Below, one piece after another: positions 1 to 64,000 of a stretch of 64,000 nt of DNA. The position numbers and the translations under genes are program-made. This DNA comes from Nitrospinaceae bacterium UBA7883 (lineage in GTDB: Bacteria > Nitrospinota_A > UBA7883): contig DLRR01000021.1 of NCBI GenBank assembly GCA_002500605.1, forward strand, positions 47,866 through 111,865, read 5' to 3'. Position 1 is the stretch's first letter; every line of letters begins with the position of its first letter. The notes beneath the pieces were generated by a model. It was not told where the DNA came from. It worked only from the letters and a program-made list of their open reading frames with translations, and made no database searches.

Positions 1-1286
1 CCTACCTTAAGTTTCCGCGTGAACATAATTTTCCATCTGCCGTTGTCATAAACAGATTTCACTGTTATGTTTTGTGAACTTTCATCCATCAATACAGCAT
101 TTGTTATGCCTTTTCCGAGAAGGGCATCTGCCCCATTACCATTGGTATTGTTGGTCCACTTCCAAAGGTTTACAGGTGCATCATCGTCGCCGTTTAAAAA
201 GTACGGTTTCTCCATTCCAGTAGGGATTATTGTTGGGAGTTGTATTGCAAATGAGTCAGGTTCATTTTCTGGAAACATTTCAATTGGAGTTTCAAGCGGA
301 CTCTGGCTAGGATCATCATATTCTACCAAAATACTAATATAGTCGTTATTATAAAATGACCTGACATAGATGGACTCGAGAGTTGTAGTAAACCATCGGT
401 TGCCTTCTACGATTTGGCTTACCAAAGGGATATATTCTAAAGGCAATTCATCCCACTTTTTATCAGTTGGCCTTTTTGGTAAACCACCTTCAACGTATCT
501 AGAAATAATCACTTCAGAAACCCTTGGTGGCTCTCGTTTTACAATGGAATTAACGAATCCTACAATCTTCCATATATCTTCTGGTTTCATAGTTTCTAGA
601 TGTGCTGGCATTGGTGTGCCAGTAATACCTGTGGCTATAGTGCGGAAAATATCTTTTGGTTCGTTCCCACCACGGTATACCCAGCCTCGCGTTAAGTTGC
701 GAGGCCAAATACGATCTCCTAAATCGTGTTTTAGCGCTACCGCGGTGGAACCAGACCCGAGTCCTGTCACACCATGGCATTTTACACAATTCTTTTTAAA
801 TAATTCATAACCCTGCTTGATATCTTCACCAGTCCATTCCTTTGGGACATCTACTATCTCTATAGGCTTAGGATATCTCTTCTTTTTCTCCGCTCGTGTG
901 AACTTTCTTGAAAGCGTTTTTATGTAAGCCACAACATCCCATATCTGGTCATCCGTTAAAGTATCCTCCCATCCTGGCATGGAAGTTCCTGGCAAACCAA
1001 CAGCAATAGCATTAAAAATGGTTGAGTCTTTAGGCAGTTTTCCATACATGGTGTAGGTAAATTTGTAGCGGGCAATCTTAAAGTTTCTCGGGCGTGGTCT
1101 CAGAAAGTTAGCAGCTGCACCATCCCCCTTTCCCCTTTCGCCGTGACAGCCGATACATAATTTCTCATAGATTGGCTTGCCGTTTTCTGCCTGCTCAGCT
1201 GTAAGCTTACTCTCGGCGAAAGAAGATGGCATTCCTATCAACATGGCCGCCAACACCACTATAGATTTCATTAGCATATATTTCAT
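1..1286 (-). CDS. Secreted diheme c-type cytochrome with C-terminal ethylbenzene dehydrogenase gamma-like (EB_dh/DOMON-like) heme domain; 3' end runs off the window
   Basis: Not in ORF track. Hand translation from ATG 1286 is open to base 1: signal peptide MKYMLMKSIVVLAAMLIG, CIGCH and CVKCH heme motifs, RPRNF and GTSMP/GTPMP axial-Met motifs, then KPYFLNGD and YDNGRWKIMFTRKL typical of EB_dh domains. Confidence 0.85.
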   Translation of the reverse strand, partial: MKYMLMKSIVVLAAMLIGMPSSFAESKLTAEQAENGKPIYEKLCIGCHGERGKGDGAAANFLRPRPRNFKIARYKFTYTMYGKLPKDSTIFNAIAVGLPGTSMPGWEDTLTDDQIWDVVAYIKTLSRKFTRAEKKKRYPKPIEIVDVPKEWTGEDIKQGYELFKKNCVKCHGVTGLGSGSTAVALKHDLGDRIWPRNLTRGWVYRGGNEPKDIFRTIATGITGTPMPAHLETMKPEDIWKIVGFVNSIVKREPPRVSEVIISRYVEGGLPKRPTDKKWDELPLEYIPLVSQIVEGNRWFTTTLESIYVRSFYNNDYISILVEYDDPSQSPLETPIEMFPENEPDSFAIQLPTIIPTGMEKPYFLNGDDDAPVNLWKWTNNTNGNGADALLGKGITNAVLMDESSQNITVKSVYDNGRWKIMFTRKLKV

Positions 1287-1291
1287 ATCTA

Positions 1292-2065
1292 TCATTTGTG
1301 ATCATCCATTACACGCGGTGCATGGCCAGTGTAATCGTAAAGGAACATGATCACTTTCCAAATTTCATTCTCGCTGAGATAGTTTTGCCAAACCGGCATT
1401 GGTGAAGCCCATGGTGCACCCTCATTTGGTAGGCCAGGCCCACCAGTGGCAATACGCCAGAACAGAAAGGACTCCTGCAGTTGAGCTATCGTTCCCACAT
1501 CAACAAAGTTGGCTGGAAGTGGATTATTAAAGCCAATTGCGTAATGGCCTTTCCCGGCTAGTTTGTCACCGTGACAGTAAAAACAGTTCTTATAATACAC
1601 GTCGCGCCCCTCTGTCACATAAGCTGCAAACTTATCAGGGTCGGTGTTTTCGGTTTCGCGGAATGGGTTTTTTAAGGTTTGCAGATTAAATGTTTTACCA
1701 AAAGCTTTTAATGAAGAGGGTGGCGCAGGGTGAACAGTGCGAAGCTCTACAGGCGCATCCATGGTTGGCTTTGTTATCCAATATGTGATAGCCATTCCAA
1801 TTATTGGAAGAGTAATAAAAACTATGTTTCGTAATAAAAGGTATTTTTTGTTGAATACCAAGGCAGTAAAAGGTTCGACCATCTCTCGAACCGATTCATC
1901 GTCAGCCGTCAAAGCTAACACTACGCCCACTATAATAAAAAACATGTACATTTTTATCACGCTTGCGGGTATAGGCTCCGACAGTAGATACGTAAACACG
2001 AACACAAAGCCCGCATATGCACCAGCTACCAAAAGAACGGCTAACAGGAGTCTGTTAATTTTCAC
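1292..2065 (-). CDS. Membrane-anchored monoheme c-type cytochrome
   Basis: Three N-terminal hydrophobic segments, CFYCH motif, SPMPVW axial Met; 2-bp gap to the upstream gene. Confidence 0.85.
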   Translation of the reverse strand: MKINRLLLAVLLVAGAYAGFVFVFTYLLSEPIPASVIKMYMFFIIVGVVLALTADDESVREMVEPFTALVFNKKYLLLRNIVFITLPIIGMAITYWITKPTMDAPVELRTVHPAPPSSLKAFGKTFNLQTLKNPFRETENTDPDKFAAYVTEGRDVYYKNCFYCHGDKLAGKGHYAIGFNNPLPANFVDVGTIAQLQESFLFWRIATGGPGLPNEGAPWASPMPVWQNYLSENEIWKVIMFLYDYTGHAPRVMDDHK

Positions 2066-2067
2066 GA

Positions 2068-2946
2068 CTAATTGCCCTTCCCTGCACCAATAATTGTTTG
2101 AACTGCCATCTCAAGCTCAGATACCCTCATTCGTTCAGAGAGATCATCAGGCATTATGTCCGACTCAAACCCCATGGCTATATGCTCGTTGGGTTTTAGT
2201 ATTGATGTACGTATGTAATCTTCCAACGAGTAACCGGCCGGCAACTTGCCCTTATACTGCTCAGCCATATTGACTAGGCTTGGCCCCATATCGGGTTCTT
2301 CACCTTCCATGTCTACGTTTGGCACCACATGGCAAACTTTACATTCATATTTTTCAACCAACTGCGAAAAATCTTTTACTGGACCTGGGTCCTCAGTTTC
2401 ATCCTCTTCGTCCACATCTATCTCACCAATGGGCAAAGATACTGTAATGTCAATACCTGCAGCCTGTTGCAAATACGCTATGACTGCATTTATCTCAACT
2501 TCTGACAGATTTATTGATCCGGCTGAAACATCAGGCATAGGGCTTATAGTATCGCCTGATCCTGTTTTGCCAAACCCGACCACAACAAATGCAGAAGGTT
2601 TAATCATGGACTCTCTCAAGTATTCTTCTGCCGACTCTGCGTCACCTTTGTAACGCAAATCTTGCAGACGATCAGTTGATCTTACAGCCACAGGTTGTCC
2701 ATCGTCACTTGTCTCAATAAGAAGTGGTGCCCGGTGTCCAACAGCGTTATGGCAAAGCGGACAAGTCCCCTTACCTTCATATATTTTTTCCCCCAGTGCT
2801 GCATAACCTTCCAACGTCATCCCTTCAAGGGAAATTTCTTCCTCTGAGGGTGGCTGTGATTGCATCTGTGGAATACTGTTGGAAAACCACGTATATCCAT
2901 AAATCACCATTAAACTGAAGGCTAAAATTTGAAGCAATGTTTTCAT
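2068..2946 (-). CDS. Membrane-anchored diheme c-type cytochrome
   Basis: N-terminal hydrophobic helix, CPLCH and CKVCH motifs, SPMP and DIMP Met motifs; ATG overlaps the upstream stop. Confidence 0.85.
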   Translation of the reverse strand: MKTLLQILAFSLMVIYGYTWFSNSIPQMQSQPPSEEEISLEGMTLEGYAALGEKIYEGKGTCPLCHNAVGHRAPLLIETSDDGQPVAVRSTDRLQDLRYKGDAESAEEYLRESMIKPSAFVVVGFGKTGSGDTISPMPDVSAGSINLSEVEINAVIAYLQQAAGIDITVSLPIGEIDVDEEDETEDPGPVKDFSQLVEKYECKVCHVVPNVDMEGEEPDMGPSLVNMAEQYKGKLPAGYSLEDYIRTSILKPNEHIAMGFESDIMPDDLSERMRVSELEMAVQTIIGAGKGN

Positions 2947-4754
2947 TTGTCAGCTATTTTCCTTTTACTAAAGTCATCTAGCCAAAAAATGAACATAACC
3001 ATTGCCATGAATATCAACGTAGTCAAAGAAACTATTTTGGCTGCATAGCCAAGTGTTGGCGTAAATGCATCTGCTGAATAATCGCGAAAAACAGTGTAAA
3101 CATGCCAATGTTGTCTTATGCCAGAGCGAACGTAACCCATTAGACCCATCAGCCAAGTAAATGATATGGCAAGCAGAAACAGGGCGTATTGGGAACGAAT
3201 AGGCATTGCGCCCCATTTAGTCGGACCAATGGCCTTTGAGCCGCGGTAAATAAACGCATTTATCACGCTTGCTACAATAATAACCAGCAAAGTTGTGGAA
3301 ACCTGCGGAACCGAAAGGCCTATTCTGATGTTAGCCGGAATGTAATAGCCGTATACTCCTAGAATTATAATGTTTAAAGCACCTGCCACAAACATGGCGG
3401 TTATTGCCGCATTGCCTACATCCATCCATGTGACTGTTGGGATCTTCCCTGCCCGTTGATACAACATAAAGGCAAGGAAGGTGGTAAGTATCATTAGATT
3501 TACTGCAGTATTTTTTGCCGACATAACACCAAGCACGCCTAGAACTGGGTGATGGGCACCTCCAAGGGCTTTAATTTCTGACCCGGTCATAACAATCGTA
3601 TGCGGGGTAAACCATACAAGAAAACATGCTACCAACACGAAGGCCATATATTTAATAGCCTTTCGATACTTTTCACCCCCCGTTGCTCTACCCAAGCCAA
3701 TCCAAAGATAGTAATTTGCTCCAAGAAATAGGGCGCCGATGAGTAATGCCTGTATTATGAATAGCCACGCAAAAATCCCACCCATAAGCGTAATACCCAT
3801 CTGTTGACTATATGCGTACATCTCTTTGGTTAACCAATACCCTGCAAAAGGCAACGGTAAAAGCCCCACGATGGCAATGAAATTAGCTGTATAGCCCATC
3901 CAGTCATAGTGGGCCCTGTAATCGCTGGTTTTTGCAGTGAGAAACTTGTATGCGGCATATGCCCCCACTATCGAACCACCGTATGCAATGTTTGCTATAA
4001 AACGATGCAGGTTAACAGGATTCCAGAGTGGCCCTTTTATAACATCCCACACGTTCCCCAAAAACAACCCATCCGGGCTTACCCCAGAAGGCGCCATCAT
4101 AAATGTCGCCCAGGAATTTGAAAGAACCATCAACGTCATTCCTGCCACATTGAGCATAAGGCCAACAGTCAGGTGTGTCCATTTGCCTAATCCATCAGAT
4201 AAGGCCTCCCAGCCATAATAGTAAATATATAAACAAAGGCTTTCAGCAAAGAACATCAAAGCATATACAAACATCACTGGTTTAAATATCTTGAGCGAAT
4301 ACATTGTAAAATCGGGGTATAGTATTATGAGTAGAAATAGAAGGATCCCCCCCAGTGTTGCAGTAAACGAAAAGGCAACCATGCTTATCTTTATAAACTC
4401 ACGTGCCATATTATCGTAGCGCTTGTCGCCTGTTAAAACGCCTATTAGTTCTATAACTAGTACGAATATTGGAACACCAAGAACAAAGGCAGCAAAAAAC
4501 AGGTGCAGCTGAGCTACAATCCAGACAGCTACTCGACTTGAAAACCCAAATAACAGTGGATATGAATCTTCTGACAGTTTTGGTGCTGAAGCATAGAGTT
4601 CACTTTGGCTCGTTTCACTGGAAGATTGTGTTGAAGGCTGTACCTCTGTCGAAGCGGAAGTTAGTTCAGAAAAAGAAAGAATAATTACAAATACAAATAG
4701 GGCAAGTGCAGCAACATACGGTAGCCGATTAGCTGTCTCTTTTAGGTGCCTCAT
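2943..4754 (-). CDS. Cytochrome bd-like oxidase subunit I (CydA-like, Nitrospira/Nitrospina type)
   Basis: Polytopic membrane protein with AQLHLFFAAFVLG, NLHRFIAN and MGYVRSGIRQHWHVY motifs. Start moved from 4823 to ATG 4754, which overlaps the stop of the upstream small ORF (ATGA). Confidence 0.8.
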   Translation of the reverse strand: MRHLKETANRLPYVAALALFVFVIILSFSELTSASTEVQPSTQSSSETSQSELYASAPKLSEDSYPLLFGFSSRVAVWIVAQLHLFFAAFVLGVPIFVLVIELIGVLTGDKRYDNMAREFIKISMVAFSFTATLGGILLFLLIILYPDFTMYSLKIFKPVMFVYALMFFAESLCLYIYYYGWEALSDGLGKWTHLTVGLMLNVAGMTLMVLSNSWATFMMAPSGVSPDGLFLGNVWDVIKGPLWNPVNLHRFIANIAYGGSIVGAYAAYKFLTAKTSDYRAHYDWMGYTANFIAIVGLLPLPFAGYWLTKEMYAYSQQMGITLMGGIFAWLFIIQALLIGALFLGANYYLWIGLGRATGGEKYRKAIKYMAFVLVACFLVWFTPHTIVMTGSEIKALGGAHHPVLGVLGVMSAKNTAVNLMILTTFLAFMLYQRAGKIPTVTWMDVGNAAITAMFVAGALNIIILGVYGYYIPANIRIGLSVPQVSTTLLVIIVASVINAFIYRGSKAIGPTKWGAMPIRSQYALFLLAISFTWLMGLMGYVRSGIRQHWHVYTVFRDYSADAFTPTLGYAAKIVSLTTLIFMAMVMFIFWLDDFSKRKIADK

Positions 4755-4864
4755 GGTATCAGCGGTAGCCCTTGGACTTTCATAAGAAAAAAGTTGATAG
4801 AGTACAGCAATGCAGAAAAACATAAGAAAAAGGCAGCAAAGAAGCCTATCAATTTCCCATTCAT
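4751..4864 (-). CDS. Small single-pass membrane protein, 37 aa (MNGKLIGFFAAFFLCFSALLYSINFFLMKVQGLPLIP)
   Basis: Hand translated; G-rich RBS (ggtggggg) upstream; stop overlaps the CydA-like ATG; one hydrophobic helix. Confidence 0.65.
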   Translation of the reverse strand: MNGKLIGFFAAFFLCFSALLYSINFFLMKVQGLPLIP

Positions 4865-4932
4865 CAAGTACGCCCCCACCAATTTTATTACATTAAGTTA
4901 CTTGAATATTACTTAAAACTACTCAGGCTACT

Positions 4933-5013
4933 TTAGAATAAAAGCCAACCAAAATAAACCAACGAGAGAACAAACGCTCCAATGAATAACGCTGGACCCA
5001 TTTTATCTGACAT
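4933..5013 (-). CDS. Small membrane peptide, 26 aa (MSDKMGPALFIGAFVLSLVYFGWLLF)
   Basis: Hand translated; gaggg RBS-like motif upstream; almost entirely one hydrophobic helix; same strand as the bd-like operon. Confidence 0.55.
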   Translation of the reverse strand: MSDKMGPALFIGAFVLSLVYFGWLLF

Positions 5014-5072
5014 TTAATATTAACCCTCAATAATTCTTGATGATGTAAAGCAAATACTGTTCCTCAGACTTT

Positions 5073-5270
5073 AAAAATATCTATTTTTTTACATGTTTGA
5101 CTGACGAACCGCCAATTACCGATTTCAAATAGAAAAGTTTTCATATTGTTCCACAATAGAATAGTAAATGATAAAAAATATCTATTTTTTTACACGTTTA
5201 ACTGACGAACCGCTAATTGCTGATTCCAAACTGAACAGTTTTCATATTGTTCCACACTAGAATAGTAAAT
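5073..5270. repeat. Tandem direct repeat, two 97-bp copies with 101-bp period
   Basis: 5073-5169 vs 5174-5270, ungapped, 10 mismatches by manual count; lies in a divergent promoter region. Confidence 0.9.
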
Positions 5271-5383
5271 AATTTTGCAGGATGGTTAGAAACTGTCCAG
5301 CAAGAATCCTATTCTGGATATTTTGTTTTTCACTCCACACAGTAGTTGCACTAATCTTGATATCTGGAATAAACCAAGTTCTG

Positions 5384-5399
5384 GGGCATGGTAATTGCT
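5384..5399 (+). promoter_or_regulatory. Candidate sigma54 (-24/-12) promoter
   Basis: GGGCATGGTAATTGCT has exact GG-N10-GC spacing and TTGC but G instead of T at -26; about 170 bp upstream of ATG 5570. Confidence 0.4.
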
Positions 5400-5569
5400 G
5401 ATAGTAATGGAAGAGTTGTCTTTTTACTAGCGGTGAATAATTTTGTAATTACTCATCAACTAAAAAACAGCATTTGTTTTTACTACGTTGTAACGAGAAT
5501 TTTAGGTGTCGTTTTCCAGATAATTGGAATGTGGCATCTACAATTAAATTTTGTAAGGGAGAAGAAGGT

Positions 5570-6316
5570 ATGATTTCGCGAACAGCCTTGGTTGCAACTA
5601 TGGTGGCAACTTTGTTCTATTTATCTAGTGCGATTGCATATACAAAACAGGATGTGCCCAATGGTGGAGCCCTGTCTGGTAAAATAAGCTTCAATGGCAA
5701 AGTTCCAGATTCAATGAAAATTTCAATTGAAAAAAATCCTGAGGTTTGCGGCACTGGTGTCCGGGAAATCAAAGAAGTTACTGTTGATGGTAACGGAGGG
5801 CTGGAAAGTGCAGTTGTGTTTTTCAAGAAAGTTTCAGCGGGTAAACCATGGAACGTCCCAAATGGTGGTTGGCAACTTAACCAAAAAACTTGCACTTTTC
5901 TGCCCTGGGTTCAAGTTATTGAGGACAAAAGCGAATTAGAGGTGGTGAACCATGACCCGGTTTTACACAATATTCACACGTACGAACTTATACCTGCTGG
6001 CAAACGGGTCGTCAGAGTAACCATGTTTAATGAAGCACAGCCCACCCAGGGTTTTACTTTTAAGAAAAAGGTTAGGATGCGACGAGGTAACACTATAAAA
6101 GTAGAATGTGATGCTCATAATTTCATGCATGCCTACATGCTAGCTCTAAAGAATCCTTATTATGCCATCACATCCGCTGATGGAACTTATTCCATAGATA
6201 AGATTCCAGCCGGTAAGTACTCGGTTATAGTTTGGCACTCAAAACTTGGCGTGATCTCCAAAAAAATTGAAATTGGAAGTGGCGGTAAAGCTACCTTAAA
6301 CCATGAATACAAATAA
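5570..6316 (+). CDS. Secreted protein with carboxypeptidase-regulatory-like and cupredoxin-like domains; putative type-1 copper protein
   Basis: Signal peptide; HNIH plus CDAHNFM (C-x2-H-x2-M); C-terminal DGTYSIDKIPAGKY beta-sandwich motif. Start moved from 5474 to ATG 5570 (purine-rich RBS). Confidence 0.7.
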   Translation: MISRTALVATMVATLFYLSSAIAYTKQDVPNGGALSGKISFNGKVPDSMKISIEKNPEVCGTGVREIKEVTVDGNGGLESAVVFFKKVSAGKPWNVPNGGWQLNQKTCTFLPWVQVIEDKSELEVVNHDPVLHNIHTYELIPAGKRVVRVTMFNEAQPTQGFTFKKKVRMRRGNTIKVECDAHNFMHAYMLALKNPYYAITSADGTYSIDKIPAGKYSVIVWHSKLGVISKKIEIGSGGKATLNHEYK

Positions 6317-6402
6317 GTGGCTCACTAGCTGTTGTTAAACAGCCACGCCACGCTGATAGGAGCCCAATCTATCCCTCCCCCGATAGATTGGGTTTCGATC
6401 AT

Positions 6403-6438
6403 AACTGGACAGGATTGCTATCCTGTCCAGTTTTTTTT
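6403..6438 (+). terminator. Intrinsic terminator
   Basis: Perfect 12-bp stem aactggacagga/tcctgtccagtt with 6-nt loop, followed by a T run. Confidence 0.8.
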
Positions 6439-6637
6439 AACCGAGGGAGTACCAAAGTAGAAGCAAAACAACGGCAAGATTTATTGCCACACCTATGTGA
6501 AACCAAATATCGATCAACGAAAAGTTTCTGTTTCTCCACTTCCCTTTACCCATATAAAAGCCCCGTATGTTGATATATAATAGTTGTTACTGGTATTGTA
6601 AACTGAGCACGATAGCACTATCCTCATTATCTAACCA

Positions 6638-7360
6638 ATGAATCACTATAACAACAACAAAGACGAGACTCCGGGGTTAGCCCAAACACCACCTAAATGG
6701 CTCAAATGGTTTTTAATTCTCAATATCGTTTCCCTAGCAGGTTTAATGATGTGGGAACTGGGCTCTGCTGTGTATAAAAGTACGGACGAGATTACAGTTG
6801 AACTTCAAAAGAAAGCCGCACAAGTGGAACTAGCTACTTCACAAAATCCCAGCTCAAAGGATCTTGGTGCTGAACTTAGCGAAGAGATAGAGTATGTAAT
6901 CGATGCCACAAGTCCAAACAAATGGGTGCATTTCAACTTTTCCAATAGTTCGTGGTTCCAAAGTAGCTCAATTTCCAAAGAGCAGTTAAATTGGGATATA
7001 GCTATACGTAGGGCCAAGATAGTCACCAATAGTGGGATGACCTCACCAAAAGGGAAAGTGCTGGTGGCATCAGTAAACGCAACATCATTAAGCCAGGTTA
7101 GCAGGGCCCCAAAAAACGGATACGAGGCCGATATTATACCCGATGGAAGCATCGAAACTTCTAGCCCTATACTCGACAAGTGGTACAGATACGATTTCTG
7201 GACTCATAAGTTAAAACCAAAAAAGTTGGTTTATATTGTTAAAACATGGAACGAACGTTTGGCTAAGTTTATAATCGTCAGTTATTACTGTGAATCGGCT
7301 CCTGCCTGTTTCACCATAAGGTTTCAATATCAAGGCAACCTTAGCAACAGTCTAAACTAG
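6638..7360 (+). CDS. HmuY-family heme-binding protein with N-terminal membrane anchor
   Basis: WDIAIRRAKIVTNSG motif, YDFWTHKLKP and VYIVKT...AKFIIVSYYC C-terminal pattern; hydrophobic helix near the N-terminus. Confidence 0.7.
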   Translation: MNHYNNNKDETPGLAQTPPKWLKWFLILNIVSLAGLMMWELGSAVYKSTDEITVELQKKAAQVELATSQNPSSKDLGAELSEEIEYVIDATSPNKWVHFNFSNSSWFQSSSISKEQLNWDIAIRRAKIVTNSGMTSPKGKVLVASVNATSLSQVSRAPKNGYEADIIPDGSIETSSPILDKWYRYDFWTHKLKPKKLVYIVKTWNERLAKFIIVSYYCESAPACFTIRFQYQGNLSNSLN

Positions 7361-7554
7361 CGCACACTTGCTGGATACAATCTTTCCAGCATGGTAAGTT
7401 CATTGCCAGCCCGGAATTTCCAATTATCGTATTTCTTTGTTGATGACATGCAATGAAAGAAATGGGCACCAACAAGGGTTATCACCACTATAACCAGTGC
7501 TGTTTTAACTGCTGCCAAAAAACGTCCTTGTATTCCACGACCGAATAAAACCAG

Positions 7555-7571
7555 TTGGCATAATATTTGCG
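7555..7571 (+). promoter_or_regulatory. Sigma54 (-24/-12) promoter of the peroxidase/molybdoenzyme operon
   Basis: TTGGCATAATATTTGCG matches TGGCA-N6-TTGC with exact GG-N10-GC spacing, about 170 bp upstream of ATG 7740. Confidence 0.75.
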
Positions 7572-7739
7572 AATTGTATTCGCTGAATGAAAGTTATGTT
7601 TGGTTTGTAGGTTAGAAGTTAAACCATTTAAGCCTTGTATAGGGCTCTGTTTCTCCTCTTAAACCTAATTTTAACTTTTGAAATGTGGGGGCTGTTCTAA
7701 AGTCGCTACCCTTATTAAATGGCGCAGGGAGTTCGATTT

Positions 7740-8858
7740 ATGAAATTTTTTACTAACAAAATTTATAATTACTCAACTATTTTGATGGTGCTTGTAGTTG
7801 CAGTTCTATTCACCTCTGTACAGTCACAAGCATCTGACATCGGCCCCTTGCCGAAATTAAAAATTGACGCCGTCAAAGCAAAACTTGGTAAAGCGTTATT
7901 TTTCGACCCACGACTTTCCGGGGATTCGGCAATTAGTTGCGGCACTTGCCATGACCCAAAAGAGGGTTGGACAAAACATGTCGCGGTGGGTGATGCATAT
8001 CCCGGGAGTAAACATTTTAGAAATGCACCAACGATACTTAACACAGCTTACAAAAAAACTCTTGGCATTCCTTGGCATTGGGATGGTCGAATTGGAACTT
8101 CGTTAAATGACATGACTCGCGACCAAATCACAGACACATATGTGATGAATATGGACATGCGGATCATGCAGGAGCGCCTAAAGCAGGTGCCTATGTACGT
8201 GAAGTTATTCAAACAAGCTTATGGAAAAGAGCCATCCAACGGGTTAGTACGAAAGGCAATTCCAGAATTTTTAAAAACTGTTGTCTCAAAAAATGTGCCT
8301 TTTGATAAAGGCACACTTTCACCCGAACAAAAACAAGGCATGGAGCTTTTCAAAGGAAAGGCCGGATGTATAAGTTGCCATAATGGTCCTATGTTCTCAG
8401 ATGGGTTACCACATAACACTGGCGTCCCTGAGAACGCGGATATTTTTAAAAATCCACAGCGTCATGTCACATACCTTACCTTCATGTATGGTCTTGGAGT
8501 CCAGAATAGGCTTAACTGGCGACGTGATGTTGGCTATTTTACTGTTAGCCATAATGAAAATGACCTTGGCAAGTTCATCACGCCAACCCTGAGAGAACTC
8601 AAATATACAGCACCATACATGCACAATGGCATGATAGGGACCTTAGAAGATGTAATTGAGTTCTACAACAAGGGTGGTGGAAAAGACCGACCAGGGCTAA
8701 AGGACTCAGCGATGAAGCCTTTAAAACTTACGAAGTCGGAAAAAAAGGCATTAAAAACGTTCTTACTTTCCTTGTCTGGTGATAACCCATCGATTGATGT
8801 TGGCAAGCCAGACCTTTCTTATCCTGTAATCGCTAACTGGTATAAAACCAAGAATTAA
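7740..8858 (+). CDS. Diheme cytochrome c peroxidase/MauG-family protein (IdrP-like, first copy)
   Basis: Signal peptide, LFFDPRLSGD..SCGTCH, RNAPT, CISCHNGP, TAPYMHNG. Start moved to ATG 7740 (agggag RBS). Confidence 0.9.
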   Translation: MKFFTNKIYNYSTILMVLVVAVLFTSVQSQASDIGPLPKLKIDAVKAKLGKALFFDPRLSGDSAISCGTCHDPKEGWTKHVAVGDAYPGSKHFRNAPTILNTAYKKTLGIPWHWDGRIGTSLNDMTRDQITDTYVMNMDMRIMQERLKQVPMYVKLFKQAYGKEPSNGLVRKAIPEFLKTVVSKNVPFDKGTLSPEQKQGMELFKGKAGCISCHNGPMFSDGLPHNTGVPENADIFKNPQRHVTYLTFMYGLGVQNRLNWRRDVGYFTVSHNENDLGKFITPTLRELKYTAPYMHNGMIGTLEDVIEFYNKGGGKDRPGLKDSAMKPLKLTKSEKKALKTFLLSLSGDNPSIDVGKPDLSYPVIANWYKTKN

Positions 8859-8872
8859 GTAAAGGAGGAAAT

Positions 8873-10060
8873 ATGTTCAAGGGTAATTATTGGCTTGCAC
8901 TTGTAATCGCAGCCACTTTTATATCTGTAGCCTCCTTGACTGCAGTTCCAGTTTTCGCAGCTGGTGATCCAGATTTTGATCCGCCGTTAGTGCCACTTCC
9001 AGCTCACCCTCCCATTCCAGCGGATAATAAGTCATCTACCGCTATTTACCCAGCCAAGATGGGACCAAAGCAGGAGTTGGGCTATTTGCTATTTTTCGAT
9101 CCCAAACTAACTGGGGATGCTTCTTTATCATGCGGTACATGTCACCATCCGGACACTGGCTGGGGTTTTAATGACCCGATAAGCAGGGGATATCCTGGTA
9201 CGGTACATTGGAGAAATTCCCAAACAATAGTAAATACTGGTTATTTTCATAAACTGTTTTGGGCTGGTTCAGTTACGAGCCTAGAGTCCCAAGCTCCGGC
9301 TGCAAATAAAGGAGGGGTCGCTGGTAACGGGGAAGATGACATGATGGAATCAAGACTCCAAATGACACCAGAGTACCGTCAACGGTGGAAGGAAGTTTTC
9401 GGTTACGATCGGCCTTTGATTAAGGATGCATGGCGGGCTATAGCCGCTTTTGAGCGTTACATGTCCCAGACTGACACTCCTTATGACAGCTTCCTTAAGG
9501 GTGACAACAAAGCTCTCACGGCTTCGCAAAAACGTGGCCTCGAGTTGTTTAAAGGAAAAGCGAACTGTGTTGAGTGCCATAACGGTCCTATGCTAACCGA
9601 TGAAAAGTACTACAACTTAGATGTTCCTAATCCGGTGGAATGGACCGAATCAGGTCTTGCTCAGATTAGTTATCGCTTTGAAATTTACGCAAAAGGTGTG
9701 ACTGAAAAGCTTTATCGCGAATCCAAGCATGACCTTGGAGCATATTTCCGTGGTAAAAACCCACAGGACATAGGCAAGTTTCGCACAGCAACCCTTCGTT
9801 ATCTGAGTTATTCAACTCCATTTATGCATAACGGGGCTTTCTTCACCCTAGAGGAAGTTGTAGATTTCTACAACGAAGGCGGAGGGGAAAGTGATCTGCT
9901 GAACACAAAAACTAAAATTCTGAAACCATTGAACCTCACAGATGATGAGAAAGCAGATCTTGTGGAGTTTCTTGGTTCTATGAGTGGAGAAGAGATTAAG
10001 CTTCCATTTCCAAAGATTCCACCTATAGCAGCATTTGATGACTGGCAACCAAAAAAATAA
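8873..10060 (+). CDS. Diheme cytochrome c peroxidase/MauG-family protein (IdrP-like, second copy)
   Basis: aaggagga RBS, signal peptide, LFFDPKLTGD..SCGTCH, CVECHNGP, GKFRT, TPFMHNG. Confidence 0.9.
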   Translation: MFKGNYWLALVIAATFISVASLTAVPVFAAGDPDFDPPLVPLPAHPPIPADNKSSTAIYPAKMGPKQELGYLLFFDPKLTGDASLSCGTCHHPDTGWGFNDPISRGYPGTVHWRNSQTIVNTGYFHKLFWAGSVTSLESQAPAANKGGVAGNGEDDMMESRLQMTPEYRQRWKEVFGYDRPLIKDAWRAIAAFERYMSQTDTPYDSFLKGDNKALTASQKRGLELFKGKANCVECHNGPMLTDEKYYNLDVPNPVEWTESGLAQISYRFEIYAKGVTEKLYRESKHDLGAYFRGKNPQDIGKFRTATLRYLSYSTPFMHNGAFFTLEEVVDFYNEGGGESDLLNTKTKILKPLNLTDDEKADLVEFLGSMSGEEIKLPFPKIPPIAAFDDWQPKK

Positions 10061-10062
10061 CT

Positions 10063-10089
10063 AAAGCGCATGGCTTATCCATGCGCTTT
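10063..10089 (+). other. Intergenic stem-loop
   Basis: Perfect 11-bp stem aaagcgcatgg/ccatgcgcttt with 5-nt loop and no long T tail, between the peroxidase and Rieske genes. Confidence 0.7.
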
Positions 10090-10120
10090 GTAAAGATAAT
10101 CTAAATGTTTGAGGTGACAT

Positions 10121-10642
10121 ATGAGTGAAACAGAGATGGGAAAAGGCGCTTGTGCAAATAGGCGCGAATTCCTCCTAAGCGGCGGTATTACTGCTGCAAT
10201 GATGATGCTTGGGACAAAACCTATGATGGCTGAGGCCAAGGTGGTCGGATACCCAAGAAAGAAAATTGGCAAGCTAAGCAGGCTCAAGTCTGGAAGGCCA
10301 ATTGATTTCAACTACCCTGATGAAGATTCTGAAAATATATTAATAAAGCTTAGCAAACCAGCTGGTGGTGGTGTTGGTAAAAATGCCAATGTTGTTGCAT
10401 TCAACAAGCTCTGCACGCATATGGGTGGAACTGTTACGGACGGTGGATACCACCATTCAGATGCTGTTGCAGGCCCTTGCCCTTTTCACCTTTCAACGTT
10501 CGATCTTTCGCGCCATGGAATGATTGTGGCTGGACACGCTACGCAGAGCCTGCCACAAATTCAGTTGGAGGTGAAGGGAGATGATATTTATGCCGTCGGC
10601 GTAATGGGGCTTATTTACGGCCGAAACAAAAACCTTGGCTAA
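10121..10642 (+). CDS. idrB: Rieske [2Fe-2S] small subunit of AioB/IdrB type with TAT signal
   Basis: NRREFL twin-arginine signal, CTHMG and CPFH Rieske boxes, GHATQSLPQI..LEV..DDIYAVGVMGLIYGR AioB-like C-terminus. The symbol rests on gene context. Confidence 0.85.
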   Translation: MSETEMGKGACANRREFLLSGGITAAMMMLGTKPMMAEAKVVGYPRKKIGKLSRLKSGRPIDFNYPDEDSENILIKLSKPAGGGVGKNANVVAFNKLCTHMGGTVTDGGYHHSDAVAGPCPFHLSTFDLSRHGMIVAGHATQSLPQIQLEVKGDDIYAVGVMGLIYGRNKNLG

Positions 10643-10665
10643 TAATACATAAGGAAAGATTGATC

Positions 10666-13410
10666 ATGAGCATTACAAAATTTAGTACCAAAGATACAGT
10701 GCCAATACCGCCATCAGACGCCGACGTTCTTACAACCGCATGTGACTATTGTGTAGTAGCATGCGGATACAAAATATACAGATGGCCTGTTGGCAAAGAG
10801 GGTGGAACCAAAGCAAAACAAAATGCCTTAGGTGTTGACTACCCAGTTTCACCTTTGTCGGGTAAATGGATAGGTCCAAACCAGCATAACGTTGCTTTGT
10901 ATAACGGTAAACTTCACAACGTTGTTGTCCTCCCTGATGGCGATGCAGAAGCTGTCAACCTTTCCGGTGATCATTCCATCCGAGGTGGCGCTATATCACA
11001 ACGTTGTTACAACCCTAATTCCCCAACACACGACCGGCTCAAAAGTCCGTTAGTCCGGGTAAACGACACTTTAATGCCTGTCGACTGGGACACTGCACTG
11101 GATGTATGTGCTGAACTGTCAAATTACACTATAAATAAATTCGGTGAGCAAGCATGGGCTCAAAAAACTTTTTCATACGAGTTTTATGAGAACACATATG
11201 CCCTAACCAAGTTTGCCAGACGCTATATTAATACACCTGCCTGGGCACCACACGATCAGCCTGGCCCAGGGAGCGCTACTGCTGGGTTCCGAGATACTGG
11301 TTTTGAAAACTTTGCTCCATCCTATTGGGACTGGGGTAACTCAGAAGTTGTGTTTATATCTGGTACTGACCCATATGAAACTAAGACTGTTCTTTTCACC
11401 GAATGGTTTTTACCAGCTGTACGCAACAGAGGACAAAAGCTAATTTTTGTCCTTCCAAGAAAAACTACTGGTGCTGCTTTCGCCGAAAAGAACGGTGGCT
11501 TATTCTTGCAGATCACACCAGGCACCGATACAGTTTTGCAATTGGCCATAAGTCGGTACATAATTGAAAAAGGGTGGCAAGATAAAGAGTGGATAAATAA
11601 ATGGGTAGCCAATAAGTGGGAAACTGACAGCGGGTTTGGTCAAGGTACTAGGAATACACCATGGCAATGGCGTACCACTTGGGGCAAGTTTCAAACCAAG
11701 GGATTTGATGACTACAAGAAGTGGCTATTCTCTCAAAAAGAGGCGGAAATGGCTACAGCCTCAAAGATTACTGGCATTCCTGCTTCCAAGATAAAAGCTG
11801 CCGCTACCATGATGGCCAAACCCAAGGCAGATGGCAGCCGAGTCAAAACTTCCATCGGGATCGAAAAAGGTAACTACTGGTCTAATAATTATCTCAACAC
11901 CACATCTGTAGCTGCTATGGCAGTTATTCTCGGAGCTGGCGGCCGGCCCGGGCAGGTTGTTGGTCGTTTTGGAGGTCATCAGCGTGGTGGAATGAGCGGT
12001 GGAGGATACCCGAGATCTAAGTCGCCCGAGAAACAAGAAGGTAGACGCAAAAAGCCAATTGATCTTGATCGTTGGTTTGTTTCTGGGCACGTGCGTTTTG
12101 CTCATGTTGTTGGTACCACATGGACATCAGCCATGGGTGGAACACAATCAATTCAAAGTATGTTTAACAAGCTTACTAGGAAAAACCCACACCAGATTAA
12201 ATCCCGCAAGAAAGAAGAAATTATTGACTCCCTTAAAAAGCGCATGGATAGCGGTGGGACTGTTGTTGTTAACCAGGATATTTATCTGCGTGACCCCATT
12301 GGAGCAAAATACGCAGATATAGTCCTTCCGGCTTCTGGCTGGGGAGAAGATGATTTTGCCAGAAACAATGGTGAAAGGCGTTTGAGGCTATACTCAAAGT
12401 TCATGGATGCCCCAGGATTAGCCAAACCCGACTGGTGGATTGTGGGTCAATGGGCTACTAAAATGGGTTTTAAAGGCTTTAACTGGAAAAACTCAAATGA
12501 AGTATTTGAGGAGGCGGCCCGATTCAGCAGAAAGGGTATACGTGCGTATCACAACCTTGTGTTCATGGCAAAGAAAAATGGAATAAAGGGCCACGAAGCG
12601 CTACGCAAGTTTGGTACCAAGGGAATTCAAACGCCAATCTTAATGGTGCCTAAAGAGTGGAAAGAGAACCGTCCTGGGCAGCAGTATGTTAGTGCCGAAA
12701 CTGGGCTTACGTGGAATGGCTATAAATTAGCTGGGACAGTTAGGGCTCATGATACAGAAAGGGTAATGCCAGAGACCGGTCCTGCTGTGACCACAGTGTG
12801 GCCTAAATGGCTTACGCATTTCAACTCACAGTCAGGCAAACTAAACATGCTGAAATCACCATGGAATCTTTTTTCCGATTTTTACGATGAAATCTCTCCT
12901 AAAGGTGATGAATTATGGATCACCAACGGTAGAATTAATGAAGTATGGCAATCGGGATTTGACGACATGGAAAGAAGACCAATGATCATGAAAAGGTGGC
13001 CCGAGAATTGGATTGAAATTCATCCTGACGATGCAAAATCGAGAGGCATTGAAAGTGGTGACTATGTGATGGCTTACAGCAACAGGGTGCCTGTTCAGAA
13101 AGATTACAACCAAGCATCCCATCCAGGCGATTTTCAATACTCTACATTGAAAAAGAATGGGCATATTAGGTTTGACTCTGCCTCTATCACTGGTGTAGCC
13201 ATTGTCACTTCAGTCGTCAAGAAGGGAACGAGTTGGACATATTTCTTACATCCGGAACAGTCTGCCAACAGCCTCGTAGCTATGGTTCCGGACCCAATTA
13301 CCAACCGCTACAGATTCAAGCTTGGAGTAGGCAAGATTAAAAAACTTGGAGAATCTCCTTATAAGAACAGCTTTGATTCGATGAGTTTTGCCAGGCGTGA
13401 TATAGTTTAG
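10666..13410 (+). CDS. idrA: DMSO-reductase-family molybdoenzyme large subunit, arsenite-oxidase-like (AioA/IdrA), most likely iodate reductase type
   Basis: CDYCVVAC (C-x2-C-x3-C, [3Fe-4S] type), HSIRGG, EKGNYW, RFGGHQ, NGRINEVWQS, IEIHPDDA; no own signal peptide; flanked by Rieske and two peroxidase genes. Start at ATG 10666 (TTG 10660 possible). Family confident, substrate inferred. Confidence 0.85.
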   Translation: MSITKFSTKDTVPIPPSDADVLTTACDYCVVACGYKIYRWPVGKEGGTKAKQNALGVDYPVSPLSGKWIGPNQHNVALYNGKLHNVVVLPDGDAEAVNLSGDHSIRGGAISQRCYNPNSPTHDRLKSPLVRVNDTLMPVDWDTALDVCAELSNYTINKFGEQAWAQKTFSYEFYENTYALTKFARRYINTPAWAPHDQPGPGSATAGFRDTGFENFAPSYWDWGNSEVVFISGTDPYETKTVLFTEWFLPAVRNRGQKLIFVLPRKTTGAAFAEKNGGLFLQITPGTDTVLQLAISRYIIEKGWQDKEWINKWVANKWETDSGFGQGTRNTPWQWRTTWGKFQTKGFDDYKKWLFSQKEAEMATASKITGIPASKIKAAATMMAKPKADGSRVKTSIGIEKGNYWSNNYLNTTSVAAMAVILGAGGRPGQVVGRFGGHQRGGMSGGGYPRSKSPEKQEGRRKKPIDLDRWFVSGHVRFAHVVGTTWTSAMGGTQSIQSMFNKLTRKNPHQIKSRKKEEIIDSLKKRMDSGGTVVVNQDIYLRDPIGAKYADIVLPASGWGEDDFARNNGERRLRLYSKFMDAPGLAKPDWWIVGQWATKMGFKGFNWKNSNEVFEEAARFSRKGIRAYHNLVFMAKKNGIKGHEALRKFGTKGIQTPILMVPKEWKENRPGQQYVSAETGLTWNGYKLAGTVRAHDTERVMPETGPAVTTVWPKWLTHFNSQSGKLNMLKSPWNLFSDFYDEISPKGDELWITNGRINEVWQSGFDDMERRPMIMKRWPENWIEIHPDDAKSRGIESGDYVMAYSNRVPVQKDYNQASHPGDFQYSTLKKNGHIRFDSASITGVAIVTSVVKKGTSWTYFLHPEQSANSLVAMVPDPITNRYRFKLGVGKIKKLGESPYKNSFDSMSFARRDIV

Positions 13411-13457
13411 CCCTTATTACTATAGCTTGAAAGCCGGCAGAATCCTTTATTTGGATT

Positions 13458-15536
13458 TTGTCGGCTAATCTAGCTATCTACTGTTTTAATCTGGCATTAA
13501 ATCAAATGCTAACCTTTGATGGAGCAACAGTGTCTCTAAGAAAAGATATCGCCATTCTAGTAAACAATTTTTTGTCATCAAAAAATTTTTACACACGATT
13601 TTATGCCACTAAAACACTTGGGAGTCTTGCCCCTCATATCAATCAGAATTCTTTGATTAACATTGCAACTGACAACAAAGAGGATATAGATTTGCGGATT
13701 GAGGCACTAGAAGGAATTTACCAGTGTGGCAAAGATGCCGATACTTCGGGAATAGAAAAACTGCTATTCGACCCTGAAGGCGATATACGGGTAAGTGCTG
13801 CTAAAACCATTGGGGCTACTGGAAAGGATCAGTCTGTCGATATATTACTTAAAGCTTTAGCCGATGATGGGGATGGTTACAGCTATGACGAAGAGTTTGA
13901 CTGGGACCCACAATGGGACGTGCAACTAGAGCTCATAAAAGCTCTGGGAAACCTTGGTATGGCAAAATCAGCAGAACCCATCATAAGGTTTTATGAACAA
14001 GAAGGAGGGGTCGATATTGGTGAAACAGTTTTTACGGCACTTCAATCTATAGGCGGCTCAGCTGTGGTAGATTTTTTTTCTAGAATGCTTTCTAACGGCA
14101 TCCCAGCAGAGCGTCGGATGACATGTGAGATGATTGGCGAAACTGGTTTTCACGAGATGAAAGATTCTTTGTCTTCTGTTTTACTTGATGCAGACCCACT
14201 GGTAAGGGCAGCAGCAGCAAAGGCTCTAGCCCTGGTTGGGGGTGAAGATGGAAAAGTAAGTCTTGCCTTGTTACTTCGCGATTCCAACGACATGGTTGTT
14301 TGTTCGGTTTTGGAAGCGATGGAAGAAAATGGACTACTCTCAGGGATTGAAGAATCAATTAAACCACTACTCGATCACGATTCATTAACTGTTAAAACAG
14401 TTGCTTTAAAGGTGCTAGGTGGATTGCCCAATGTAGATGTTTCCGATAAAGTTACCGGGTACTTAGGGCCAGATGCAAGTGATGAACTAATCCTAGTCGC
14501 TAGTGAAGTAATGGCTAAGTCATCGTCAAAAGAATTTAAGCCACTTCTGCTTGACCTAATTAAAAATCAAGACAAAGAACCGCTTTTACGTCTTGGGTTA
14601 ATAGAACTATATGAAAAATTTTATAAAAACCATGTTGCAAAAGACTTAACTGAGCTGCTTCAAACTGGACCAAGACAAGTATCCATAGCCATTGCCGCCG
14701 CCATAGCAAAATGCGGTGATAATGAATCTTTAGATTCTTTATGCGAGTTGCTTTGGATGAAAGATTCAGATTTACCAATAAACCAAATCGACAACCGGCT
14801 TGACAAATCCAACAGCACTAATGAACTTGGTAAGGACGTTGAAATGATAGGCGGTAAGAAGGCAGTTCTGAACCCTGGGGCCACTCCTGGTGGGTTACAG
14901 CCAGAAGACCTAATCCTTATCCTCACAGGCTGTATGTCTGAGAATGTGGTAAAAAATATGGTGTTGCTTGCACAGTCTGACAATCCAGAACTAGCGTCAA
15001 AAGCCATTGCTGCACTAGGGGAAATTGGTATCAACCCCGGTGAAGACAAAGTGCGTGCAATTATTGCACAATCAGACCCAAAGATAAGGGCACAGGCAGT
15101 ATATGTTGCTGGGAAACTCAGTATCGTTTTAGATCTTGTAGCCGAAAGACTGATGGTAGATTATGATGAAAATGTCCGCGAAAAATCCGCTAATGCAATA
15201 GCCTTTGCTGGTAAAATTGAAGGAATTACAGCCTTATCGGAAGGCCTAAATGACCCCTCTTTACAAGTGAGGAAAGCGTGTATAAAAGGTCTTGGTTTAA
15301 TCAATAACGACGATGGTTGCCTTAATATTCTTATAAATGCTCTCTTTGATCGTGAACATTTTGCCGACTTAACAGACGATATATGTAATTCGTTATCCAA
15401 ATTTGATCCAGAATCCGTGAAAAGGGCCTTGGTTTCAGTGCTCACTGACCCTTCCAAAGAAGACTTGCATTGGATAGCTTTAGATGCTTTGGGAAAAGTT
15501 TTTGGAACTAGTGTTGATAAAATAATTAACACTTAA
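13458..15536 (+). CDS. HEAT-repeat (PBS lyase-like) protein
   Basis: Repeated VR..AA.ALG / L...L.D patterns over about 690 aa; start uncertain (TTG 13458 or a later ATG). Confidence 0.8.
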   Translation: MSANLAIYCFNLALNQMLTFDGATVSLRKDIAILVNNFLSSKNFYTRFYATKTLGSLAPHINQNSLINIATDNKEDIDLRIEALEGIYQCGKDADTSGIEKLLFDPEGDIRVSAAKTIGATGKDQSVDILLKALADDGDGYSYDEEFDWDPQWDVQLELIKALGNLGMAKSAEPIIRFYEQEGGVDIGETVFTALQSIGGSAVVDFFSRMLSNGIPAERRMTCEMIGETGFHEMKDSLSSVLLDADPLVRAAAAKALALVGGEDGKVSLALLLRDSNDMVVCSVLEAMEENGLLSGIEESIKPLLDHDSLTVKTVALKVLGGLPNVDVSDKVTGYLGPDASDELILVASEVMAKSSSKEFKPLLLDLIKNQDKEPLLRLGLIELYEKFYKNHVAKDLTELLQTGPRQVSIAIAAAIAKCGDNESLDSLCELLWMKDSDLPINQIDNRLDKSNSTNELGKDVEMIGGKKAVLNPGATPGGLQPEDLILILTGCMSENVVKNMVLLAQSDNPELASKAIAALGEIGINPGEDKVRAIIAQSDPKIRAQAVYVAGKLSIVLDLVAERLMVDYDENVREKSANAIAFAGKIEGITALSEGLNDPSLQVRKACIKGLGLINNDDGCLNILINALFDREHFADLTDDICNSLSKFDPESVKRALVSVLTDPSKEDLHWIALDALGKVFGTSVDKIINT

Positions 15537-15715
15537 CAATGTCAAAGTCCACTCATTCAAATATCATTCTAAATCTGTAAAAGCCGGTATTCTTTTGATC
15601 AACATTGTAAAGACTGGCAAATTTATTTCCAAAGTGCCAATAAATTGTCCAGCCTACAATTTTTTTCCAATGTCCTTGATATAAAAAATTTCCGAGCTTC
15701 TACTGTTCAAGAATT

Positions 15716-17089
15716 CTAATTAAAGTCCGCATCGGCACATTTCTTAAGTTTTTCTCTTAGTGTTACTCGAGAAATCCCAAGCAGACGGGCAGCCTCCGAT
15801 TTGTTCCCATCAAAGTGATTCACAACACTTTGAATATATTTAGCTTCTACCTCTTCTAGTGAAGTCCAATTGTCGCGTATTGAAAAAAGCTCTGCACTAT
15901 TATTTTTTACGAGATTAAAGCCAGAATCAGGCAAAAGATCTTTGCGAGTTATTATATTTGTTTTAGTTAAGATATAGGCACGCTCAATCATGTTTTTTAG
16001 TTCCCTTATATTCCCAGGCCAAGCATAGTTTTTTAATAGCTCAATAGCATCGTTATCAAAATCGATAACATCTTCTTTCATTGTGCTTTTAAACTGGGAT
16101 AGAAAGTGTCTGGCTAAATGCGGAATGTCATGTACGCGCTCACGCAAAGGGGGCACCAAAATAGTGAAAACATTGAGCCTGTAAAGTAGGTCTGATCGAA
16201 ATTGGTTTTGCTGGATTTTAACACTGAGTTCCTGGTTGGTAGCTGAGATAACTCTAATATCAATTGCTATATCTTTTGTCCCACCAAGCTTGCGAAGCGA
16301 ACGTGATTCTAAGACACGAAGCAACTTGGGCTGAAGTGAAATGGCTAGGTCTCCAATTTCATCTAAAAAAATAGTGCCTGTGTGGGACAACTCGAAAATA
16401 CCAGCTTTACTGGTTTTTGCATCTGTAAAGGCTCCTTTTGCATGCCCAAAGAGCTCCGATTCTAAAAGGGTTTCAGGGATTGATGAGCAGTTTATTTTTA
16501 ATAAAGGCTTGTCTTTACGGGAAGAAATGTTATGTATAGCGTCTGCTACCAACTCTTTACCTGTCCCACTCTCGCCCAAAATCAAGACATGGGTATTGTC
16601 TGTCCTGGCTACTTGACTAATCTGGTCCTGAATACGTTTTATTGGGTCACTGTTTCCAACCATCCCAAAATCTTGGCGCCTAGAGTCTCGCTCGTAACGA
16701 AGGGAAGCAATTTCAGACTTAAGTGTTTCAACTTCAAAAGCTTTATTCACAATTATCCGAAGTTCATCAAGCTCAAATGGTTTGTTGATATAGTCATAAG
16801 CCCCTTGCTTCATTGCCGTTACTGCAGTCTTAATCTCTGGATACGCAGTCATAAAAATACAAAGAACCTGGTCGTCGATCTCCTTCACCCTAGCTAACAC
16901 ATCAAGTCCCGACATGTCGGGGAGGTTAAGGTCAAGGAGCATAACCTTAACAGGTTTATTATTAATTACTTCTATTCCGGCAGCACCGTTACCTGCTTCA
17001 AACACTGTAAAGCCAGCTTTTCTAAAAACGTGGCTCAAAGTTTCGAGCATTGTTTGGTCATCTTCTACGATAAGAAGTTCTTTACTCAT
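15716..17089 (-). CDS. Sigma54-dependent response regulator (NtrC/AtoC family)
   Basis: Receiver (LIVEDD, LLDLNLP), GESGTGKE Walker A, GAFTDA loop, FLDEIG, WPGNIRELKN, C-terminal Fis HTH. Start 17089 overlaps the kinase stop (TGATG). Confidence 0.95.
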   Translation of the reverse strand: MSKELLIVEDDQTMLETLSHVFRKAGFTVFEAGNGAAGIEVINNKPVKVMLLDLNLPDMSGLDVLARVKEIDDQVLCIFMTAYPEIKTAVTAMKQGAYDYINKPFELDELRIIVNKAFEVETLKSEIASLRYERDSRRQDFGMVGNSDPIKRIQDQISQVARTDNTHVLILGESGTGKELVADAIHNISSRKDKPLLKINCSSIPETLLESELFGHAKGAFTDAKTSKAGIFELSHTGTIFLDEIGDLAISLQPKLLRVLESRSLRKLGGTKDIAIDIRVISATNQELSVKIQQNQFRSDLLYRLNVFTILVPPLRERVHDIPHLARHFLSQFKSTMKEDVIDFDNDAIELLKNYAWPGNIRELKNMIERAYILTKTNIITRKDLLPDSGFNLVKNNSAELFSIRDNWTSLEEVEAKYIQSVVNHFDGNKSEAARLLGISRVTLREKLKKCADADFN

Positions 17090-19059
17090 CAAGACTCTTT
17101 TGAATAAGTTTTTGGAAGTAATATCATCAATGTAGTTCCCCATCCTTCTTTTGAATAAACTTGTATTGTGCCCATGTGCTGGTCGACGATTCTATGGACA
17201 ACAGATAACCCAAGGCCTGTACCATCGGGTTTGGTTGAATAAAATGGATCGAAAATCTTTTCCACGCTACCACCGGGTATCCCATGCCCAGTATCACATA
17301 CAGAAATCTCTATAAATTCCCTGTCGTCTGACGAGACCGATTCTTTATTAGTAGTAGTAAAACATGTGTCCCTCAGTTCACAGCAAAAATGCTCATCACC
17401 TGTACGTACAGAGATGTTAATGGCTCCACCATTAGCCGTTGCTTGAATCGAATTTAAAATCAGGTTGACTATTACCTGCTTTATTTGCTGGGGATCAACC
17501 ATGACATTATTCAGATTGTCCTCAAAAACCTCGTTGAGTTCAATTTTCTTTTCTTTTGCTTGAATTTTTAGAAAAAACACAACATCGCGCACAAGTTCAC
17601 AAATATCACATGGAGCTAGATCAATATCCCTAATAACCGCAAAGTTATTGAATTTTTTAAGAAAACTATTAAGCCTGTCTACTTCAGAAACAATCTTTGC
17701 AAAATGACTAGATTTATCTGTGTGATATTCTGTCTCCTCAGAAAGCGCCTGCGCCACTGTTTTGATAGATGCCAAGGGGTTGCCAATCTCATGTGCAAGA
17801 CCCATTGAAAGCTCACCTAGTGAAGCTAGTTTATCCTGTTTATAAAGTTCCCTTTCTAGCTGTCTAATCTCTGCAACTGAGTTTCGCAGTTCTTCCTCCT
17901 TAGTGGCATTGGCACTCAATAATGAAGCCTGATGACTTTTAAGCTGGAGTTTCATTCTGTTATAGCGACTAACAAGGTCTTCAAGCTCATCTCCAGTTCT
18001 GACGTCTAGAGTACTGTCCATTTGTCCCTCCGCAACCAAAAGCACATCTTCAGACAATGCCTCGATCGGCCTAGTAAAGCGTCTTCCAAAGAAAACCGCT
18101 GCAAGTACAGCGAAAACTGCGGCTCCAAACAGGGCTATCATTAAGTTAAGTGTAAAAACATTCAGTTTGGGATCAAAGTGTGATTTCGGTAGTACCGTAA
18201 CCAGTCGCCAAGGTGGAAGGTTAAAGTTGCCGTCATCTTGAATAAAGAAGTTCGCTAAAACAACATCATCTAAATTAACAATTGTGTTGCCTTCCATCAG
18301 ATTTTGCTTATTAAGGGAAGGATAAAGTTCTTTAAAGCTTACCCCAGAGTTAACATTCACGGGGACTTTCAGCTCATTATTGTTCTTTTCAGTATGTATA
18401 ATCACCCCGTTCTCATCTACCAGGAAAGTTGTAAATGGAGTGCCTGGAAGTTGCATCCATTTAAAAAATTGTTTTGCAAACATATTGAGAACCACTATCC
18501 CCTGTTTTCTTTCGTTGTAATAAACAGGTGTTACAATTCGAATTACCATTTGTTTTGGTAATTCAAGTTTGCCGTGCTCCAAATTAAAGTCCATGGCGGA
18601 AAAGTAAACAGAGCCTTTTTTTATGGTTACGCCCTTTTGGAAATAGTATCGATTCCCTTTATATTGGAGGTTGGCTTCTGGGGTTAGGAAAAATAAATTG
18701 TTTCTGAAGTTAGACCTTATAACCTCATGTCCCAAATCACCAAGATACCTAACCTGATAGTACTCTGGCCTGCTTTTGCTAAACTCTAAAACTTCTCGTT
18801 TGGCATTTATTATGTTCGCAGGTGCATATGAAACCATTTCTGATAGATATGTAACGTCTTTTACCACCCTGCGAAGATTGTTTTGTATCTGGATTTTTTG
18901 CAGATTGGCGCTGGCTTGTAAACTTGAAGTGGAGCTAGTTTCAAGTGTGTTTAATGTCATTGCAATTCCAATTACGCTCACCACCACAATTGGAATTAGG
19001 CAAACACCTAGAAACACTAGGATTAGTTTGGCGGTAATACCTATTCTTGGAAGTTCCAT
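17089..19059 (-). CDS. Sensor histidine kinase with large periplasmic (Cache-like) domain and HAMP
   Basis: Two TM helices about 270 aa apart, HAMP (RPI..L...V..G.L...GDELEDL), AHEIGNPL H-box, N, DTGHG and GTGLGL boxes. Confidence 0.93.
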   Translation of the reverse strand: MELPRIGITAKLILVFLGVCLIPIVVVSVIGIAMTLNTLETSSTSSLQASANLQKIQIQNNLRRVVKDVTYLSEMVSYAPANIINAKREVLEFSKSRPEYYQVRYLGDLGHEVIRSNFRNNLFFLTPEANLQYKGNRYYFQKGVTIKKGSVYFSAMDFNLEHGKLELPKQMVIRIVTPVYYNERKQGIVVLNMFAKQFFKWMQLPGTPFTTFLVDENGVIIHTEKNNNELKVPVNVNSGVSFKELYPSLNKQNLMEGNTIVNLDDVVLANFFIQDDGNFNLPPWRLVTVLPKSHFDPKLNVFTLNLMIALFGAAVFAVLAAVFFGRRFTRPIEALSEDVLLVAEGQMDSTLDVRTGDELEDLVSRYNRMKLQLKSHQASLLSANATKEEELRNSVAEIRQLERELYKQDKLASLGELSMGLAHEIGNPLASIKTVAQALSEETEYHTDKSSHFAKIVSEVDRLNSFLKKFNNFAVIRDIDLAPCDICELVRDVVFFLKIQAKEKKIELNEVFEDNLNNVMVDPQQIKQVIVNLILNSIQATANGGAINISVRTGDEHFCCELRDTCFTTTNKESVSSDDREFIEISVCDTGHGIPGGSVEKIFDPFYSTKPDGTGLGLSVVHRIVDQHMGTIQVYSKEGWGTTLMILLPKTYSKES

Positions 19060-19184
19060 ACTGTTGAAAAAGCCCTTAAATGCACCATTGTGCCATTTTA
19101 TCAGTAGTATCTTTTCAAAACTACTATAGTGTGGTCATATACCTAGCTAGAGTAAATACTATTAATTCAAAATGTTGTAATGAT

Positions 19185-19871
19185 ATGGATGATTTTTTTA
19201 ATTTAGCCGGATTTTTATCCCACCGGTCTACTATGGGATCCGATATCAGTTATCTCCTTTCTACTGCAACAACCATGCTATTTGTTGCATCTGGAATCAT
19301 GGCAAAAAAAAAATCTGGGCTGGCCCATCACTACATGGTGTTGGTATCAGCCTTGGTAATGTTGGGTTACTTTTTGTTCTACTATCAGGTTAGAAAACTA
19401 GGTCTTATAAGTTTTACCGACCAGCTTGGGTTCCACGGACCAGAATGGGTTTACCTTAAAATATTTAGGCCAGCCCTAATGGCTCACTTTCTAACCGTAG
19501 CTTTATCAGTATATCTTGCAATCTATATGATATTAAATGGGTTCTCGAGTGTTTTACGTAAAGGTAACAAAATTGAACTTTGCGATGGGTCAGCAAAATC
19601 ATCCCCTGCTCTGTGGCTCTTGGGAGCATTTTGGCTTATGCTGCTTGTGTATTTTACTTTCTTTACACACAATTTTAGTTCGTTTCATAAAGTTTTGTTT
19701 CTTTTCCTTGGGTATGGTCTGCCAGCTGGACTGACCATTGCCATAAACCTAACCTTTCGCAGAAAAGAGCAAAGACACAGGATGATTGGCAAATTATGCT
19801 TAGTTTTTTTTGTTCTATTGTTTATAACCAACACGCTGGTATATTATTTGCTGTATATGTCGCAATGGTAG
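19185..19871 (+). CDS. DUF420-family membrane protein
   Basis: Multi-TM protein with HHYM, LMAHFLTVAL and HRMIGK motifs. Start moved from 19080 to leave room for the divergent promoter. Confidence 0.6.
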   Translation: MDDFFNLAGFLSHRSTMGSDISYLLSTATTMLFVASGIMAKKKSGLAHHYMVLVSALVMLGYFLFYYQVRKLGLISFTDQLGFHGPEWVYLKIFRPALMAHFLTVALSVYLAIYMILNGFSSVLRKGNKIELCDGSAKSSPALWLLGAFWLMLLVYFTFFTHNFSSFHKVLFLFLGYGLPAGLTIAINLTFRRKEQRHRMIGKLCLVFFVLLFITNTLVYYLLYMSQW

Positions 19872-19891
19872 TATGTTAACTAAGGAGACAA

Positions 19892-21082
19892 TTGAGCAAA
19901 ATGTTTAACAAAATTCTAATCATGTTAGATAACTCTGACTACTCTACATGGGCTCTTGACAGCACGCTCGATATAGCAGATCAGTTTGGCTCCAATCTTA
20001 CTGGTGCACATGTATATGCTGCACGCCTTCACGAGACCCGTTTTGTACAGATGGAACCTGGGTTGCCCGCAGAGTTCCAAGACCCTGTAAAATTACAAGA
20101 GCAACGAGACATTCATTCTGAATTAATAGAACACGGCTTACACATAATATCCGACTCGTACCTTGATGTTTTCCGCGACAGATGTAGTCAGCGTGGAATA
20201 AGCCATGACAGTAAATCGATGGAGGGGCGAAATTACTCTGAACTTGTGCGGGATATACGAAACGTCAAGTACGATCTTGTAGCAATGGGAGCAAAGGGAC
20301 TTGGCGAGGTTAAGACCAGCCAACTTGGAAGCGTTTGTGAACGAGTAACGAGACGAGTACAAGTAGACACTTTGGTTATAAAACGCCCACTGAAATTAAA
20401 AAATGGGCATGTAGTAGTGGGCATAGATGGTTCTGAGCAATCGTTTGCAGCAATGCACTCAGCCATTCAAATGAGCAAAAGGCTAGACTGCAAAATTACT
20501 GCGTTAACTGTGTTTGACCCTGATTTTCATTCTAAAGTATTCAACTCTATCTCCAGTGTGCTTAGTAAAGAAGCAAGTGACACCTTTAAGTTTGAACAAC
20601 AAGAACAATTGCATGACCAGATAATTGACTCGGGTCTCGAAAAGATCTATCGAGATCATCTTGAAAAAGCAAAGCTTTTAGCTGAAGAAGCAGGTGTTCA
20701 GATTGAGTCTTTCGTCCTTGCTGGAAAGGCATATGATGAAATACTAAAATGGCTTAATGGTAAGGATATCGCGCTGCTCATTTTGGGTAAAATTGGAGTG
20801 CACGGCGGAAATGAATTAGACATTGGATCAAACGCAGAAAACTTATTGCGTAATGCTAATTGTAATGTGATGTTGGTTAGTCGTAGATCCAAGCCAAAAG
20901 ATGTCTTGCATGACCAAGGAGAAATCGAATGGAGCAATGAAGCTATTGAATTACTAGAGCGGGTTCCTGGGTTTGTTAGGAATATGGTCCGAGGACACAT
21001 GGAATCGCAAGCCAGAATTACTAGAGCATCAATCATTACAGCAGATATGATGAAAGAGGCTAGAAAACAAATGGGCATGTAA
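19892..21082 (+). CDS. Tandem universal stress protein with C-terminal PCP_red-like domain
   Basis: Two USP domains (DLVAMGAKG..LGSVCERV; VGIDGS..LGKIG..IGSNAENLL) and C-terminal WSNEAIELLERVPGFVR; aaggag RBS. Confidence 0.85.
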   Translation: MSKMFNKILIMLDNSDYSTWALDSTLDIADQFGSNLTGAHVYAARLHETRFVQMEPGLPAEFQDPVKLQEQRDIHSELIEHGLHIISDSYLDVFRDRCSQRGISHDSKSMEGRNYSELVRDIRNVKYDLVAMGAKGLGEVKTSQLGSVCERVTRRVQVDTLVIKRPLKLKNGHVVVGIDGSEQSFAAMHSAIQMSKRLDCKITALTVFDPDFHSKVFNSISSVLSKEASDTFKFEQQEQLHDQIIDSGLEKIYRDHLEKAKLLAEEAGVQIESFVLAGKAYDEILKWLNGKDIALLILGKIGVHGGNELDIGSNAENLLRNANCNVMLVSRRSKPKDVLHDQGEIEWSNEAIELLERVPGFVRNMVRGHMESQARITRASIITADMMKEARKQMGM

Positions 21083-21183
21083 AGCTAAGGTGTTGTTGTG
21101 CTACTCCGAATTATGCTAATTGACAAGAAGCTTAAACGTTTATGCTCCATTCATCAAGCATGCTTATTAAATTTATTTAATAA

Positions 21184-22218
21184 ATGAAGAAAGTCTTAGT
21201 AACCGGTGCAAGTGGCTTTGTAGGTTCGCATCTTATTACACGCCTTGCACAAAACGGTTTCGCTACTAGGGCTGTTTATAGAAATCTTCCAAAAGATACC
21301 GTTAATTCAACGGATACTTTGCCTAGTACTGGAAAAGGTTTTGTAGAGGCATTTCTTTTACCTGATGTTTCAAAAAAAGCAGATTTGGATAGGGCAGTTG
21401 AAGGCGTTAATACTATTGTACATTTGGCTGGTTTGGCACATTCTAAGCCAACTATAAAAAGACTGGAAGAGAGTGAACATACTAGAATAAACACTGAGCA
21501 CACAAAATATTGGGCCGAAGCTGCAATAAAGGCTGATGTGAAAAGGTTTATTTATTTGAGCACTATAAAAGTGTTAGGGGAGTTTACTCCCGAGGGGAAA
21601 ACATTTAATGAGCTGTCGGTTCCTTTCCCAAGGGATTCCTATAGTCAGAGCAAGCTAAAAGCAGAAGAAGCGATAAAAAAATTTTGTAAAAATAAGAACA
21701 CAGAATACGTAATACTTCGACCGCCCCTGATTTATGGACCAGGCGCAAAAGGCAACATGAGCAACTTGGTCAACTATGTTAACAAGCGTTTAATCCTGTT
21801 TGTTCCAACGGTAAAAAATAAAAGGAGCATAATTTCAATAAGCAACTTGTCTGATGCCATCACCTCCTGCATAGAACACCCTGCAGCAGCAAACGAAACA
21901 TTCATGGTTAGTGATGGAAGAGATGTTTCCACCGGTGAATTGATCCAGCTTATCTCTGAGGCTTTGGGTGGTATAAAAGTGGCGGTTCCAGTATCTAAGT
22001 TTGCCCTTTTTTTTGTCGGTTTTGTTGGAGATCTTTATTACCATGTAACAGGGAAAAGAAATAATGTAGACTCTGAGGCAATCTTCAAACTGCAAAGCTC
22101 GCTTAGGATAGACGTTAGCAAAATACAAGGGCAACTTGGCTGGGTTGCAAGTGAAACTTTAAAATCCGGGGTTAGCTCTATGGTAACAAAAGATAAATTA
22201 GATCACTGTTCTTCATAG
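21184..22218 (+). CDS. NAD-dependent epimerase/dehydratase
   Basis: VTGASGFVG Rossmann motif, YSQSK catalytic YxxxK, LRPPLIYGPG. Confidence 0.9.
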   Translation: MKKVLVTGASGFVGSHLITRLAQNGFATRAVYRNLPKDTVNSTDTLPSTGKGFVEAFLLPDVSKKADLDRAVEGVNTIVHLAGLAHSKPTIKRLEESEHTRINTEHTKYWAEAAIKADVKRFIYLSTIKVLGEFTPEGKTFNELSVPFPRDSYSQSKLKAEEAIKKFCKNKNTEYVILRPPLIYGPGAKGNMSNLVNYVNKRLILFVPTVKNKRSIISISNLSDAITSCIEHPAAANETFMVSDGRDVSTGELIQLISEALGGIKVAVPVSKFALFFVGFVGDLYYHVTGKRNNVDSEAIFKLQSSLRIDVSKIQGQLGWVASETLKSGVSSMVTKDKLDHCSS

Positions 22219-22991
22219 CTAATCACCACAGATTTAATACTTTTAGCCAGACCAGAGTCGTCGTTTACTTCTATAACTGCTCCATTGAACTGGCCAGGTC
22301 CGGAGGCTTCTTGAAATCGCTCAGGAATCTTTTTTACAAACCGCCTAAGTATAATTTCAGGCCGTACTCCAATAATTGAGTGAATTGGACCTGTCATTCC
22401 CACATCTGTAATGTAGGCAGTACTGCGTGGCATGATATAGGCGTCTGAAGTCTGAACGTGAGTATGTGTTCCAAAGATGGCTGATACACGCCCATCTAAG
22501 TAGTGGCCCATGGCTTGTTTCTCACTTGTGGCCTCTGCATGCATGTCTACAAGTATAATTTTTGATTCGTTTTTGAGTTTGTGAATCTGGTTATCTGCAG
22601 TATGAAAAGGACAATCGACTGAATCCATGAATACCCTTCCTAAGAGGTTTAATACCGCAATTGTTCTCCCATTTCTAGCCTCATATGTTCTCCCGCCGAC
22701 ACCAGGAGCTTCAGCAGGATAGTTAGCTGGACGCAATAGCCGTTTCTCTGTTTCTAACAGTTTCAGTGATTCCTTTTTATCCCATATATGGTTACCAGAA
22801 GTAATTACGTCTACACCTAAACCAAACACTTCTTCGAGTGTATCATGTGTTACGCCTGATCCACCGGCAAGGTTTTCGCCATTGGCAACGACGAAATCAA
22901 TCTTTGCGGAGGTGACAATATTGTTCAACCCTTGACGTAGAACACGTCGCCCGACGCGACCGAACACATCACCAATAACAAGTATTCGCAC
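22203..22991 (-). CDS. ymdB: YmdB-like (TIGR00282) metallophosphoesterase
   Basis: GDVFG, NGEN, SGNHIWD, DMHAEATSEK, GTHTHVQT motifs; directly downstream of rny. Confidence 0.93.
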   Translation of the reverse strand: MRILVIGDVFGRVGRRVLRQGLNNIVTSAKIDFVVANGENLAGGSGVTHDTLEEVFGLGVDVITSGNHIWDKKESLKLLETEKRLLRPANYPAEAPGVGGRTYEARNGRTIAVLNLLGRVFMDSVDCPFHTADNQIHKLKNESKIILVDMHAEATSEKQAMGHYLDGRVSAIFGTHTHVQTSDAYIMPRSTAYITDVGMTGPIHSIIGVRPEIILRRFVKKIPERFQEASGPGQFNGAVIEVNDDSGLAKSIKSVVISYEEQ

Positions 22992-23012
22992 TTTTAACTT
23001 TCCTTGATTGCC

Positions 23013-24581
23013 CTATCTGGCCGCTTCACTAACCCTAGTTTCTCTTATAACAGTAACTTTTATTTCACCAGGGTACGCAAGTTCATCTTCAATTTTGCGG
23101 GCAATGTCCTTGGCTAAGAAAAAAGCTTCAGAGTCTCCCACCGCTTCTGGTTCCACGACAACACGAACTTCTCGACCAGCTTGAATAGCATAAGTCTTTT
23201 CAACCCCACGAAAAGAGTCTCCAATCTCTTCGAGCTTCTGCATTCTATTGATGTAAGTCTGGAGCATCTCGCGTCTTGCACCTGGACGAGATGCAGAAAG
23301 AGCATCGCAAGCAGCGACCAACACTGCTATAACTGACTCTGCAGGAACATCTTCGTGATGGGAAGCAATTCCGTTTAGCACTATTTTTGGTTCATTATAC
23401 TTTCGCCCCAAATCGTAACCAATTTGTGTATGGCTTCCCTCCACGCTCTGATCGACAGCTTTGCCAATGTCATGTAGTAACCCAGCTCGTCTGGCCATTC
23501 TCACGTTTTGGCCAAGTTCAGCGGCTATCATTCCACACATAAAGCCGACTTCTGTAGAATGGGTAAGTACGTTTTGAGAATAGCTGGTTCTGTATTTTAA
23601 TCTTCCCAACAGTTTAATAATTTCTGGATGAATACCGTCGAGACCAAGTTCGAAACAAGCTCGCTCACCATCCTTTTTAATGCCACTGTTAACTTCTTTG
23701 CTAATCTTAGCTACTGTGTCTTCTATTCGCCCTGGATGTATCCTCCCATCCTTAATTAACGAAGATAGTGTTTGTCCTGCGATCTCACGTTTGACCATAT
23801 CAAAACTGGAGAGAACGACTGCATTTGGGGTATCATCAATTATAAGGTCAACTCCTGTTGCAATCTCAAAGGCGCGGATATTGCGGCCTTCTCTGCCAAT
23901 AATTCGCCCTTTCATTTCATCACTTGGGATGTCTAGGACTGAAACAGTGCTTTCAGCAACATAGTCAGACGCACACCGCTGAATAGCACTGGCTATTAAA
24001 TGTCGTGCTTTTTCATTCGCTTCGTTTAATGTGTCTTCTTCTATCCTTTTAAGAGTGTGGACAGACTCGAGTCTGGCTTTCTCAAAAAACTTTTCTTTTA
24101 GTTCAGTTTTGGCTTGTTCAGCGGTCATGTTCGATACTCGGTGCAAAGTTTTTTCCTGCTCTTCTACTAGCTTCTTTACTTCCTCATTTTTTTCCTGGTA
24201 CAAATTTTTAACATCATCAAGATGAGACTCTTTTTTTCCAATTGACAATTCCTTTTGTTCACATCTTTCTATTTTTTTATCTAGAGTCTTTTCACGATCC
24301 AAGAGCCTTTGTTCTGCTTTATCTATTTCCTTTTGTTTTTCCTTCACTTTAACATCAAACTCGTTTTGTCTTTTAATGATTGCTTCTTTAGCGTCTATCT
24401 CGGCTATTTTTTTGATATTTTCTGCAGTTTTCCTGGTTTCTTCAAGAAGCCGATTGGAATCGTCAGTAGTTTGAAGCACCATTTTTGAAAAGCCACGTCG
24501 CTTTATTAACCAGCCAACGCAACCACCAAAAACAACAGCAATGATAAGTTGAAAGAGTGTAGTAAATAATTGAGTTTCCAT
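23013..24581 (-). CDS. rny: Ribonuclease Y
   Basis: N-terminal TM, coiled coil, KH (KGRIIGREGRNIR), HD domain (LLHDIGK), YAIQAGREVRV. Confidence 0.97.
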   Translation of the reverse strand: METQLFTTLFQLIIAVVFGGCVGWLIKRRGFSKMVLQTTDDSNRLLEETRKTAENIKKIAEIDAKEAIIKRQNEFDVKVKEKQKEIDKAEQRLLDREKTLDKKIERCEQKELSIGKKESHLDDVKNLYQEKNEEVKKLVEEQEKTLHRVSNMTAEQAKTELKEKFFEKARLESVHTLKRIEEDTLNEANEKARHLIASAIQRCASDYVAESTVSVLDIPSDEMKGRIIGREGRNIRAFEIATGVDLIIDDTPNAVVLSSFDMVKREIAGQTLSSLIKDGRIHPGRIEDTVAKISKEVNSGIKKDGERACFELGLDGIHPEIIKLLGRLKYRTSYSQNVLTHSTEVGFMCGMIAAELGQNVRMARRAGLLHDIGKAVDQSVEGSHTQIGYDLGRKYNEPKIVLNGIASHHEDVPAESVIAVLVAACDALSASRPGARREMLQTYINRMQKLEEIGDSFRGVEKTYAIQAGREVRVVVEPEAVGDSEAFFLAKDIARKIEDELAYPGEIKVTVIRETRVSEAAR

Positions 24582-25602
24582 AGCGACAGGCCCCTTTCCG
24601 TATTAAACGGACTTATATTGAAGACCCTTAACGAAGGGTCTTGTTAATCCTTTAACAAACGGAAATTCTAACGGTATTGAGCAGAACCAAAGAAAGGTGA
24701 AATCTAAAGATGGATAAGCACAGTGGTAAGACTCATCGTCTGTACCACTTATGGGCAAGAAGCATTTTTTTATCTTGACTCAAATATATTGCCTCTTGCA
24801 GTTCTATCGTCAAGCCCAAAGTTAGCTCGAAATAGAGCATCCTTTTATTATTCACCAGTTACAGTTAATCGGTAATTGAGGCAGCCATACCACACAGAGT
24901 TTCATAAACTGCCTTGATTCACTCGAAACCAAGATCAAATCCCCACTTGTCGAAAGGAAAGATTTATCCAAATCCCTTTCTGCCGAACTAACACGCCAAA
25001 TTCCTATTAAAATAAAAACAGCGAGTCATGTGGAAATGGGCCAAAGTGCCAATATCTTCTTAAGGCCTAGCCGGCCATACCAAACATGGACTCCTTTTAG
25101 TCACCTGTTACTGATAGTAATTTTGGAGTTACTAATTCCACACTAGCTCGGCTCAGAAACGCTCGCTTACTCAGCGCAAACGTTTAGAACTTAAGTGTTT
25201 ATATCACAAGCACGAAGCGCTCTCAAGAAAAATAAATCTAGCACTGATTTTATTTTATGAGCTGGTAAAAAGCTAGTCTTTGTCGAATGACCAAATGTAG
25301 ACAAATTTCTGCGGTTGGCATAAAAAGTCGGCCAGCCATCGAATGGGGTTTCGAAAGCTGGCCTACACCATTAACCCTCCGGGGAGGAGAGTAAAACTCG
25401 AACTTTTGGCAAAGAAAGGGGTGGTCTTTGCATTATCGCCCAAAGGGCTGATCTTGCAGGTGGTGGTCAGTACAGTGGTGGTCTTGGTCTGGCCAATAGT
25501 CCAAGCAGATGCCATTTAATCGAGCCCTTTCAAAAAATAAGTAAGGCTGTCATTTGGAAAAACTGTGTTACCACTCCAATTTTATATTTTCAGCAAAAAT
25601 TA

Positions 25603-25785
25603 TTACTTTATCCCGATCTCAAGTTGTTTTTTCTCGTATCGTTTTAAAAGTTGTTCTATGGCTTCTCGAAACAGTACTGCTTTTGTCACTTGAAGATCTT
25701 TCGCTATACGATTCAATTGGTTAATTTGCCTTTGGTACAGATGTGTTGTAACCGGAACCTTCTTTTCTTCCTGACCTATAGACAT
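25603..25785 (-). CDS. Small ribbon-helix-helix DNA-binding protein
   Basis: VTTHL beta strand, then two helices (QINQLNRIAKDL; KAVLFREAIEQLL). Confidence 0.75.
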   Translation of the reverse strand: MSIGQEEKKVPVTTHLYQRQINQLNRIAKDLQVTKAVLFREAIEQLLKRYEKKQLEIGIK

Positions 25786-25939
25786 ATAACTTAAATATAT
25801 ACCAATATTGTTATTTTAAACTGTTGCTAGATATTGTGACATATTTACTAAGTTTGTCAAGTGTTTTAGTCAAGCAGCCTTGTTTATGTCCGTAGAACAG
25901 TCTATGCTAAGAAAAATTAATACATAGAATAAACTGGGC

Positions 25940-25971
25940 AGACAAAAGGGTAGACAAAAGGGTAGACAAAA
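25940..25971. repeat. 12-bp tandem repeat (agacaaaagggt) x about 2.7
   Basis: Seen directly, immediately before the GTG at 25973. Confidence 0.85.
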
Positions 25972-25972
25972 A

Positions 25973-27439
25973 GTGAAATACAATGCCATAAAAATCAACC
26001 TATTAACCATAGTAGTTACTGTTTTTGTTATTACTATGTCTTTAAGTGGGTTTGATTTAAACACGTACGGAATTTTAGGTCCCGCTGAAGCTGAAGCCAA
26101 AAATACTTTAGAACTAGAGAACGCATTCGTAAAAATAGCAAAGGAACAGGCACCTGCTGTGGTGAGCATATCTACAAAGCAACGAATCAAATCCAGAGTG
26201 AGAGCTCCCAAAGACCTTATGCGAGATTTTTTTGAGAGAAGGTCCCCAGAAAGTCGGCAAATGCCCAGAGAGCGAATACGCCGGTCTCTTGGTTCGGGGT
26301 TTGTTGTGGAGTCCGAGGGTTATATTCTTACCAATAGCCATGTCGTCAACAAAGCCGATGAAATCATAGTAACATTTGGCAGTGGGAGAGGCAGTGATAG
26401 AGAAGAATATGAAGCAAAGCTTATTGCCTCTGACCCCAAGACAGATATAGCTCTCATTAAAATTAAAGCGAACAAGGATCTGCCTAAGGTCAAACTAGGA
26501 GACTCCGATAATATGAGGGTAGGCCAATGGGTTATGGCCATTGGAAACCCCTTTAACTTCCCACAAACTGTTACTGTCGGGGTAATATCTGCCAAACACC
26601 GAATAATAGGAGCCGGACCGTATGACAATTTTATCCAAACTGACGCAGCTATTAATTCAGGAAATTCTGGCGGGCCGCTAATTGATATCAACGGTAACGT
26701 GATCGGTATTAATACAGCCATATTCACTGGTGGCACACAGGGTAATATAGGAATTGGGTTCGCTATCCCAATAAATACTGCAATGGACATTTACAGCGAT
26801 CTCAAGAAAGGCAAAGTCAAACGTGGATGGTTAGGCGTAGGGATACAACAGGTAACCAAAGAACTTGAAAAGGCTCTTAAACTGCCTAAAGCCGCTGGTG
26901 CATTGGTTGGCGAAGTGTTTAAAGGGTCTCCTGCTAAAAAAGCAGGGGTAATGCGTGGTGATGTCATCGTGGAGTTTAACAAAGAAGAGGTATCTGAAGC
27001 TGGGGATCTCCCCAGAATCGTAGCAGCCGTGAGCCCAGGCTCTGTTGTTGTAGTAAAAATTATCCGAGAAGGTAGAGAAAAATTAATACGGTTAAAATTG
27101 GGCGAAATGCCTGATGATACAGAAATAATAATTAACCCGAGTCAATTTGAAGGCTTTGGTATGATTGTAGAAAACCTCACTGACCAATTAGCCAAACAGC
27201 TGGATGTGAGACAGGATGAAGGAGTGGTTGTCACCAGCGTAAAGCAGGGTGGATTAGCAGCTGCAGCGGGGTTTCGTGCTGGTGATATAATCACCGAAGT
27301 TAATCAAAAAAGAATAAAAAATATTGATAGTCTTTCCCGACAGACCGGAAAGGTCAAGCCAGGTGAACCGATACTAATGCTGGTGCAAAGAGATAAGCGC
27401 AACATGTTCTTGGTGATAAAGGCTACGGAGAAAAAATAG
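25973..27439 (+). CDS. degP: Do/DegP-family periplasmic serine protease with two PDZ domains
   Basis: LGSGFV, LTNSHVV, TDIAL, GNSGGPL catalytic motifs; two PDZ domains; N-terminal signal or TM. Confidence 0.93.
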   Translation: MKYNAIKINLLTIVVTVFVITMSLSGFDLNTYGILGPAEAEAKNTLELENAFVKIAKEQAPAVVSISTKQRIKSRVRAPKDLMRDFFERRSPESRQMPRERIRRSLGSGFVVESEGYILTNSHVVNKADEIIVTFGSGRGSDREEYEAKLIASDPKTDIALIKIKANKDLPKVKLGDSDNMRVGQWVMAIGNPFNFPQTVTVGVISAKHRIIGAGPYDNFIQTDAAINSGNSGGPLIDINGNVIGINTAIFTGGTQGNIGIGFAIPINTAMDIYSDLKKGKVKRGWLGVGIQQVTKELEKALKLPKAAGALVGEVFKGSPAKKAGVMRGDVIVEFNKEEVSEAGDLPRIVAAVSPGSVVVVKIIREGREKLIRLKLGEMPDDTEIIINPSQFEGFGMIVENLTDQLAKQLDVRQDEGVVVTSVKQGGLAAAAGFRAGDIITEVNQKRIKNIDSLSRQTGKVKPGEPILMLVQRDKRNMFLVIKATEKK

Positions 27440-27581
27440 CTTCGCCTGATTTTAGTGACAGGTATTTAACTAAAACCACTTATAAACAAGCTTATTAAGC
27501 ACATTGTTATGGAGAAGAAAAAGTTTTTAAAAAATATAACCTTCGGGGCCATAACAAACACAAGGAGCTAAAAATAATAAA

Positions 27582-27947
27582 ATCAAACGTGGATGGATAG
27601 GTGTTTCAATCCAGCAAGAAAACAAAAATCAGGAAGGGGACTTTGGACTTTCCAAAGCACTTGGTGTATTTGTAGATGATGTGTTTGCTGGATCAGCAGC
27701 AGAAAAAGCTGGAATCAAGCACGGTGATGTTGTTGTTAAATTCGACAACAAAAGGGTCTTGGGGGCATATGATTTCCCTAGAATTGTAGCCGCTGCACGC
27801 CTAGGGTCAACTGTTACAGTTGAGACAACTAGAGAAGGTGAAGAAAATACTTTATGTAAAATCGTCTCAATCGATGACCGATATCAGATTACAAAACAAC
27901 AAATAACGATGAATAATAAATTTTATTTGAACAAAACGTCTTTTTAG
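27582..27947 (+). pseudogene. Remnant of an HtrA PDZ1 domain
   Basis: In-frame KRGWIGVSIQ...GVFVDDVFAGSAAEKAGIKHGDVVVKF...DFPRIVAA parallels the degP PDZ1. Upstream stop at 27552-27554 and no start codon before GTG 27681, which lies mid-domain. Confidence 0.7.
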
Positions 27948-27969
27948 TGCTTTAATTACCACTATCTAT

Positions 27970-28046
27970 GGTGGGCGTAGCTCAGTTGGTAGAGCGCTAG
28001 ATTGTGGCTCTAGTGGCCGTGGGTTCAATTCCCATCGCTCACCCCA
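27970..28046 (+). tRNA. tRNA-His (GTG)
   Basis: G-1, acceptor gtgggcg/cgctcac, D loop agttggtaga, anticodon arm ctaga-ttgtggc-tctag, TTCAA T loop, discriminator C, encoded CCA. Confidence 0.97.
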
Positions 28047-28315
28047 TTTTACACATAGATTGAAAGTCAATGTTCCCAAAAAGTTGTGCAATTCAATGCC
28101 ATGTGCACGGATTAGTTACGTGTATTTTTCCTTGAAATGCCAATTCAAGGCAACTTTTCCAAAAACCAAAAGGAAATTCATTGAAAACCGCAAAAAAACA
28201 TATTACACTTACCGCTTTTTAGACCTTAAAACCCAGCTCTAACTAGCCAGCTGGTTAGTCCTTGAGTAGTCTGACCTGGCTTTGTTAAGCGGATCCACTG
28301 GTGGCATTTAGATAG

Positions 28316-28747
28316 ATGATTGACGTAGATTTTACACTGTTTATTCAAGCAACAAATTTCATAATCATACTATGGTTTTTGAACAAATTTATATTTAAGC
28401 CGGTATTGAAACATACCGAAATGCGTGACGAAAAAATTAATGAAATCGAGGACTGCACGTCTAGTTTTGTTAAACTTGGCGAAGAGGCTTTAACCAAATA
28501 TCAACAAGAATTAGCAAATATACGACGTGAGGCATCTGAAACAATTTCAAAGGCTCGGGACGAAGCACTTATCCAGCAGGATAAACTAACCGACAATGCA
28601 AAATTAGAATTCAAACGTTTAACTGATAATGCTTACAATGATATAAAAAATGAAGCGGATTTGGCCTCTACTTCACTCAACGTTGAAATTAATGATTTTG
28701 CCCACACACTTGCAGAAAAAATTCTCAACCGAAAGATTATCAAGTAA
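28316..28747 (+). CDS. ATP synthase F0 subunit b'
   Basis: DFTLFIQATNFIIILWFLNKFIFKP TM then coiled coil; first gene of the atp cluster. Confidence 0.9.
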   Translation: MIDVDFTLFIQATNFIIILWFLNKFIFKPVLKHTEMRDEKINEIEDCTSSFVKLGEEALTKYQQELANIRREASETISKARDEALIQQDKLTDNAKLEFKRLTDNAYNDIKNEADLASTSLNVEINDFAHTLAEKILNRKIIK

Positions 28748-28749
28748 TA

Positions 28750-29319
28750 ATGCAAACCAAAACTACCTTTATGTTGTTACTGGGACTTGCGCTCACACCT
28801 GCCATAGCCCACGCATCTGGACTTGAATTGGCCACTGAGTGGAGCTGGTATCGTGATGGCGGTAGAATAGTAAATGGTACAGTTGTAATAGGTATTTTTG
28901 TATGGCTGGTAGTAAAGTTTGGGGGTCCTATATTAAGAAAGCGCACAGAAGATATAGCCTACAAACTTAATGAGTTAGAGTTGGCTAGATCAAAAGCTGA
29001 AGTAGCCCTTAAAGAGTATGAAAGTAAACTTGCTTTAATCACTGATGAGGGTGAAAAGATAAAGCAAGAAGCCATAGAAGAAGCTGAGATTATCAAGAAA
29101 AAAATAATTGCACTAGCCGAAGAAGACGCAAAGAAAATTGTAGCTAAAGCCGCTGAACAAATTAATATTCAAAAAGAAAGTGCCAAAACTGAGCTTCGCC
29201 GTCAGGCAGCTAATGCAGCTATAGCTTTGGCCAAGGAGGTTCTTCAAAAAAACATCGGTCTTGAAGATCAAAAAGCCATTTTGGCAAACTATTTATCTGA
29301 AATGGAGAAGGTGCGTTGA
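28750..29319 (+). CDS. atpF: ATP synthase F0 subunit b
   Basis: Leader, TM helix, long charged coiled coil; position before atpH. Confidence 0.88.
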   Translation: MQTKTTFMLLLGLALTPAIAHASGLELATEWSWYRDGGRIVNGTVVIGIFVWLVVKFGGPILRKRTEDIAYKLNELELARSKAEVALKEYESKLALITDEGEKIKQEAIEEAEIIKKKIIALAEEDAKKIVAKAAEQINIQKESAKTELRRQAANAAIALAKEVLQKNIGLEDQKAILANYLSEMEKVR

Positions 29320-29852
29320 AAGAAACAGCGGTAGCAAGAAGATATGCGCGCGCCTTTGCGGAGCTTTATAGTGACCCAGCTATTCTTGAACAAATGATGG
29401 CTGAGTTATCTGAATTCGCTACTATTTTCGAGGAAAATAAAGAGCTTCGTACTATTATGTTAAATCCGGCCATTAGCCAGCAGGACAAAAGTGCTGTCAT
29501 GGCTGGCGTGCTCGAATGCTTAAAGGTGGCCGAACAAACCACTAAATTAATTGAGCTTTTAGTAGAACGGAATAGGATTGGCATTATTAGATTTGTTTCA
29601 TCGGAGTTCAATGATATAGCCTTCGTTGTTTTAGGCAGGGTATCTGTAGAAGTTACAACCGCCGTTGAATTAACCGATAGCGAAATGAAAGAATTGTCAA
29701 ACAAGCTCACAAAGCTCGTTGGTAAAGAGGCAGTAATTACTGCGAAAATTGACCCATCGTTAATTGGTGGGGTAGTGGCTCGTATCGGAAGCGTACTATA
29801 CGACGGTAGTATTTTAAACCACCTAAGAACCCTTAGGGTCGCTCTAAATTAA
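29316..29852 (+). CDS. atpH: ATP synthase delta subunit
   Basis: VARRYARAF, IDPSLIGGVVARIGSVLYDGS. Confidence 0.95.
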   Translation: MKETAVARRYARAFAELYSDPAILEQMMAELSEFATIFEENKELRTIMLNPAISQQDKSAVMAGVLECLKVAEQTTKLIELLVERNRIGIIRFVSSEFNDIAFVVLGRVSVEVTTAVELTDSEMKELSNKLTKLVGKEAVITAKIDPSLIGGVVARIGSVLYDGSILNHLRTLRVALN

Positions 29853-29870
29853 TAGGGGACAAGAAATAAT

Positions 29871-31382
29871 ATGGGAATTAAAGCAGAAGAGATCAGCTCA
29901 ATAATAAAACAGAAAATTGATAATTTTGAGCAGAAGGTTGAGCTTAAAGAAGTAGGGACAGTAATCTCCGTTGGCGATGGTATTGCCAGAGTATATGGTT
30001 TGGAAAACTGCATGGCAGGTGAAATGCTAAAGTTCCCAGGGGACATAACCGGAATGGCGTTTAACTTAGAAGAGGACAACGTTGGTGCCGTGCTTTTAGG
30101 AAACGACATCAATATTAAGGAAGGCGATGTGGTTACTCGTACTAGTCGCATTTTCTCAGTTCCTGTCGGGGATGCCGTTGTTGGCAGGGTAGTAAATGCC
30201 ATCGGTGAACCGCTAGATGGTAAAGGTGTAATTGAAACAGATTTGTTTGGTCCTGTTGAAAAAATTGCCCCGGGTGTCATTGAACGTAAATCTGTCCACG
30301 AACCAATGCAAACAGGGCTTAAAGCCATCGATTCAATGATTCCTATAGGAAGGGGACAACGTGAGCTTATCATCGGCGACAGACAAACTGGCAAGACAGC
30401 TGTAGCCATCGATACTATTATCAACCAAAAGAACCAAGATGTTTACTGTATTTACGTTGCTATTGGGCAAAAACGCTCTACCGTTGCCCACGTACAAAAA
30501 ACCCTTGAAGAACATGGTGCCATGGAATACACAACCATCGTTGCAGCTACGGCCTCTGAACCAGCCCCTCTGCAATACATGGCCCCTTACTCCGGATGTG
30601 CAATTGGAGAATGGTTTCGCGACAACGGAAAGCATGCGCTGATTATCTACGATGATCTTTCTAAACAGGCAGCAGCTTATAGGCAACTGTCTCTGCTTAT
30701 GCGTCGACCACCGGGGCGCGAGGCATATCCAGGCGATGTTTTCTACTGCCATAGCCGCTTGCTTGAACGCGCAGCTAAGCTAAACGATGACTTAGGAGCA
30801 GGCTCGCTCACTGCATTGCCAATCATCGAAACACAGGCTAGTGACGTATCAGCCTACATTCCAACAAATGTTATTTCTATCACTGATGGTCAGATATTTT
30901 TAGAGTCAGACTTATTTTATTCCGGAGTTCGCCCCGCAATAAATGTTGGGATATCGGTTTCGCGGGTAGGCGGGTCGGCCCAGACCAAAGCGACAAAGCA
31001 AGTTGCCGGACGTTTAAGGCTGGACTTGGCTCAGTTTCGTGAGCTGGCCGCTTTTGCTGCATTCGGCTCTGACTTAGACGAGGCTACTCAAGCCCAACTT
31101 ACTCGCGGTGAGCGCCTTGTTGAAATATTAAAACAGGATCAGTACAAGCCAATGTCAATGGAGCAACAGGTTGTACTAATCTACAGTGGTGTTAATGGTC
31201 ATCTTGACGAACTCCCAATTTCATCACTCTCAAAATTTGAGGAAGAGTTAATTCCCTTCGTAGAATCCAAATACCCTGATATTTATACGTCGATTCGTAA
31301 TGACAAAAAGATAACTGACGTTACAGAGAAAGAACTTGTCAAAGCCATTACTGAATTTAAAAGTCGTTTTAAAAAAGAATAG
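29871..31382 (+). CDS. atpA: ATP synthase alpha subunit
   Basis: [23 protein letters not shown]. Confidence 0.99.
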
Positions 31383-31386
31383 ATAG

Positions 31387-32253
31387 ATGGCTAACCTAAA
31401 GGATATCAGAAGAAGGATTGTCTCCGTTAAAAATACCCAGCAAATTACTAAGGCTATGAAATTGGTAGCTGCGGCAAAGTTGCGAAGAGCTCAGGAAGCA
31501 ATGGAGAACGCGAGGCCGTACTCTGCTAAAATGATCGAGTTTGTGGGCAGGCTCGCAGCTAACTCGAACCCAGAATCGCACCCACTGCTTATCAAACGCG
31601 ATTCACAGAAAGTGCTTATCGTCACCTTGACAGGTGATAAGGGACTTTGTGGGCCATTTAACAACTCCGTCGTTAAGCTCACAAATCAGGTGATAGATTC
31701 CAATAAAACTTCAGAAATCTCTTTAATCCCAGTTGGCCGTAGAGGATACGATTATTTTAAGCGCCGCCCAGTTAAGATTTTAGATCATATCATTGAATAC
31801 AGCAAACAAGTTGGCTACCCCTTGGCTGAAAAAATTGCGCAGATTATAATTGACGAATTTTCGAGTGAAAGGGCCGACGCAACATACATTGTGTTCAATA
31901 AATTTAAGAATGTGGCAACCCAAAAGGCCATAGCATTACCATTGCTGCCAATAATTATGGAAACTGACACAGGGATATCAGCTATAAACCAAGTTGATTA
32001 TGAATATGAACCATCTGCTGAAGAAATTCTAGATGGAATTCTAACCCGCTATGTAGTTTCACAGATTTACCAAGCCCTTCTTGAGTCAGTAGCATCAGAG
32101 CATGGTGCACGGATGACAGCCATGGATGGGGCGACAAAAAATGCTTCTGAAATGATCTCGGACCTTACACTAGAATACAATAGGGCACGGCAGGCTGCCA
32201 TCACTACAGAACTTATCGAAGTGGTGACCGGTGCTGACGCGCTTGCAGGATAA
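31387..32253 (+). CDS. atpG: ATP synthase gamma subunit
   Basis: KNTQQITKAMK, DKGLCG, SEHGARM, NRARQAAITTE. Confidence 0.98.
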   Translation: MANLKDIRRRIVSVKNTQQITKAMKLVAAAKLRRAQEAMENARPYSAKMIEFVGRLAANSNPESHPLLIKRDSQKVLIVTLTGDKGLCGPFNNSVVKLTNQVIDSNKTSEISLIPVGRRGYDYFKRRPVKILDHIIEYSKQVGYPLAEKIAQIIIDEFSSERADATYIVFNKFKNVATQKAIALPLLPIIMETDTGISAINQVDYEYEPSAEEILDGILTRYVVSQIYQALLESVASEHGARMTAMDGATKNASEMISDLTLEYNRARQAAITTELIEVVTGADALAG

Positions 32254-32299
32254 ACATAATGAAAGCCTATTTATTTCATTTCGCACGGCTGGAGGATAG

Positions 32300-33718
<1,419 letters not shown>

Positions 33719-34138
33719 ATGGCCCAGGATGGAATTGAAAGCGGCAAACTTACCTTACAAGTTGTAACTCCAAGCAGATTAGTTTTAGATTCACATGTAT
33801 CAATAGTGACCTTACCTGGAAAAGAAGGTGACTTTGGGGTTTTAGCTGGCCATATGCCTTTAATAACATTGCTCCAACCAGGAGTTGTCGATTACGAAGA
33901 AGGTGGAGTACAGAGAAAACTATCAGTCTCAGGTGGTGTTGTTGAGGTTACTCAAGACAAAGTATTGCTACTGGCTCGCACATGCGAAAAACCAGATGAG
34001 ATTGATGAAGAAAGGGCCAATCGAGCAAAAAAATATTCAGAAGATTCTCTGTCAGGAATGTCTCACGATGACGAAAGTTTTGCTCGAATGGAGGTTAAGC
34101 TCAAAAGAGCACTATCTAGGCTTAAAGCAAAAAACTAA
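33719..34138 (+). CDS. atpC: ATP synthase epsilon subunit
   Basis: LQVVTP, EGDFGVLAGHMPLIT, VSGGVVEV. Confidence 0.96.
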   Translation: MAQDGIESGKLTLQVVTPSRLVLDSHVSIVTLPGKEGDFGVLAGHMPLITLLQPGVVDYEEGGVQRKLSVSGGVVEVTQDKVLLLARTCEKPDEIDEERANRAKKYSEDSLSGMSHDDESFARMEVKLKRALSRLKAKN

Positions 34139-34158
34139 ACTGCTTTTTACAGAAACTC

Positions 34159-35073
34159 TCAATATCCATCAAGCCCTAAGTAGTCAAGATTTTCACTAAT
34201 AAACTGCTTGGGTTGGATACCAAATATTGCCTTAAACTCTTGTTCTTTACAGATATTCCCCTGTTTTAGCATTAGCAGTTGATCTGAAGTTACTGGAAAA
34301 AATGAAAATCTTTCCATCACTGAGGCCACAGGTAAAATGAGACCGAAAGGAATCGGCATGGTGACTATCCGCTTCTTGCCGATTGCCTTGCCTATAGTTT
34401 CTACAATCTGTTTAAATTTTATTGGTCTGCCGCCGCAGAGATGAAACGTCTTCCCAGAAGATATTGGGGTGTTCAACGCCTTTACGAAACAGTCCGCTAC
34501 ATCGCCTACCCACACCGGGTCCATTTCAAGTTTGCCTCCATCGAATATTGGAATAATAATAAAGGACCGGATTATACCTGCTAGCTCTGTGGAGAATTCA
34601 AATAGCCCTTCTGGGTCGCCAAAAATAACGGATGGCCTAAATATGGTCCAATCCAACCCACTTTCCTCGACGATTCGTTCAGCACGCCGTTTTGTTGTTT
34701 GATATACCGACACCCCATGCTCCGACGCACCATTTGCACTCATCTGAATAAATCTTTTTACCCCGCATTTTTTTGCTATATTTACGGTGTGCAACGTACT
34801 TTGATAATGTGTTTGATCAAAGGTAATGCCTTTTCGTGGATACTCGCGAATGATACCAACAAGGTTTATAACTGCATCACACTTTTCCATGCCAATGCGC
34901 ATTTCTTGTGGCTCAAGGGAATCGCCAAAAACAATTTCCACCCCGTCTAGAAAAGGAAGCTTGACCTCAGACCCATGCCTAACCCAAGCGTAGACCATGT
35001 GGTGGGCAGCTTTAAGAGCCCTAATTACATTTCGCCCAACAAAGCCTGTTCCTCCAGTCACAAAAACGTTCAA
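34159..35073 (-). CDS. NDUFA9-like NAD(P)-binding atypical SDR protein
   Basis: VTGGTGFVG, NLVGIIRE, RFIQMSANGA, WTIFRPSVIFG; TTG start. Confidence 0.85.
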   Translation of the reverse strand: MNVFVTGGTGFVGRNVIRALKAAHHMVYAWVRHGSEVKLPFLDGVEIVFGDSLEPQEMRIGMEKCDAVINLVGIIREYPRKGITFDQTHYQSTLHTVNIAKKCGVKRFIQMSANGASEHGVSVYQTTKRRAERIVEESGLDWTIFRPSVIFGDPEGLFEFSTELAGIIRSFIIIPIFDGGKLEMDPVWVGDVADCFVKALNTPISSGKTFHLCGGRPIKFKQIVETIGKAIGKKRIVTMPIPFGLILPVASVMERFSFFPVTSDQLLMLKQGNICKEQEFKAIFGIQPKQFISENLDYLGLDGY

Positions 35074-35163
35074 CTGTTACATACTCCTTGCAAGACCAAA
35101 GTTGGGACTATTAGCAAATAAGGCCTTGAATCTGAAATATTATAGTCATGAAACAGAAGTTGT

Positions 35164-35925
35164 TTAACTGTCCATACCACGGACACATTCCTTAACAAAT
35201 TTTTTAAACAATCTACGACTAGCAACATCTGTCTCAAACAGCTGTTCCGGATGCCACTGTACGCCCAAAATAAAGCTGTCTATTCCTGGCAGTTCAATTG
35301 CCTCAACAACGTTGTCTGCTGCAACTGCACACACTGAAACACCATCGCCGGTTTCCTTAATTGCTTGGTGATGAGTAGAGTTTATTTTGAGTCGAGTCTT
35401 TCCTGCAATTTTACGTATCAGAGAACCGGCAGTTAAGTAAACATCGTGGCTAGTTTTACTTGGTGGCTTAGGCGATTGTTCGTGGTTTAAAGCATTGTTT
35501 ACCTGGGTTTTTAAGTCTTGGAATAGGCTCCCTCCAAAAGTAACGTTAATAGCTTGAATCCCACCGCAAATTCCCAGTATTGGAATCTTTTGTTCTACTG
35601 CTTTTTTTATTAGGCGCATCTCCATTCTTGTGCGTTCTGGTTGCAGCTTTCCAAGAACAGGCAAAGGTTTTTCGCCGTATGTCTTCGGGTCTATATCAAA
35701 CCAGCCACCTGTAATTAACAATCCATCAATCACATCCAAGTATTTTTCTGACCTTTTTGCAGAGCTCATTGGCGGAATCAAAATAGGAAGCCCCCCTGAC
35801 TTCACTAATGCATCCACGTACTTTCGCTTGATATAGTAAGAAGTCTCTTCTTCTACGTTGGGTATTATTTTCATAATACTTGTATCCGTTGTGACGCCAA
35901 TTATAGGAATTCCAACCTTTTTCAT
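35164..35925 (-). CDS. Gamma-glutamyl-gamma-aminobutyrate hydrolase family (peptidase C26) glutamine amidotransferase
   Basis: DGLLITGG, ILGICGGIQ, NSTHHQA, GVQWHPE. Confidence 0.9.
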   Translation of the reverse strand: MKKVGIPIIGVTTDTSIMKIIPNVEEETSYYIKRKYVDALVKSGGLPILIPPMSSAKRSEKYLDVIDGLLITGGWFDIDPKTYGEKPLPVLGKLQPERTRMEMRLIKKAVEQKIPILGICGGIQAINVTFGGSLFQDLKTQVNNALNHEQSPKPPSKTSHDVYLTAGSLIRKIAGKTRLKINSTHHQAIKETGDGVSVCAVAADNVVEAIELPGIDSFILGVQWHPEQLFETDVASRRLFKKFVKECVRGMDS

Positions 35926-36504
35926 TAATTACCCTTAAATTCTATAAACAATTACCAGGATGCAAAGGCATCTTGTCATTCCAACATCTTTAACTTTAAT
36001 AACACCATAATACAATAACAGTCTTCTCGTATCATATTTCATAGGTTTTCTCGAGTAATCTTGAGTTGGCTTAAGCTCATAAGATATAAGGAAATCACAT
36101 TGGTTTTTCCAATTGCAAAGACCTTATTGCAATATTTCAACTTCGTATAAATAAAGCAAAACAAGCAAGTCGTTCGCATGTCATTCCCAGAAAATGATCT
36201 GGTAGAGATCAATACTGGAATGGATGTAACTTGGCTGAACAAGAACACTACTGCTCATTTAGGGCTATAACAAAAAAAATAATTAAATAATTGCGGGTTT
36301 GGGAATTAGAAATTGTTGAAAACAATCTCTAGTTTTGCCATAATGTCGCCCTTACAATCTTAATAATTTACCATCTGATACGTGCCAACGGATCTGCTTG
36401 GTGATCAGAGTCGTACATAGCTATAATATCCAGATGTTTGGCTAGAACAAATTCTTGGATAATATGTTATGCTAATTTGTTTAGTTGTTTGTGGAGGTAA
36501 TTTG

Positions 36505-36813
36505 ATGTTTGCTGTTTTAATAACTGGTGGTAAGCAATATAAGGTTTCTAAAGGTGACCGAATTAATATCGAGAAGATAGATGGCGATATTGGGTCTAAT
36601 GTAGTATTAGAGCAAATACTTATGACCGGAAAAGGGGAAAAAGTCCAGATCGGCACTCCATTTCTTGAAAACAAAAAAGTGTCAGCAAAGATTTTATCTC
36701 ACGATAAAGCTCCAAAGGTATTAATCCAAAAACATAAGCCTAGAAAAAATTCCCGGAAAAGAACTGGCCATCGTCAACAATTTACTACACTAGAAATTAC
36801 TTCAATAAGCTGA
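36505..36813 (+). CDS. rplU: 50S ribosomal protein L21
   Basis: MFAV..TGGKQYKV, GHRQQFT; ggagg RBS places the start at 36505. Confidence 0.97.
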   Translation: MFAVLITGGKQYKVSKGDRINIEKIDGDIGSNVVLEQILMTGKGEKVQIGTPFLENKKVSAKILSHDKAPKVLIQKHKPRKNSRKRTGHRQQFTTLEITSIS

Positions 36814-36829
36814 CTAGAAGGGCACTACT

Positions 36830-37099
36830 ATGGCACACAAAAAGGGACAAGGGAGTACATCAAACGGTCGGGATTCTGCCGGGCGTCGCCTAGGAGTTAA
36901 AAAGTTTAGCGGGGAGTTAGTTAATGCAGGAAATATTATCGTTCGCCAACGAGGCACCAGATTTTTCCCTGGGCGAAATGTCAGCATGGGAAATGACCAC
37001 ACCCTGTTTGCAAAAATAGATGGCGTTGTTGATTTTACAACAGGTGGCAAAGGTCCACGCCGCTATATTAACGTTGACCTGGTAGACAACAAAGCATAG
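36830..37099 (+). CDS. rpmA: 50S ribosomal protein L27
   Basis: [21 protein letters not shown]. Confidence 0.99.
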
Positions 37100-37195
37100 G
37101 GCATCTGTAAAAGCTTCTTTTCCCGCACTGGCTATTGCTTTGGAGCAGGTTTTTTTGCCGCTACCCCATTAACAAAATCACTGAACAACGAAGTC

Positions 37196-38221
37196 ATGAC
37201 TGAATTCATTGATGAGGCACGCATAGAAATAAAGGCTGGCGATGGTGGTTCCGGCAAAATATCATTTCGCCGTGAAAAGTTTGTACCTCGCGGCGGTCCT
37301 GATGGAGGCGATGGTGGGAACGGAGGCTCAATAAGCTTTTTAGCCGACCACAACCTAAACACACTACTTGATTACAAACTAGAACGCCATTATACAGCTA
37401 CAAGCGGTGAACCTGGAAGCAAGAGTCAGAAAACTGGTAAAAGTGGCGTTGATTTGGTACTGCGGGTTCCTGTTGGAACTATTATAAGAGATGTCAATAC
37501 TGGTGACATCATCACTGATCTTCATGAGTATGGGCAAAGCACCGTTGTAGTAAAGGGTGGTTCAGGCGGATGGGGTAACTCACATTTTAAATCTTCTGTC
37601 AATCAGTCACCCAGAAGAGCCAATAAAGGGACAGAGGGAGAGTCTCGCAGTATTAGGCTAGAGCTAAAACTTATGGCTGATATTGGAGTAATCGGGTTTC
37701 CAAACGTAGGAAAGTCAACGTTAGTTTCTCGCGTATCAAACGCCAAACCAAAAATTGGGGAATACCCTTTCACAACATTAACGCCAAACCTCGGTGCAGT
37801 TAAATGGGACTTACATAAATCATTCTATATAGCTGATATACCAGGCCTTATAGAAGGAGCGGCTATAGGCCGTGGATTGGGTCATCAGTTTCTTAAGCAC
37901 ATTGAAAGAACTCGACTACTAATACATTTGATCGATCCACTGGCCTTTGAAGCAGGACGAAACCCCTTGGCTGACTACAAAATAATAAACAATGAGTTGG
38001 AACGATTTTCTAGAAACCTATCCAGCAAACCACAGATAGTAGTAATCAACAAGGCAGACGCGTTAAACGATTTACATTTTTTGGAAACGACAAAAACAGA
38101 ATTTAATAAGCATGTAGGGGTAGAGCTAAGATTAATTAGTGCCGTATCAGGGCAAGGTCTTGATGGACTTGTCAAACATGCAGGAACCCTGCTCGAGCAA
38201 ACAGTTAGCAAAGAAATGTAA
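37196..38221 (+). CDS. obgE: GTPase ObgE
   Basis: GDGG Gly-rich Obg fold, GFPNVGKST, FTTL, DIPG, NKAD. Confidence 0.98.
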   Translation: MTEFIDEARIEIKAGDGGSGKISFRREKFVPRGGPDGGDGGNGGSISFLADHNLNTLLDYKLERHYTATSGEPGSKSQKTGKSGVDLVLRVPVGTIIRDVNTGDIITDLHEYGQSTVVVKGGSGGWGNSHFKSSVNQSPRRANKGTEGESRSIRLELKLMADIGVIGFPNVGKSTLVSRVSNAKPKIGEYPFTTLTPNLGAVKWDLHKSFYIADIPGLIEGAAIGRGLGHQFLKHIERTRLLIHLIDPLAFEAGRNPLADYKIINNELERFSRNLSSKPQIVVINKADALNDLHFLETTKTEFNKHVGVELRLISAVSGQGLDGLVKHAGTLLEQTVSKEM

Positions 38222-38609
38222 AAAATGGAAAGCTGCCTCGTGAAAAGTTGTTCTCAAGTTAATCTAGAAGGTAAAATGACTATAAAAAGCAACTATTAGA
38301 AATAGTAATATTTACTAACAACATTCTGGTAATGTCTACGAGAAATTTCTTCTTAGAATTGCTAATTATAGCTTGATTTTTTAGAAGAATTTGTTTTAAT
38401 TAAGTCACTCTTTAATGTGTCAAAAGATACACCTAAGAAGCTATTATCTTCTTGCCATTAGCTGGCTCACAATTGTAATTATGGTGTCTCATGATTATTT
38501 AGTGAGGGTTGTAGAGGTAGGGAAAATTTATAACGAGCCAGGTATTGGTCCGCATGGAGTGATCTTCTAATGGAACAGCGCTCATGTGGAAAAAAGGTAT
38601 ATTTGTTTT

Positions 38610-40424
38610 ATGTCACAGCTTCAAACTAAGCCTAAGATCTTTGTAGGCTTGGGTACGTGCGGGATAGCTGCTGGTGCTCAAGCAGTATATGAAGAGATCA
38701 AAGCACAAGTTGAAAAGCACTGCTTTGAGGTTACGGTAATAGAGACAGCCTGTGTTGGTATGTGTTATCACGAGGTACTTGTCGACATCCACATGCCTGG
38801 CTCCAGCCGAGTTATATACAAACAAGTGAAGCCAGATGATGTGGAAAAAATAATAGTAGATCATTTGGGCAGTAATCGACCAGTTCTTGGAAAGGTTCTC
38901 GCTCAATGGAAAGACGGAGAGAATAATTACGAGGGGATAAAAGATTATTACGAGCTAAATCAGAATAAAAACCAGAACAGGTTTGTCCTCCAAAATTGTG
39001 GAATTATTAACCCGGACAGCCTCGACGAATACATCTTTAATGGAGGATATAAAGCCCTAAGAAAAATACTTATTGAGGAGAAGTGGCCACCGGAACAGGT
39101 AATTAAGTTTGCCGAGGAATCAAAACTACGAGGCCGTGGTGGTGGCGGGTTTGACACAGGATGGAAATGGAGTGAGTGTGCTAAACACAGTGCAGACGAG
39201 AAGTTTATTCTCTGCAATGCCGATGAAGGTGACCCAGGAGCGTTTATGGATAGAGCACTCCTTGAAGGTGACCCACACGCTGTTGTTGAAGGCATGATAA
39301 TAGGCGGTTATGCAATTGGTGCAACATTTGGTTATATTTATTGCCGTGCAGAATATCCTCTTGCTGTAAAGAGGTTGAACCACTCGCTAGAACAAGCAAG
39401 AAGTAGTAATTTACTAGGTAGCCACATACTGGGTAGCGGTTATTCTCTTGATATTAAAGTTAAGGAAGGCGCTGGTGCATTTGTCTGTGGAGAGTCTACG
39501 GCCCTACAGTATTCCATCGAAGGCAAGCGTGGGATGCCACGACCGAGGCCTCCCCAATCAGTTGAAGCCGGCCTTTGGGACAAACCAACGGTACTCAATA
39601 ATGTAGAAACTTTTGCCAACGTCCCACGTGCAATAAACATTGGGCTAGACAAATATTTGAGTTTTGGCACCGAAAAAAGCGGTGGAACGAAGATTTTTGC
39701 TCTCTCTGGCGCCATCAAAAATGCTGGTCTTATAGAAGTTCCCATAGGCATGACTCTTCGCGAGGTCATATTTGATATAGGCGGTGGAATCCCTAAAAAG
39801 AAAAAGTTTAAGGCTGTCGCAATCGGTGGCCCTTCTGGTGGGTGCTTACCAGAAGAGTGCCTAGATTTACCAATAGATTTTGAAACATTAACCGATGCTG
39901 GAGCCATGATGGGATCAGGGTCAATGGTTGTTTGTGATGAGACTACTTGCATGGTAGAGCTGTCACGGTTTTTCATGGAGTTTTGTGCCGAGGAATCGTG
40001 TGGGAAATGCACTCCATGCCGAGTTGGCAATACAGTTCTTTTGGAAATGCTCACTCGAATAACTAGAGGCGAGGGAAAATTAGAGGACATTAGTTTAATG
40101 GAGGAGCTTGGAGAACAAATAATGAGCATGTCGTTATGTGGCCTGGGTAAATCATCTCCAGCACCTATGCTATCAGCGTTACGATATTTTCGAGAAGAAT
40201 TTGAGCAACACATAATAGATAAAGTCTGCCCAACCTCTTCTTGCACTTCACTATATAGATACGAAATTTTACCTGAAGTCTGCACAAAATGTGGCGCCTG
40301 TATAAAACCTTGCCCGACTGGTGCAATGATGGGCTCAAAAAAAGAAATTCCATATATCAATAAAGATTTATGCATTGAATGCGATGTCTGCTACGAAAAA
40401 TGTAATTTCGTAGCAATAAGGTAG
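38610..40424 (+). CDS. nuoF: NADH-binding flavoprotein, extended NuoF/HydB-like
   Basis: N-terminal thioredoxin-like [2Fe-2S] (GTCG, CVGMC), LRGRGGGGF, CNADEGDPG, GAFVCGE, ESCGKCTPCR, C-terminal two [4Fe-4S] (CTKCGACIKPC, CIECDVCYEKC). Start moved to ATG 38610. Confidence 0.85.
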   Translation: MSQLQTKPKIFVGLGTCGIAAGAQAVYEEIKAQVEKHCFEVTVIETACVGMCYHEVLVDIHMPGSSRVIYKQVKPDDVEKIIVDHLGSNRPVLGKVLAQWKDGENNYEGIKDYYELNQNKNQNRFVLQNCGIINPDSLDEYIFNGGYKALRKILIEEKWPPEQVIKFAEESKLRGRGGGGFDTGWKWSECAKHSADEKFILCNADEGDPGAFMDRALLEGDPHAVVEGMIIGGYAIGATFGYIYCRAEYPLAVKRLNHSLEQARSSNLLGSHILGSGYSLDIKVKEGAGAFVCGESTALQYSIEGKRGMPRPRPPQSVEAGLWDKPTVLNNVETFANVPRAINIGLDKYLSFGTEKSGGTKIFALSGAIKNAGLIEVPIGMTLREVIFDIGGGIPKKKKFKAVAIGGPSGGCLPEECLDLPIDFETLTDAGAMMGSGSMVVCDETTCMVELSRFFMEFCAEESCGKCTPCRVGNTVLLEMLTRITRGEGKLEDISLMEELGEQIMSMSLCGLGKSSPAPMLSALRYFREEFEQHIIDKVCPTSSCTSLYRYEILPEVCTKCGACIKPCPTGAMMGSKKEIPYINKDLCIECDVCYEKCNFVAIR

Positions 40425-40439
40425 CTAAAGGCTTAAATA

Positions 40440-42980
40440 ATGTCTAATAACAACATGATAACAATCACTATAGATGGAACCGAGGTGACCATCGATGGTG
40501 GTAAAAAAATATATGATGCATGTATACAGGCTGGTATTTACTTGCCTGGTCTTTGCTACGACCCAAAACTAACAAGGTTTGGTGGGTGTCGTATGTGTGT
40601 AGTGGATGTTACATCTAGAGGACGTACTAGGACAAAATGGGCATGTTGCGAACCTGTCAAAGAAGGCATAAATGTAAGCACTAACTCTGAAGAAATTCGC
40701 AAAAAACGAAAAGTGATAATGGAGTTTTTATTGGCCGCTCACCCCTTGGATTGCCCAACATGTAATGCTTCTGGCGACTGCAGTTTGCAAGATGCCGCAT
40801 ATTTTGTTGAGCAAAAACGTGGGCGCATACCTATAAAACGACGAAACGAACCACTGCTCATCGACAACCCAGTCATAGAGCGTGACTACAACAAATGCAT
40901 AATGTGTGGCAAATGTGTTTCCATTTGCGATGAAATTCAAGGTAACGGCGCCATTGGATTCCAGAAACGTGGTTATTGGACTGAAGTTGGAACACCCTTT
41001 CGCATACCTTTAAAGTGTGACTTTTGTGGGCAATGTTTGCATGTTTGTCCAGTGGGATCGTTCCAAGATCATACTGAACTTTACAAAGGCCACGCCTGGG
41101 AATATGAAACAACATCCACCATCTGCCCATATTGCTCAGTAGGATGTACTGTTGTTGCCAACGTCAAGAAAGGCTCTTTTGTAAAAATCACCAGTAACGA
41201 TCTGATTGGGGTTAATAATGGCAACTTATGCGCTAAAGGTCGTTTTGGTCATGATTTTGTGCAAGCCGAAAGTCGATTGACACAACCAGCAGTTTACAAA
41301 CACTCAAAACAAGAGGATTGTACGTGGAGTGAAATTCTTGAGATTACTGCGAACAATATAAAGAAAACTATTCAAGACTACGGACCAGATTCAGTGGCGG
41401 TTATCGCCTCAGAGACCATGACTAACGAGGATGCATTTACATTACAAAAGCTTTTTCGATCAATCGGTATAAACAACCTTCAAACACTATCGAACTTAAA
41501 TAACCCAGAGCTAAACTCGGGCATCTTTGAGAAATTTGGAGCATTGGCTCCATTGCTAGATTACAATGAGCTTTCTTCTGCCGGGTCATTTTTCTTCTTT
41601 GGTTGTGACGCTTCAAAAGAAAATCCAGTTATAGCAAATATGGTTCGCGTGGTTATGCGTGATAAAAAAATTCCACTTTACATAGCAAACTGCAGAAATA
41701 CGGAATTCACCCCACACGAAGAGGAAAGAATTCTATATAAATACGGCTCCGAAACTCATTTATTAGCAGCCCTAATGCTTAAACTTAGTGTTTTCCCAAA
41801 CTCTGAAATGGTTAACGTTGAAAACCCATTTGGGTCTCCTGGAACCACACCGTCGATGAACATGCCTACAGCAGCAGACATTTCTGGTGTGAGTGAAGAG
41901 GAAATTGCGGATATGGCTAAAGGGCTTTCCGGTGCAGGAAAACCAGTTATTTTCCTAGGAAAGGAAATTCACGATCATAAAAGATCGACCGATATCGTAG
42001 CTGCCGCTACTAACTTGGCCAACTTTCTAGGCGGGAGGGTTATCCTTTACCGCGAATATTGCAACAGCCAGGGAGTAAATGATATGGGAATATCACCTAC
42101 TCACCTACCCAACTATAAAAAGGTCCAGGATGTGGATTTGGCTCCAGCAATAGACCTGTTTGAAAAAATGAAGCTAGGAAAAATAAAAACTTTGGTCGTT
42201 GCAGACTGCGATCCTATCACACACTTTAATGATGGAAAGTTTGTACAGGAAGCAATGTCGCAAACAGAGTTTATTGTAGCTTTGAGCTCTTTTGCCACAT
42301 CAACAACCAAGCTTGCAAAAACTGTGTTTCCTCTTACCACCTCTTACGAACGGGATGGGTCATTTACAAACAATGAAGGGCGAGTGCAGCTCATAAGAAA
42401 AGTTATTGAGCCGATTGGGTCATCTCGACCGATTTGGGAAATAATGAAGGACCTTGGGTCAAACCTCGGCATAGAAATGAGCTACAATAACTGCGAAGAT
42501 GTGGCAAACGAAATTTCACAGGCTGTCGAGGCGTATAGAGGATTCTCGCACAAAAATATAGCCTTTGGTAGTCAGGTTGCCAAATATAAAGCAATGTCAG
42601 ATGAAAAGCATTCTCTGAACTTTACAATAAAAAATGTTGAGCAGACTGAGCAGATAGATGTTAAGTTCCCAATTACTGCCATTATTGGAAATTCACTTTA
42701 CCACCTTGGAGCGTTAAGTCGTCATAGCAAAACACTTAACAATATTGAACCAAGAGTTTCTGTAGAGTTAGGGCCCGATGATGCGAAAAACCTTGAATTG
42801 AACGATGGTGATGAAGTTACTGTAAAGTCAAAACATGGAGCCATAAAGGCATTGCTAAAGGTGGATAATCGTTCACCAATTGGCGTTGTTTTTATTACGA
42901 AAAACTTTGAAGTGGCTCCGGCCTTACATTTAATTGACAGAAACGACAGTGTCCTTAAGGTTACGATTGCAAAGAGCTAA
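40440..42980 (+). CDS. nuoG: NuoG-like Fe-S subunit with degenerate formate dehydrogenase alpha (molybdopterin) fold
   Basis: GCRMC [2Fe-2S], HPLDCPTC, CIMCGKCVSIC, CDFCGQCLHVCP, CPYCSVGC/LCAKG; no visible FDH catalytic Cys-His; immediately upstream of nuoA. Confidence 0.8.
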   Translation: MSNNNMITITIDGTEVTIDGGKKIYDACIQAGIYLPGLCYDPKLTRFGGCRMCVVDVTSRGRTRTKWACCEPVKEGINVSTNSEEIRKKRKVIMEFLLAAHPLDCPTCNASGDCSLQDAAYFVEQKRGRIPIKRRNEPLLIDNPVIERDYNKCIMCGKCVSICDEIQGNGAIGFQKRGYWTEVGTPFRIPLKCDFCGQCLHVCPVGSFQDHTELYKGHAWEYETTSTICPYCSVGCTVVANVKKGSFVKITSNDLIGVNNGNLCAKGRFGHDFVQAESRLTQPAVYKHSKQEDCTWSEILEITANNIKKTIQDYGPDSVAVIASETMTNEDAFTLQKLFRSIGINNLQTLSNLNNPELNSGIFEKFGALAPLLDYNELSSAGSFFFFGCDASKENPVIANMVRVVMRDKKIPLYIANCRNTEFTPHEEERILYKYGSETHLLAALMLKLSVFPNSEMVNVENPFGSPGTTPSMNMPTAADISGVSEEEIADMAKGLSGAGKPVIFLGKEIHDHKRSTDIVAAATNLANFLGGRVILYREYCNSQGVNDMGISPTHLPNYKKVQDVDLAPAIDLFEKMKLGKIKTLVVADCDPITHFNDGKFVQEAMSQTEFIVALSSFATSTTKLAKTVFPLTTSYERDGSFTNNEGRVQLIRKVIEPIGSSRPIWEIMKDLGSNLGIEMSYNNCEDVANEISQAVEAYRGFSHKNIAFGSQVAKYKAMSDEKHSLNFTIKNVEQTEQIDVKFPITAIIGNSLYHLGALSRHSKTLNNIEPRVSVELGPDDAKNLELNDGDEVTVKSKHGAIKALLKVDNRSPIGVVFITKNFEVAPALHLIDRNDSVLKVTIAKS

Positions 42981-43076
42981 ACTTCTGTTGCAATTACTAA
43001 GTAGGTCTTCTGAATCAACAAAGACCATGGTAAACTTGGCGTCCTTTAAAGGTAAACCAGCGGTTAGGAGTTTTAT

Positions 43077-43430
43077 TTGAGTCAGTACATACCGGTTTTG
43101 TTCATGTTGGCCGTTGCCGGTGCAATATCTGTTGGCATGGTGTTGGCCAGTGAATTATTAGGCCCTAAGTTTAAGTTTAGAGAGAAGATGGAGCCATTCG
43201 AGTGTGGTGAGGTCCAGGCGTCTTCATCTAAACAACGATTCTCAATCCGCTTTTATTTAGTGGCCATGATGTTCATCATTTTTGACATTGAAGCTGTGTT
43301 TTTATTCCCATGGGCTGTAACATTTCAAGCGCTTGGAGTTTTTGGTTTTATTGAAATGATGATATTTATATTAATTCTGGCAGCCGGTTTAATATACATA
43401 TGGAAGAAGGGAGTTTTGGATTGGGAGTAA
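43077..43430 (+). CDS. nuoA: NADH-quinone oxidoreductase subunit A
   Basis: PFECG, FYLVAMMFIIFDIE, KGVLDWE; TTG start after aggag. Confidence 0.96.
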   Translation: MSQYIPVLFMLAVAGAISVGMVLASELLGPKFKFREKMEPFECGEVQASSSKQRFSIRFYLVAMMFIIFDIEAVFLFPWAVTFQALGVFGFIEMMIFILILAAGLIYIWKKGVLDWE

Positions 43431-43966
43431 TTGACGAGTCCCGTAGTGCTGAAACTGTCCTCTCGGATAGTGTTGTCATTACCCAACTGGATAAAATTGT
43501 TGCATGGGGTAGAAAATACAGCTTCTTTTTATACCCTTTTGTTACCGCTTGCTGTGGAATGGAATTCATGTCTGTGGCCGGACCTCGTTATGACATTGAT
43601 CGATTCGGGGCAGCCTTGCCACGCTTCTCTCCTAGGCAAGCTGACTTGCTAATGGTTGTTGGAACCATTAGCCATAAGCAAGCTCCTATATTAGTTAAAG
43701 TTTACAATCAAATGACTGAGCCAAAATGGGTGTTCGCTTTTGGGAGTTGTGTTGTCTCTGGTGGCATGTATAACAACTATGCCACTGTGCAAGGAATCGA
43801 TAGTCTGATACCTGTGGATGTCTATGTTCCTGGTTGCCCACCAAGACCAGAAATTGTTTTAGATGGCCTTATAAAGTTACAGGAAAAAGTTGAAACTAAT
43901 CCCAACACGATGATGGTCAAGGGCATCGCCACAGTTGGAGAAGCAGACGATCGGAAAATCACTTGA
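43421..43966 (+). CDS. nuoB: NADH-quinone oxidoreductase subunit B
   Basis: TACCGMEFM, SPRQAD, PGCPPRPE; probable TTG start at 43421. Confidence 0.96.
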   Translation: MGVIDESRSAETVLSDSVVITQLDKIVAWGRKYSFFLYPFVTACCGMEFMSVAGPRYDIDRFGAALPRFSPRQADLLMVVGTISHKQAPILVKVYNQMTEPKWVFAFGSCVVSGGMYNNYATVQGIDSLIPVDVYVPGCPPRPEIVLDGLIKLQEKVETNPNTMMVKGIATVGEADDRKIT

Positions 43967-43979
43967 TAGTGCAGCAGGT

Positions 43980-44531
43980 ATGAACAATCAGAAAAATATA
44001 GAAAATAACAAAAATAATTCATCTGTTGTCATAAACCGTGTGACAGATAAATTCTCTGATAGCAAACTAATAATTTATGCCCACAGTCTACTTGGTGATG
44101 ACACAATTGTTGTTCAACCAGCCGAGATCATAAATGTAATGCAGTTTTTACGATATGACAAACTTTTAACCTTTGACATGATGATTGATCTAACTGTAGT
44201 TGACTACCTAGGAAATCAACAAATTCATCCATACTTAAGTGATCTGAGGGCAAGGTTTGAGGTTGTGTATCACTTATATTCTATAGACAAAAACCACCGA
44301 TTACGAGTCAAAGCTCCGTTGATGGAAGAAAACGCCTTTATCAATTCAATTACGGGGATATGGGGAGGAGCCAATTGGTTCGAGCGTGAGGCTTGGGATC
44401 TATATGGGATTGTTTTTCAAGGTCATCCAAACCTTCGCAGAATACTGCTCTACGAAGAGTTTGAGGGACATCCACTACGCAAGGAATATTCAAAAACCAA
44501 ACGGCAGCCGTTGATAGGCCCAAGAAACTAG
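43980..44531 (+). CDS. nuoC: NADH-quinone oxidoreductase subunit C
   Basis: RFEVVYHL, WFEREAWDLYGI.F.GHPNLRRIL, GHPLRK; start moved to ATG 43980. Confidence 0.95.
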   Translation: MNNQKNIENNKNNSSVVINRVTDKFSDSKLIIYAHSLLGDDTIVVQPAEIINVMQFLRYDKLLTFDMMIDLTVVDYLGNQQIHPYLSDLRARFEVVYHLYSIDKNHRLRVKAPLMEENAFINSITGIWGGANWFEREAWDLYGIVFQGHPNLRRILLYEEFEGHPLRKEYSKTKRQPLIGPRN

Positions 44532-44549
44532 ATCTTCTAAAATTTAACG

Positions 44550-45758
44550 ATGGCTAATAATCAAAAAAATTACGATTTCCACAAAGAGAGTCATACAGAA
44601 CCCTTGGAAATCAACATGGGCCCTTCACATCCTGCAACACACGGCACAGTTAAATTCTACCTGACTCTCGATGGGGAAACCATTAAAGACATAGATGTTG
44701 AGATTGGATACTTGCACAGAGCATTTGAAAAAGAATGTGAGCTTCAGCATTGGAGCGGAATTTTCCCATATACAGATAGGTTGGACTATACGGCCGGTGT
44801 TCTCAATAACGTTGGTTATGCTCTGGCCGTTGAGAAGCTTATAGGTATAGAAACTCCTGAGCGTTGCAAATATATCAGAGTTATAGCAAGTGAGATGGGT
44901 CGTCTTTCTGGACATTATACAAATTTGGCAGCATGTGCTATGGAATTGGGTGCACTTACTGCGTTCCTCTATTTTGTTGAGGCTCGGGAATATTTATGGG
45001 ACCTCATAGAGTCTTTCTGTGGTGCTAGGCTAACACACAACTATATACGCATCGGTGGCCTTACTTCGGATCTGCCAGACGAGTTTCCTGAGTCGACCGA
45101 AGTAGTATTTAAAAAAAATGAAAAGCTGTATGACGATTTTGCTAAGCTTCTTTTGAAAAACAGAATATTCCTTGACAGAATGCGAGACACAGGCGGCATA
45201 AGCGCTGAACTAGCAAAAGAATGGGGGTTTTCTGGTCCATGCTTACGAGCATGCGGAGTTCCTTTTGACGTGAGAAAATCTGAACCCTACCTTGTTTACG
45301 ACAAATTGGATTTTGAAATTCCCATTGGATCCACAGGTGACAATTTTGATCGGTTTCTTGTCCGAATGGATGAAATCAAACAATCAATACGTATAATTCG
45401 CCAATGTCTTAAGCAAATACCTGATGGACCTATCAACGTTGATGACCCAATGTGGCGACAGCCATCAAAAGACGATATTAACTCTGATATGGAGTCGATG
45501 ATTTTTCACTTCAAGAATGTGATTGAAGGGCAAAAGGTACCAGAAGGCGAGGTATACCATGCCATCGAAGCCTGCAATGGCGAACTTGGCTTTTATCTGG
45601 TCTCAAACGGCAGTGGTAGCCCTGTAAAATGTCGAGTTCGGCCTCCAAGTTTTCCAATGACATCAGCACTTCCTATTATGGTAAAAGGCAGCTTGTTAGC
45701 CGACCTAATACCAACATTTGACATGATAAACCTCATTGGAGGCGAGTGCGACCGATGA
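44550..45758 (+). CDS. nuoD: NADH-quinone oxidoreductase subunit D
   Basis: NMGPSHPATHG, GYLHRAFEK, YTDRLDY, GGECDR. Confidence 0.97.
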   Translation: MANNQKNYDFHKESHTEPLEINMGPSHPATHGTVKFYLTLDGETIKDIDVEIGYLHRAFEKECELQHWSGIFPYTDRLDYTAGVLNNVGYALAVEKLIGIETPERCKYIRVIASEMGRLSGHYTNLAACAMELGALTAFLYFVEAREYLWDLIESFCGARLTHNYIRIGGLTSDLPDEFPESTEVVFKKNEKLYDDFAKLLLKNRIFLDRMRDTGGISAELAKEWGFSGPCLRACGVPFDVRKSEPYLVYDKLDFEIPIGSTGDNFDRFLVRMDEIKQSIRIIRQCLKQIPDGPINVDDPMWRQPSKDDINSDMESMIFHFKNVIEGQKVPEGEVYHAIEACNGELGFYLVSNGSGSPVKCRVRPPSFPMTSALPIMVKGSLLADLIPTFDMINLIGGECDR

Positions 45759-46849
45759 TAGGGGTAGTAGATTTAATTGAAGTATTGGTAAAAATAGGGT
45801 TTATTGTAGTCCTCCTTGTTGGGGTTTTTGCCCCAGTATTAACATGGGTAGAACGTAAGCAATCGGCTGTTATGCAGGACCGCATAGGGGCCAATAGAGC
45901 CGATGTTTTTGGTTTTAGAATAATTGGTTTGTTACATGCAGCGGCTGATGCAATTAAACTTATTTTTAAAGAAGATTTTATTCCCCGCGGAGCAGACCGG
46001 ACACTGCACACACTAGCACCTATAATGGCTCTCATACCAGCAATACTGGCATTTTCCGTTATTCCCTTTGGAGGGACATATACTTTTGGAGATAGAGAGG
46101 TAAACCTAGTAATAGCAAACCTAGATGTAGGTGTTCTTTTTGTATTCGCTATTACATCATTAGCAACTTATGGTGTTTTTATAGCAGGCTGGTCCTCAAA
46201 CAATAACTGGGCACTGCTAGGAGGCCTTCGAGCCTCAGCTCAAATGTTCTCTTACGAAGTAACTATGGGCCTAACAATAATAGGGCTGGTCATGTTTTAT
46301 CAAAGCTTATCGATGGTAGAAATAGTTGCTAAACAGGATATCTTCTGGCATTGGGGAATTATCTGGCACTGGCCAGCTTTTATCCTATTCCTCGCCTGTG
46401 CTGTAGCAGAGAACAAGAGAATACCATTTGATGCGCCGGAAGCAGAGTCTGAGCTGGTTGCAGGGTACTTCACTGAATACTCTGGTTTAAAATTTGTAAT
46501 GTTCTGGACTGCTGAGTTTATAGAAATTGTCACAATCTCAGCGTTGTGCGTGGTTCTTTTTTTTGGCGGGCATCATATTCCCTTTATAGCAGATGCAAAG
46601 CTTATTGATTGTTTTAGTTCTTTGGGTGCAAACATCGCAAATCTTGTAGCAATGGTAATTGGTGTCACGGTATTTGTTTCAAAACTTGCAATAATCATTT
46701 TTCTGCAAATGACAATTCGTTGGACTATGCCACGTTTTCGGTATGACCAGATAATGAAGTTGGGGTGGAAAATGATTCTACCACTGTCACTTATTTGGAT
46801 TTTTGTTGTGGGTTTAGGGATGCTAACTAATTTAATACCAAGAATATAA
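45755..46849 (+). CDS. nuoH: NADH-quinone oxidoreductase subunit H
   Basis: ERKQSAVMQDRIG, ADAIKLIFKED, PFDAPEAESELVAGYFTEYSG, PRFRYDQ; ATG overlaps the nuoD stop. Confidence 0.97.
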   Translation: MIGVVDLIEVLVKIGFIVVLLVGVFAPVLTWVERKQSAVMQDRIGANRADVFGFRIIGLLHAAADAIKLIFKEDFIPRGADRTLHTLAPIMALIPAILAFSVIPFGGTYTFGDREVNLVIANLDVGVLFVFAITSLATYGVFIAGWSSNNNWALLGGLRASAQMFSYEVTMGLTIIGLVMFYQSLSMVEIVAKQDIFWHWGIIWHWPAFILFLACAVAENKRIPFDAPEAESELVAGYFTEYSGLKFVMFWTAEFIEIVTISALCVVLFFGGHHIPFIADAKLIDCFSSLGANIANLVAMVIGVTVFVSKLAIIIFLQMTIRWTMPRFRYDQIMKLGWKMILPLSLIWIFVVGLGMLTNLIPRI

Positions 46850-46861
46850 AATATTATATCG

Positions 46862-47470
46862 ATGGCCATTACAGTAAAAAAAGTTGACCGCAATGTGGAT
46901 ATGACGCTCTGGGAAAGAATGTATATTCCAGAAATGATTTGTGGAATGCTAATCACATGGAGGCATTTCTTCTTGAACTTTGTTGGTTTGTTTTTGGAAG
47001 AGGTAGGCGGCAAGCATTATAGAAGGATTGCAACAGTTTATTATCCGGAAGAGATGCCAATTGTACCAGTTGCTTATCGCGGTAGGCCAGTTTTAGTTCG
47101 ATCCAAAAACGGGATTGAGAAATGTGTAGCTTGTGGGCTGTGCGAGGCAGCCTGCCCACCTAATTGCATTAGCATAATTGGCGGAGAAAGACCAAATGGT
47201 GATCGTTATCCGGATTCTTATGTACTTGATGGATCAAGATGCATCTTTTGTGGTTTTTGTGAGGAAGTGTGTCCGAAAGAGGCAATAGTTATGAGCCATG
47301 ATTGGAAAAACCTTTGTGAATATAATAGGTCAAAAATGGTTTATACCAAAAAGGAGCTGTTATACCCGGAGAGAAACTTACAAAAACGTTTTGATGTACT
47401 TAGGGACAAATACTTTAGCGCTTACCGCTACAGACAAAGTCCGAATCTCAAAACGGAGCCAAAAGAGTGA
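46862..47470 (+). CDS. nuoI: NADH-quinone oxidoreductase subunit I
   Basis: YPEE, CVACGLCEAACP, CIFCGFCEEVCP. Confidence 0.96.
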   Translation: MAITVKKVDRNVDMTLWERMYIPEMICGMLITWRHFFLNFVGLFLEEVGGKHYRRIATVYYPEEMPIVPVAYRGRPVLVRSKNGIEKCVACGLCEAACPPNCISIIGGERPNGDRYPDSYVLDGSRCIFCGFCEEVCPKEAIVMSHDWKNLCEYNRSKMVYTKKELLYPERNLQKRFDVLRDKYFSAYRYRQSPNLKTEPKE

Positions 47471-47961
47471 CACTTCTAATACTCTTTTACTCCTTTGCCA
47501 CCTTAGCCATCTGCTTAGCTATGACAATGATCATCGCAAAAAGGCCTATAATCTCAGCCATATCTTTGGTTGGAGTCATGTTTTGTCTAGCTGGCCTCTT
47601 TGCCATGTTGAATGCTCATCTGATCGCTGCACTACAAGTCCTAGTTTATGCTGGGGCAATAATGGTGTTATTCATGTTTGTAATAATGCTACTCAATGTA
47701 AGGGAGAAGGAAGGGGAAAGTTACAGTAGCGCAGTATTTATTCAAATTGGATCAGTAGGGATACTTGCGGCTATGTTATTACCTTTCATGACTACTATAA
47801 ATATGACAGTTAACCCAAACCTAGAAGTGGATTTTGGAACCACGTTCGCAGTTGGAAAAGTACTTTTTACCGATTATTTGTTACCCTTTGAAATCGCCTC
47901 AGTACTGCTTCTTGCCGGACTGGTCGGAGCTGTGATGCTATCCAAAATAAAGATTAAGTAA
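47467..47961 (+). CDS. nuoJ: NADH-quinone oxidoreductase subunit J
   Basis: QVLVYAGAIMVLFMFVIML, YLLPFEIASVLLL. Confidence 0.96.
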   Translation: MTLLILFYSFATLAICLAMTMIIAKRPIISAISLVGVMFCLAGLFAMLNAHLIAALQVLVYAGAIMVLFMFVIMLLNVREKEGESYSSAVFIQIGSVGILAAMLLPFMTTINMTVNPNLEVDFGTTFAVGKVLFTDYLLPFEIASVLLLAGLVGAVMLSKIKIK

Positions 47962-48010
47962 AAAATTACCAAATGTACTTCAGCCAACTATTGATGAGAA
48001 AAACTAGAAA

Positions 48011-48313
48011 ATGCTAACTGTTAACCATTATCTTGCACTTTCAGGAATTTTATTTGTAATAGGCACGGTTGGTGTCCTGTCCAAGCGTAATATTATCGTT
48101 GTTATGATGTGTATAGAACTTATGCTAAATGCCGTTAACCTGACATTTATAACATTTGCAAATTACTTAAACGATATGACTGGTCATTTGTTTGTGTTCA
48201 TGGTTATGGCCGTAGCTGGAGCAGAGGCTGTTGTGGGACTTGCCATTGTGGTGGCCCTATTTAGAAATCGCGAAACACTTAACATCGACAAGTTGAATAT
48301 ATTAAAAAACTAA
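48011..48313 (+). CDS. nuoK: NADH-quinone oxidoreductase subunit K
   Basis: [26 protein letters not shown]. Confidence 0.97.
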
Positions 48314-48368
48314 TTATGAATGAAAAAAGCTCATACGGCTCACTTCACATTAGTGCGGGGGTTGTAGA

Positions 48369-50318
48369 ATGACAGGTCTTAAGCTTATCTGGATAGTGCC
48401 TATTTTACCACTACTAGGTGCTATTACAAATGGACTGATAGGTAAATTATTAAGCAAAAGAGCTGTTACTTTCGTAGCACTTGGCTCTACTGGCTTTTCT
48501 GCCTTATTTGCGCTCTTTGCCTTTATCGAACTGTTGTCCCTGGATCCCTCAAGCAGGATCAGCGAGAGCATTCTTTTTACTTGGATTGAGTCTGACAAAT
48601 TTATCGCAGAGGCAGGAATTCAGATCGATCCCCTTTCAGGGGTATTCATGCTTATAGTAACTGGCGTTGGATTTTTAATCCACATTTACTCAGTTGGGTA
48701 TATGGGACATGAAGATGGTTACTCAAGGTATTTTGCATATTTAAATCTTTTCATGTTTTCAATGTTACTACTGGTACTAGGCAACAACTTCCTAATCATG
48801 TTCATTGGGTGGGAGGGTGTGGGGCTTTGCTCTTACTTGCTAATTGGGTACTACTATGACAAGAACTCCGCAGTAGACGCTGGCAAGAAAGCTTTCGTGG
48901 TAAACAGAATAGGCGATTTTGGTTTCATCTTAGCTATAATGTGGATTTTCTGGACTTTTGGATCCATCGACTACACATCAGTATTCCCTGTTGCCCATGA
49001 AGTTCTACCAATTGGGGGCTTTACTGTCACTGGTATAACATTACTACTATTCATTGGTGCCACAGGCAAATCTGCACAGATACCATTGTATACATGGCTA
49101 CCCGATGCCATGGAAGGCCCTACGCCCGTATCGGCCCTTATCCACGCCGCTACTATGGTTACTGCAGGTGTTTACATGGTTGCAAGATGTAACGCGCTAT
49201 TTAATATAGCGCCTACCAGCATGATTGTTGTAGCCAGTATTGGTGCCATCACCGCTCTTTTTGCAGCAACAATGGGTCTATACCAATATGACATCAAAAG
49301 GGTCCTGGCTTATTCGACCGTTTCCCAGCTAGGTTACATGTTCCTCGCATGTGGATTAGGTGCTTATGTTGCGGCTGTGTTCCATGTTATAACCCATGCC
49401 TTTTTTAAAGCATGCCTTTTTTTAGGGTCTGGTTCAGTAATCCACGGGCTTTCAGGCGAACAGGACATGAGACAAATGGGTGGGCTGAAAAAATTAATGC
49501 CATTAACACACATAACTTTCCTAATATCAACACTTGCTATAGCAGGAATCCCAGTTTTTGCTGGATTCTTCTCCAAGGATGAAATTTTACTTAGTGCTTT
49601 TTTTGGAGAAACTCAGGGTCATTTAATTTATTGGGCTCTTGCAACGACAGCAGCAGCGGTGACTTCATTTTATATGTTTAGATTGTATTACTTGACCTTT
49701 TCAGGGGTGCTCAGATCCACTGATCAACATGTACGCGATCATGTTCACGAGTCACCTCCAGTGATGACAGCACCTCTAGCAATCCTCGCTGGACTAGCCA
49801 TTCTGGGAGGGCTTCTTGGTCTGCCAATTATAAAAGATGCCCACATACTTAAAAGTTTTTTGGCTCCTGTTTTTTCTACGCGTGGAGCGATAGAGCAACC
49901 ACATCCGCCGATGCAAATAGAATTTTTACTAATGGCCGTTTCTGTTGGTGTGGCCGTGATTGGTATCATGGTTGCTAGGTACTTCTATTATACAAACCCA
50001 GAATCGGCCAAAAAGCTTGCTAAAAAGGAAGGATGGATAAAAATAGTTTATAGAACTATACAAAATAAGTACTACGTGGATGAAATTTATGACGCCATTT
50101 TTGTAAAGCCAATTTTTCTCGCTTCGCGTGACCTTCTTTGGAGGATATTTGATATGAAGGTCATTGATGGTCTTGTAAATGGTATAGCCAATTTCTTTTA
50201 TAAACTAAGCCAAACTATAAGAAAAACCCAGACCGGCTTTGTACGAAACTACGCAATGATAATGGTGTTGGGAGTAGTTGCCGTGATAAGCGTCTGGTTC
50301 ATTGTGCTAGGGGACTAA
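48369..50318 (+). CDS. nuoL: NADH-quinone oxidoreductase subunit L
   Basis: IHIYSVGYM, GWEGVGLCS, WLPDAMEGPTPVSALIHAATMVTAG. Confidence 0.97.
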   Translation: MTGLKLIWIVPILPLLGAITNGLIGKLLSKRAVTFVALGSTGFSALFALFAFIELLSLDPSSRISESILFTWIESDKFIAEAGIQIDPLSGVFMLIVTGVGFLIHIYSVGYMGHEDGYSRYFAYLNLFMFSMLLLVLGNNFLIMFIGWEGVGLCSYLLIGYYYDKNSAVDAGKKAFVVNRIGDFGFILAIMWIFWTFGSIDYTSVFPVAHEVLPIGGFTVTGITLLLFIGATGKSAQIPLYTWLPDAMEGPTPVSALIHAATMVTAGVYMVARCNALFNIAPTSMIVVASIGAITALFAATMGLYQYDIKRVLAYSTVSQLGYMFLACGLGAYVAAVFHVITHAFFKACLFLGSGSVIHGLSGEQDMRQMGGLKKLMPLTHITFLISTLAIAGIPVFAGFFSKDEILLSAFFGETQGHLIYWALATTAAAVTSFYMFRLYYLTFSGVLRSTDQHVRDHVHESPPVMTAPLAILAGLAILGGLLGLPIIKDAHILKSFLAPVFSTRGAIEQPHPPMQIEFLLMAVSVGVAVIGIMVARYFYYTNPESAKKLAKKEGWIKIVYRTIQNKYYVDEIYDAIFVKPIFLASRDLLWRIFDMKVIDGLVNGIANFFYKLSQTIRKTQTGFVRNYAMIMVLGVVAVISVWFIVLGD

Positions 50319-50324
50319 ACAAAA

Positions 50325-51983
50325 ATGGAGTCAATACCGCTACTTTCAATATTGATTTTTACTCCTGTAATTGGAATGCTCTCTCTTATTTTTGTTGATA
50401 ATAAAAACAAGAACCTGATCCGTAGCCTAGCTTTTGGAATCTCTGCAATCAACTTCCTAGTTTCACTCCTGCTTTTAACTAACTTCAAAACAACCCACGA
50501 GATGCAATTCGTGGAAAAGCATCTCTGGATAAAAGATTTCGGCGTGTATTACAGTCTTGGAGTAGACGGAATATCCCTATTTCTGGTTCTACTTACTACA
50601 TTAACCGCGGCCATTTGCTTCGCTAGCACATGGAAAGCCATTACCAAACACGTAAAAGAATTCATGATCTCTATGCTAATGTTAGAGGCAGGAATGATTG
50701 GTACTTTTTGCGCCTTGGATTTCTTTCTGTTCTACATTTTTTGGGAGGTTATGCTAATTCCAATGTACTTTATCATTGGAATATGGGGTGGTCAGCGACG
50801 TATTTACGCAGCAGTTAAGTTTTTCCTATATACAATGATTGGCTCAGTACTAATGCTAGTGGCCATAATCTGGATGTACTTTCACTACAATGAACTCACT
50901 GGTGAGTATAGTTTGGATATTCTCTCCTACCATGGACTCCCAATTGACCCGGCGATCCAAATATGGCTATTTTTAGCATTTTTCCTTGCGTTTGCAATCA
51001 AAGTTCCCATGTTTCCATTCCATACATGGCTGCCAGATGCTCACGTAGAAGCACCAACTGCAGGATCGGTAATACTTGCGGGTATTCTTTTAAAAATGGG
51101 TACGTATGGATTTCTCAGATTTTCGTTGCCAATATTTCCTGAAGCTACAATCGCTTCCATTAACTGGATATCTGTTCTAGCCATAATTGGTATCGTTTAT
51201 GGTGCACTGGTTGCCATGGTTCAAAGCGATATTAAAAAGCTTGTAGCTTACTCTTCCGTAAGCCACTTGGGGTTTGTAGTGCTTGGCATCTTCGCGCTTA
51301 ATACACAGGCGATTGAAGGTGGCCTATTGCAAATGATTAACCACGGCCTGTCTACCGGTGCCCTATTCTTGATAGTCGGTGTTTTATACGAACGGAGACA
51401 TACAAGGCTTATTAGTGAGTATGGTGGTATTGCAGCCAAAATGCCAATATTTGCAGTAATTTTTATGGTAGTCACACTCTCTTCGATAGGACTGCCAGGC
51501 TTAAACGGATTTGTGGGAGAATTTCTAATTCTGTTAGGTGTTTGGGAGTCGAACAAGCTGTTTGCCATCCTCGCATCAACAGGTGTGGTTTGGGCTGCTA
51601 TATATATGCTATGGATGTACCAGCGGGTAATGTTTGGAAAAGTGACAAATCCTAAAAATATGGATCTGCAGGATTTGAACCTGCGCGAAATATCCTATTT
51701 CGCGCCACTTCTTATTCTAATTTTTGTTCTCGGTATATTTCCAACTCCTGTTATTAAAATGATGGAGCCAAGTGTAGTTCACCTGATAGATCAAGTGGGT
51801 ATTGAAAACAGAAAACCACTTGTCACTGTTATTAAAGAGCCAGACAAAAAAAGTAATTCAAACTACAAAAAACTTATTTCGGCGAATAACAAAAACATTA
51901 TTACCAGTCGATCTGAAAAATTAACAAAAGTTTTAAACCACGTTTACTCAAACTCCAATAGAAAGAAGAACTCGCCACAATGA
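50325..51983 (+). CDS. nuoM: NADH-quinone oxidoreductase subunit M
   Basis: LGVDGIS, FWEVMLIP, FPFHTWLPDAHVEAPTAGS; about 60-aa hydrophilic C-terminal tail. Confidence 0.97.
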   Translation: MESIPLLSILIFTPVIGMLSLIFVDNKNKNLIRSLAFGISAINFLVSLLLLTNFKTTHEMQFVEKHLWIKDFGVYYSLGVDGISLFLVLLTTLTAAICFASTWKAITKHVKEFMISMLMLEAGMIGTFCALDFFLFYIFWEVMLIPMYFIIGIWGGQRRIYAAVKFFLYTMIGSVLMLVAIIWMYFHYNELTGEYSLDILSYHGLPIDPAIQIWLFLAFFLAFAIKVPMFPFHTWLPDAHVEAPTAGSVILAGILLKMGTYGFLRFSLPIFPEATIASINWISVLAIIGIVYGALVAMVQSDIKKLVAYSSVSHLGFVVLGIFALNTQAIEGGLLQMINHGLSTGALFLIVGVLYERRHTRLISEYGGIAAKMPIFAVIFMVVTLSSIGLPGLNGFVGEFLILLGVWESNKLFAILASTGVVWAAIYMLWMYQRVMFGKVTNPKNMDLQDLNLREISYFAPLLILIFVLGIFPTPVIKMMEPSVVHLIDQVGIENRKPLVTVIKEPDKKSNSNYKKLISANNKNIITSRSEKLTKVLNHVYSNSNRKKNSPQ

Positions 51984-53434
51984 AGCAGTTAGTCATTCCT
52001 GATGTTTCCCTAGGCGCTGTCGGACCAGAAATTGTACTGGTTGTTACAGCAATACTGCTGTTATTACTCGAAGTCTTCACTGCTAGAAAAGAGAAAGGTT
52101 ATCTTGCATATACTGCTCTAGGCGGCGTACTTTTGGCTTCAGCAATGACGGCTAATATGAATGGCTATACTGAAATGAACTTTTCAGGAATGTATGTGGT
52201 AGATAATTTTGCTTCATTCTTTAAGTTGGTTTGTCTGCTTGGAACAGGCATGACCATACTTGTATCCGTAACGTACACAATAAACGAAGGCATAAGCAAT
52301 GGTGAATACTATGCCTTATTACTCTTTGCAACGTCTGGCATGTTTTTTATGATCTCAGGATCAGATATGGTGACCATTTTTATGGGTCTTGAAGTAATGT
52401 CTATATCCCTCTATGCCCTTGCGGGGTATACCAGAAATCGAGAAAAAAGCAACGAGGCCGCGCTAAAATACTTTGTTCTAGGCGCTTTAGCTTCTGCATT
52501 TCTTCTTTACGGCATTGCTCTAATTTATGGGGCCACGGGTTCTACCAAACTTGCGATTATTGGAGATTCACTAAGAACTGGTATTGCCAATTATCACCTT
52601 ATAATAATTGGAGCAGCTCTGCTGGTGGTTGGATTTGGTTTTAAAATTTCAGCTGTTCCTTTTCACATGTGGGCTCCTGATGTGTACCAAGGTGCTCCCG
52701 CTCCCGTTACAGCATTTATGTCATCCGGTCCAAAAGCTGCGACATTTGCTGCATTCTTAAGAGTGTTTAACGAGGCTTTGCCAAGTATGCAAGCAGATTG
52801 GTGGCAAATATTTTGGATCCTGTCAGTTATGACGATGACTGTTGGCAATATTATGGCCCTTCGACAAACAGATGTTAAACGCATGCTAGCCTATTCATCA
52901 ATAGCACATGCCGGTTATATTCTAATGGGGTTCACTACTGGTGATTGGTTTGGAGTGTCTGCTATTCTTTTCTATATGCTTGTATATACCTTTATGAACA
53001 TAGGTGTATTTGCAGTGGTGACTATAGTGGCTCGAAAGAACGAAGAAAAAACCACATTTGAAGACTATACTGGGCTTGGCTACAAACACCCCATAATAGG
53101 TGTTACCCTTGTTGTTCTTTTGTTCTCTTTGATCGGAATCCCACCCACGGCTGGTTTTGTGGGTAAGTTTTACATATTCATGTCTGCTTTACAGCAAGGA
53201 TATGTGTGGCTTGTGATTATTGCAGTTGTAAATTCTGTTATATCTGTTTTCTATTACCTGAGACTTACCATTGTTATGTACATGACTGAAGAAACCACTG
53301 AAGCCTTACCGTCACTTTCATTGTCTCCGTCATTGGTGACAGCTCTTATAATTTCTATTTATGGTTCTCTATGGCTTGGAGTGATGCCATCAAGCTATAT
53401 CACTTTCGCACAGGCCGCATCCTTGATACCATAA
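51980..53434 (+). CDS. nuoN: NADH-quinone oxidoreductase subunit N
   Basis: EAALKYF, PFHMWAPDVYQGAP, KRMLAYSSIAHAGY, GIPPTAGF. Confidence 0.97.
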   Translation: MKQLVIPDVSLGAVGPEIVLVVTAILLLLLEVFTARKEKGYLAYTALGGVLLASAMTANMNGYTEMNFSGMYVVDNFASFFKLVCLLGTGMTILVSVTYTINEGISNGEYYALLLFATSGMFFMISGSDMVTIFMGLEVMSISLYALAGYTRNREKSNEAALKYFVLGALASAFLLYGIALIYGATGSTKLAIIGDSLRTGIANYHLIIIGAALLVVGFGFKISAVPFHMWAPDVYQGAPAPVTAFMSSGPKAATFAAFLRVFNEALPSMQADWWQIFWILSVMTMTVGNIMALRQTDVKRMLAYSSIAHAGYILMGFTTGDWFGVSAILFYMLVYTFMNIGVFAVVTIVARKNEEKTTFEDYTGLGYKHPIIGVTLVVLLFSLIGIPPTAGFVGKFYIFMSALQQGYVWLVIIAVVNSVISVFYYLRLTIVMYMTEETTEALPSLSLSPSLVTALIISIYGSLWLGVMPSSYITFAQAASLIP

Positions 53435-53449
53435 TGACTCGGTGTGTTG

Positions 53450-53475
53450 GCACAAAGGAAAAATCACCTTTGTGC
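53450..53475 (+). terminator. Possible terminator hairpin after nuoN
   Basis: gcacaaagg/cctttgtgc 9-bp stem; weak T tail. Confidence 0.5.
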
Positions 53476-53592
53476 TTGATAACGTACATTGTTATATTGT
53501 AAGCAGACATGTCTCCATGTGGAACAATAGCCTGTAAATAAGTGATTGATTGCATAAGCTTGGTTTATTCAATTACCGATAGTATCTAAACT

Positions 53593-54543
53593 ATGAACTC
53601 TTCTTCTAAAGGTGTCGATACGCTGCTTCTTTGTGGTGATAAAGGCGCATCACGTTCTGTGTACGGTGTCAGCAAATCGTTTATATACATGCACGGCAAA
53701 CCGCTCTTTGCTCATGTACTTGACGCGTTGTTCAAGACACAGAATGTGAGACGTATATTTATAATCGGCAATAAGCAAAAGCTTGATGCAAACATATCTC
53801 AACTAGGCAGACAAAAAGATTTTCCTAAGCCAGTTATAACTATTGAGCAAGACTCCAATTTAATAGCAAATATATGGAGCGGATTCCTGGCCACTTTAGG
53901 AGCTAATCACCAAAGCGAAAGACAAGTCAATAAAGAATTGATAGACAAAGTCATTCTTGTGTTGCCTGGGGATGTTCCATTGATTTCTGCAGCAGAAGTT
54001 GATGATTTCCTATTAAAAGCTGATATAGGTTGTTACGATTATGTTATGGGTATGACACCAAGTAATGAAATGGCCATATTCCATTCAACTGGAAAAAAAC
54101 CAGGAATAAAAATGGCAAGCGCTTATTTTCGTGAAGGCAGCTTTAGAATAAACAATCTACACTTGGCCCGCCCATTCGCATGTAAAAACCTCGATGCAGT
54201 TCAGCTTCTGTATAATTCAAGATATCAAAAGAATGTTATGAATATGTTGAGACTTACCCGCGACATGTGGCGCCAACATATAAAAGTACAAAGCCTTTTC
54301 TTGTATTTTTTAATGCAAGTTTCATCACTTCTTGCTTATTTAGGGCTAGAAAAATTCAACTGGGTAGCAAGAAGATATGTACCTATGACAAAAGTAGCTG
54401 CTGCCGTTGGGAGGATACTTGGAATGAGAGCTGGCTTTGTTATAACAACCGCTGGTGGGGCAGCTTTAGACGTGGACAATGAGGCTGATTACGAAACAAT
54501 GAAGCTTAGGTTCTTAGAATGGAAAGGTACACAACAATTTTAG
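53593..54543 (+). CDS. Nucleotidyltransferase (MobA/NTP_transf_3-like) family protein
   Basis: LLCG...KSFI..HGKPLFAHVLDAL, GDVPL, LDVDNEADY. Confidence 0.7.
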   Translation: MNSSSKGVDTLLLCGDKGASRSVYGVSKSFIYMHGKPLFAHVLDALFKTQNVRRIFIIGNKQKLDANISQLGRQKDFPKPVITIEQDSNLIANIWSGFLATLGANHQSERQVNKELIDKVILVLPGDVPLISAAEVDDFLLKADIGCYDYVMGMTPSNEMAIFHSTGKKPGIKMASAYFREGSFRINNLHLARPFACKNLDAVQLLYNSRYQKNVMNMLRLTRDMWRQHIKVQSLFLYFLMQVSSLLAYLGLEKFNWVARRYVPMTKVAAAVGRILGMRAGFVITTAGGAALDVDNEADYETMKLRFLEWKGTQQF

Positions 54544-55604
54544 GGAGATTCCATCAACTCCTTTAGATGAGCAAGTCTCTTTATTAGTAATCCAGGATGT
54601 ATCAATGATAGTGCCGCCTCAAACCATTTGCTAGCTTCAACTCCATTGTTTTGCAATAGGGCAATCAACCCTAGTCTGTAAGGCGTCATGTATTCACGTG
54701 GATCCTCTGAAAAAGATTTAAAATATAACTCGTAGGCGGTATTTAGAATTCCATTGCAATAGTGAACATCTGCTAGCCATTTAACATGTTGAGGATAATC
54801 GTTAACTGGGCATAACTCCATTAACCGTTTAGCATATGTTTGGGCCTCGTCATATTTACTAGTTTGCAAGGTTAGCATCACTAACGAAACTAAGGACTCT
54901 ACATTATCACTATCTACCTTAAGAACAGCTTTAAAATTGCCTATTGCCGCATCCAGTCGACCTAAGCCATGATCACGGTCACCATTGTTTATCAAGTGGT
55001 GCACATAGCTTCTATTGGCATAAACGATATTGAGGGTAAAGTTTACGCCTGCAACAAAAAACCAGTGTAGCCATATTGCAAGATTATCAAGTAATTCTAC
55101 ACCCTTACCAAGGATTCCTTTGTTGGTGTCATCATAATCTTCTTTGGCTTCTAAGTAATTTTTGTTTAGCAGCAATATGGATTTTTCCACCGTTACCAAT
55201 ATCAAGGCCTGTATATGCAAAGAAGCAGCAGGTGCGTTTTTTGCCAACGTAAGCAAATCACCTGTTCCGTTGGAATAGTTTATAAGGGCCGATAAAGCAA
55301 GAGCCGTATTGTTTTTTGGGGAAATTTGGAGTGCCTTGCCTATATAGCAGGCTGCCAACTCGAGATTATTACACTCAAAAGCATCCGCGGCTCCAAAAAG
55401 CCAAGATGCTGGATTGCCTAGTGTTTCTTCATTTAACGTAAGAAAAGAAAAATCTTTAGAGTGTATTGCTTTTTGGATCAATGCTCTGTGATCATAATTG
55501 TCCTTCGAAATCACCGAGTCGAGTAATTCGATTGCATTGTTAGTTTTCCCACTTTTCCAAAGAAACTCAGCCTTCCTGATGGAAACAATATCGGAGATGT
55601 GCAT
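54540..55604 (-). CDS. TPR-repeat protein
   Basis: Repeated A...Y..AL..SP.N and Y.LGLIAL...A...FE.AL helical patterns. Confidence 0.65.
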   Translation of the reverse strand: MHISDIVSIRKAEFLWKSGKTNNAIELLDSVISKDNYDHRALIQKAIHSKDFSFLTLNEETLGNPASWLFGAADAFECNNLELAACYIGKALQISPKNNTALALSALINYSNGTGDLLTLAKNAPAASLHIQALILVTVEKSILLLNKNYLEAKEDYDDTNKGILGKGVELLDNLAIWLHWFFVAGVNFTLNIVYANRSYVHHLINNGDRDHGLGRLDAAIGNFKAVLKVDSDNVESLVSLVMLTLQTSKYDEAQTYAKRLMELCPVNDYPQHVKWLADVHYCNGILNTAYELYFKSFSEDPREYMTPYRLGLIALLQNNGVEASKWFEAALSLIHPGLLIKRLAHLKELMESP

Positions 55605-55647
55605 AATCCACCCGATAAGTTAAAAATATTAAATATGGATTTCGTGA

Positions 55648-56199
55648 CTATTGGGCTTCTGCAGGACCGTCTTTTGAAGTGTCATCCGTAGTGGTTACTT
55701 CACCAGAGTCTTCAGATGGGGCATCAATTGCCTCCGGAACCAATTCGTCCACTTTATCATCATTTACAACAACTTTAATTGTCCCCACAACTTCTTTAAA
55801 AATTTTTACTGTAACATCATGTTGCCCTATACTTTTTATAGGTCCGCTTAAAACAATTTTTCTCCTGTCTATCACAAATCCCTTTGCCGAAAGAGCGGCC
55901 TCTATATCACCGTTAGTTACAGAACCAAAAAGCTTCCCCTCGTCCCCGGACTTGCGAGTAAATATGAGATCACCTATCGATTCTAGTTGGCCTTTCTTTG
56001 CTTCCGCCTCTGAAGTTATTTTAGTTATCTTACGGGCACGTTGTTTTAAATTATTCTCAAAAGTTCTATTGTTAGCCGGTGTAGCTTCTAGGGCAAGATT
56101 GTTGGGAACCAAATAGTTTCTGGCGTATCCATCAGCTACTACCACCTCATCACCATAGTCCCCAAGGTTAGGAACAAAATCCGTCAGAATTACTTTCAT
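55648..56199 (-). CDS. rplI: 50S ribosomal protein L9 with acidic C-terminal tail
   Basis: MKVIL..V.NLG..G..V.V.DGYARNYLVP, KLFGSVT; ggagagg RBS gives start 56199. Confidence 0.97.
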   Translation of the reverse strand: MKVILTDFVPNLGDYGDEVVVADGYARNYLVPNNLALEATPANNRTFENNLKQRARKITKITSEAEAKKGQLESIGDLIFTRKSGDEGKLFGSVTNGDIEAALSAKGFVIDRRKIVLSGPIKSIGQHDVTVKIFKEVVGTIKVVVNDDKVDELVPEAIDAPSEDSGEVTTTDDTSKDGPAEAQ

Positions 56200-56248
56200 A
56201 TCAACCTCTCCAATTGGCTGCCAAGTATCTGAACATTTCCTGTGTTCA

Positions 56249-57205
56249 TTAGTTTTCACCTTTTTTTACTGGCAATAATTTTCTGTAATCAAACCACAAA
56301 TCAGTTAATCCAACAAAGCTAACAATCAATATAATAATTGGTTGTGTAAAAATAAAAAAGTACCCAATAGCCCTGAAAATATTTGGAAAACCGGTTTTCC
56401 TGAAATAATAATGCGTAATAGCTATACCATGAAAAAAATAAATTGCCACTGATATTATGGCAAGGTTGATGCCTAGGACACCAGCCATTCCGTCGTCAAG
56501 CAATGCTACAAAACCTCCACCTATTATGCCCCAAACCATGGTGTCTGGTGCACTCCAATTGGCAAAGTTATGATCAGGAAAGCTGATCCCCCAATCAAAG
56601 CGCATGCTTAGTGTCTTTATCACAATGTAGTTAACTACCACTGTAACAATGGCACTTAAAAAAGATATTCCATAGAAAATATTAACAAACGTTTGAACGA
56701 CTACTTTAGAGTTATCTTCTAGCCAAATTGTCATCCTAGGGTCAGATCCGGATGCATTGTAGGATTGAATAACCGAATCCACTGCTAGGCTTGCCCAGTT
56801 GGTTAGTGATTCATTTAACCCTATTTGGGCACCACTGCCAATAAGGGAAAAAAAAATAATACTAGCGACAAATGGAGCTAACGCGCTCAGGCCAATTGTT
56901 GCCTCAAGTGTTGCTTCCCTTTTGATTGTTTCAGACATTATCCAAGCGGTTAACCCACAAAAAATTAGATAGAAAACAGAAAATAGCGGGCCACCAAAAA
57001 TAAGTAACAAGAGTGTACTAACAATGGTAATAACAAACCCAATCCGCTTACCATGTTTTATTAGGGCATAAAATATTGGCGCCGGCGCAAGCATTCCTAG
57101 TGGCGAGATAAAACCCGATGCATAAAACAATCCGACGGAGAGAACAATAGGAAGGGCCAGTGATACTAGCCCTCCACCTGTTGGCCTTCCTTGGACATCT
57201 ATCAT
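56249..57205 (-). CDS. DUF2232/YybS-family membrane protein
   Basis: Multi-TM; W..PD.MVWG, YFFHGIA, GLTDLWFDYRK; conserved position between rpsR and rplI. Confidence 0.88.
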   Translation of the reverse strand: MIDVQGRPTGGGLVSLALPIVLSVGLFYASGFISPLGMLAPAPIFYALIKHGKRIGFVITIVSTLLLLIFGGPLFSVFYLIFCGLTAWIMSETIKREATLEATIGLSALAPFVASIIFFSLIGSGAQIGLNESLTNWASLAVDSVIQSYNASGSDPRMTIWLEDNSKVVVQTFVNIFYGISFLSAIVTVVVNYIVIKTLSMRFDWGISFPDHNFANWSAPDTMVWGIIGGGFVALLDDGMAGVLGINLAIISVAIYFFHGIAITHYYFRKTGFPNIFRAIGYFFIFTQPIIILIVSFVGLTDLWFDYRKLLPVKKGEN

Positions 57206-57218
57206 TTGTTTTTAATTA

Positions 57219-57470
57219 TCATTGATTCGTGAATGGGATTAAAGCAATTGTTCTAGCACGTTTTACAGCTTCTGTTAACTTTCGCTGGTGAGTTGTACAG
57301 TTTCCTGAAATTCTGCTAGGAATAATTTTGCCTCGCTCCGTAATTAGGTTCCTTAAAGTTTTAATATCTTTATAATCAATATTATCAACTTTTTCAACAC
57401 AGAACCGGCATACTTTCTTTTGGAAAAAATTCCTCTTTTTAGTTCCGTTGGAATTTCTCGTTGGTCTCAT
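57219..57470 (-). CDS. rpsR: 30S ribosomal protein S18
   Basis: [27 protein letters not shown]. Confidence 0.98.
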
Positions 57471-57518
57471 TATCAGGTTTCTCCTGCTTATTATTAATTC
57501 AGTGATATTGGGAAAAAG

Positions 57519-57929
57519 TTAGAATGGAACGTCATCTGCTGGCGACTCTCCGTTTACCTTTTCGCCACTACCTTCTTTTGGAGATGTTTCGTCCTTCGAA
57601 CCTAAGAACATAACCTTTTCTGCAGTAATTTCTAGCTTGCTTCTTTTCTGACCCTCATCTGTTTCCCAGCTTGAGTAAGTTAAACGCCCTTCAACACAGA
57701 CCTGTCGCCCCTTAGCCAGGTATTCCTGGCAGTTTTCACCCTGCTTGCCCCATACGCTTATATCAACAAAACACACCTCTTCTTTCAGGTTATTTTCGTC
57801 ACTCTTATCTCTGTATTTGCGACTGGTGGCTAAACCGAACTTACAAATAGCCACACCTGAAGCTAAGTAGCGTAACTCTGGATCACGTGTGAGACGACCA
57901 ATTAGTATAACTTTATTCAAGTTAGACAT
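57519..57929 (-). CDS. ssb: Single-stranded DNA-binding protein
   Basis: NKVILIGRLTRDPELRY, C-terminal DDVPF; start moved to MSNLNK. Confidence 0.97.
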   Translation of the reverse strand: MSNLNKVILIGRLTRDPELRYLASGVAICKFGLATSRKYRDKSDENNLKEEVCFVDISVWGKQGENCQEYLAKGRQVCVEGRLTYSSWETDEGQKRSKLEITAEKVMFLGSKDETSPKEGSGEKVNGESPADDVPF

Positions 57930-58332
57930 TTTTATCCTCCCCTTCATTTTTTACCGCTTCTACTCTTTCGTCCTTTTCATCTTTGGTGGCGGCACGCTCG
58001 GATTCGCGACGTAGGTCATCAGCTGACTTGCGACCAGCAGACCCATCAAAAATAACGATAAGGCCTTTCAGAATGTTTTCATTAAACCTGAGTTGACGGT
58101 TTATCTTTTCAGGCGTTGATGAATTTGAGGTGAACCGCAAAAGGGTATAAAACCCATATCGTTGCTTCTTAATTAGATAGGCGAGACGCTTTTTTCCCCA
58201 ACGGTCATCTTCAATGATGGTTCCGCCTTCTGATTTGATGAGATCAACAATACCGTCAATCTCCTTTTCTATCTCTTCTTCTGTCAGGTCAGCCCTGACA
58301 ATGAGCAGAGCTTCATAATCTCTATTTACCAT
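57922..58332 (-). CDS. rpsF: 30S ribosomal protein S6
   Basis: YE.LLIVR, WGKKRLAY.IKK...GFY; aaggagg RBS. Confidence 0.97.
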   Translation of the reverse strand: MVNRDYEALLIVRADLTEEEIEKEIDGIVDLIKSEGGTIIEDDRWGKKRLAYLIKKQRYGFYTLLRFTSNSSTPEKINRQLRFNENILKGLIVIFDGSAGRKSADDLRRESERAATKDEKDERVEAVKNEGEDKNV

Positions 58333-58336
58333 AAAT

Positions 58337-58428
58337 CCTCCTTACGGGTTTCAAGCCCCAGTTAATTATTGCTGAACTGCCAACACCACTCTGGTGTCTT
58401 TGGTCAAACCATACTGGAGCAAGGAGCA
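58337..58428 (-). promoter_or_regulatory. S6:S18 ribosomal protein leader RNA
   Basis: Minus strand TGCTCCTTG-CTCCAGT...ACTGGGG-CTTGAAA-CCCG-TAAGGAGG: anti-SD complementary to the rpsF SD, an internal stem, and a CCC motif next to the SD. Confidence 0.7.
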
Positions 58429-58627
58429 CATTCCACTGCAGAACTGTAGATGATAGCAAAACAGTTGCTAGTGTCGCAACTTATTAATATACTGGTACAG
58501 ACCAGTTGATTAATGCTTGTGGTTGCCTTGCTTCTAGTAGTTGCCGAATTCTGGTAGGTTGACAAGGCTTTTAATTTTACCCCACTTTCCGCTGTCAAAT
58601 TATGGACTAAATGTAAGCAAAGTGTTT

Positions 58628-59197
58628 ATGCATGCAAGTAATAAGAGTACAAAAGAAAAGATAGAAGCAGCATTAGATGGAACTACTGTCCATCAAAGGC
58701 AAAGTGACCTATCTTTAGGCAAATGGGATTTTGTAGTTTTTGGTCCAATTTTAGGTGAGAAAAGCGCGGTCATTAGAATTGGTGTGGCTGAGCAAGCTAT
58801 GATCCAACAAGCACCTTTATATGTTGCTTCACTTGGCGACCCAAGGGTGATCGGACATGCTGGTATAATGTCATTGAACAGTTTGACAAACGGCGACATT
58901 TTAGACGAGTTCAAGGATCTTGAGGTTTTTCATGTCTCGCCACTTCGTCCAATGACCATAACCGATAAACGTAATGTCGAAAATACCAACCGTATGCGTG
59001 ATAACATTTTTACAGAGTTTGGAAACACTAATATCGCCATCATTGAGACGCCTGATCAATCGATATGGATAGTATCAGTGTTGAAGTACTTACACGAATG
59101 TGATGAGGTATTCCCCGATTTGTTTATGTCATTCATTCGACAAGAAACAAACAACAGATTCAAAGAAAATGATAGTGAATCAGAGCAAACACATTAA
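58628..59197 (+). CDS. Hypothetical protein
   Basis: Open frame of about 190 aa filling the gap between rpsF and the LPS genes; no family recognised; start uncertain. Confidence 0.55.
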   Translation: MHASNKSTKEKIEAALDGTTVHQRQSDLSLGKWDFVVFGPILGEKSAVIRIGVAEQAMIQQAPLYVASLGDPRVIGHAGIMSLNSLTNGDILDEFKDLEVFHVSPLRPMTITDKRNVENTNRMRDNIFTEFGNTNIAIIETPDQSIWIVSVLKYLHECDEVFPDLFMSFIRQETNNRFKENDSESEQTH

Positions 59198-59256
59198 TTC
59201 CGCTTTCTGGCATAGTTTGTAATATAGCTCCACCATCGTGATAAAATATCATTAGC

Positions 59257-60303
59257 ATGAATTTGGATACCATAAAAGTTACTGAAAAACCACGGATACT
59301 TGTCGTAAGAACGGACAGGATTGGAGATCTAACGCTTAGTCTGCCTGTCTTCACATCGCTTAGGGCAACCTTTCCGAAGGCTCACATCTGTGCCCTAACC
59401 CGCAAATATACTAGTGAGATATTGCAAAATCGTGCAGACATCGATCAGACAATTACTTTTGATTCTGATAAATCCAATATACCAGTGGGTCAATTCTGCA
59501 ATGTGGTTTCATTAATTAGGAGAGGGAAATTTGATGTTGGGATAGCTCTTTATCTGAACAATTCAATAGCTTTAGCACTACTTATTGCTGGCATCCCGAT
59601 TCGTATTGGGCCTGCAACTAAACTAGCCCAGATAGGGCTTAACCATAAAATAAAACAACGGCGCTCCAAAAGTAACCGGCATGAAGCAGATCACAATCTA
59701 GACCTCTTAAAACCCCTTGGTGCAGAAATCATCCGCGAATCAAAAGTCTATATACCAGATAGCACACCACTTTTACTAGGAGCTAAGAATGGAAAACCAC
59801 GAGTTGGTATCCACCCAGGACATGGTGGGTCGTCATTAAATTGGCCTAAACGATACTACGGCCAGCTTATCGGCATTCTCGAAAAGTCTGGGCTGGATGT
59901 TTATTTAACTGGTTCCGAGAATGAGCAAGACCTGCTTGAAGAAATTGCTCTGGCATCTGGCGGAAAGCCAAAAACATATGTTGGTACTAACGGTATCATG
60001 GAACTAGCTAAAGTATTGTCAGAACTGGATGTCTTTGTTGCATCCAGTACCGGCCCTCTGCATCTAGCCTCAGCAGTTGGCACACCAGTCGTAGGAATCT
60101 ACTGCCCAATTTACGTTTGCCTTCCTGAGAGGTGGGGTCCCATAGGCAAGCATGACACAGCTATACGACCGATGATGGAGCCATGCAAAGTATGTAACAG
60201 CATATGTAATGTCGATTGCATGGCGACAATAGATATTGAGCAAGTGAGAATAGCCATTCTTTCAAAAATTTCCAATAAAACTAACAAGGTTGCCGGTTAT
60301 TAA
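59257..60303 (+). CDS. Glycosyltransferase family 9 (LPS heptosyltransferase-like)
   Basis: RTDRIGDLTL..P, HPG.GG...NWP, DVFVASSTGPLHLASAVGTPVVGIY. Confidence 0.92.
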   Translation: MNLDTIKVTEKPRILVVRTDRIGDLTLSLPVFTSLRATFPKAHICALTRKYTSEILQNRADIDQTITFDSDKSNIPVGQFCNVVSLIRRGKFDVGIALYLNNSIALALLIAGIPIRIGPATKLAQIGLNHKIKQRRSKSNRHEADHNLDLLKPLGAEIIRESKVYIPDSTPLLLGAKNGKPRVGIHPGHGGSSLNWPKRYYGQLIGILEKSGLDVYLTGSENEQDLLEEIALASGGKPKTYVGTNGIMELAKVLSELDVFVASSTGPLHLASAVGTPVVGIYCPIYVCLPERWGPIGKHDTAIRPMMEPCKVCNSICNVDCMATIDIEQVRIAILSKISNKTNKVAGY

Positions 60304-60304
60304 T

Positions 60305-62032
60305 ATGAACTTATATCGTCGTCTGCTTGCATATCTTAAGCCCTACCTTGGGAAGTTTTTGCTAGCATCTATATTTATGATTTTTGTCTCGGCGTCAGCT
60401 GGGGCTGCTGCTTTGATAATACAGCCAATACTTGACGATATATTTCTAAGTAAAAATGAAGTAATGCTCATACTGTTGCCATTAGGTGTTATCGCAATAT
60501 ATGCTATCAGAGGAATCGGCCGCTATTTTGCTTCATCACTAATGCAGATTATTGGCCAACTAGCCGTTCGTGATATACGCGATCATCTGTTTAAACATCT
60601 GCAGTCTTTAAGCCTTAAGTTCTACTCATCAAGGCAGACAGGACAACTGATGTCTCGCATTACGAACGATGTCCAAGTGATACAAGACTCAGTATCAATT
60701 GTGGTCTACGACTTAATGCGAGAAAGTCTTACAATGACGGTTTTGCTTTGCGTGGTTTTCTACCGTGACTGGAAGTTAGCTCTATTTGCTTTAACTATTA
60801 TACCTTTCTCAGCTATCTTAATTGACCGCCTTGGTAAACGTTTACGCAAAATTTCCAAAATTTCCCAAGAAAAAATGGCGGAGCTTAACTCACTGCTCCA
60901 TGAAACATTTACTGGGATACGTGTCGTCCAAGCTTTTGGTATGGAAGAATATGAAACAACAAAATTTAAAAATGGCAACGCAGCCTATTTTGATACCGTA
61001 AAAAAAATCATAAAGATCAATGAACTATCAAGCCCATTGCTGGAATTTATTGGTGCTTTTGGAATTGCCGCTATAATTTGGTATGGTGGCACACAGGTAA
61101 TTGCTGGCCATACTACAGTTGGATCTTTTTTTTCATTCATGACAGCACTTTTCATGCTGTTTCAACCCATAAGCAAATTGAGCCGTGTTTACAACAAGAC
61201 GCAGCAGGCACTTGCTGCTGCTCAGCGTGTCTTCGATATCCTAGATACCAAAGCACTAATAAAAGATAAGAAGGACGCCATTAGCCTTGACTCTTTCAAT
61301 CACCAAATCGAATTTAATAACGTTTCTTTTGAATACGAACCAGACCGGCCTGTTCTGGAAAAAATCAACCTCTGCATAAATAAAGGCACAATTGTAGCTT
61401 TCGTTGGATCATCCGGTGCTGGCAAAACAACTCTAGTCAATCTCATTCCGAGGTTTTTCGATGTTACAGATGGTGCCATACTAATCGACAACCATGATCT
61501 GCGAGATGTGTCAGTCCATTCGTTGCGGGAAAAAATAGGTATAGTAACTCAAGACATATTCCTGTTCCACGATACCATAAGAAATAATATTGCCTATGGA
61601 CAAACGAAGAAGCCGTTGGAAGATGTTCAGCATGCAGCCGTAGCAGCGTACGCCCATGATTTCATAATGCAAACCCCCGACGGTTATGACTCGATAATTG
61701 GCGAACGCGGGATGAAGCTTTCCGGCGGACAACGCCAGAGAATTTCGATAGCACGTGCCATTATGAAAGATCCTTCTATTTTGATATTCGATGAAGCAAC
61801 ATCAGCGCTTGATACAGAGTCTGAAGTAATGGTGCAAAAGGCCTTGAAAAATCTAATGAGTAGCAGGACAACATTCGTTATTGCGCATAGGCTTTCAACC
61901 ATTCTACATGCAGATCTCATAGTGACACTAGATGGTGGAAAAATAATTGAATTTGGACCGCATGCTGAGTTACTTGCAAAAGGTGGTACTTACAGCCGAC
62001 TATTTGAATTGCAGTTTAGCAACAAAACTTAG
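60305..62032 (+). CDS. msbA: Lipid A export ABC transporter MsbA
   Basis: TMD, GSSGAGKT, LSGGQRQR, FDEATSALD, IAHRLST; start moved to MNLYRRLL. Confidence 0.92.
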   Translation: MNLYRRLLAYLKPYLGKFLLASIFMIFVSASAGAAALIIQPILDDIFLSKNEVMLILLPLGVIAIYAIRGIGRYFASSLMQIIGQLAVRDIRDHLFKHLQSLSLKFYSSRQTGQLMSRITNDVQVIQDSVSIVVYDLMRESLTMTVLLCVVFYRDWKLALFALTIIPFSAILIDRLGKRLRKISKISQEKMAELNSLLHETFTGIRVVQAFGMEEYETTKFKNGNAAYFDTVKKIIKINELSSPLLEFIGAFGIAAIIWYGGTQVIAGHTTVGSFFSFMTALFMLFQPISKLSRVYNKTQQALAAAQRVFDILDTKALIKDKKDAISLDSFNHQIEFNNVSFEYEPDRPVLEKINLCINKGTIVAFVGSSGAGKTTLVNLIPRFFDVTDGAILIDNHDLRDVSVHSLREKIGIVTQDIFLFHDTIRNNIAYGQTKKPLEDVQHAAVAAYAHDFIMQTPDGYDSIIGERGMKLSGGQRQRISIARAIMKDPSILIFDEATSALDTESEVMVQKALKNLMSSRTTFVIAHRLSTILHADLIVTLDGGKIIEFGPHAELLAKGGTYSRLFELQFSNKT

Positions 62033-62081
62033 AAAAATTTATGACAATAACATCTGGATACCGGAGGTAATCTCAGCAAAG

Positions 62082-63254
62082 ATGGTTAGCAACTGGGACA
62101 AGGCTGGAATTGTTTTCCTTTTTATTTTTTCTGCAGCAGATCTGTTTTCAATATCAATCGCGCAATGTGCAGCTGCTGGATTAGTTGTATGCTGGGTTTG
62201 CAAATGGATCCAAACAAAACATCGTCCTGGAATACCAAGTATTTGGTGGACCTTTGTTGCTTTTATTGTTGCCTCACTCACTTCTGCCGTACTTTCCCTA
62301 GATCCAATAGAAAGTTTGAAAGACTCAAATGATTTAGCCCATATAGCAATTTTCTTTGCGGCATACGACATTCTTTGGCGTAACAGAACCCTTAGTGGGA
62401 AAGTATTACGTTTAATCGCAGTTGTCGGAACAGTCATTTCTATAGTGGGTTTTGCCCAAATATTGCAAAGGGGAATAGATATTTATAACCGTATATCTGG
62501 TTTTAATGACATGTATATGACATATGCTGGATTGCTAATGATTGTAATCATTAGCGCACTCGCAATTATCCTGTTCTCTTTTAAAAAGTGGTCAGATTCT
62601 TGGCTGCCATTCGCTGTTTTAATAATGGGCGTAGCTTTGCTGCTATCACTTACAAGAAGCGCCTGGGTTGGCCTTTTCATAGGCTGTTCCATCTTGATAG
62701 CACTCAGGAAGCCATTTGCAATAATTATTATTCCAGTAGTAGTCGCAATAGGTTTGGCTGCTTCACCAGATAAAATACGCGACAGAGCCTTTTCAATGTT
62801 CGATAAAAATCAAAAGTCGAATAAAGAACGAATCTATCTCTGGGGGGCAGGTCTAAAAATAATAAAGGACTATCCAATTTTTGGGGTAGGACAAAATTCT
62901 TTTCCAATCGTATACCCTAAGTATCGTCATCCGGACGTCAAAGAACCAACTATCTCTCATCTGCACAATAACTTTCTTGAGATAGCAGCAGAACGTGGCC
63001 TAGTTGGTCTGTTTTGCTGGTCCCTGGTATGGGCTAGTGCACTTTGGGTAATGCTACGCTCGTGGACCATAGCGAAAATTAATGACAGAGAAAGGATCAT
63101 GGCCCTAGGAGCATCAATAGCATCCACTATATCATTTTTGGTGGCTGGGTTTTTTGAATATAACTTTGGTGATTCAGAAGTGCAAATGTTGCTTTATTTA
63201 CTCATTGCCATTGGCCTTGCCTCCGCTCGTGACGATAAAATCGATCAGACATAG
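62082..63254 (+). CDS. O-antigen ligase family protein
   Basis: Multi-TM; TRSAW, R..LW..G..IIKDYPIFGVG, HLHNNFLEIAAERGLVG; start uncertain. Confidence 0.88.
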   Translation: MVSNWDKAGIVFLFIFSAADLFSISIAQCAAAGLVVCWVCKWIQTKHRPGIPSIWWTFVAFIVASLTSAVLSLDPIESLKDSNDLAHIAIFFAAYDILWRNRTLSGKVLRLIAVVGTVISIVGFAQILQRGIDIYNRISGFNDMYMTYAGLLMIVIISALAIILFSFKKWSDSWLPFAVLIMGVALLLSLTRSAWVGLFIGCSILIALRKPFAIIIIPVVVAIGLAASPDKIRDRAFSMFDKNQKSNKERIYLWGAGLKIIKDYPIFGVGQNSFPIVYPKYRHPDVKEPTISHLHNNFLEIAAERGLVGLFCWSLVWASALWVMLRSWTIAKINDRERIMALGASIASTISFLVAGFFEYNFGDSEVQMLLYLLIAIGLASARDDKIDQT

Positions 63255-63364
63255 CAGCTATTAGGGCTATGTATAAAAACTTTTTTCAAAAAATTACCTT
63301 GAAGATATAGGGCGAAGAGGCTATCTTGGGAAAAGACTCAGTAGTAATGGTTAGGTGTTTAGTA

Positions 63365-63724
63365 ATGAAGTTAAGCGAAAAAAATCATACCTATTTTTTA
63401 CAAAAGCTTTCTAAGCAACGGGCAAAGCTCGTAAAGGGAGCATCTGATACAATTGCCAATGACCTTAGCGTCATTGACGGAGAATTAGCTGACACCATTG
63501 ATAGATCGACAGTCGAGACTGAAAGAAGTTTTATGTTGCGGTTGCGCGAGCGAGAAAGAAAGTTGATAAATAAAATCGATGAGGCGTTATCTCGTCTGAA
63601 CAAAGACGAGTTCGGTCAGTGTGAGGAATGTGGTGACAACATTGGGCTAGAACGCCTCAAAGCAAGACCTGTAGCCACTCTATGCATCAATTGCAAAGAA
63701 GATGAGGAAAAAAGAGAGAGCTAA
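63365..63724 (+). CDS. dksA: DksA/TraR C4 zinc-finger protein
   Basis: Coiled coil with DTIDRS tip, CEECG...RL.ARP.ATLCINC. Confidence 0.9.
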   Translation: MKLSEKNHTYFLQKLSKQRAKLVKGASDTIANDLSVIDGELADTIDRSTVETERSFMLRLRERERKLINKIDEALSRLNKDEFGQCEECGDNIGLERLKARPVATLCINCKEDEEKRES

Positions 63725-63755
63725 TAAAACCAACTTTCAATGATGCTAAGTTGAT

Positions 63756-64000
63756 TTAAGCTTTTTTGGTCGCTATCTTAGCAATCACTTTCCAACGGGT
63801 TAACACCTTCTTGGAGTATTTATTAAGAAGATAATCCCCCCTGTCAATCCGTCTCTTAAGCCTAGTTGGCCCAAGGTTATAAGCTTCAAGAGCCATTCGC
63901 AGATTCCCAAATCGTCGTTTAAGCTTGGATAGATAATGCGTGCCTATCAGAACATTTGTTTCAAGATCAGTAAGGGACTGAGCAACCAAGTTAGGATCAA
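63756..64000 (-). CDS. Lytic transglycosylase (SLT domain), C-terminal part; 5' end outside the window
   Basis: L.D.ETNVLIGTHYL..L..RFG....ALEAYNLGP. Confidence 0.85.
   Translation of the reverse strand, partial: DPNLVAQSLTDLETNVLIGTHYLSKLKRRFGNLRMALEAYNLGPTRLKRRIDRGDYLLNKYSKKVLTRWKVIAKIATKKA

Follow-up and report, generated by a model that had tools for sequence, protein, structure and literature searches.

A candidate sigma-54-dependent sensor kinase/regulator circuit at an idr-type respiratory island of a Nitrospinota-like bacterium

Genes and transcripts of the idr locus

The window, the whole 64,000-nucleotide stretch of DNA analyzed here, belongs to an uncultured marine Nitrospinota-like bacterium. 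The following genes and transcribed unit lie in its idr region:

7740-8858, + strand: di-haem cytochrome c peroxidase, IdrP1-like (PF03150, 132 bits)
8873-10060, + strand: di-haem cytochrome c peroxidase, IdrP2-like (PF03150, 128 bits)
10121-10642, + strand: Rieske small subunit, IdrB-like (TIGR02694, 137 bits)
10660-13410, + strand: molybdopterin large subunit, IdrA-like (TIGR02693, 420 bits)
7611-13417, + strand: transcribed unit idrP1-idrP2-idrB-idrA, from metatranscriptome contigs
13458-15536, + strand: HEAT-repeat gene between idrA and the regulator gene, outside the main idr transcript
15716-17143, - strand: NtrC-type enhancer-binding response regulator, 475 aa (REC, Sigma54_activat, HTH_8)
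17089-19059, - strand: sensor histidine kinase, 656 aa (TM, periplasmic dCache encoded by 18172-18954, TM, HAMP, HisKA, HATPase)

Iodate reductase clusters (idrABP1P2) were defined by Reyes-Umana et al (PMC8692401) as AioAB-like subunits clustered with two di-haem cytochrome c peroxidases, and this set of genes is found in the window, as judged from sequence. The IdrA-like protein shares 75% identity with a Nitrospinota MAG protein and 57-58% with proteins of the Roseovarius and Thalassovita idr clusters, and it matched solved AioA structures only partially (264 bits). The gene order P1-P2-B-A is common to 78 of 80 homologous loci, including those of Thalassovita (Litorimicrobium) taeanensis and Roseovarius. 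The kinase and the sigma-54 activator were both located where the first-pass annotation had placed them, as a pair converging on the end of the operon.

The operon was present in nine public metatranscriptomes from several studies. One RNA contig of 5807 nt (run X16, depth 34) spanned 7611-13417, exactly idrP1P2BA. Contig 5' edges were found at 7611, 7642, 7652 and 7665 and 3' edges at 13412-13417 in four runs; the contigs are assembled and carry no strand information, and their edges are not exact 5' ends. RNA contigs covered no part of 7394-7610 in the nine metatranscriptomes and no part of 6504-7505 in eight of the nine runs. The HEAT-repeat gene was considered as a fifth operon member and rejected, since RNA depth falls from 34 to 3-5 past 13417.

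Sigma-54-type boxes and tandem dyads

The following elements precede idrP1:

7556-7571, + strand: sigma-54-type -24/-12 box TGGCATAATATTTGCG, predicted transcription start near 7582
7372-7408, no strand: candidate enhancer (UAS) for the idr promoter, made up of two 17-bp dyads in tandem, 20 bp apart
7372-7388: dyad 1, TGGATACAATCTTTCCA
7392-7408: dyad 2, TGGTAAGTTCATTGCCA

The canonical -24/-12 site reported upstream of the first peroxidase gene was confirmed at 7555-7571 (TTGGCATAATATTTGCG), where GG and GC are 10 bp apart. TGGCATAATATTTGCG has the GG/GC spacing of sigma-54 promoters (TGGCAC-N5-TTGCW) and shows a single departure from TGGCAY-N5-TTGCW, a final G in place of W. The box lies 184 nt from idrP1, whose signal-peptide start is the ATG at 7740, and orthologous boxes stand at the same distance from idrP1 in two relatives, L001 (TGGCATTTTAATTGCT) and L161 (CGGCATTTTAATTGCT). 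The three promoter regions were too diverged for a MAFFT global alignment to align the boxes, and motif scans were therefore used. At sigma-54 promoters, transcription is expected to begin some 12 nt past the GC element. The RNA contig starts (7611 or beyond) are compatible with a start near 7582, although contig edges are inexact; edges 25-30 nt downstream of the predicted start could also be processing sites.

The co-occurrence of box and regulator type was determined in a comparison covering 160 related loci. A GG/GC-spaced box precedes the first operon gene in all 15 distinct idr loci with an orthologue of the NtrC-type regulator, with at most one mismatch in 13 and two mismatches in 2. 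No box with at most one mismatch was found in seven loci that carry the same sensor but no paired NtrC orthologue; the regulator is of the NarL type by Pfam or clustering in five of these and presumably so in the other two. In the genome set alone, box counts were 6/10 versus 6/60 (Fisher p = 0.001). Most alphaproteobacterial loci have no box before idrP1, and the matches with at most one mismatch in L017 and L033 lie far upstream and look like chance. The regulators of the alphaproteobacterial idr clusters are different ones, either Crp/FNR or an OmpR-type regulator together with a PAS hybrid kinase, and in some Nitrospinota and Methylomirabilota the same sensor is coupled to NarL-type regulators, without sigma-54 boxes. 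The linkage of the pair and its boxes with idr homologues, on which the first-pass proposal depended, is thus found in many phyla but is lineage-specific.

It is very improbable that the box is a chance match and that transcription of the operon comes from a sigma-70-type promoter or from read-through. A loose box pattern allowing one mismatch is not enriched in the window (10 matches versus 6.2 expected by chance), the last base departs from the consensus, and the idr box by itself is not significant; what makes it significant is its conservation, its co-occurrence and the RNA data, not the pattern match. Against a chance match, the position and sequence of the box are conserved in two relatives, the box co-occurs with the regulator type, a sigma-70 scan found no consensus promoter on the + strand of 7431-7739, and the two RNA gaps described above exclude read-through from the HmuY-like gene. 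The view that the -24/-12 box behaves as the idr promoter, already put forward in the first-pass annotation, is supported, since the box is kept in relatives and RNA contigs begin just downstream of it and none upstream. These promoters presumably use sigma-54; a literature search for rpoN in Nitrospina returned no papers, and indirect evidence for RpoN in this organism comes from the intact enhancer-binding proteins and the conserved boxes.

The tandem dyads (consensus TGGWWA-N5-TWWCCA, 17 bp) sit 148-184 bp upstream of the idr box, and dyads arranged in the same way stand before the idr box in both L001 and L161. Tandem dyads occur six times in 2.41 Mb, all six at 100-230 bp upstream of sigma-54 boxes in idr islands, a count to be read with the motif being partly derived from the sequences on which it is scored and with the tandem dyads of L161 and L091 found only after motif definition. 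As predicted elements the dyads at 7372-7408 correspond to the upstream activator sites of sigma-54 promoters, and they are likely the enhancer. No IHF consensus was found between them and the box. An 8-bp inverted repeat (7399-7406/7450-7457), earlier regarded as a weak enhancer candidate, is present, but it is not conserved in L001 or L161, where the tandem dyads are conserved instead; only its left arm overlaps the dyads, falling inside dyad 2.

Dyad type and HTH recognition helix of the regulator vary together. The helix SR[VL]TLR pairs with TGGWWA/TWWCCA in the window and in L081/L161, L005, L006, L007, L091 and L136, and the helix ARQHLRKK pairs with GATACCA repeats in L038 and L077. We infer that the dyads are bound by the window's regulator.

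Similar elements are found further upstream, around a cupredoxin gene:

5263-5299, no strand: second tandem dyad pair, TAGTAAATAATTTTGCA and TGGTTAGAAACTGTCCA, between two divergent sigma-54-type boxes
5384-5399, + strand: sigma-54-type box GGGCATGGTAATTGCT, preceding the cupredoxin gene
5049-5064, - strand: sigma-54-type box AGGAACAGTATTTGCT, facing the bd-like/cytochrome c operon
5570-6316, + strand: secreted cupredoxin with a C-terminal beta-sandwich
6403-6432, + strand: intrinsic terminator ending the cupredoxin transcript (stem of 13 bp, then a T-run)

The second dyad pair has counterparts in L001 (4667/4687) and L161 (7609/7629), and both boxes are conserved in the same relatives, that of the cupredoxin as CGGTACGATACTTGCT (L001) and AGGTACAGTAATTGCC (L161) and that of the bd-like operon as AGGTACAGCTTTTGCT (L001) and GGGTACAGCTTTTGCT (L161). 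The cupredoxin RNA contig is monocistronic (5435-6415); its 5' edge lies 25 nt past the start predicted from the gene's own box, and its end falls within the terminator. The Pfam match of the protein is limited to the C-terminal CarboxypepD_reg/fn3_3 part; residues H133, C180, H183 and M186 are invariant, and the AF2 model (pLDDT 90) gave amicyanin and plastocyanin as top Foldseek matches. The cupredoxin is likely the electron carrier of the island.

The first-pass annotation had proposed the kinase/regulator pair as a candidate regulator dedicated to idr. This is too narrow, since the same dyads and sigma-54-type boxes precede the cupredoxin gene and the divergent bd-like/cytochrome c operon. 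The pair is probably not dedicated to idr and, because of these shared elements, looks like a regulator of the whole respiratory island.

The kinase/regulator pair and its dCache sensor

The regulator has the domains of its family (PF00072, 98 bits; PF00158, 221 bits; PF02954, 56 bits). Since the kinase stop codon overlaps an internal ATG of the regulator gene (TGATG), the true start is probably M19 (17089), with translational coupling to the kinase. The GAFTGA loop of these activators contacts sigma-54. The L1 loop of the window's regulator reads GAFTDA, a variant also present in L005, L007, L038, L077, L091, L128 and L136, all with sigma-54 boxes, and conserved within the box-carrying clade. 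Regulator orthologues (43-57% identity) adjoin idr in 15 loci. In the closest homologous pair, that of L081, identity is 43% for the kinase and 57% for the regulator, and this pair shares an island with idr on a 522-kb contig; the reading that this pair lacks idr was rejected, the operon lying just beyond the first 10-kb flank.

Several observations count against the circuit proposed below: the L1 loop departs from the canonical GAFTGA, no IHF-like site was found between dyads and box, the regulators of L005, L007 and L077 stand without a neighboring kinase, and in the window the pair is convergent, with 8 kb between it and the idr promoter. This location would also fit genuine sigma-54 promoters driven by another enhancer-binding protein encoded elsewhere, the pair controlling, for example, only the bd-like module or the adjoining DUF420/Usp genes, as would the position of the closest relative's pair, at the end of bd-like operons 13 kb from idr, and a sigma-54-like box (TGGTATATTATTTGCT, at 19837) that precedes a Usp/PCP_red gene beside the pair. 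However, there is no dyad upstream of the 19837 box, regulator orthologues stand directly upstream of a box-bearing idr operon in 10 genome and 3 metagenome loci, and recognition helix and dyad co-vary; we regard control by another activator as unlikely.

The elements are observed, they are conserved and occur together with this type of regulator, and transcript boundaries are visible in situ. On these grounds it is instead probable that the kinase/activator pair drives the idr operon and two neighboring electron-transport operons via sigma-54 promoters. The dCache kinase (17089-19059) and the NtrC-type regulator (15716-17089) would form a two-component system in which a periplasmic signal leads to phosphorylation of the regulator, which would bind the dyads TGGWWA-N5-TWWCCA at 7372-7408 and activate sigma-54 RNA polymerase at the box 7556-7571. 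The idrP1-idrP2-idrB-idrA transcript would start near 7582 and end just past idrA. From the dyad pair 5263-5299 the same regulator most likely fires two more sigma-54-type promoters, one at 5384 (+) serving the secreted cupredoxin and one at 5064 (-) serving a CydA-like/cytochrome c/EB_dh operon. What is controlled would be a respiratory island, with electron input, a carrier, the Idr enzyme and the peroxidases, and not idr alone.

The kinase scored above the cut-off with PF21623 (41 versus 27 bits) and below it with PF02743 (29 versus 45 bits). The first-pass annotation gave the kinase its own periplasmic domain of about 270 aa; we find about 260 aa, modeled with a double-Cache fold (AF2 pLDDT 82.7, pTM 0.80; Foldseek match to 3LID, E=2.7e-16, TMq 0.77). 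On the predicted structure the domain is of the dCache_1 type, a double PAS-like fold between two TM helices. Sensor relatives were gathered by a metagenome scan and a full HMMER search; the latter returned 9,799 representative clusters at E<=1e-3 and 5,496 at E<=1e-30, while a word-indexed search with the sensor region gave just 4 matches. A cluster look-up of the 10 best relatives returned uncultured lineages only and no cultured iodate reducer. The sensor is not universal to idr, since the sensor HMM matched none of the kinases of alphaproteobacterial idr loci.

Iodate is the leading ligand candidate only by analogy with idr induction in other bacteria: in Roseovarius azorensis 0.1 uM iodate induces idr, and Pseudomonas SCT and Azoarcus DN11 are also reported to show induction (PMC11445184). 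With the same wiring, the dCache domain could respond to a general cue (a different oxyanion, a compound that is redox-active or related to peroxide, or a metabolite that marks low-oxygen water) rather than an iodine species and switch on a multi-purpose low-oxygen respiratory island, a reading to which we give somewhat less than an even chance. The sensor family is very large, its members also adjoin multihaem cytochromes, HD-GYP/receiver proteins and chemotaxis genes, and a bd-like oxidase-type module appears to belong to the regulon. Of the conserved polar residues, nearly all are family-wide (Q102, R104, E112, R115, Q132, K134, R137, Y138, Y139, S154, D157, N159, E161, E166 and R174), only Y101 and M156 distinguishing the idr-rich subtree, although part of this conservation is an artefact, since the loci were fetched with two motifs. 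Family size and family-wide conservation weaken the hypothesis that the dCache domain senses iodate directly. On the other hand, iodate does induce idr in the bacteria cited above, 15 of 19 idr-linked sensors sit in one 23-row subtree, and the sensor stays linked to idr while its output switches between NtrC, NarL and PAS types.

Related systems and biological significance

In Rhizobium NT-26, Agrobacterium and Herminiimonas, AioXSR and RpoN control the arsenite oxidase genes aioBA (PMC7533571, PMC6011840, PMC5908839). As in that system, a kinase and an NtrC-type sigma-54 activator lie beside an AioAB-family molybdoenzyme operon with a -24/-12 promoter; the enzyme substrate is the inducer in the Aio system and, by analogy, may be so in the window. 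Unlike AioXSR, the window's kinase carries its own dCache domain, the enzyme cluster is of the idr type with two di-haem peroxidases, and the regulon seems to extend to the cupredoxin and the bd-like/cytochrome c operon. Nor is a gene for an AioX-type periplasmic binding protein nearby: in agreement with the first-pass annotation, none was found among the ORFs of at least 170 aa scanned in about 5.5-22 kb of the window. The architecture and proposed wiring appear analogous.

To our knowledge, no sensor, regulator, promoter or operator has been defined so far for idr genes. The first-pass annotation likewise knew of no characterized idr regulator, which has to be qualified, since uncharacterized genes beside idr had already been noted: Sasamura et al (2023, PMC10149662) mention atoS/atoC-annotated genes upstream of idrABP1P2 in Azoarcus sp. 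DN11, with no description of promoter, binding site or sensor domain. There too a sensor kinase and a sigma-54-dependent regulator adjoin idr, in a cluster experimentally inducible by iodate, and the best NCBIfam scores of the window's pair were to the AtoS/AtoC models, below cut-off.

In Methylomirabilota, Rokubacteria and some Nitrospinota (L002, L029) a dCache-GAF-HisKA_3 kinase and a NarL-type regulator lie beside idr. Their periplasmic sensor is homologous to that of the window by alignment and shares the idr neighborhood, and L029- and L038-type sensors fall in one clade (support 98/92); in contrast to the window, the output is a sigma-70-type NarL regulator and the loci have no sigma-54 box. 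With double-Cache sensors (vpHK1S-Z8 3LID, 2P7J; chemoreceptors Mlp24, Tlp3 and PctA) the window's domain shares a long N-terminal helix and membrane-distal and -proximal PAS-like modules, at an identity of just 12-18%. It has no evident motif for amino-acid binding of the kind found in PctA-type domains; its conserved residues are rich in Arg, Lys and Tyr, with acidic ones.

A more far-reaching proposal, which we hold doubtful, is that the idr-linked dCache subfamily is a direct periplasmic receptor for iodate or its reduction product HOI, re-plugged into NtrC/sigma-54, NarL and PAS outputs while kept beside idr, and that in marine Nitrospinota it switches on a complete iodate-respiring chain in low-oxygen water. 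If so, it would be the first iodine-oxyanion sensor, the chain would run from a CydA-like quinol module through cytochromes c and the cupredoxin to IdrAB with its peroxidases, and the 'anaerobic' nitrite oxidation that has been proposed to depend on iodate would gain a genetic handle.

Circuits of this type are ordinary. In cultured bacteria idr is induced by sub-micromolar iodate, and the locus offers a testable circuit, with a sensor domain for ligand screening, an operator consensus of 17 bp, three promoters and transcript limits observed in natural samples. What is regulated is apparently larger than idrABP1P2, adding a conserved cupredoxin and a CydA-like/cytochrome c module, and the make-up of the island suggests an electron route to Idr in lineages outside Proteobacteria. 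Transcripts of the operon are found in many marine and hydrothermal metatranscriptomes, so Nitrospinota-like bacteria may be reducing iodate in situ. This is relevant to an old question, that of the alternative oxidants used in oxygen-deficient zones (PMC8114937, PMC11373643).

Gene content and transcription of the idr cluster

The window carries a four-gene operon of the iodate-reductase type, followed by a HEAT-repeat gene:

7740-8858, plus strand: di-haem cytochrome c peroxidase, idrP1-like (PF03150)
8873-10060, plus strand: di-haem cytochrome c peroxidase, idrP2-like (PF03150)
10121-10642, plus strand: Rieske small subunit, idrB-like (TIGR02694, 137 bits)
10660-13410, plus strand: molybdopterin large subunit, idrA-like (TIGR02693, 420 bits)
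13458-15536, plus strand: HEAT-repeat protein, 692 aa

A Nitrospinota MAG protein shared 75% identity with the large subunit. Identity to the 'arsenate reductase (azurin)' of Roseibium, Roseovarius and Thalassovita taeanensis was 57-58%, and solved AioA structures gave only a partial match (264 bits). Reyes-Umana et al (PMC8692401) recognize an idr cluster by AioAB-like genes accompanied by two cytochrome c peroxidases, and name Litorimicrobium (now Thalassovita) taeanense as an idr carrier; the genes predicted in the window correspond to this published synteny. The order P1-P2-B-A was kept in 78 of 80 homologous loci from reference genomes, and HEAT homologues were located 3' of idrA in 51 of the 80.

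Window sequence was present in nine public metatranscriptomes of marine and hydrothermal-vent origin, from several studies, whose RNA contigs carry neither strand nor exact ends. In run X16 a single contig of 5,807 nt (depth 34) covered 7611-13417, exactly idrP1 to idrA; depth was 0 across 6504-7505, and the HEAT, regulator and kinase genes reached a depth of only 3-6. None of the nine runs had a contig over 7394-7610, and the earliest 5' edges in the eight other runs were at 7642, 7652 and 7665. Read-through from the upstream HmuY-like gene was excluded by these contigs. The promoter is thereby placed between 7394 and 7611, an interval that fits the predicted start near 7582 and in which a scan found no sigma-70 consensus site. 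Since idr-operon contigs ended at 13412-13417 in four metatranscriptomes (X16 and three more) and RNA depth dropped about eight-fold over the HEAT-repeat gene (13410-15536), this gene is outside the main idr transcript.

The HmuY-like gene (6638-7360), between the cupredoxin gene and idrP1, was found only in the window and in L001, one of the two closest genomes. It was silent in eight of the nine metatranscriptomes; run X27 held a single small contig at 7180-7355. The same substitutions recurred in several RNA runs (C>T at 7868 in 8/9, with C>G at 9490 and A>G at 10343 seen less often); the RNA comes from a close strain relative that differs from the assembled population. About 50 nt past the predicted start, a T-rich run follows a small hairpin rich in GC within the 5' UTR (7631-7646), possibly an attenuator or a stabilising stem-loop.

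The sigma-54-type box and its candidate operator dyads

The sequence accagTTGGCATAATATTTGCGaattg at 7555-7571 reads TGGCAT-N5-TTGC, with GG and GC 10 bp apart. A one-mismatch search of the window returned 10 such sites against 6.2 expected, and the box by itself is weak evidence. It recurs in the two closest genomes as TGGCATTTTAATTGCT (L001) and CGGCATTTTAATTGCT (L161), and its distance to idrP1 is 184 nt in the window, 183 nt in L001 and 151 nt in L161. Among 15 distinct loci carrying an NtrC orthologue, 13 had a box with this GG/GC spacing and at most one mismatch before the first operon gene, the remaining two having a box with two mismatches. No box with at most one mismatch was found (0/7) in loci where the sensor had no NtrC orthologue as its partner, five of which were shown to have a regulator of the NarL type. 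Most alphaproteobacterial loci had no box before idrP1. The genome set alone gave 6/10 versus 6/60 (Fisher p = 0.001), with a background rate of 0.025 boxes per kb per strand. Over all loci, boxes follow regulator type, and the co-occurrence of box and kinase-regulator pair with idr homologues, proposed as a check in the first-pass annotation, was observed among loci carrying the NtrC orthologue.

In four phyla a Porin_5 outer-membrane porin is the first gene past the sigma-54 box, followed by the cupredoxin gene and idrP1P2BA (3292-4389 in L007, 5100-6188 in L009, 5057-6193 in L019 and 5175-6383 in L025); it is a possible entry channel for iodate.

Upstream of the idr box lie two candidate enhancer sites of 17 bp each, 20 bp apart:

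7372-7388: dyad 1, TGGATACAATCTTTCCA
7392-7408: dyad 2, TGGTAAGTTCATTGCCA

The same tandem arrangement precedes the idr box in L001 and L161. A search of 2.41 Mb for two copies of TGGWWA-N5-TWWCCA (spacing 20-21 bp, at most three mismatches in total) returned six matches, all of them 100-230 bp 5' of sigma-54-type boxes in idr islands; two of them, from L161 and L091, turned up once the motif had already been defined. Regulators with the recognition helix SR[VL]TLR went with TGGWWA/TWWCCA (window, L081/L161, L005, L006, L007, L091 and L136), and those with ARQHLRKK (L038, L077) went with GATACCA repeats instead; the motif follows the recognition helix. The 8-bp inverted repeat earlier put forward as an enhancer is present but not conserved, and its left arm alone falls within dyad 2. 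A one-mismatch dyad (TGGCAAATTTATTTCCA, 15615-15631), intergenic and 3' of both the HEAT and the regulator gene where these converge, could be due to chance (background 0.05 per kb) or be a further binding site.

Sites at the cupredoxin gene and the CydA-like operon

Dyads and boxes are also found farther upstream, between two divergent transcription units:

3-4823, minus strand: CydA-like/di-haem/mono-haem/di-haem+EB_dh cytochrome operon
5064, minus strand: sigma-54-type box AGGAACAGTATTTGCT, facing this operon
5263-5299: second dyad pair, between the two divergent boxes
5384, plus strand: sigma-54-type box GGGCATGGTAATTGCT, serving gene 5570-6316

This intergenic region also contains a 101-bp tandem duplication (5073-5273, copies 89% identical) that adjoins the second dyad pair.

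The Pfam match of gene 5570-6316 was limited to a C-terminal beta-sandwich (CarboxypepD_reg/fn3_3). Its product has invariant type-1 copper ligands (H133, C180, H183 and M186), arranged as C-x2-H-x2-M, and the AF2 model (pLDDT 90) gave amicyanin and plastocyanin as top structural matches, which identifies the protein as a secreted cupredoxin plus beta-sandwich. Its X16 contig (981 nt, 5435-6415) started 25 nt past the predicted start and ended in the terminator at 6403-6432. Since the gene lies immediately 5' of idrP1 in most non-alphaproteobacterial loci, the cupredoxin is a likely electron donor to Idr.

Linkage of the CydA-like operon to idr was seen in 14 of the 80 genome loci and in five metagenome loci (L001, L005, L025, L029, L042, L073 and L161 among the carriers), where the operon usually comes directly after idrA or after the HEAT gene. 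Instead of an oxidase, it may encode a module that oxidises quinol and feeds electrons into the Idr chain. The second dyad pair and both divergent boxes are conserved in L001 and L161. With these additional sites, the kinase-regulator pair seems to control a whole respiratory island and not just idr, and the term 'dedicated', proposed in the first-pass annotation for a candidate idr regulator, is probably too narrow.

The kinase-regulator pair, its signal and its linkage with idr

The pair at the right end of the cluster consists of:

15716-17143, minus strand: NtrC-type response regulator (REC, Sigma54_activat, HTH_8)
17089-19059, minus strand: histidine kinase (PF21623/dCache-like, HAMP, HisKA, HATPase)

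The first-pass annotation of a box upstream of the first peroxidase and a kinase/sigma-54-activator pair converging on the operon end was correct on both elements. The kinase stop overlaps a regulator ATG (TGATG); the true regulator start is therefore probably M19, with translation coupled to that of the kinase. The sigma-54-contacting loop of the regulator (around residue 235) is GAFTDA, compared with the canonical GAFTGA, and GAFTDA and its variants GAYTDA, GAFTSA and GSFTDA are kept in the idr-linked regulator clade with sigma-54 boxes.

The stretch 19837-21082 holds another sigma-54-like box (TGGTATATTATTTGCT, 19837), within the 3' end of a DUF420 ORF, and, 55 nt further on, a Usp+Usp+PCP_red gene; no dyad was found upstream of this box. 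In L111, L136 and L153 a homologue of the Usp+Usp+PCP_red gene occurs close to the sensor kinase.

The periplasmic domain of the kinase has a double-Cache fold whose membrane-distal module contains invariant residues (several Arg, Lys and Tyr, plus acidic residues). Nearly all are conserved in the wider sensor family (9,799 representative clusters at E<=1e-3), only Y101 and M156 marking the idr-rich subtree, and neighbours in this family also include multihaem cytochromes, HD-GYP and chemotaxis genes. Iodate at 0.1 uM induces idr in Roseovarius azorensis, and induction was reported in other iodate reducers (PMC11445184); the regulator type of R. azorensis differs from the window pair. On these grounds, the dCache domain may sense iodate directly, a reading for which linkage is the support, but this is rather unlikely.

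Full-length regulator orthologues (43-51% identity) adjoin idr in 10 of 80 genome loci, from Nitrospinota, groundwater 'Deltaproteobacteria', Calditrichaceae, Lentisphaeria, Latescibacterota, Desulfobacterales and Myxococcota, and at nine loci there is a kinase whose sensor domain is homologous (23-36% identity). Most loci couple the sensor to HAMP-HisKA and an NtrC-type regulator. One Nitrospinota genome (L002) and one Methylomirabilia genome (L029) couple it to GAF-HisKA_3 and NarL-type regulators, and a gammaproteobacterium (L079) to PAS-HisKA and an NtrC-like regulator. Of the 19 idr-linked rows in a tree built from 72 sensor domains, 15 fell within one 23-row subtree, and NarL- and NtrC-coupled sensors were intermixed in a well-supported clade. 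In these comparisons the sensor domain stays beside idr and the output module changes.

A reciprocal scan of metagenome contigs with the sensor alignment found more than 560 relatives; idr lay within 10 kb of nine among the best 80, many contigs being too short to judge. The nearest pair (kinase 43%, regulator 57% identity), on a 522-kb contig, was a candidate for a pair lacking idr, rejected because an idr operon is 13 kb away with two CydA-like/cytochrome c modules in between.

No homologue of the window sensor was found in alphaproteobacterial idr loci. Rhodobacteraceae (L037, L023, L041) have a PAS hybrid kinase (~850 aa) and a divergent OmpR-type regulator, and Roseibium and Pseudovibrio (L014, L031) a divergent Crp/FNR-type regulator. 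Since these neighbours differ, idr regulation has arisen anew several times.

The window circuit would work like the AioXSR/RpoN control of aioBA (PMC7533571, PMC6011840, PMC5908839), but no AioX-type gene was found between about 5.5 and 22 kb of the window and the kinase brings a dCache sensor of its own; for these reasons the circuit is placed outside the AioXSR system. The atoS/atoC genes adjoining idr in Azoarcus DN11 were already noted, without further analysis, by Sasamura et al (PMC10149662). New here are the predicted promoter, the candidate operator consensus and the putative extended regulon, together with the output-swapping of the sensor and the in-situ transcript boundaries.

Follow-up and report, generated by a model that had tools for sequence, protein, structure and literature searches.

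Four open reading frames on the + strand, at 7740–13410 of the window (the whole 64-kb stretch of DNA analysed here), encode two di-haem cytochrome c peroxidases, a TAT-signal Rieske subunit and an AioA-like molybdenum subunit, separated by gaps of 14, 60 and 17 nt (Table 1). A preliminary description of this DNA had recognized the co-directional arrangement and interpreted it as a locus of the Idr (iodate reductase) rather than the Aio (arsenite oxidase) type. The arrangement was confirmed by the open reading frames and their domain matches, and the genes are referred to below as idrP2, idrP1, idrB and idrA.

Table 1. Features of the idr locus and its surroundings (positions within the window).
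Feature	Position	Strand	Description
Divergent module	1292..4823	-	bd-like membrane protein (2943-4823), di-haem cytochrome c (2068-2946), mono-haem cytochrome c (1292-2065)
Secreted copper-motif protein	5570..6316	+	Candidate type-1 copper site; C-terminal CarboxypepD_reg-like domain
Candidate sigma-54 (-24/-12) promoter	7555..7571	+	TTGGCATAATATTTGCG; TGGCAC-N5-TTGCW with 2 mismatches
idrP2	7740..8858	+	Periplasmic di-haem cytochrome c peroxidase, first gene of the operon; CCP_MauG E 4.8e-38
idrP1	8873..10060	+	Second di-haem cytochrome c peroxidase; CCP_MauG E 6e-37
idrB	10121..10642	+	TAT-exported Rieske [2Fe-2S] small subunit; TIGR02694 137 bits
idrA	10660..13410	+	Mo-bisPGD/[3Fe-4S] catalytic subunit; Rieske_3 [3Fe-4S], Molybdopterin and Molydop_binding domains; TIGR02693 419.6 bits
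HEAT-repeat protein	13507..15536	+	HEAT_2 E 1e-46; directly 3' of idrA; longest ORF from 13458
Sigma-54-dependent response regulator, NtrC class	15716..17143	-	Response_reg, Sigma54_activat and HTH_8 domains
Sensor histidine kinase	17089..19059	-	HK_sensor_dom_bact, dCache_1, HAMP, HisKA and HATPase_c domains; periplasmic Cache-type sensor domain

The longest reading frame of idrP2 starts at 7719, but the ATG at 7740, which has a GGGAG Shine-Dalgarno sequence 8 nt upstream and gives a protein of 372 residues, as in its relatives, is the likelier start. Both peroxidases carry two CxxCH motifs, preceded by a Sec-type N-terminus in IdrP2 and a Sec signal in IdrP1. The two proteins are 39% identical, compared to a published value of 37% for P1 and P2 (PMC8801600), and each is orthologous to its own counterpart in other idr loci: IdrP2 shares 45–60% identity with the first-position peroxidases of related loci but no more than 33–41% with those in second position, and IdrP1 is 50–64% identical to the latter. 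IdrB has an RREFL twin-arginine motif and a CTH-x19-CPFH Rieske motif, and is 43–61% identical to the proteins in the IdrB position of related loci and 37% identical to AioB of Sinorhizobium M14. IdrA, for which ATG 10666 is a possible alternative start, has no signal peptide of its own and contains an intact [3Fe-4S] motif (CX2CX3C; CDYCVVAC at residues 28–35). The cofactor motifs are intact across all four genes.

The set and order of the genes are those of published idr clusters (PMC10989891), and the synteny of two peroxidases, a Rieske subunit and a molybdenum subunit is the published criterion that distinguishes idr from aio loci (PMC8692401). The same study and the reference aio loci agree with the earlier statement that true aio loci generally lack the twin peroxidases. 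Among 80 related loci, the same order was found wherever enough upstream DNA exists, and it is also kept in the SCT-like group. Since the order recurs across related loci, its presence in the window is not a matter of chance.

The idr genes are transcribed in situ as one four-gene unit. A single 5.8-kb contig from metatranscriptome X5, spanning 7611–13417, matched the four genes exactly. In four further RNA runs, coverage was concentrated on idr and on the copper-motif gene upstream of it, and the 3' ends fell at 13412–13419. Contig depth, which is a poor measure of expression, was 34 over 7611–13417 in X5 against 0–11 for the flanks, and about 10-fold lower for the HEAT-repeat gene than for idr. 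A candidate sigma-54 site with an intact GG-N10-GC core precedes the start of the 5.8-kb contig by 40 nt, in a cluster adjacent to a gene for a sigma-54-dependent regulator, and may represent the operon promoter. Matches of this kind are common by chance, with about one per 1.2 kb of the window, and no sigma-54 site was found at the equivalent position in eight related loci.

The large subunit was aligned over its full length, with 50% identity, to the validated IdrA P0242, named in UniProt as the enzyme of Pseudomonas sp. SCT. In contrast, identity to AioA was 28% in local tblastn alignments and 31–34% over trimmed tree columns. A neighbour-joining tree of 182 sequences (200 bootstraps, rooted on only three AioA sequences, and with Roseovarius azorensis represented by congeners only) separated the ingroup, including the window sequence, from AioA at 100% bootstrap, which upheld the assignment to the Idr type. 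Within the ingroup, the SCT group branched off first, followed by a Methylomirabilales/KSB1/Planctomycetota group, and the clade containing the window sequence (90% bootstrap) was the sister of a Roseobacter/gammaproteobacterial group. The window IdrA is thus nested inside the IdrA clade, between the SCT and Roseobacter groups.

We derived clade-wide signatures from 96 sequences: an insertion with an invariant WQWRTTWG, and GGHQRGG. Both are absent or different in AioA and present in the window IdrA, which has the insertion at residues 318–343 and GGHQRG at 438–443, where AioA has GGHQEG. Its subclade also has an insertion of its own, about 25 residues long, at 662–688. The active-site tetrad of AioA comprises His195, Glu203, Arg419 and His423 (A. 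faecalis numbering, 1G8K). Equivalents of the two histidines and the arginine are conserved in the window IdrA, including an RFGGHQRG sequence, while HDQPGPGSA aligns with HNRPAYNSE of AioA, placing Ala206 at the position of Glu203. The alignment agrees with the one originally proposed, but the replacement cannot carry the argument for IdrA that had been built on it. Within the IdrA clade this position is occupied by Ala, Ser, Asp or Glu (Asp in SCT, Ser in the Roseobacter group, and Glu in some close relatives), and the change is therefore not diagnostic. On the alignment, the WQWRTTWG insertion and GGHQRG are the better signatures for separating IdrA from AioA.

The characterized systems of Pseudomonas sp. 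SCT, Denitromonas iodatirespirans IR-12, Azoarcus sp. DN11 and Aromatoleum toluclasticum TC-10 have the same genes in the same order, and share with the window the cofactor motifs, the TAT-Rieske export logic, Sec-exported peroxidases that are ≈37–39% identical to each other, the IdrA-clade insertion, GGHQRG and an adjacent two-component system (PMC10989891, PMC8801600). Compared to the SCT-type enzymes, the window IdrA adds the insertion at 662–688 and has Ala instead of Asp at the Glu203 position. The sister group, comprising Roseovarius azorensis and related aerobic marine Rhodobacteraceae, is closer (56–58% identity by tblastn; 59.6% to Roseovarius conchicola over trimmed tree columns) and shares the synteny, the marine habitat and a probably oxygen-respiring host (PMC11445184); however, it belongs to another phylum, and its enzymes lack the 662–688 insertion and have Ser at the Glu203 equivalent. 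R. azorensis reduces iodate and upregulates idr 59–102-fold (PMC11445184). Two Methylomirabilales sequences, which branch elsewhere in the IdrA tree, are 58–59% identical to the window IdrA. Candidatus Methylomirabilis iodofontis (NC10) provides a published, MAG-inferred precedent for idrP2P1BA in an uncultured, non-proteobacterial chemolithotroph, where methane oxidation has been proposed as the partner process of iodate reduction (PMC10989891).

The ATP-synthase proteins AtpD and AtpA assign the host to Nitrospinota, in line with the Nitrospinota/Nitrospirota-like host surmised earlier. Its GC content is about 41%, and at least 19 marine metagenome runs contained near-identical DNA; the host is a widespread marine Nitrospinota bacterium. 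Complex I and bd-like oxidase proteins are both encoded, a combination typical of an aerobe or microaerophile, and the host probably respires oxygen. The preliminary description was correct in placing idr outside the proteobacteria, but not in treating this as new: idr was reported in 2021–22 from Planctomycetaceae, Rokubacteria, Lindowbacteria and NC10 (PMC8692401, PMC10989891), and our locus scans add many more phyla. No prior report of idr in Nitrospinota was found in the literature searched. The locus represents a known enzyme system in a new host lineage, and not a new kind of system.

The genes that flank the operon differ from those of the SCT-type systems, whose hosts are denitrifying proteobacteria. 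Near the cluster, the annotated ORFs include neither cytochrome c551 nor moaA; the window instead has copper-motif, HEAT-repeat and bd-like/cytochrome c genes. The copper-motif gene (longest ORF from 5474) formed its own transcription unit in X5 (5435–6415), with a sigma-54-like motif at 5384–5399 and a terminator at 6403–6432, and its homologues adjoin idr in 41 loci. Residues H165 and C212-x2-H215-x2-M218 are conserved without exception among 36 homologues, and there was a weak profile match to the blue copper domain protein 5fc9 (E 0.23); a single-sequence AlphaFold model was unusable (pLDDT 39). The protein is a possible electron carrier. A HEAT-repeat homologue is found downstream of idrA in 65 loci, including the closest relatives of the window (L220 and L222), and since the protein lacks a signal peptide, a role in assembly or as a chaperone is possible.

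The divergent module, in which the bd-like protein was identified by a partial match to Cyt_bd_oxida_I and the cytochromes were typed by CxxCH counts, has the same layout in L222, at 50–70% identity. The bd-like gene adjoins idr in 27 loci, whose hosts belong to the Latescibacterota, Planctomycetota, Dehalococcoidia and the alpha-, beta- and gammaproteobacteria. We consider the module a candidate quinol-to-cytochrome c route feeding IdrAB. The recurrent copper-motif, HEAT-repeat and bd-like/cytochrome c genes are candidates for the electron-delivery and maturation steps of Idr. We found no description in the literature searched of a cupredoxin-like and bd-like/c-type cytochrome delivery module for Idr. 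Such a candidate module also accompanies idr clusters in many other phyla.

On the other side of idrA, the NtrC-class response regulator, whose partner is the sensor histidine kinase, likely controls the idr cluster; homologues with 44–51% identity occur near idr in ten related loci, and a two-component system has been described among the accessory genes of the iodate reduction island (PMC8801600).

Taken together, the locus is a complete, transcribed operon of the iodate reductase type in a marine Nitrospinota bacterium, and it probably encodes a periplasmic iodate reductase, a function ascribed to it by analogy with the characterized systems. Extrapolating from Pseudomonas sp. SCT and Denitromonas iodatirespirans, the twin-arginine signal of IdrB would carry folded IdrA, with its Mo-bisPGD and [3Fe-4S] cofactors, into the periplasm. 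Soluble carriers would bring electrons from the quinol pool to the Rieske cluster; in place of bc1 and cytochrome c551, this host may use the copper-motif protein and the bd-like/cytochrome c module for the purpose. From there, the electrons would cross the [3Fe-4S] cluster to the molybdenum, where IO3- would be reduced to HIO, which would in turn yield I-, and the twin peroxidases would clear H2O2 or related oxidants arising on the way. The sigma-54 two-component system would probably turn on the operon in response to iodate, low oxygen, or both.

We considered the possibility that the enzyme is a true iodate reductase used for redox balancing or detoxification under oxygen limitation, with no energy conserved. 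This is a variant of the iodate reductase reading, its share being counted within it, and we hold it to be possible, if rather unlikely. The two peroxidases in the operon would suit detoxification of iodate or of reactive iodine or oxygen species, the host, with its complex I and bd-like oxidase proteins, looks like an aerobe or microaerophile, and aerobic marine idr bacteria reduce iodate only at limiting oxygen, with no growth coupling shown (PMC11445184). However, the same gene set supports growth in SCT, IR-12, DN11 and TC-10 (PMC8692401, PMC10149662, PMC8801600), and the membrane/cytochrome module next to the operon points to a connection with the quinol pool.

A more doubtful reading is that the IdrA-like enzymes of this subclade act on another oxyanion or oxidant (such as bromate, chlorate/chlorite-type species, selenate or nitrate), or in the oxidizing direction, with the peroxidases serving a different reactive by-product. 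Identity to the sole validated sequence compared is only 50%, the subclade has its own insertion, the pocket position aligned with Glu203 is variable (Ala here, Asp in validated IdrA), and the experimentally confirmed respirers all fall in a small, distant clade (PMC8801600). Against this, the SCT group and the Roseobacter group, with its iodate-induced idr (PMC11445184), stand on either side of the clade in the tree. The four-gene synteny is strictly kept, down to orthologous P2 and P1, and the clade-wide motifs are invariant. The organism also lives in seawater, where iodate is abundant among the oxidized halogen species.

It is most improbable that the genes encode an arsenite oxidase (AioBA), which would oxidize As(III) and pass the electrons to cytochrome c or a cupredoxin: AioBA (Alcaligenes faecalis 1G8K/8RTL, NT-26 4AAY, Sinorhizobium M14 pSinA) has the same two-subunit architecture of a TAT-signal Rieske protein and a [3Fe-4S], Mo-bisPGD large subunit, both window subunits exceed the model cut-offs (359 bits for TIGR02693, 95.65 for TIGR02694), AioA gave the best solved-structure matches, three of the four tetrad residues are conserved and the adjacent NtrC-type regulator is 36% identical to AioR, but the low identity and the position of IdrA outside AioA, its TIGR02693 score, which equals that of validated IdrA (422.9 bits) and lies 3.5-fold below that of true AioA (1468 bits, Sinorhizobium), the loss of Glu203 and of GGHQEG, the insertion at 318–343 that AioA lacks, and the twin peroxidases, which are missing from aio loci (PMC8692401), all argue against it. 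The genomic context points the same way. Reference aio loci contain aioXSR, a cytochrome c and often ars or pst genes, whereas tblastn with reference-locus queries found no aioX, arsR, arsenic transporter, arsC or arsD in the 64-kb window, in line with the earlier remark on aioX and arsC; the regulator and kinase are present but generic (36% and 25% identity).

Iodate is a major oxidized form of iodine in seawater, and biological activity drives its reduction in waters low in oxygen. Nitrospinota is the phylum that includes the main marine nitrite oxidizers, and the finding of a full idr operon, transcribed in its natural setting, ties iodate reduction to this phylum. IdrA peptides and transcripts have already been seen in Pacific oxygen-deficient zones (PMC9477243, PMC8692401). 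The main interest of the locus lies in the role proposed for iodate in such waters, as the oxidant for "anaerobic" nitrite oxidation, a proposal that was never linked to a gene in a nitrite oxidizer (PMC8114937, PMC11373643). That iodate serves as such an oxidant here, via the cupredoxin-like protein and the bd-like quinol-oxidizing protein with its c-type cytochromes, is a speculative and at present unlikely suggestion. If the host has a nitrite oxidoreductase, a named gene and organism would allow iodate-supported nitrite oxidation to be tested directly; if it has none, the locus simply adds one more lineage to the hosts of a respiratory island that has spread horizontally. Finally, the NCBI equivalog model TIGR02693 labels these proteins "arsenate reductase (azurin) large subunit", and surveys of arsenic cycling based on MAG annotation will therefore over-count arsenite oxidases.

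The plus strand between 7.7 and 13.4 kb carries four open reading frames separated by gaps of 14, 60 and 17 nt, and cofactor and export motifs are intact in all four products. The two peroxidases each have two CxxCH motifs and a Sec-type leader, IdrB has the motifs RREFL and CTH-x19-CPFH, and IdrA carries CDYCVVAC but lacks a signal peptide. The preliminary description of this cluster was borne out in every particular, including its choice of ATG 7740 as the idrP2 start, which is preceded by GGGAG 8 nt upstream and yields a protein of 372 residues, compared to 371 and 367 in the closest relatives. Identity between the two peroxidases is 39%; the published value for idr peroxidases is 37% (PMC8801600).

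Features of the idr region, with window coordinates
Feature	Coordinates	Strand	Remarks
bd-like module: cytochrome bd-like membrane protein, di-haem and mono-haem cytochrome c	1292-4823	-	divergent, beside idr
Candidate sigma-54-type -24/-12 motif	5384-5399		36 nt upstream of the accessory-gene RNA contig start
Secreted copper-motif protein	5474-6316 (likely start 5570)		homologues adjoin idr in 41 loci
Candidate sigma-54-type -24/-12 motif	7555-7571		40 nt upstream of the idr RNA contig start
idrP2, di-haem cytochrome c peroxidase	7719/7740-8858	+	CCP_MauG family
idrP1, di-haem cytochrome c peroxidase	8873-10060	+	CCP_MauG family
idrB, Rieske protein	10121-10642	+	173 residues
idrA, molybdopterin protein	10660-13410	+	916 residues; begins with the 'Rieske_3' [3Fe-4S] domain usual in AioA-group proteins
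HEAT-repeat protein	13458-15536		about 680 residues, no signal peptide, cytoplasmic

The best solved-structure relatives of IdrA are arsenite oxidases (phmmer, E about 1e-77), and its identity to true AioA is 28% by tblastn, or 31–34% over trimmed alignment columns. A search of 5.8 billion proteins returned full-length relatives at 56–79% identity, the closest named one being P0001 (75%) from 'Candidatus Nitrospinota bacterium M3_3B_026'. Many others, about 58% identical and found in Roseibium, Roseovarius, Thalassovita, Methylomirabilales and elsewhere, are all labelled 'arsenate reductase (azurin) large subunit'. Scanning species-representative genomes turned up 80 related loci, and every one with enough upstream DNA has the order peroxidase–peroxidase–Rieske–Mo subunit, idrP2 matching the first peroxidase (45–60%) and idrP1 the second (50–64%). 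The order is the same as in published idr clusters, idrP2, idrP1, idrB, idrA (PMC10989891), and this gene set and order is the published criterion dividing idr from aio loci (PMC8692401).

Scanning species-representative genomes with one betaproteobacterial homologue as query gave 19 relatives, none of them from a named iodate respirer, and a codon-restricted DNA pattern for the motif WQWRTTWG gave at least 120 loci, with no named iodate-respiring strain among the matches listed. A validated reference, the protein named iodate reductase subunit IdrA in UniProt from Pseudomonas sp. SCT (P0242), was obtained by a protein search with a Zoogloeaceae homologue as seed, followed by a cluster look-up. 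Full-length identity of the window IdrA to this protein is 50%. The comparison set does not contain IdrA of Denitromonas, Azoarcus DN11 or Aromatoleum TC-10.

A neighbour-joining tree (182 sequences, 888 columns, 200 bootstraps) was rooted with AioA of Sinorhizobium M14, whose locus is laid out aioXSR–aioBA–cytochrome c, that of Ralstonia, and an ars-linked Cytobacillus enzyme. In this tree, the kind of check that the preliminary description had proposed for its iodate reductase reading, the window IdrA falls with validated SCT IdrA inside an ingroup that is separated from the rooting AioA at 100% support. First to branch is the SCT/Rhodocyclaceae/Zoogloeaceae group (80%), followed by a Methylomirabilales/KSB1/Planctomycetota group, and the window sequence belongs to a 29-member clade (90%) that is sister to a large Roseobacter/gammaproteobacterial group. 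Roseovarius azorensis reduces iodate, with idrABP1P2 induced 59–102-fold (PMC11445184), and since it belongs to a genus of the Roseobacter group, the window enzyme is bracketed by experimentally supported lineages.

The public names come from the NCBI AioA equivalog TIGR02693, whose cut-off of 359 bits admits IdrA-clade proteins: the window IdrA scores 419.6 bits and validated IdrA 422.9, compared to 1468 for genuine AioA. This shows that the 'arsenate reductase' names carry no weight for this locus, and MAG studies that follow TIGR02693/TIGR02694 (NCBIfam) naming count IdrA-clade proteins as arsenite oxidases. In the 64-kb window, aioX, arsR, arsC, arsD and arsenic transporter genes all went undetected, in agreement with the earlier statement about aioX and arsC.

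The only long motifs invariant in 96 full-length clade members are WQWRTTWG and GGHQRGG, and the window IdrA has both. WQWRTTWG is located in an insertion (window residues 318–343) that AioA lacks, while GGHQRGG differs from the GGHQEG of AioA by an acidic-to-basic change beside the conserved His; the basic residue would suit an anionic substrate. A further insertion of about 25 residues (662–688) is particular to the 29-member clade and accounts for the 914–941-residue lengths of its members. The motifs had been read correctly in the preliminary description: RFGGHQRG is present, and HDQPGPGSA aligns with HNRPAYNSE of AioA. Its argument from the Glu-to-Ala change in the arsenite pocket was right about the substitution, but the change is not diagnostic. 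At the position of AioA Glu203, the window IdrA and P0001 have Ala, P0005 (another retrieved homologue) and the Roseobacter group have Ser, validated SCT IdrA and the related loci L142 and L001 have Asp, and L002 and L003 have Glu. The position was therefore dropped as a functional marker.

The four idr genes are transcribed together in the sea. In metatranscriptome X5, one assembled contig of 5807 nt spans 7611–13417; it begins 129 nt before the 7740 start and runs 7 nt beyond the idrA stop. This contig has a depth of 34, whereas flanking genes reach 0–11 and some intervals 0, a pattern that speaks against DNA carry-over. In four further metatranscriptomes from other samples the contigs lie mostly on the idr unit and an upstream accessory-gene unit; contigs from X5, X25, X29 and X30 all end at 13412–13419, and 14 RNA runs hold part of idrA. 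The HEAT-repeat gene downstream is not transcribed at the same level, its RNA being much lower than that of idr. Upstream, the copper-motif gene forms its own transcription unit in five metatranscriptomes. In X5, a separate RNA contig (5435–6415) covers only this gene (5570–6316) and ends within a terminator with a 13-bp stem (6403–6432). The HmuY-like gene at 6638–7360, between the copper-motif gene and idrP2, is almost absent from the RNA contigs; among all fetched loci, this insertion is found only in the window and in the related contig L305. A palindrome with a perfect 11-bp stem lies at 10063–10089 in the 60-nt idrP1–idrB gap, and in X24 and X25 the peroxidase genes have a greater contig depth, a poor measure of expression, than idrBA. 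Partial termination or processing could be involved.

Just downstream, on the opposite strand, are genes for a sigma-54-dependent response regulator and a Cache-domain histidine kinase. Homologous regulators are found near idr in many loci, including the SCT-like locus L142, and the iodate reduction island is known to have a two-component system among its accessories (PMC8801600). The two sigma-54-type motifs upstream of the RNA contigs are plausible candidate promoters. Motifs of such quality often arise by chance, the window having 53 compared to 38 expected. Only 8 of 140 loci have a strict motif ahead of the first peroxidase, and none was seen at the corresponding places in eight related loci checked, so the promoter assignment in the window stays tentative.

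Three neighbours of the operon are conserved far outside this lineage. The copper-motif protein has an invariant His165 and Cys212-x2-His215-x2-Met218, which we take to be the type-1 copper ligand pattern as in amicyanin, followed by a CarboxypepD_reg-like domain. For its N-terminal part, neither Pfam nor PDB yields a significant match; when solved structures were searched by profile, significant matches were confined to the C-terminal domain, and the non-significant ones outside it include a blue-copper domain (E 0.23). A single-sequence structure model of the protein had a pLDDT of 39 and was set aside. The HEAT-repeat gene directly follows idrA here and in 65 related loci, and its product may be an assembly factor. 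The bd-like gene adjoins idr in 27 loci of Latescibacterota, Planctomycetota, Dehalococcoidia and proteobacteria, and the cytochromes c of the module are beside idr in 16–22 loci; the module is upstream in some loci and downstream in others. None of these genes is named among idr accessories in the idr literature examined, which lists cytochrome c551, moaA and a two-component system. Electron delivery and maturation would be a reasonable reading of their roles.

By analogy with SCT and IR-12 (PMC8692401, PMC10989891), IdrAB would be exported by TAT, electrons would pass from the Rieske cluster through the [3Fe-4S] cluster to Mo, iodate would be reduced to HIO by four electrons and then on to iodide, and the peroxidases would remove H2O2 or related oxidants. 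More speculatively, quinol might deliver electrons to IdrB through the bd-like protein and cytochromes c, or through the copper protein.

The host is a marine member of the Nitrospinota, in line with the Nitrospinota/Nitrospirota-like host of the preliminary description; the phylum is indicated by AtpD and AtpA. The window's AtpD is present on 26 contigs, of which the longest measures 435 kb. Every named protein among the best AtpD matches is from Nitrospinota or Nitrospinae (79–86% identity), the M3_3B_026 protein P0286 reaching 86%, and Tectomicrobia appear at 78%; for AtpA, the eight best matches in species-representative genomes are all Nitrospinota (71–73%). DNA nearly identical to the window (77–100% of sampled 31-mers) occurs in 19 DNA or RNA runs from 12 studies, labelled marine or seawater metagenome, indicating a widespread marine population.

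Recent horizontal transfer of the idr cluster was also considered. No tRNA, integrase or repeat boundary was found near it, and its GC content (0.44–0.455) exceeds the average for the window (about 0.41) by only a little. The closest IdrA (P0001, 75%) and a close AtpD (P0286, 86%) come from MAG entries sharing the name Candidatus Nitrospinota bacterium M3_3B_026, which favours inheritance within the lineage, and the bd-like and cytochrome c neighbours are syntenic with those of the relative L222 (counterpart at 232–5232). The cluster thus looks more like one inherited within a Nitrospinota sublineage than one recently transferred.

The earlier placement of the operon outside the proteobacteria holds for this host, but non-proteobacterial idr as such is not new, having been reported in 2021–22 from Planctomycetaceae, Rokubacteria, Lindowbacteria and NC10 (PMC8692401, PMC10989891). 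Our scans add further phyla, among them KSB1, Calditrichota, Latescibacterota, SAR324, Chloroflexota, Actinomycetota, Binatia and Zetaproteobacteria. Full-text literature searches found no paper linking idr with Nitrospinota. The enzyme system itself is already known; the host phylum, the expression in the field and the conserved accessory genes lend the locus some value. Papers were found that consider iodate a candidate oxidant of nitrite in oxygen-deficient zones, none of them with a gene in a nitrite oxidiser, and a link of the operon to nitrite oxidation is speculative.

Elsewhere in the window, 24600–25970 holds about 1.3 kb without an ORF of more than 60 residues and with no Rfam family at gathering score; the only Rfam match in the window is a tRNA-His (27971–28046). 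Much of the remaining window is taken up by housekeeping energy genes (28750–33718 and 38586–53434). They encode a NuoF-like protein, an 846-residue NuoG/formate-dehydrogenase-like molybdopterin protein, complex I subunits B, C, D, H, I, J, L, M and N, and the F1Fo ATP synthase operon.

An exact look-up of the window IdrA in the assembly collection gave no match, and the only record 100% identical to it is a fragment on a 5.8-kb contig (P0008). In L304, an ENA contig from the same population, the idrA reading frame is split: a 255-residue ORF precedes a separate gene (1563–4297) whose protein matches the last 634 residues of the window IdrA at 100% identity. The split may stem from faulty assembly or sequencing, or the allele may be broken; in L305 the second peroxidase is likewise split. 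Contigs from X30 and X24 carry variants at window positions 10740 and 8739: an in-frame loss of 3 nt at 10740, close to the idrA start, and one extra nucleotide after 8739, within idrP2. Substitutions at 7868, 9490 and 10343 are common to several runs, indicating population microdiversity.
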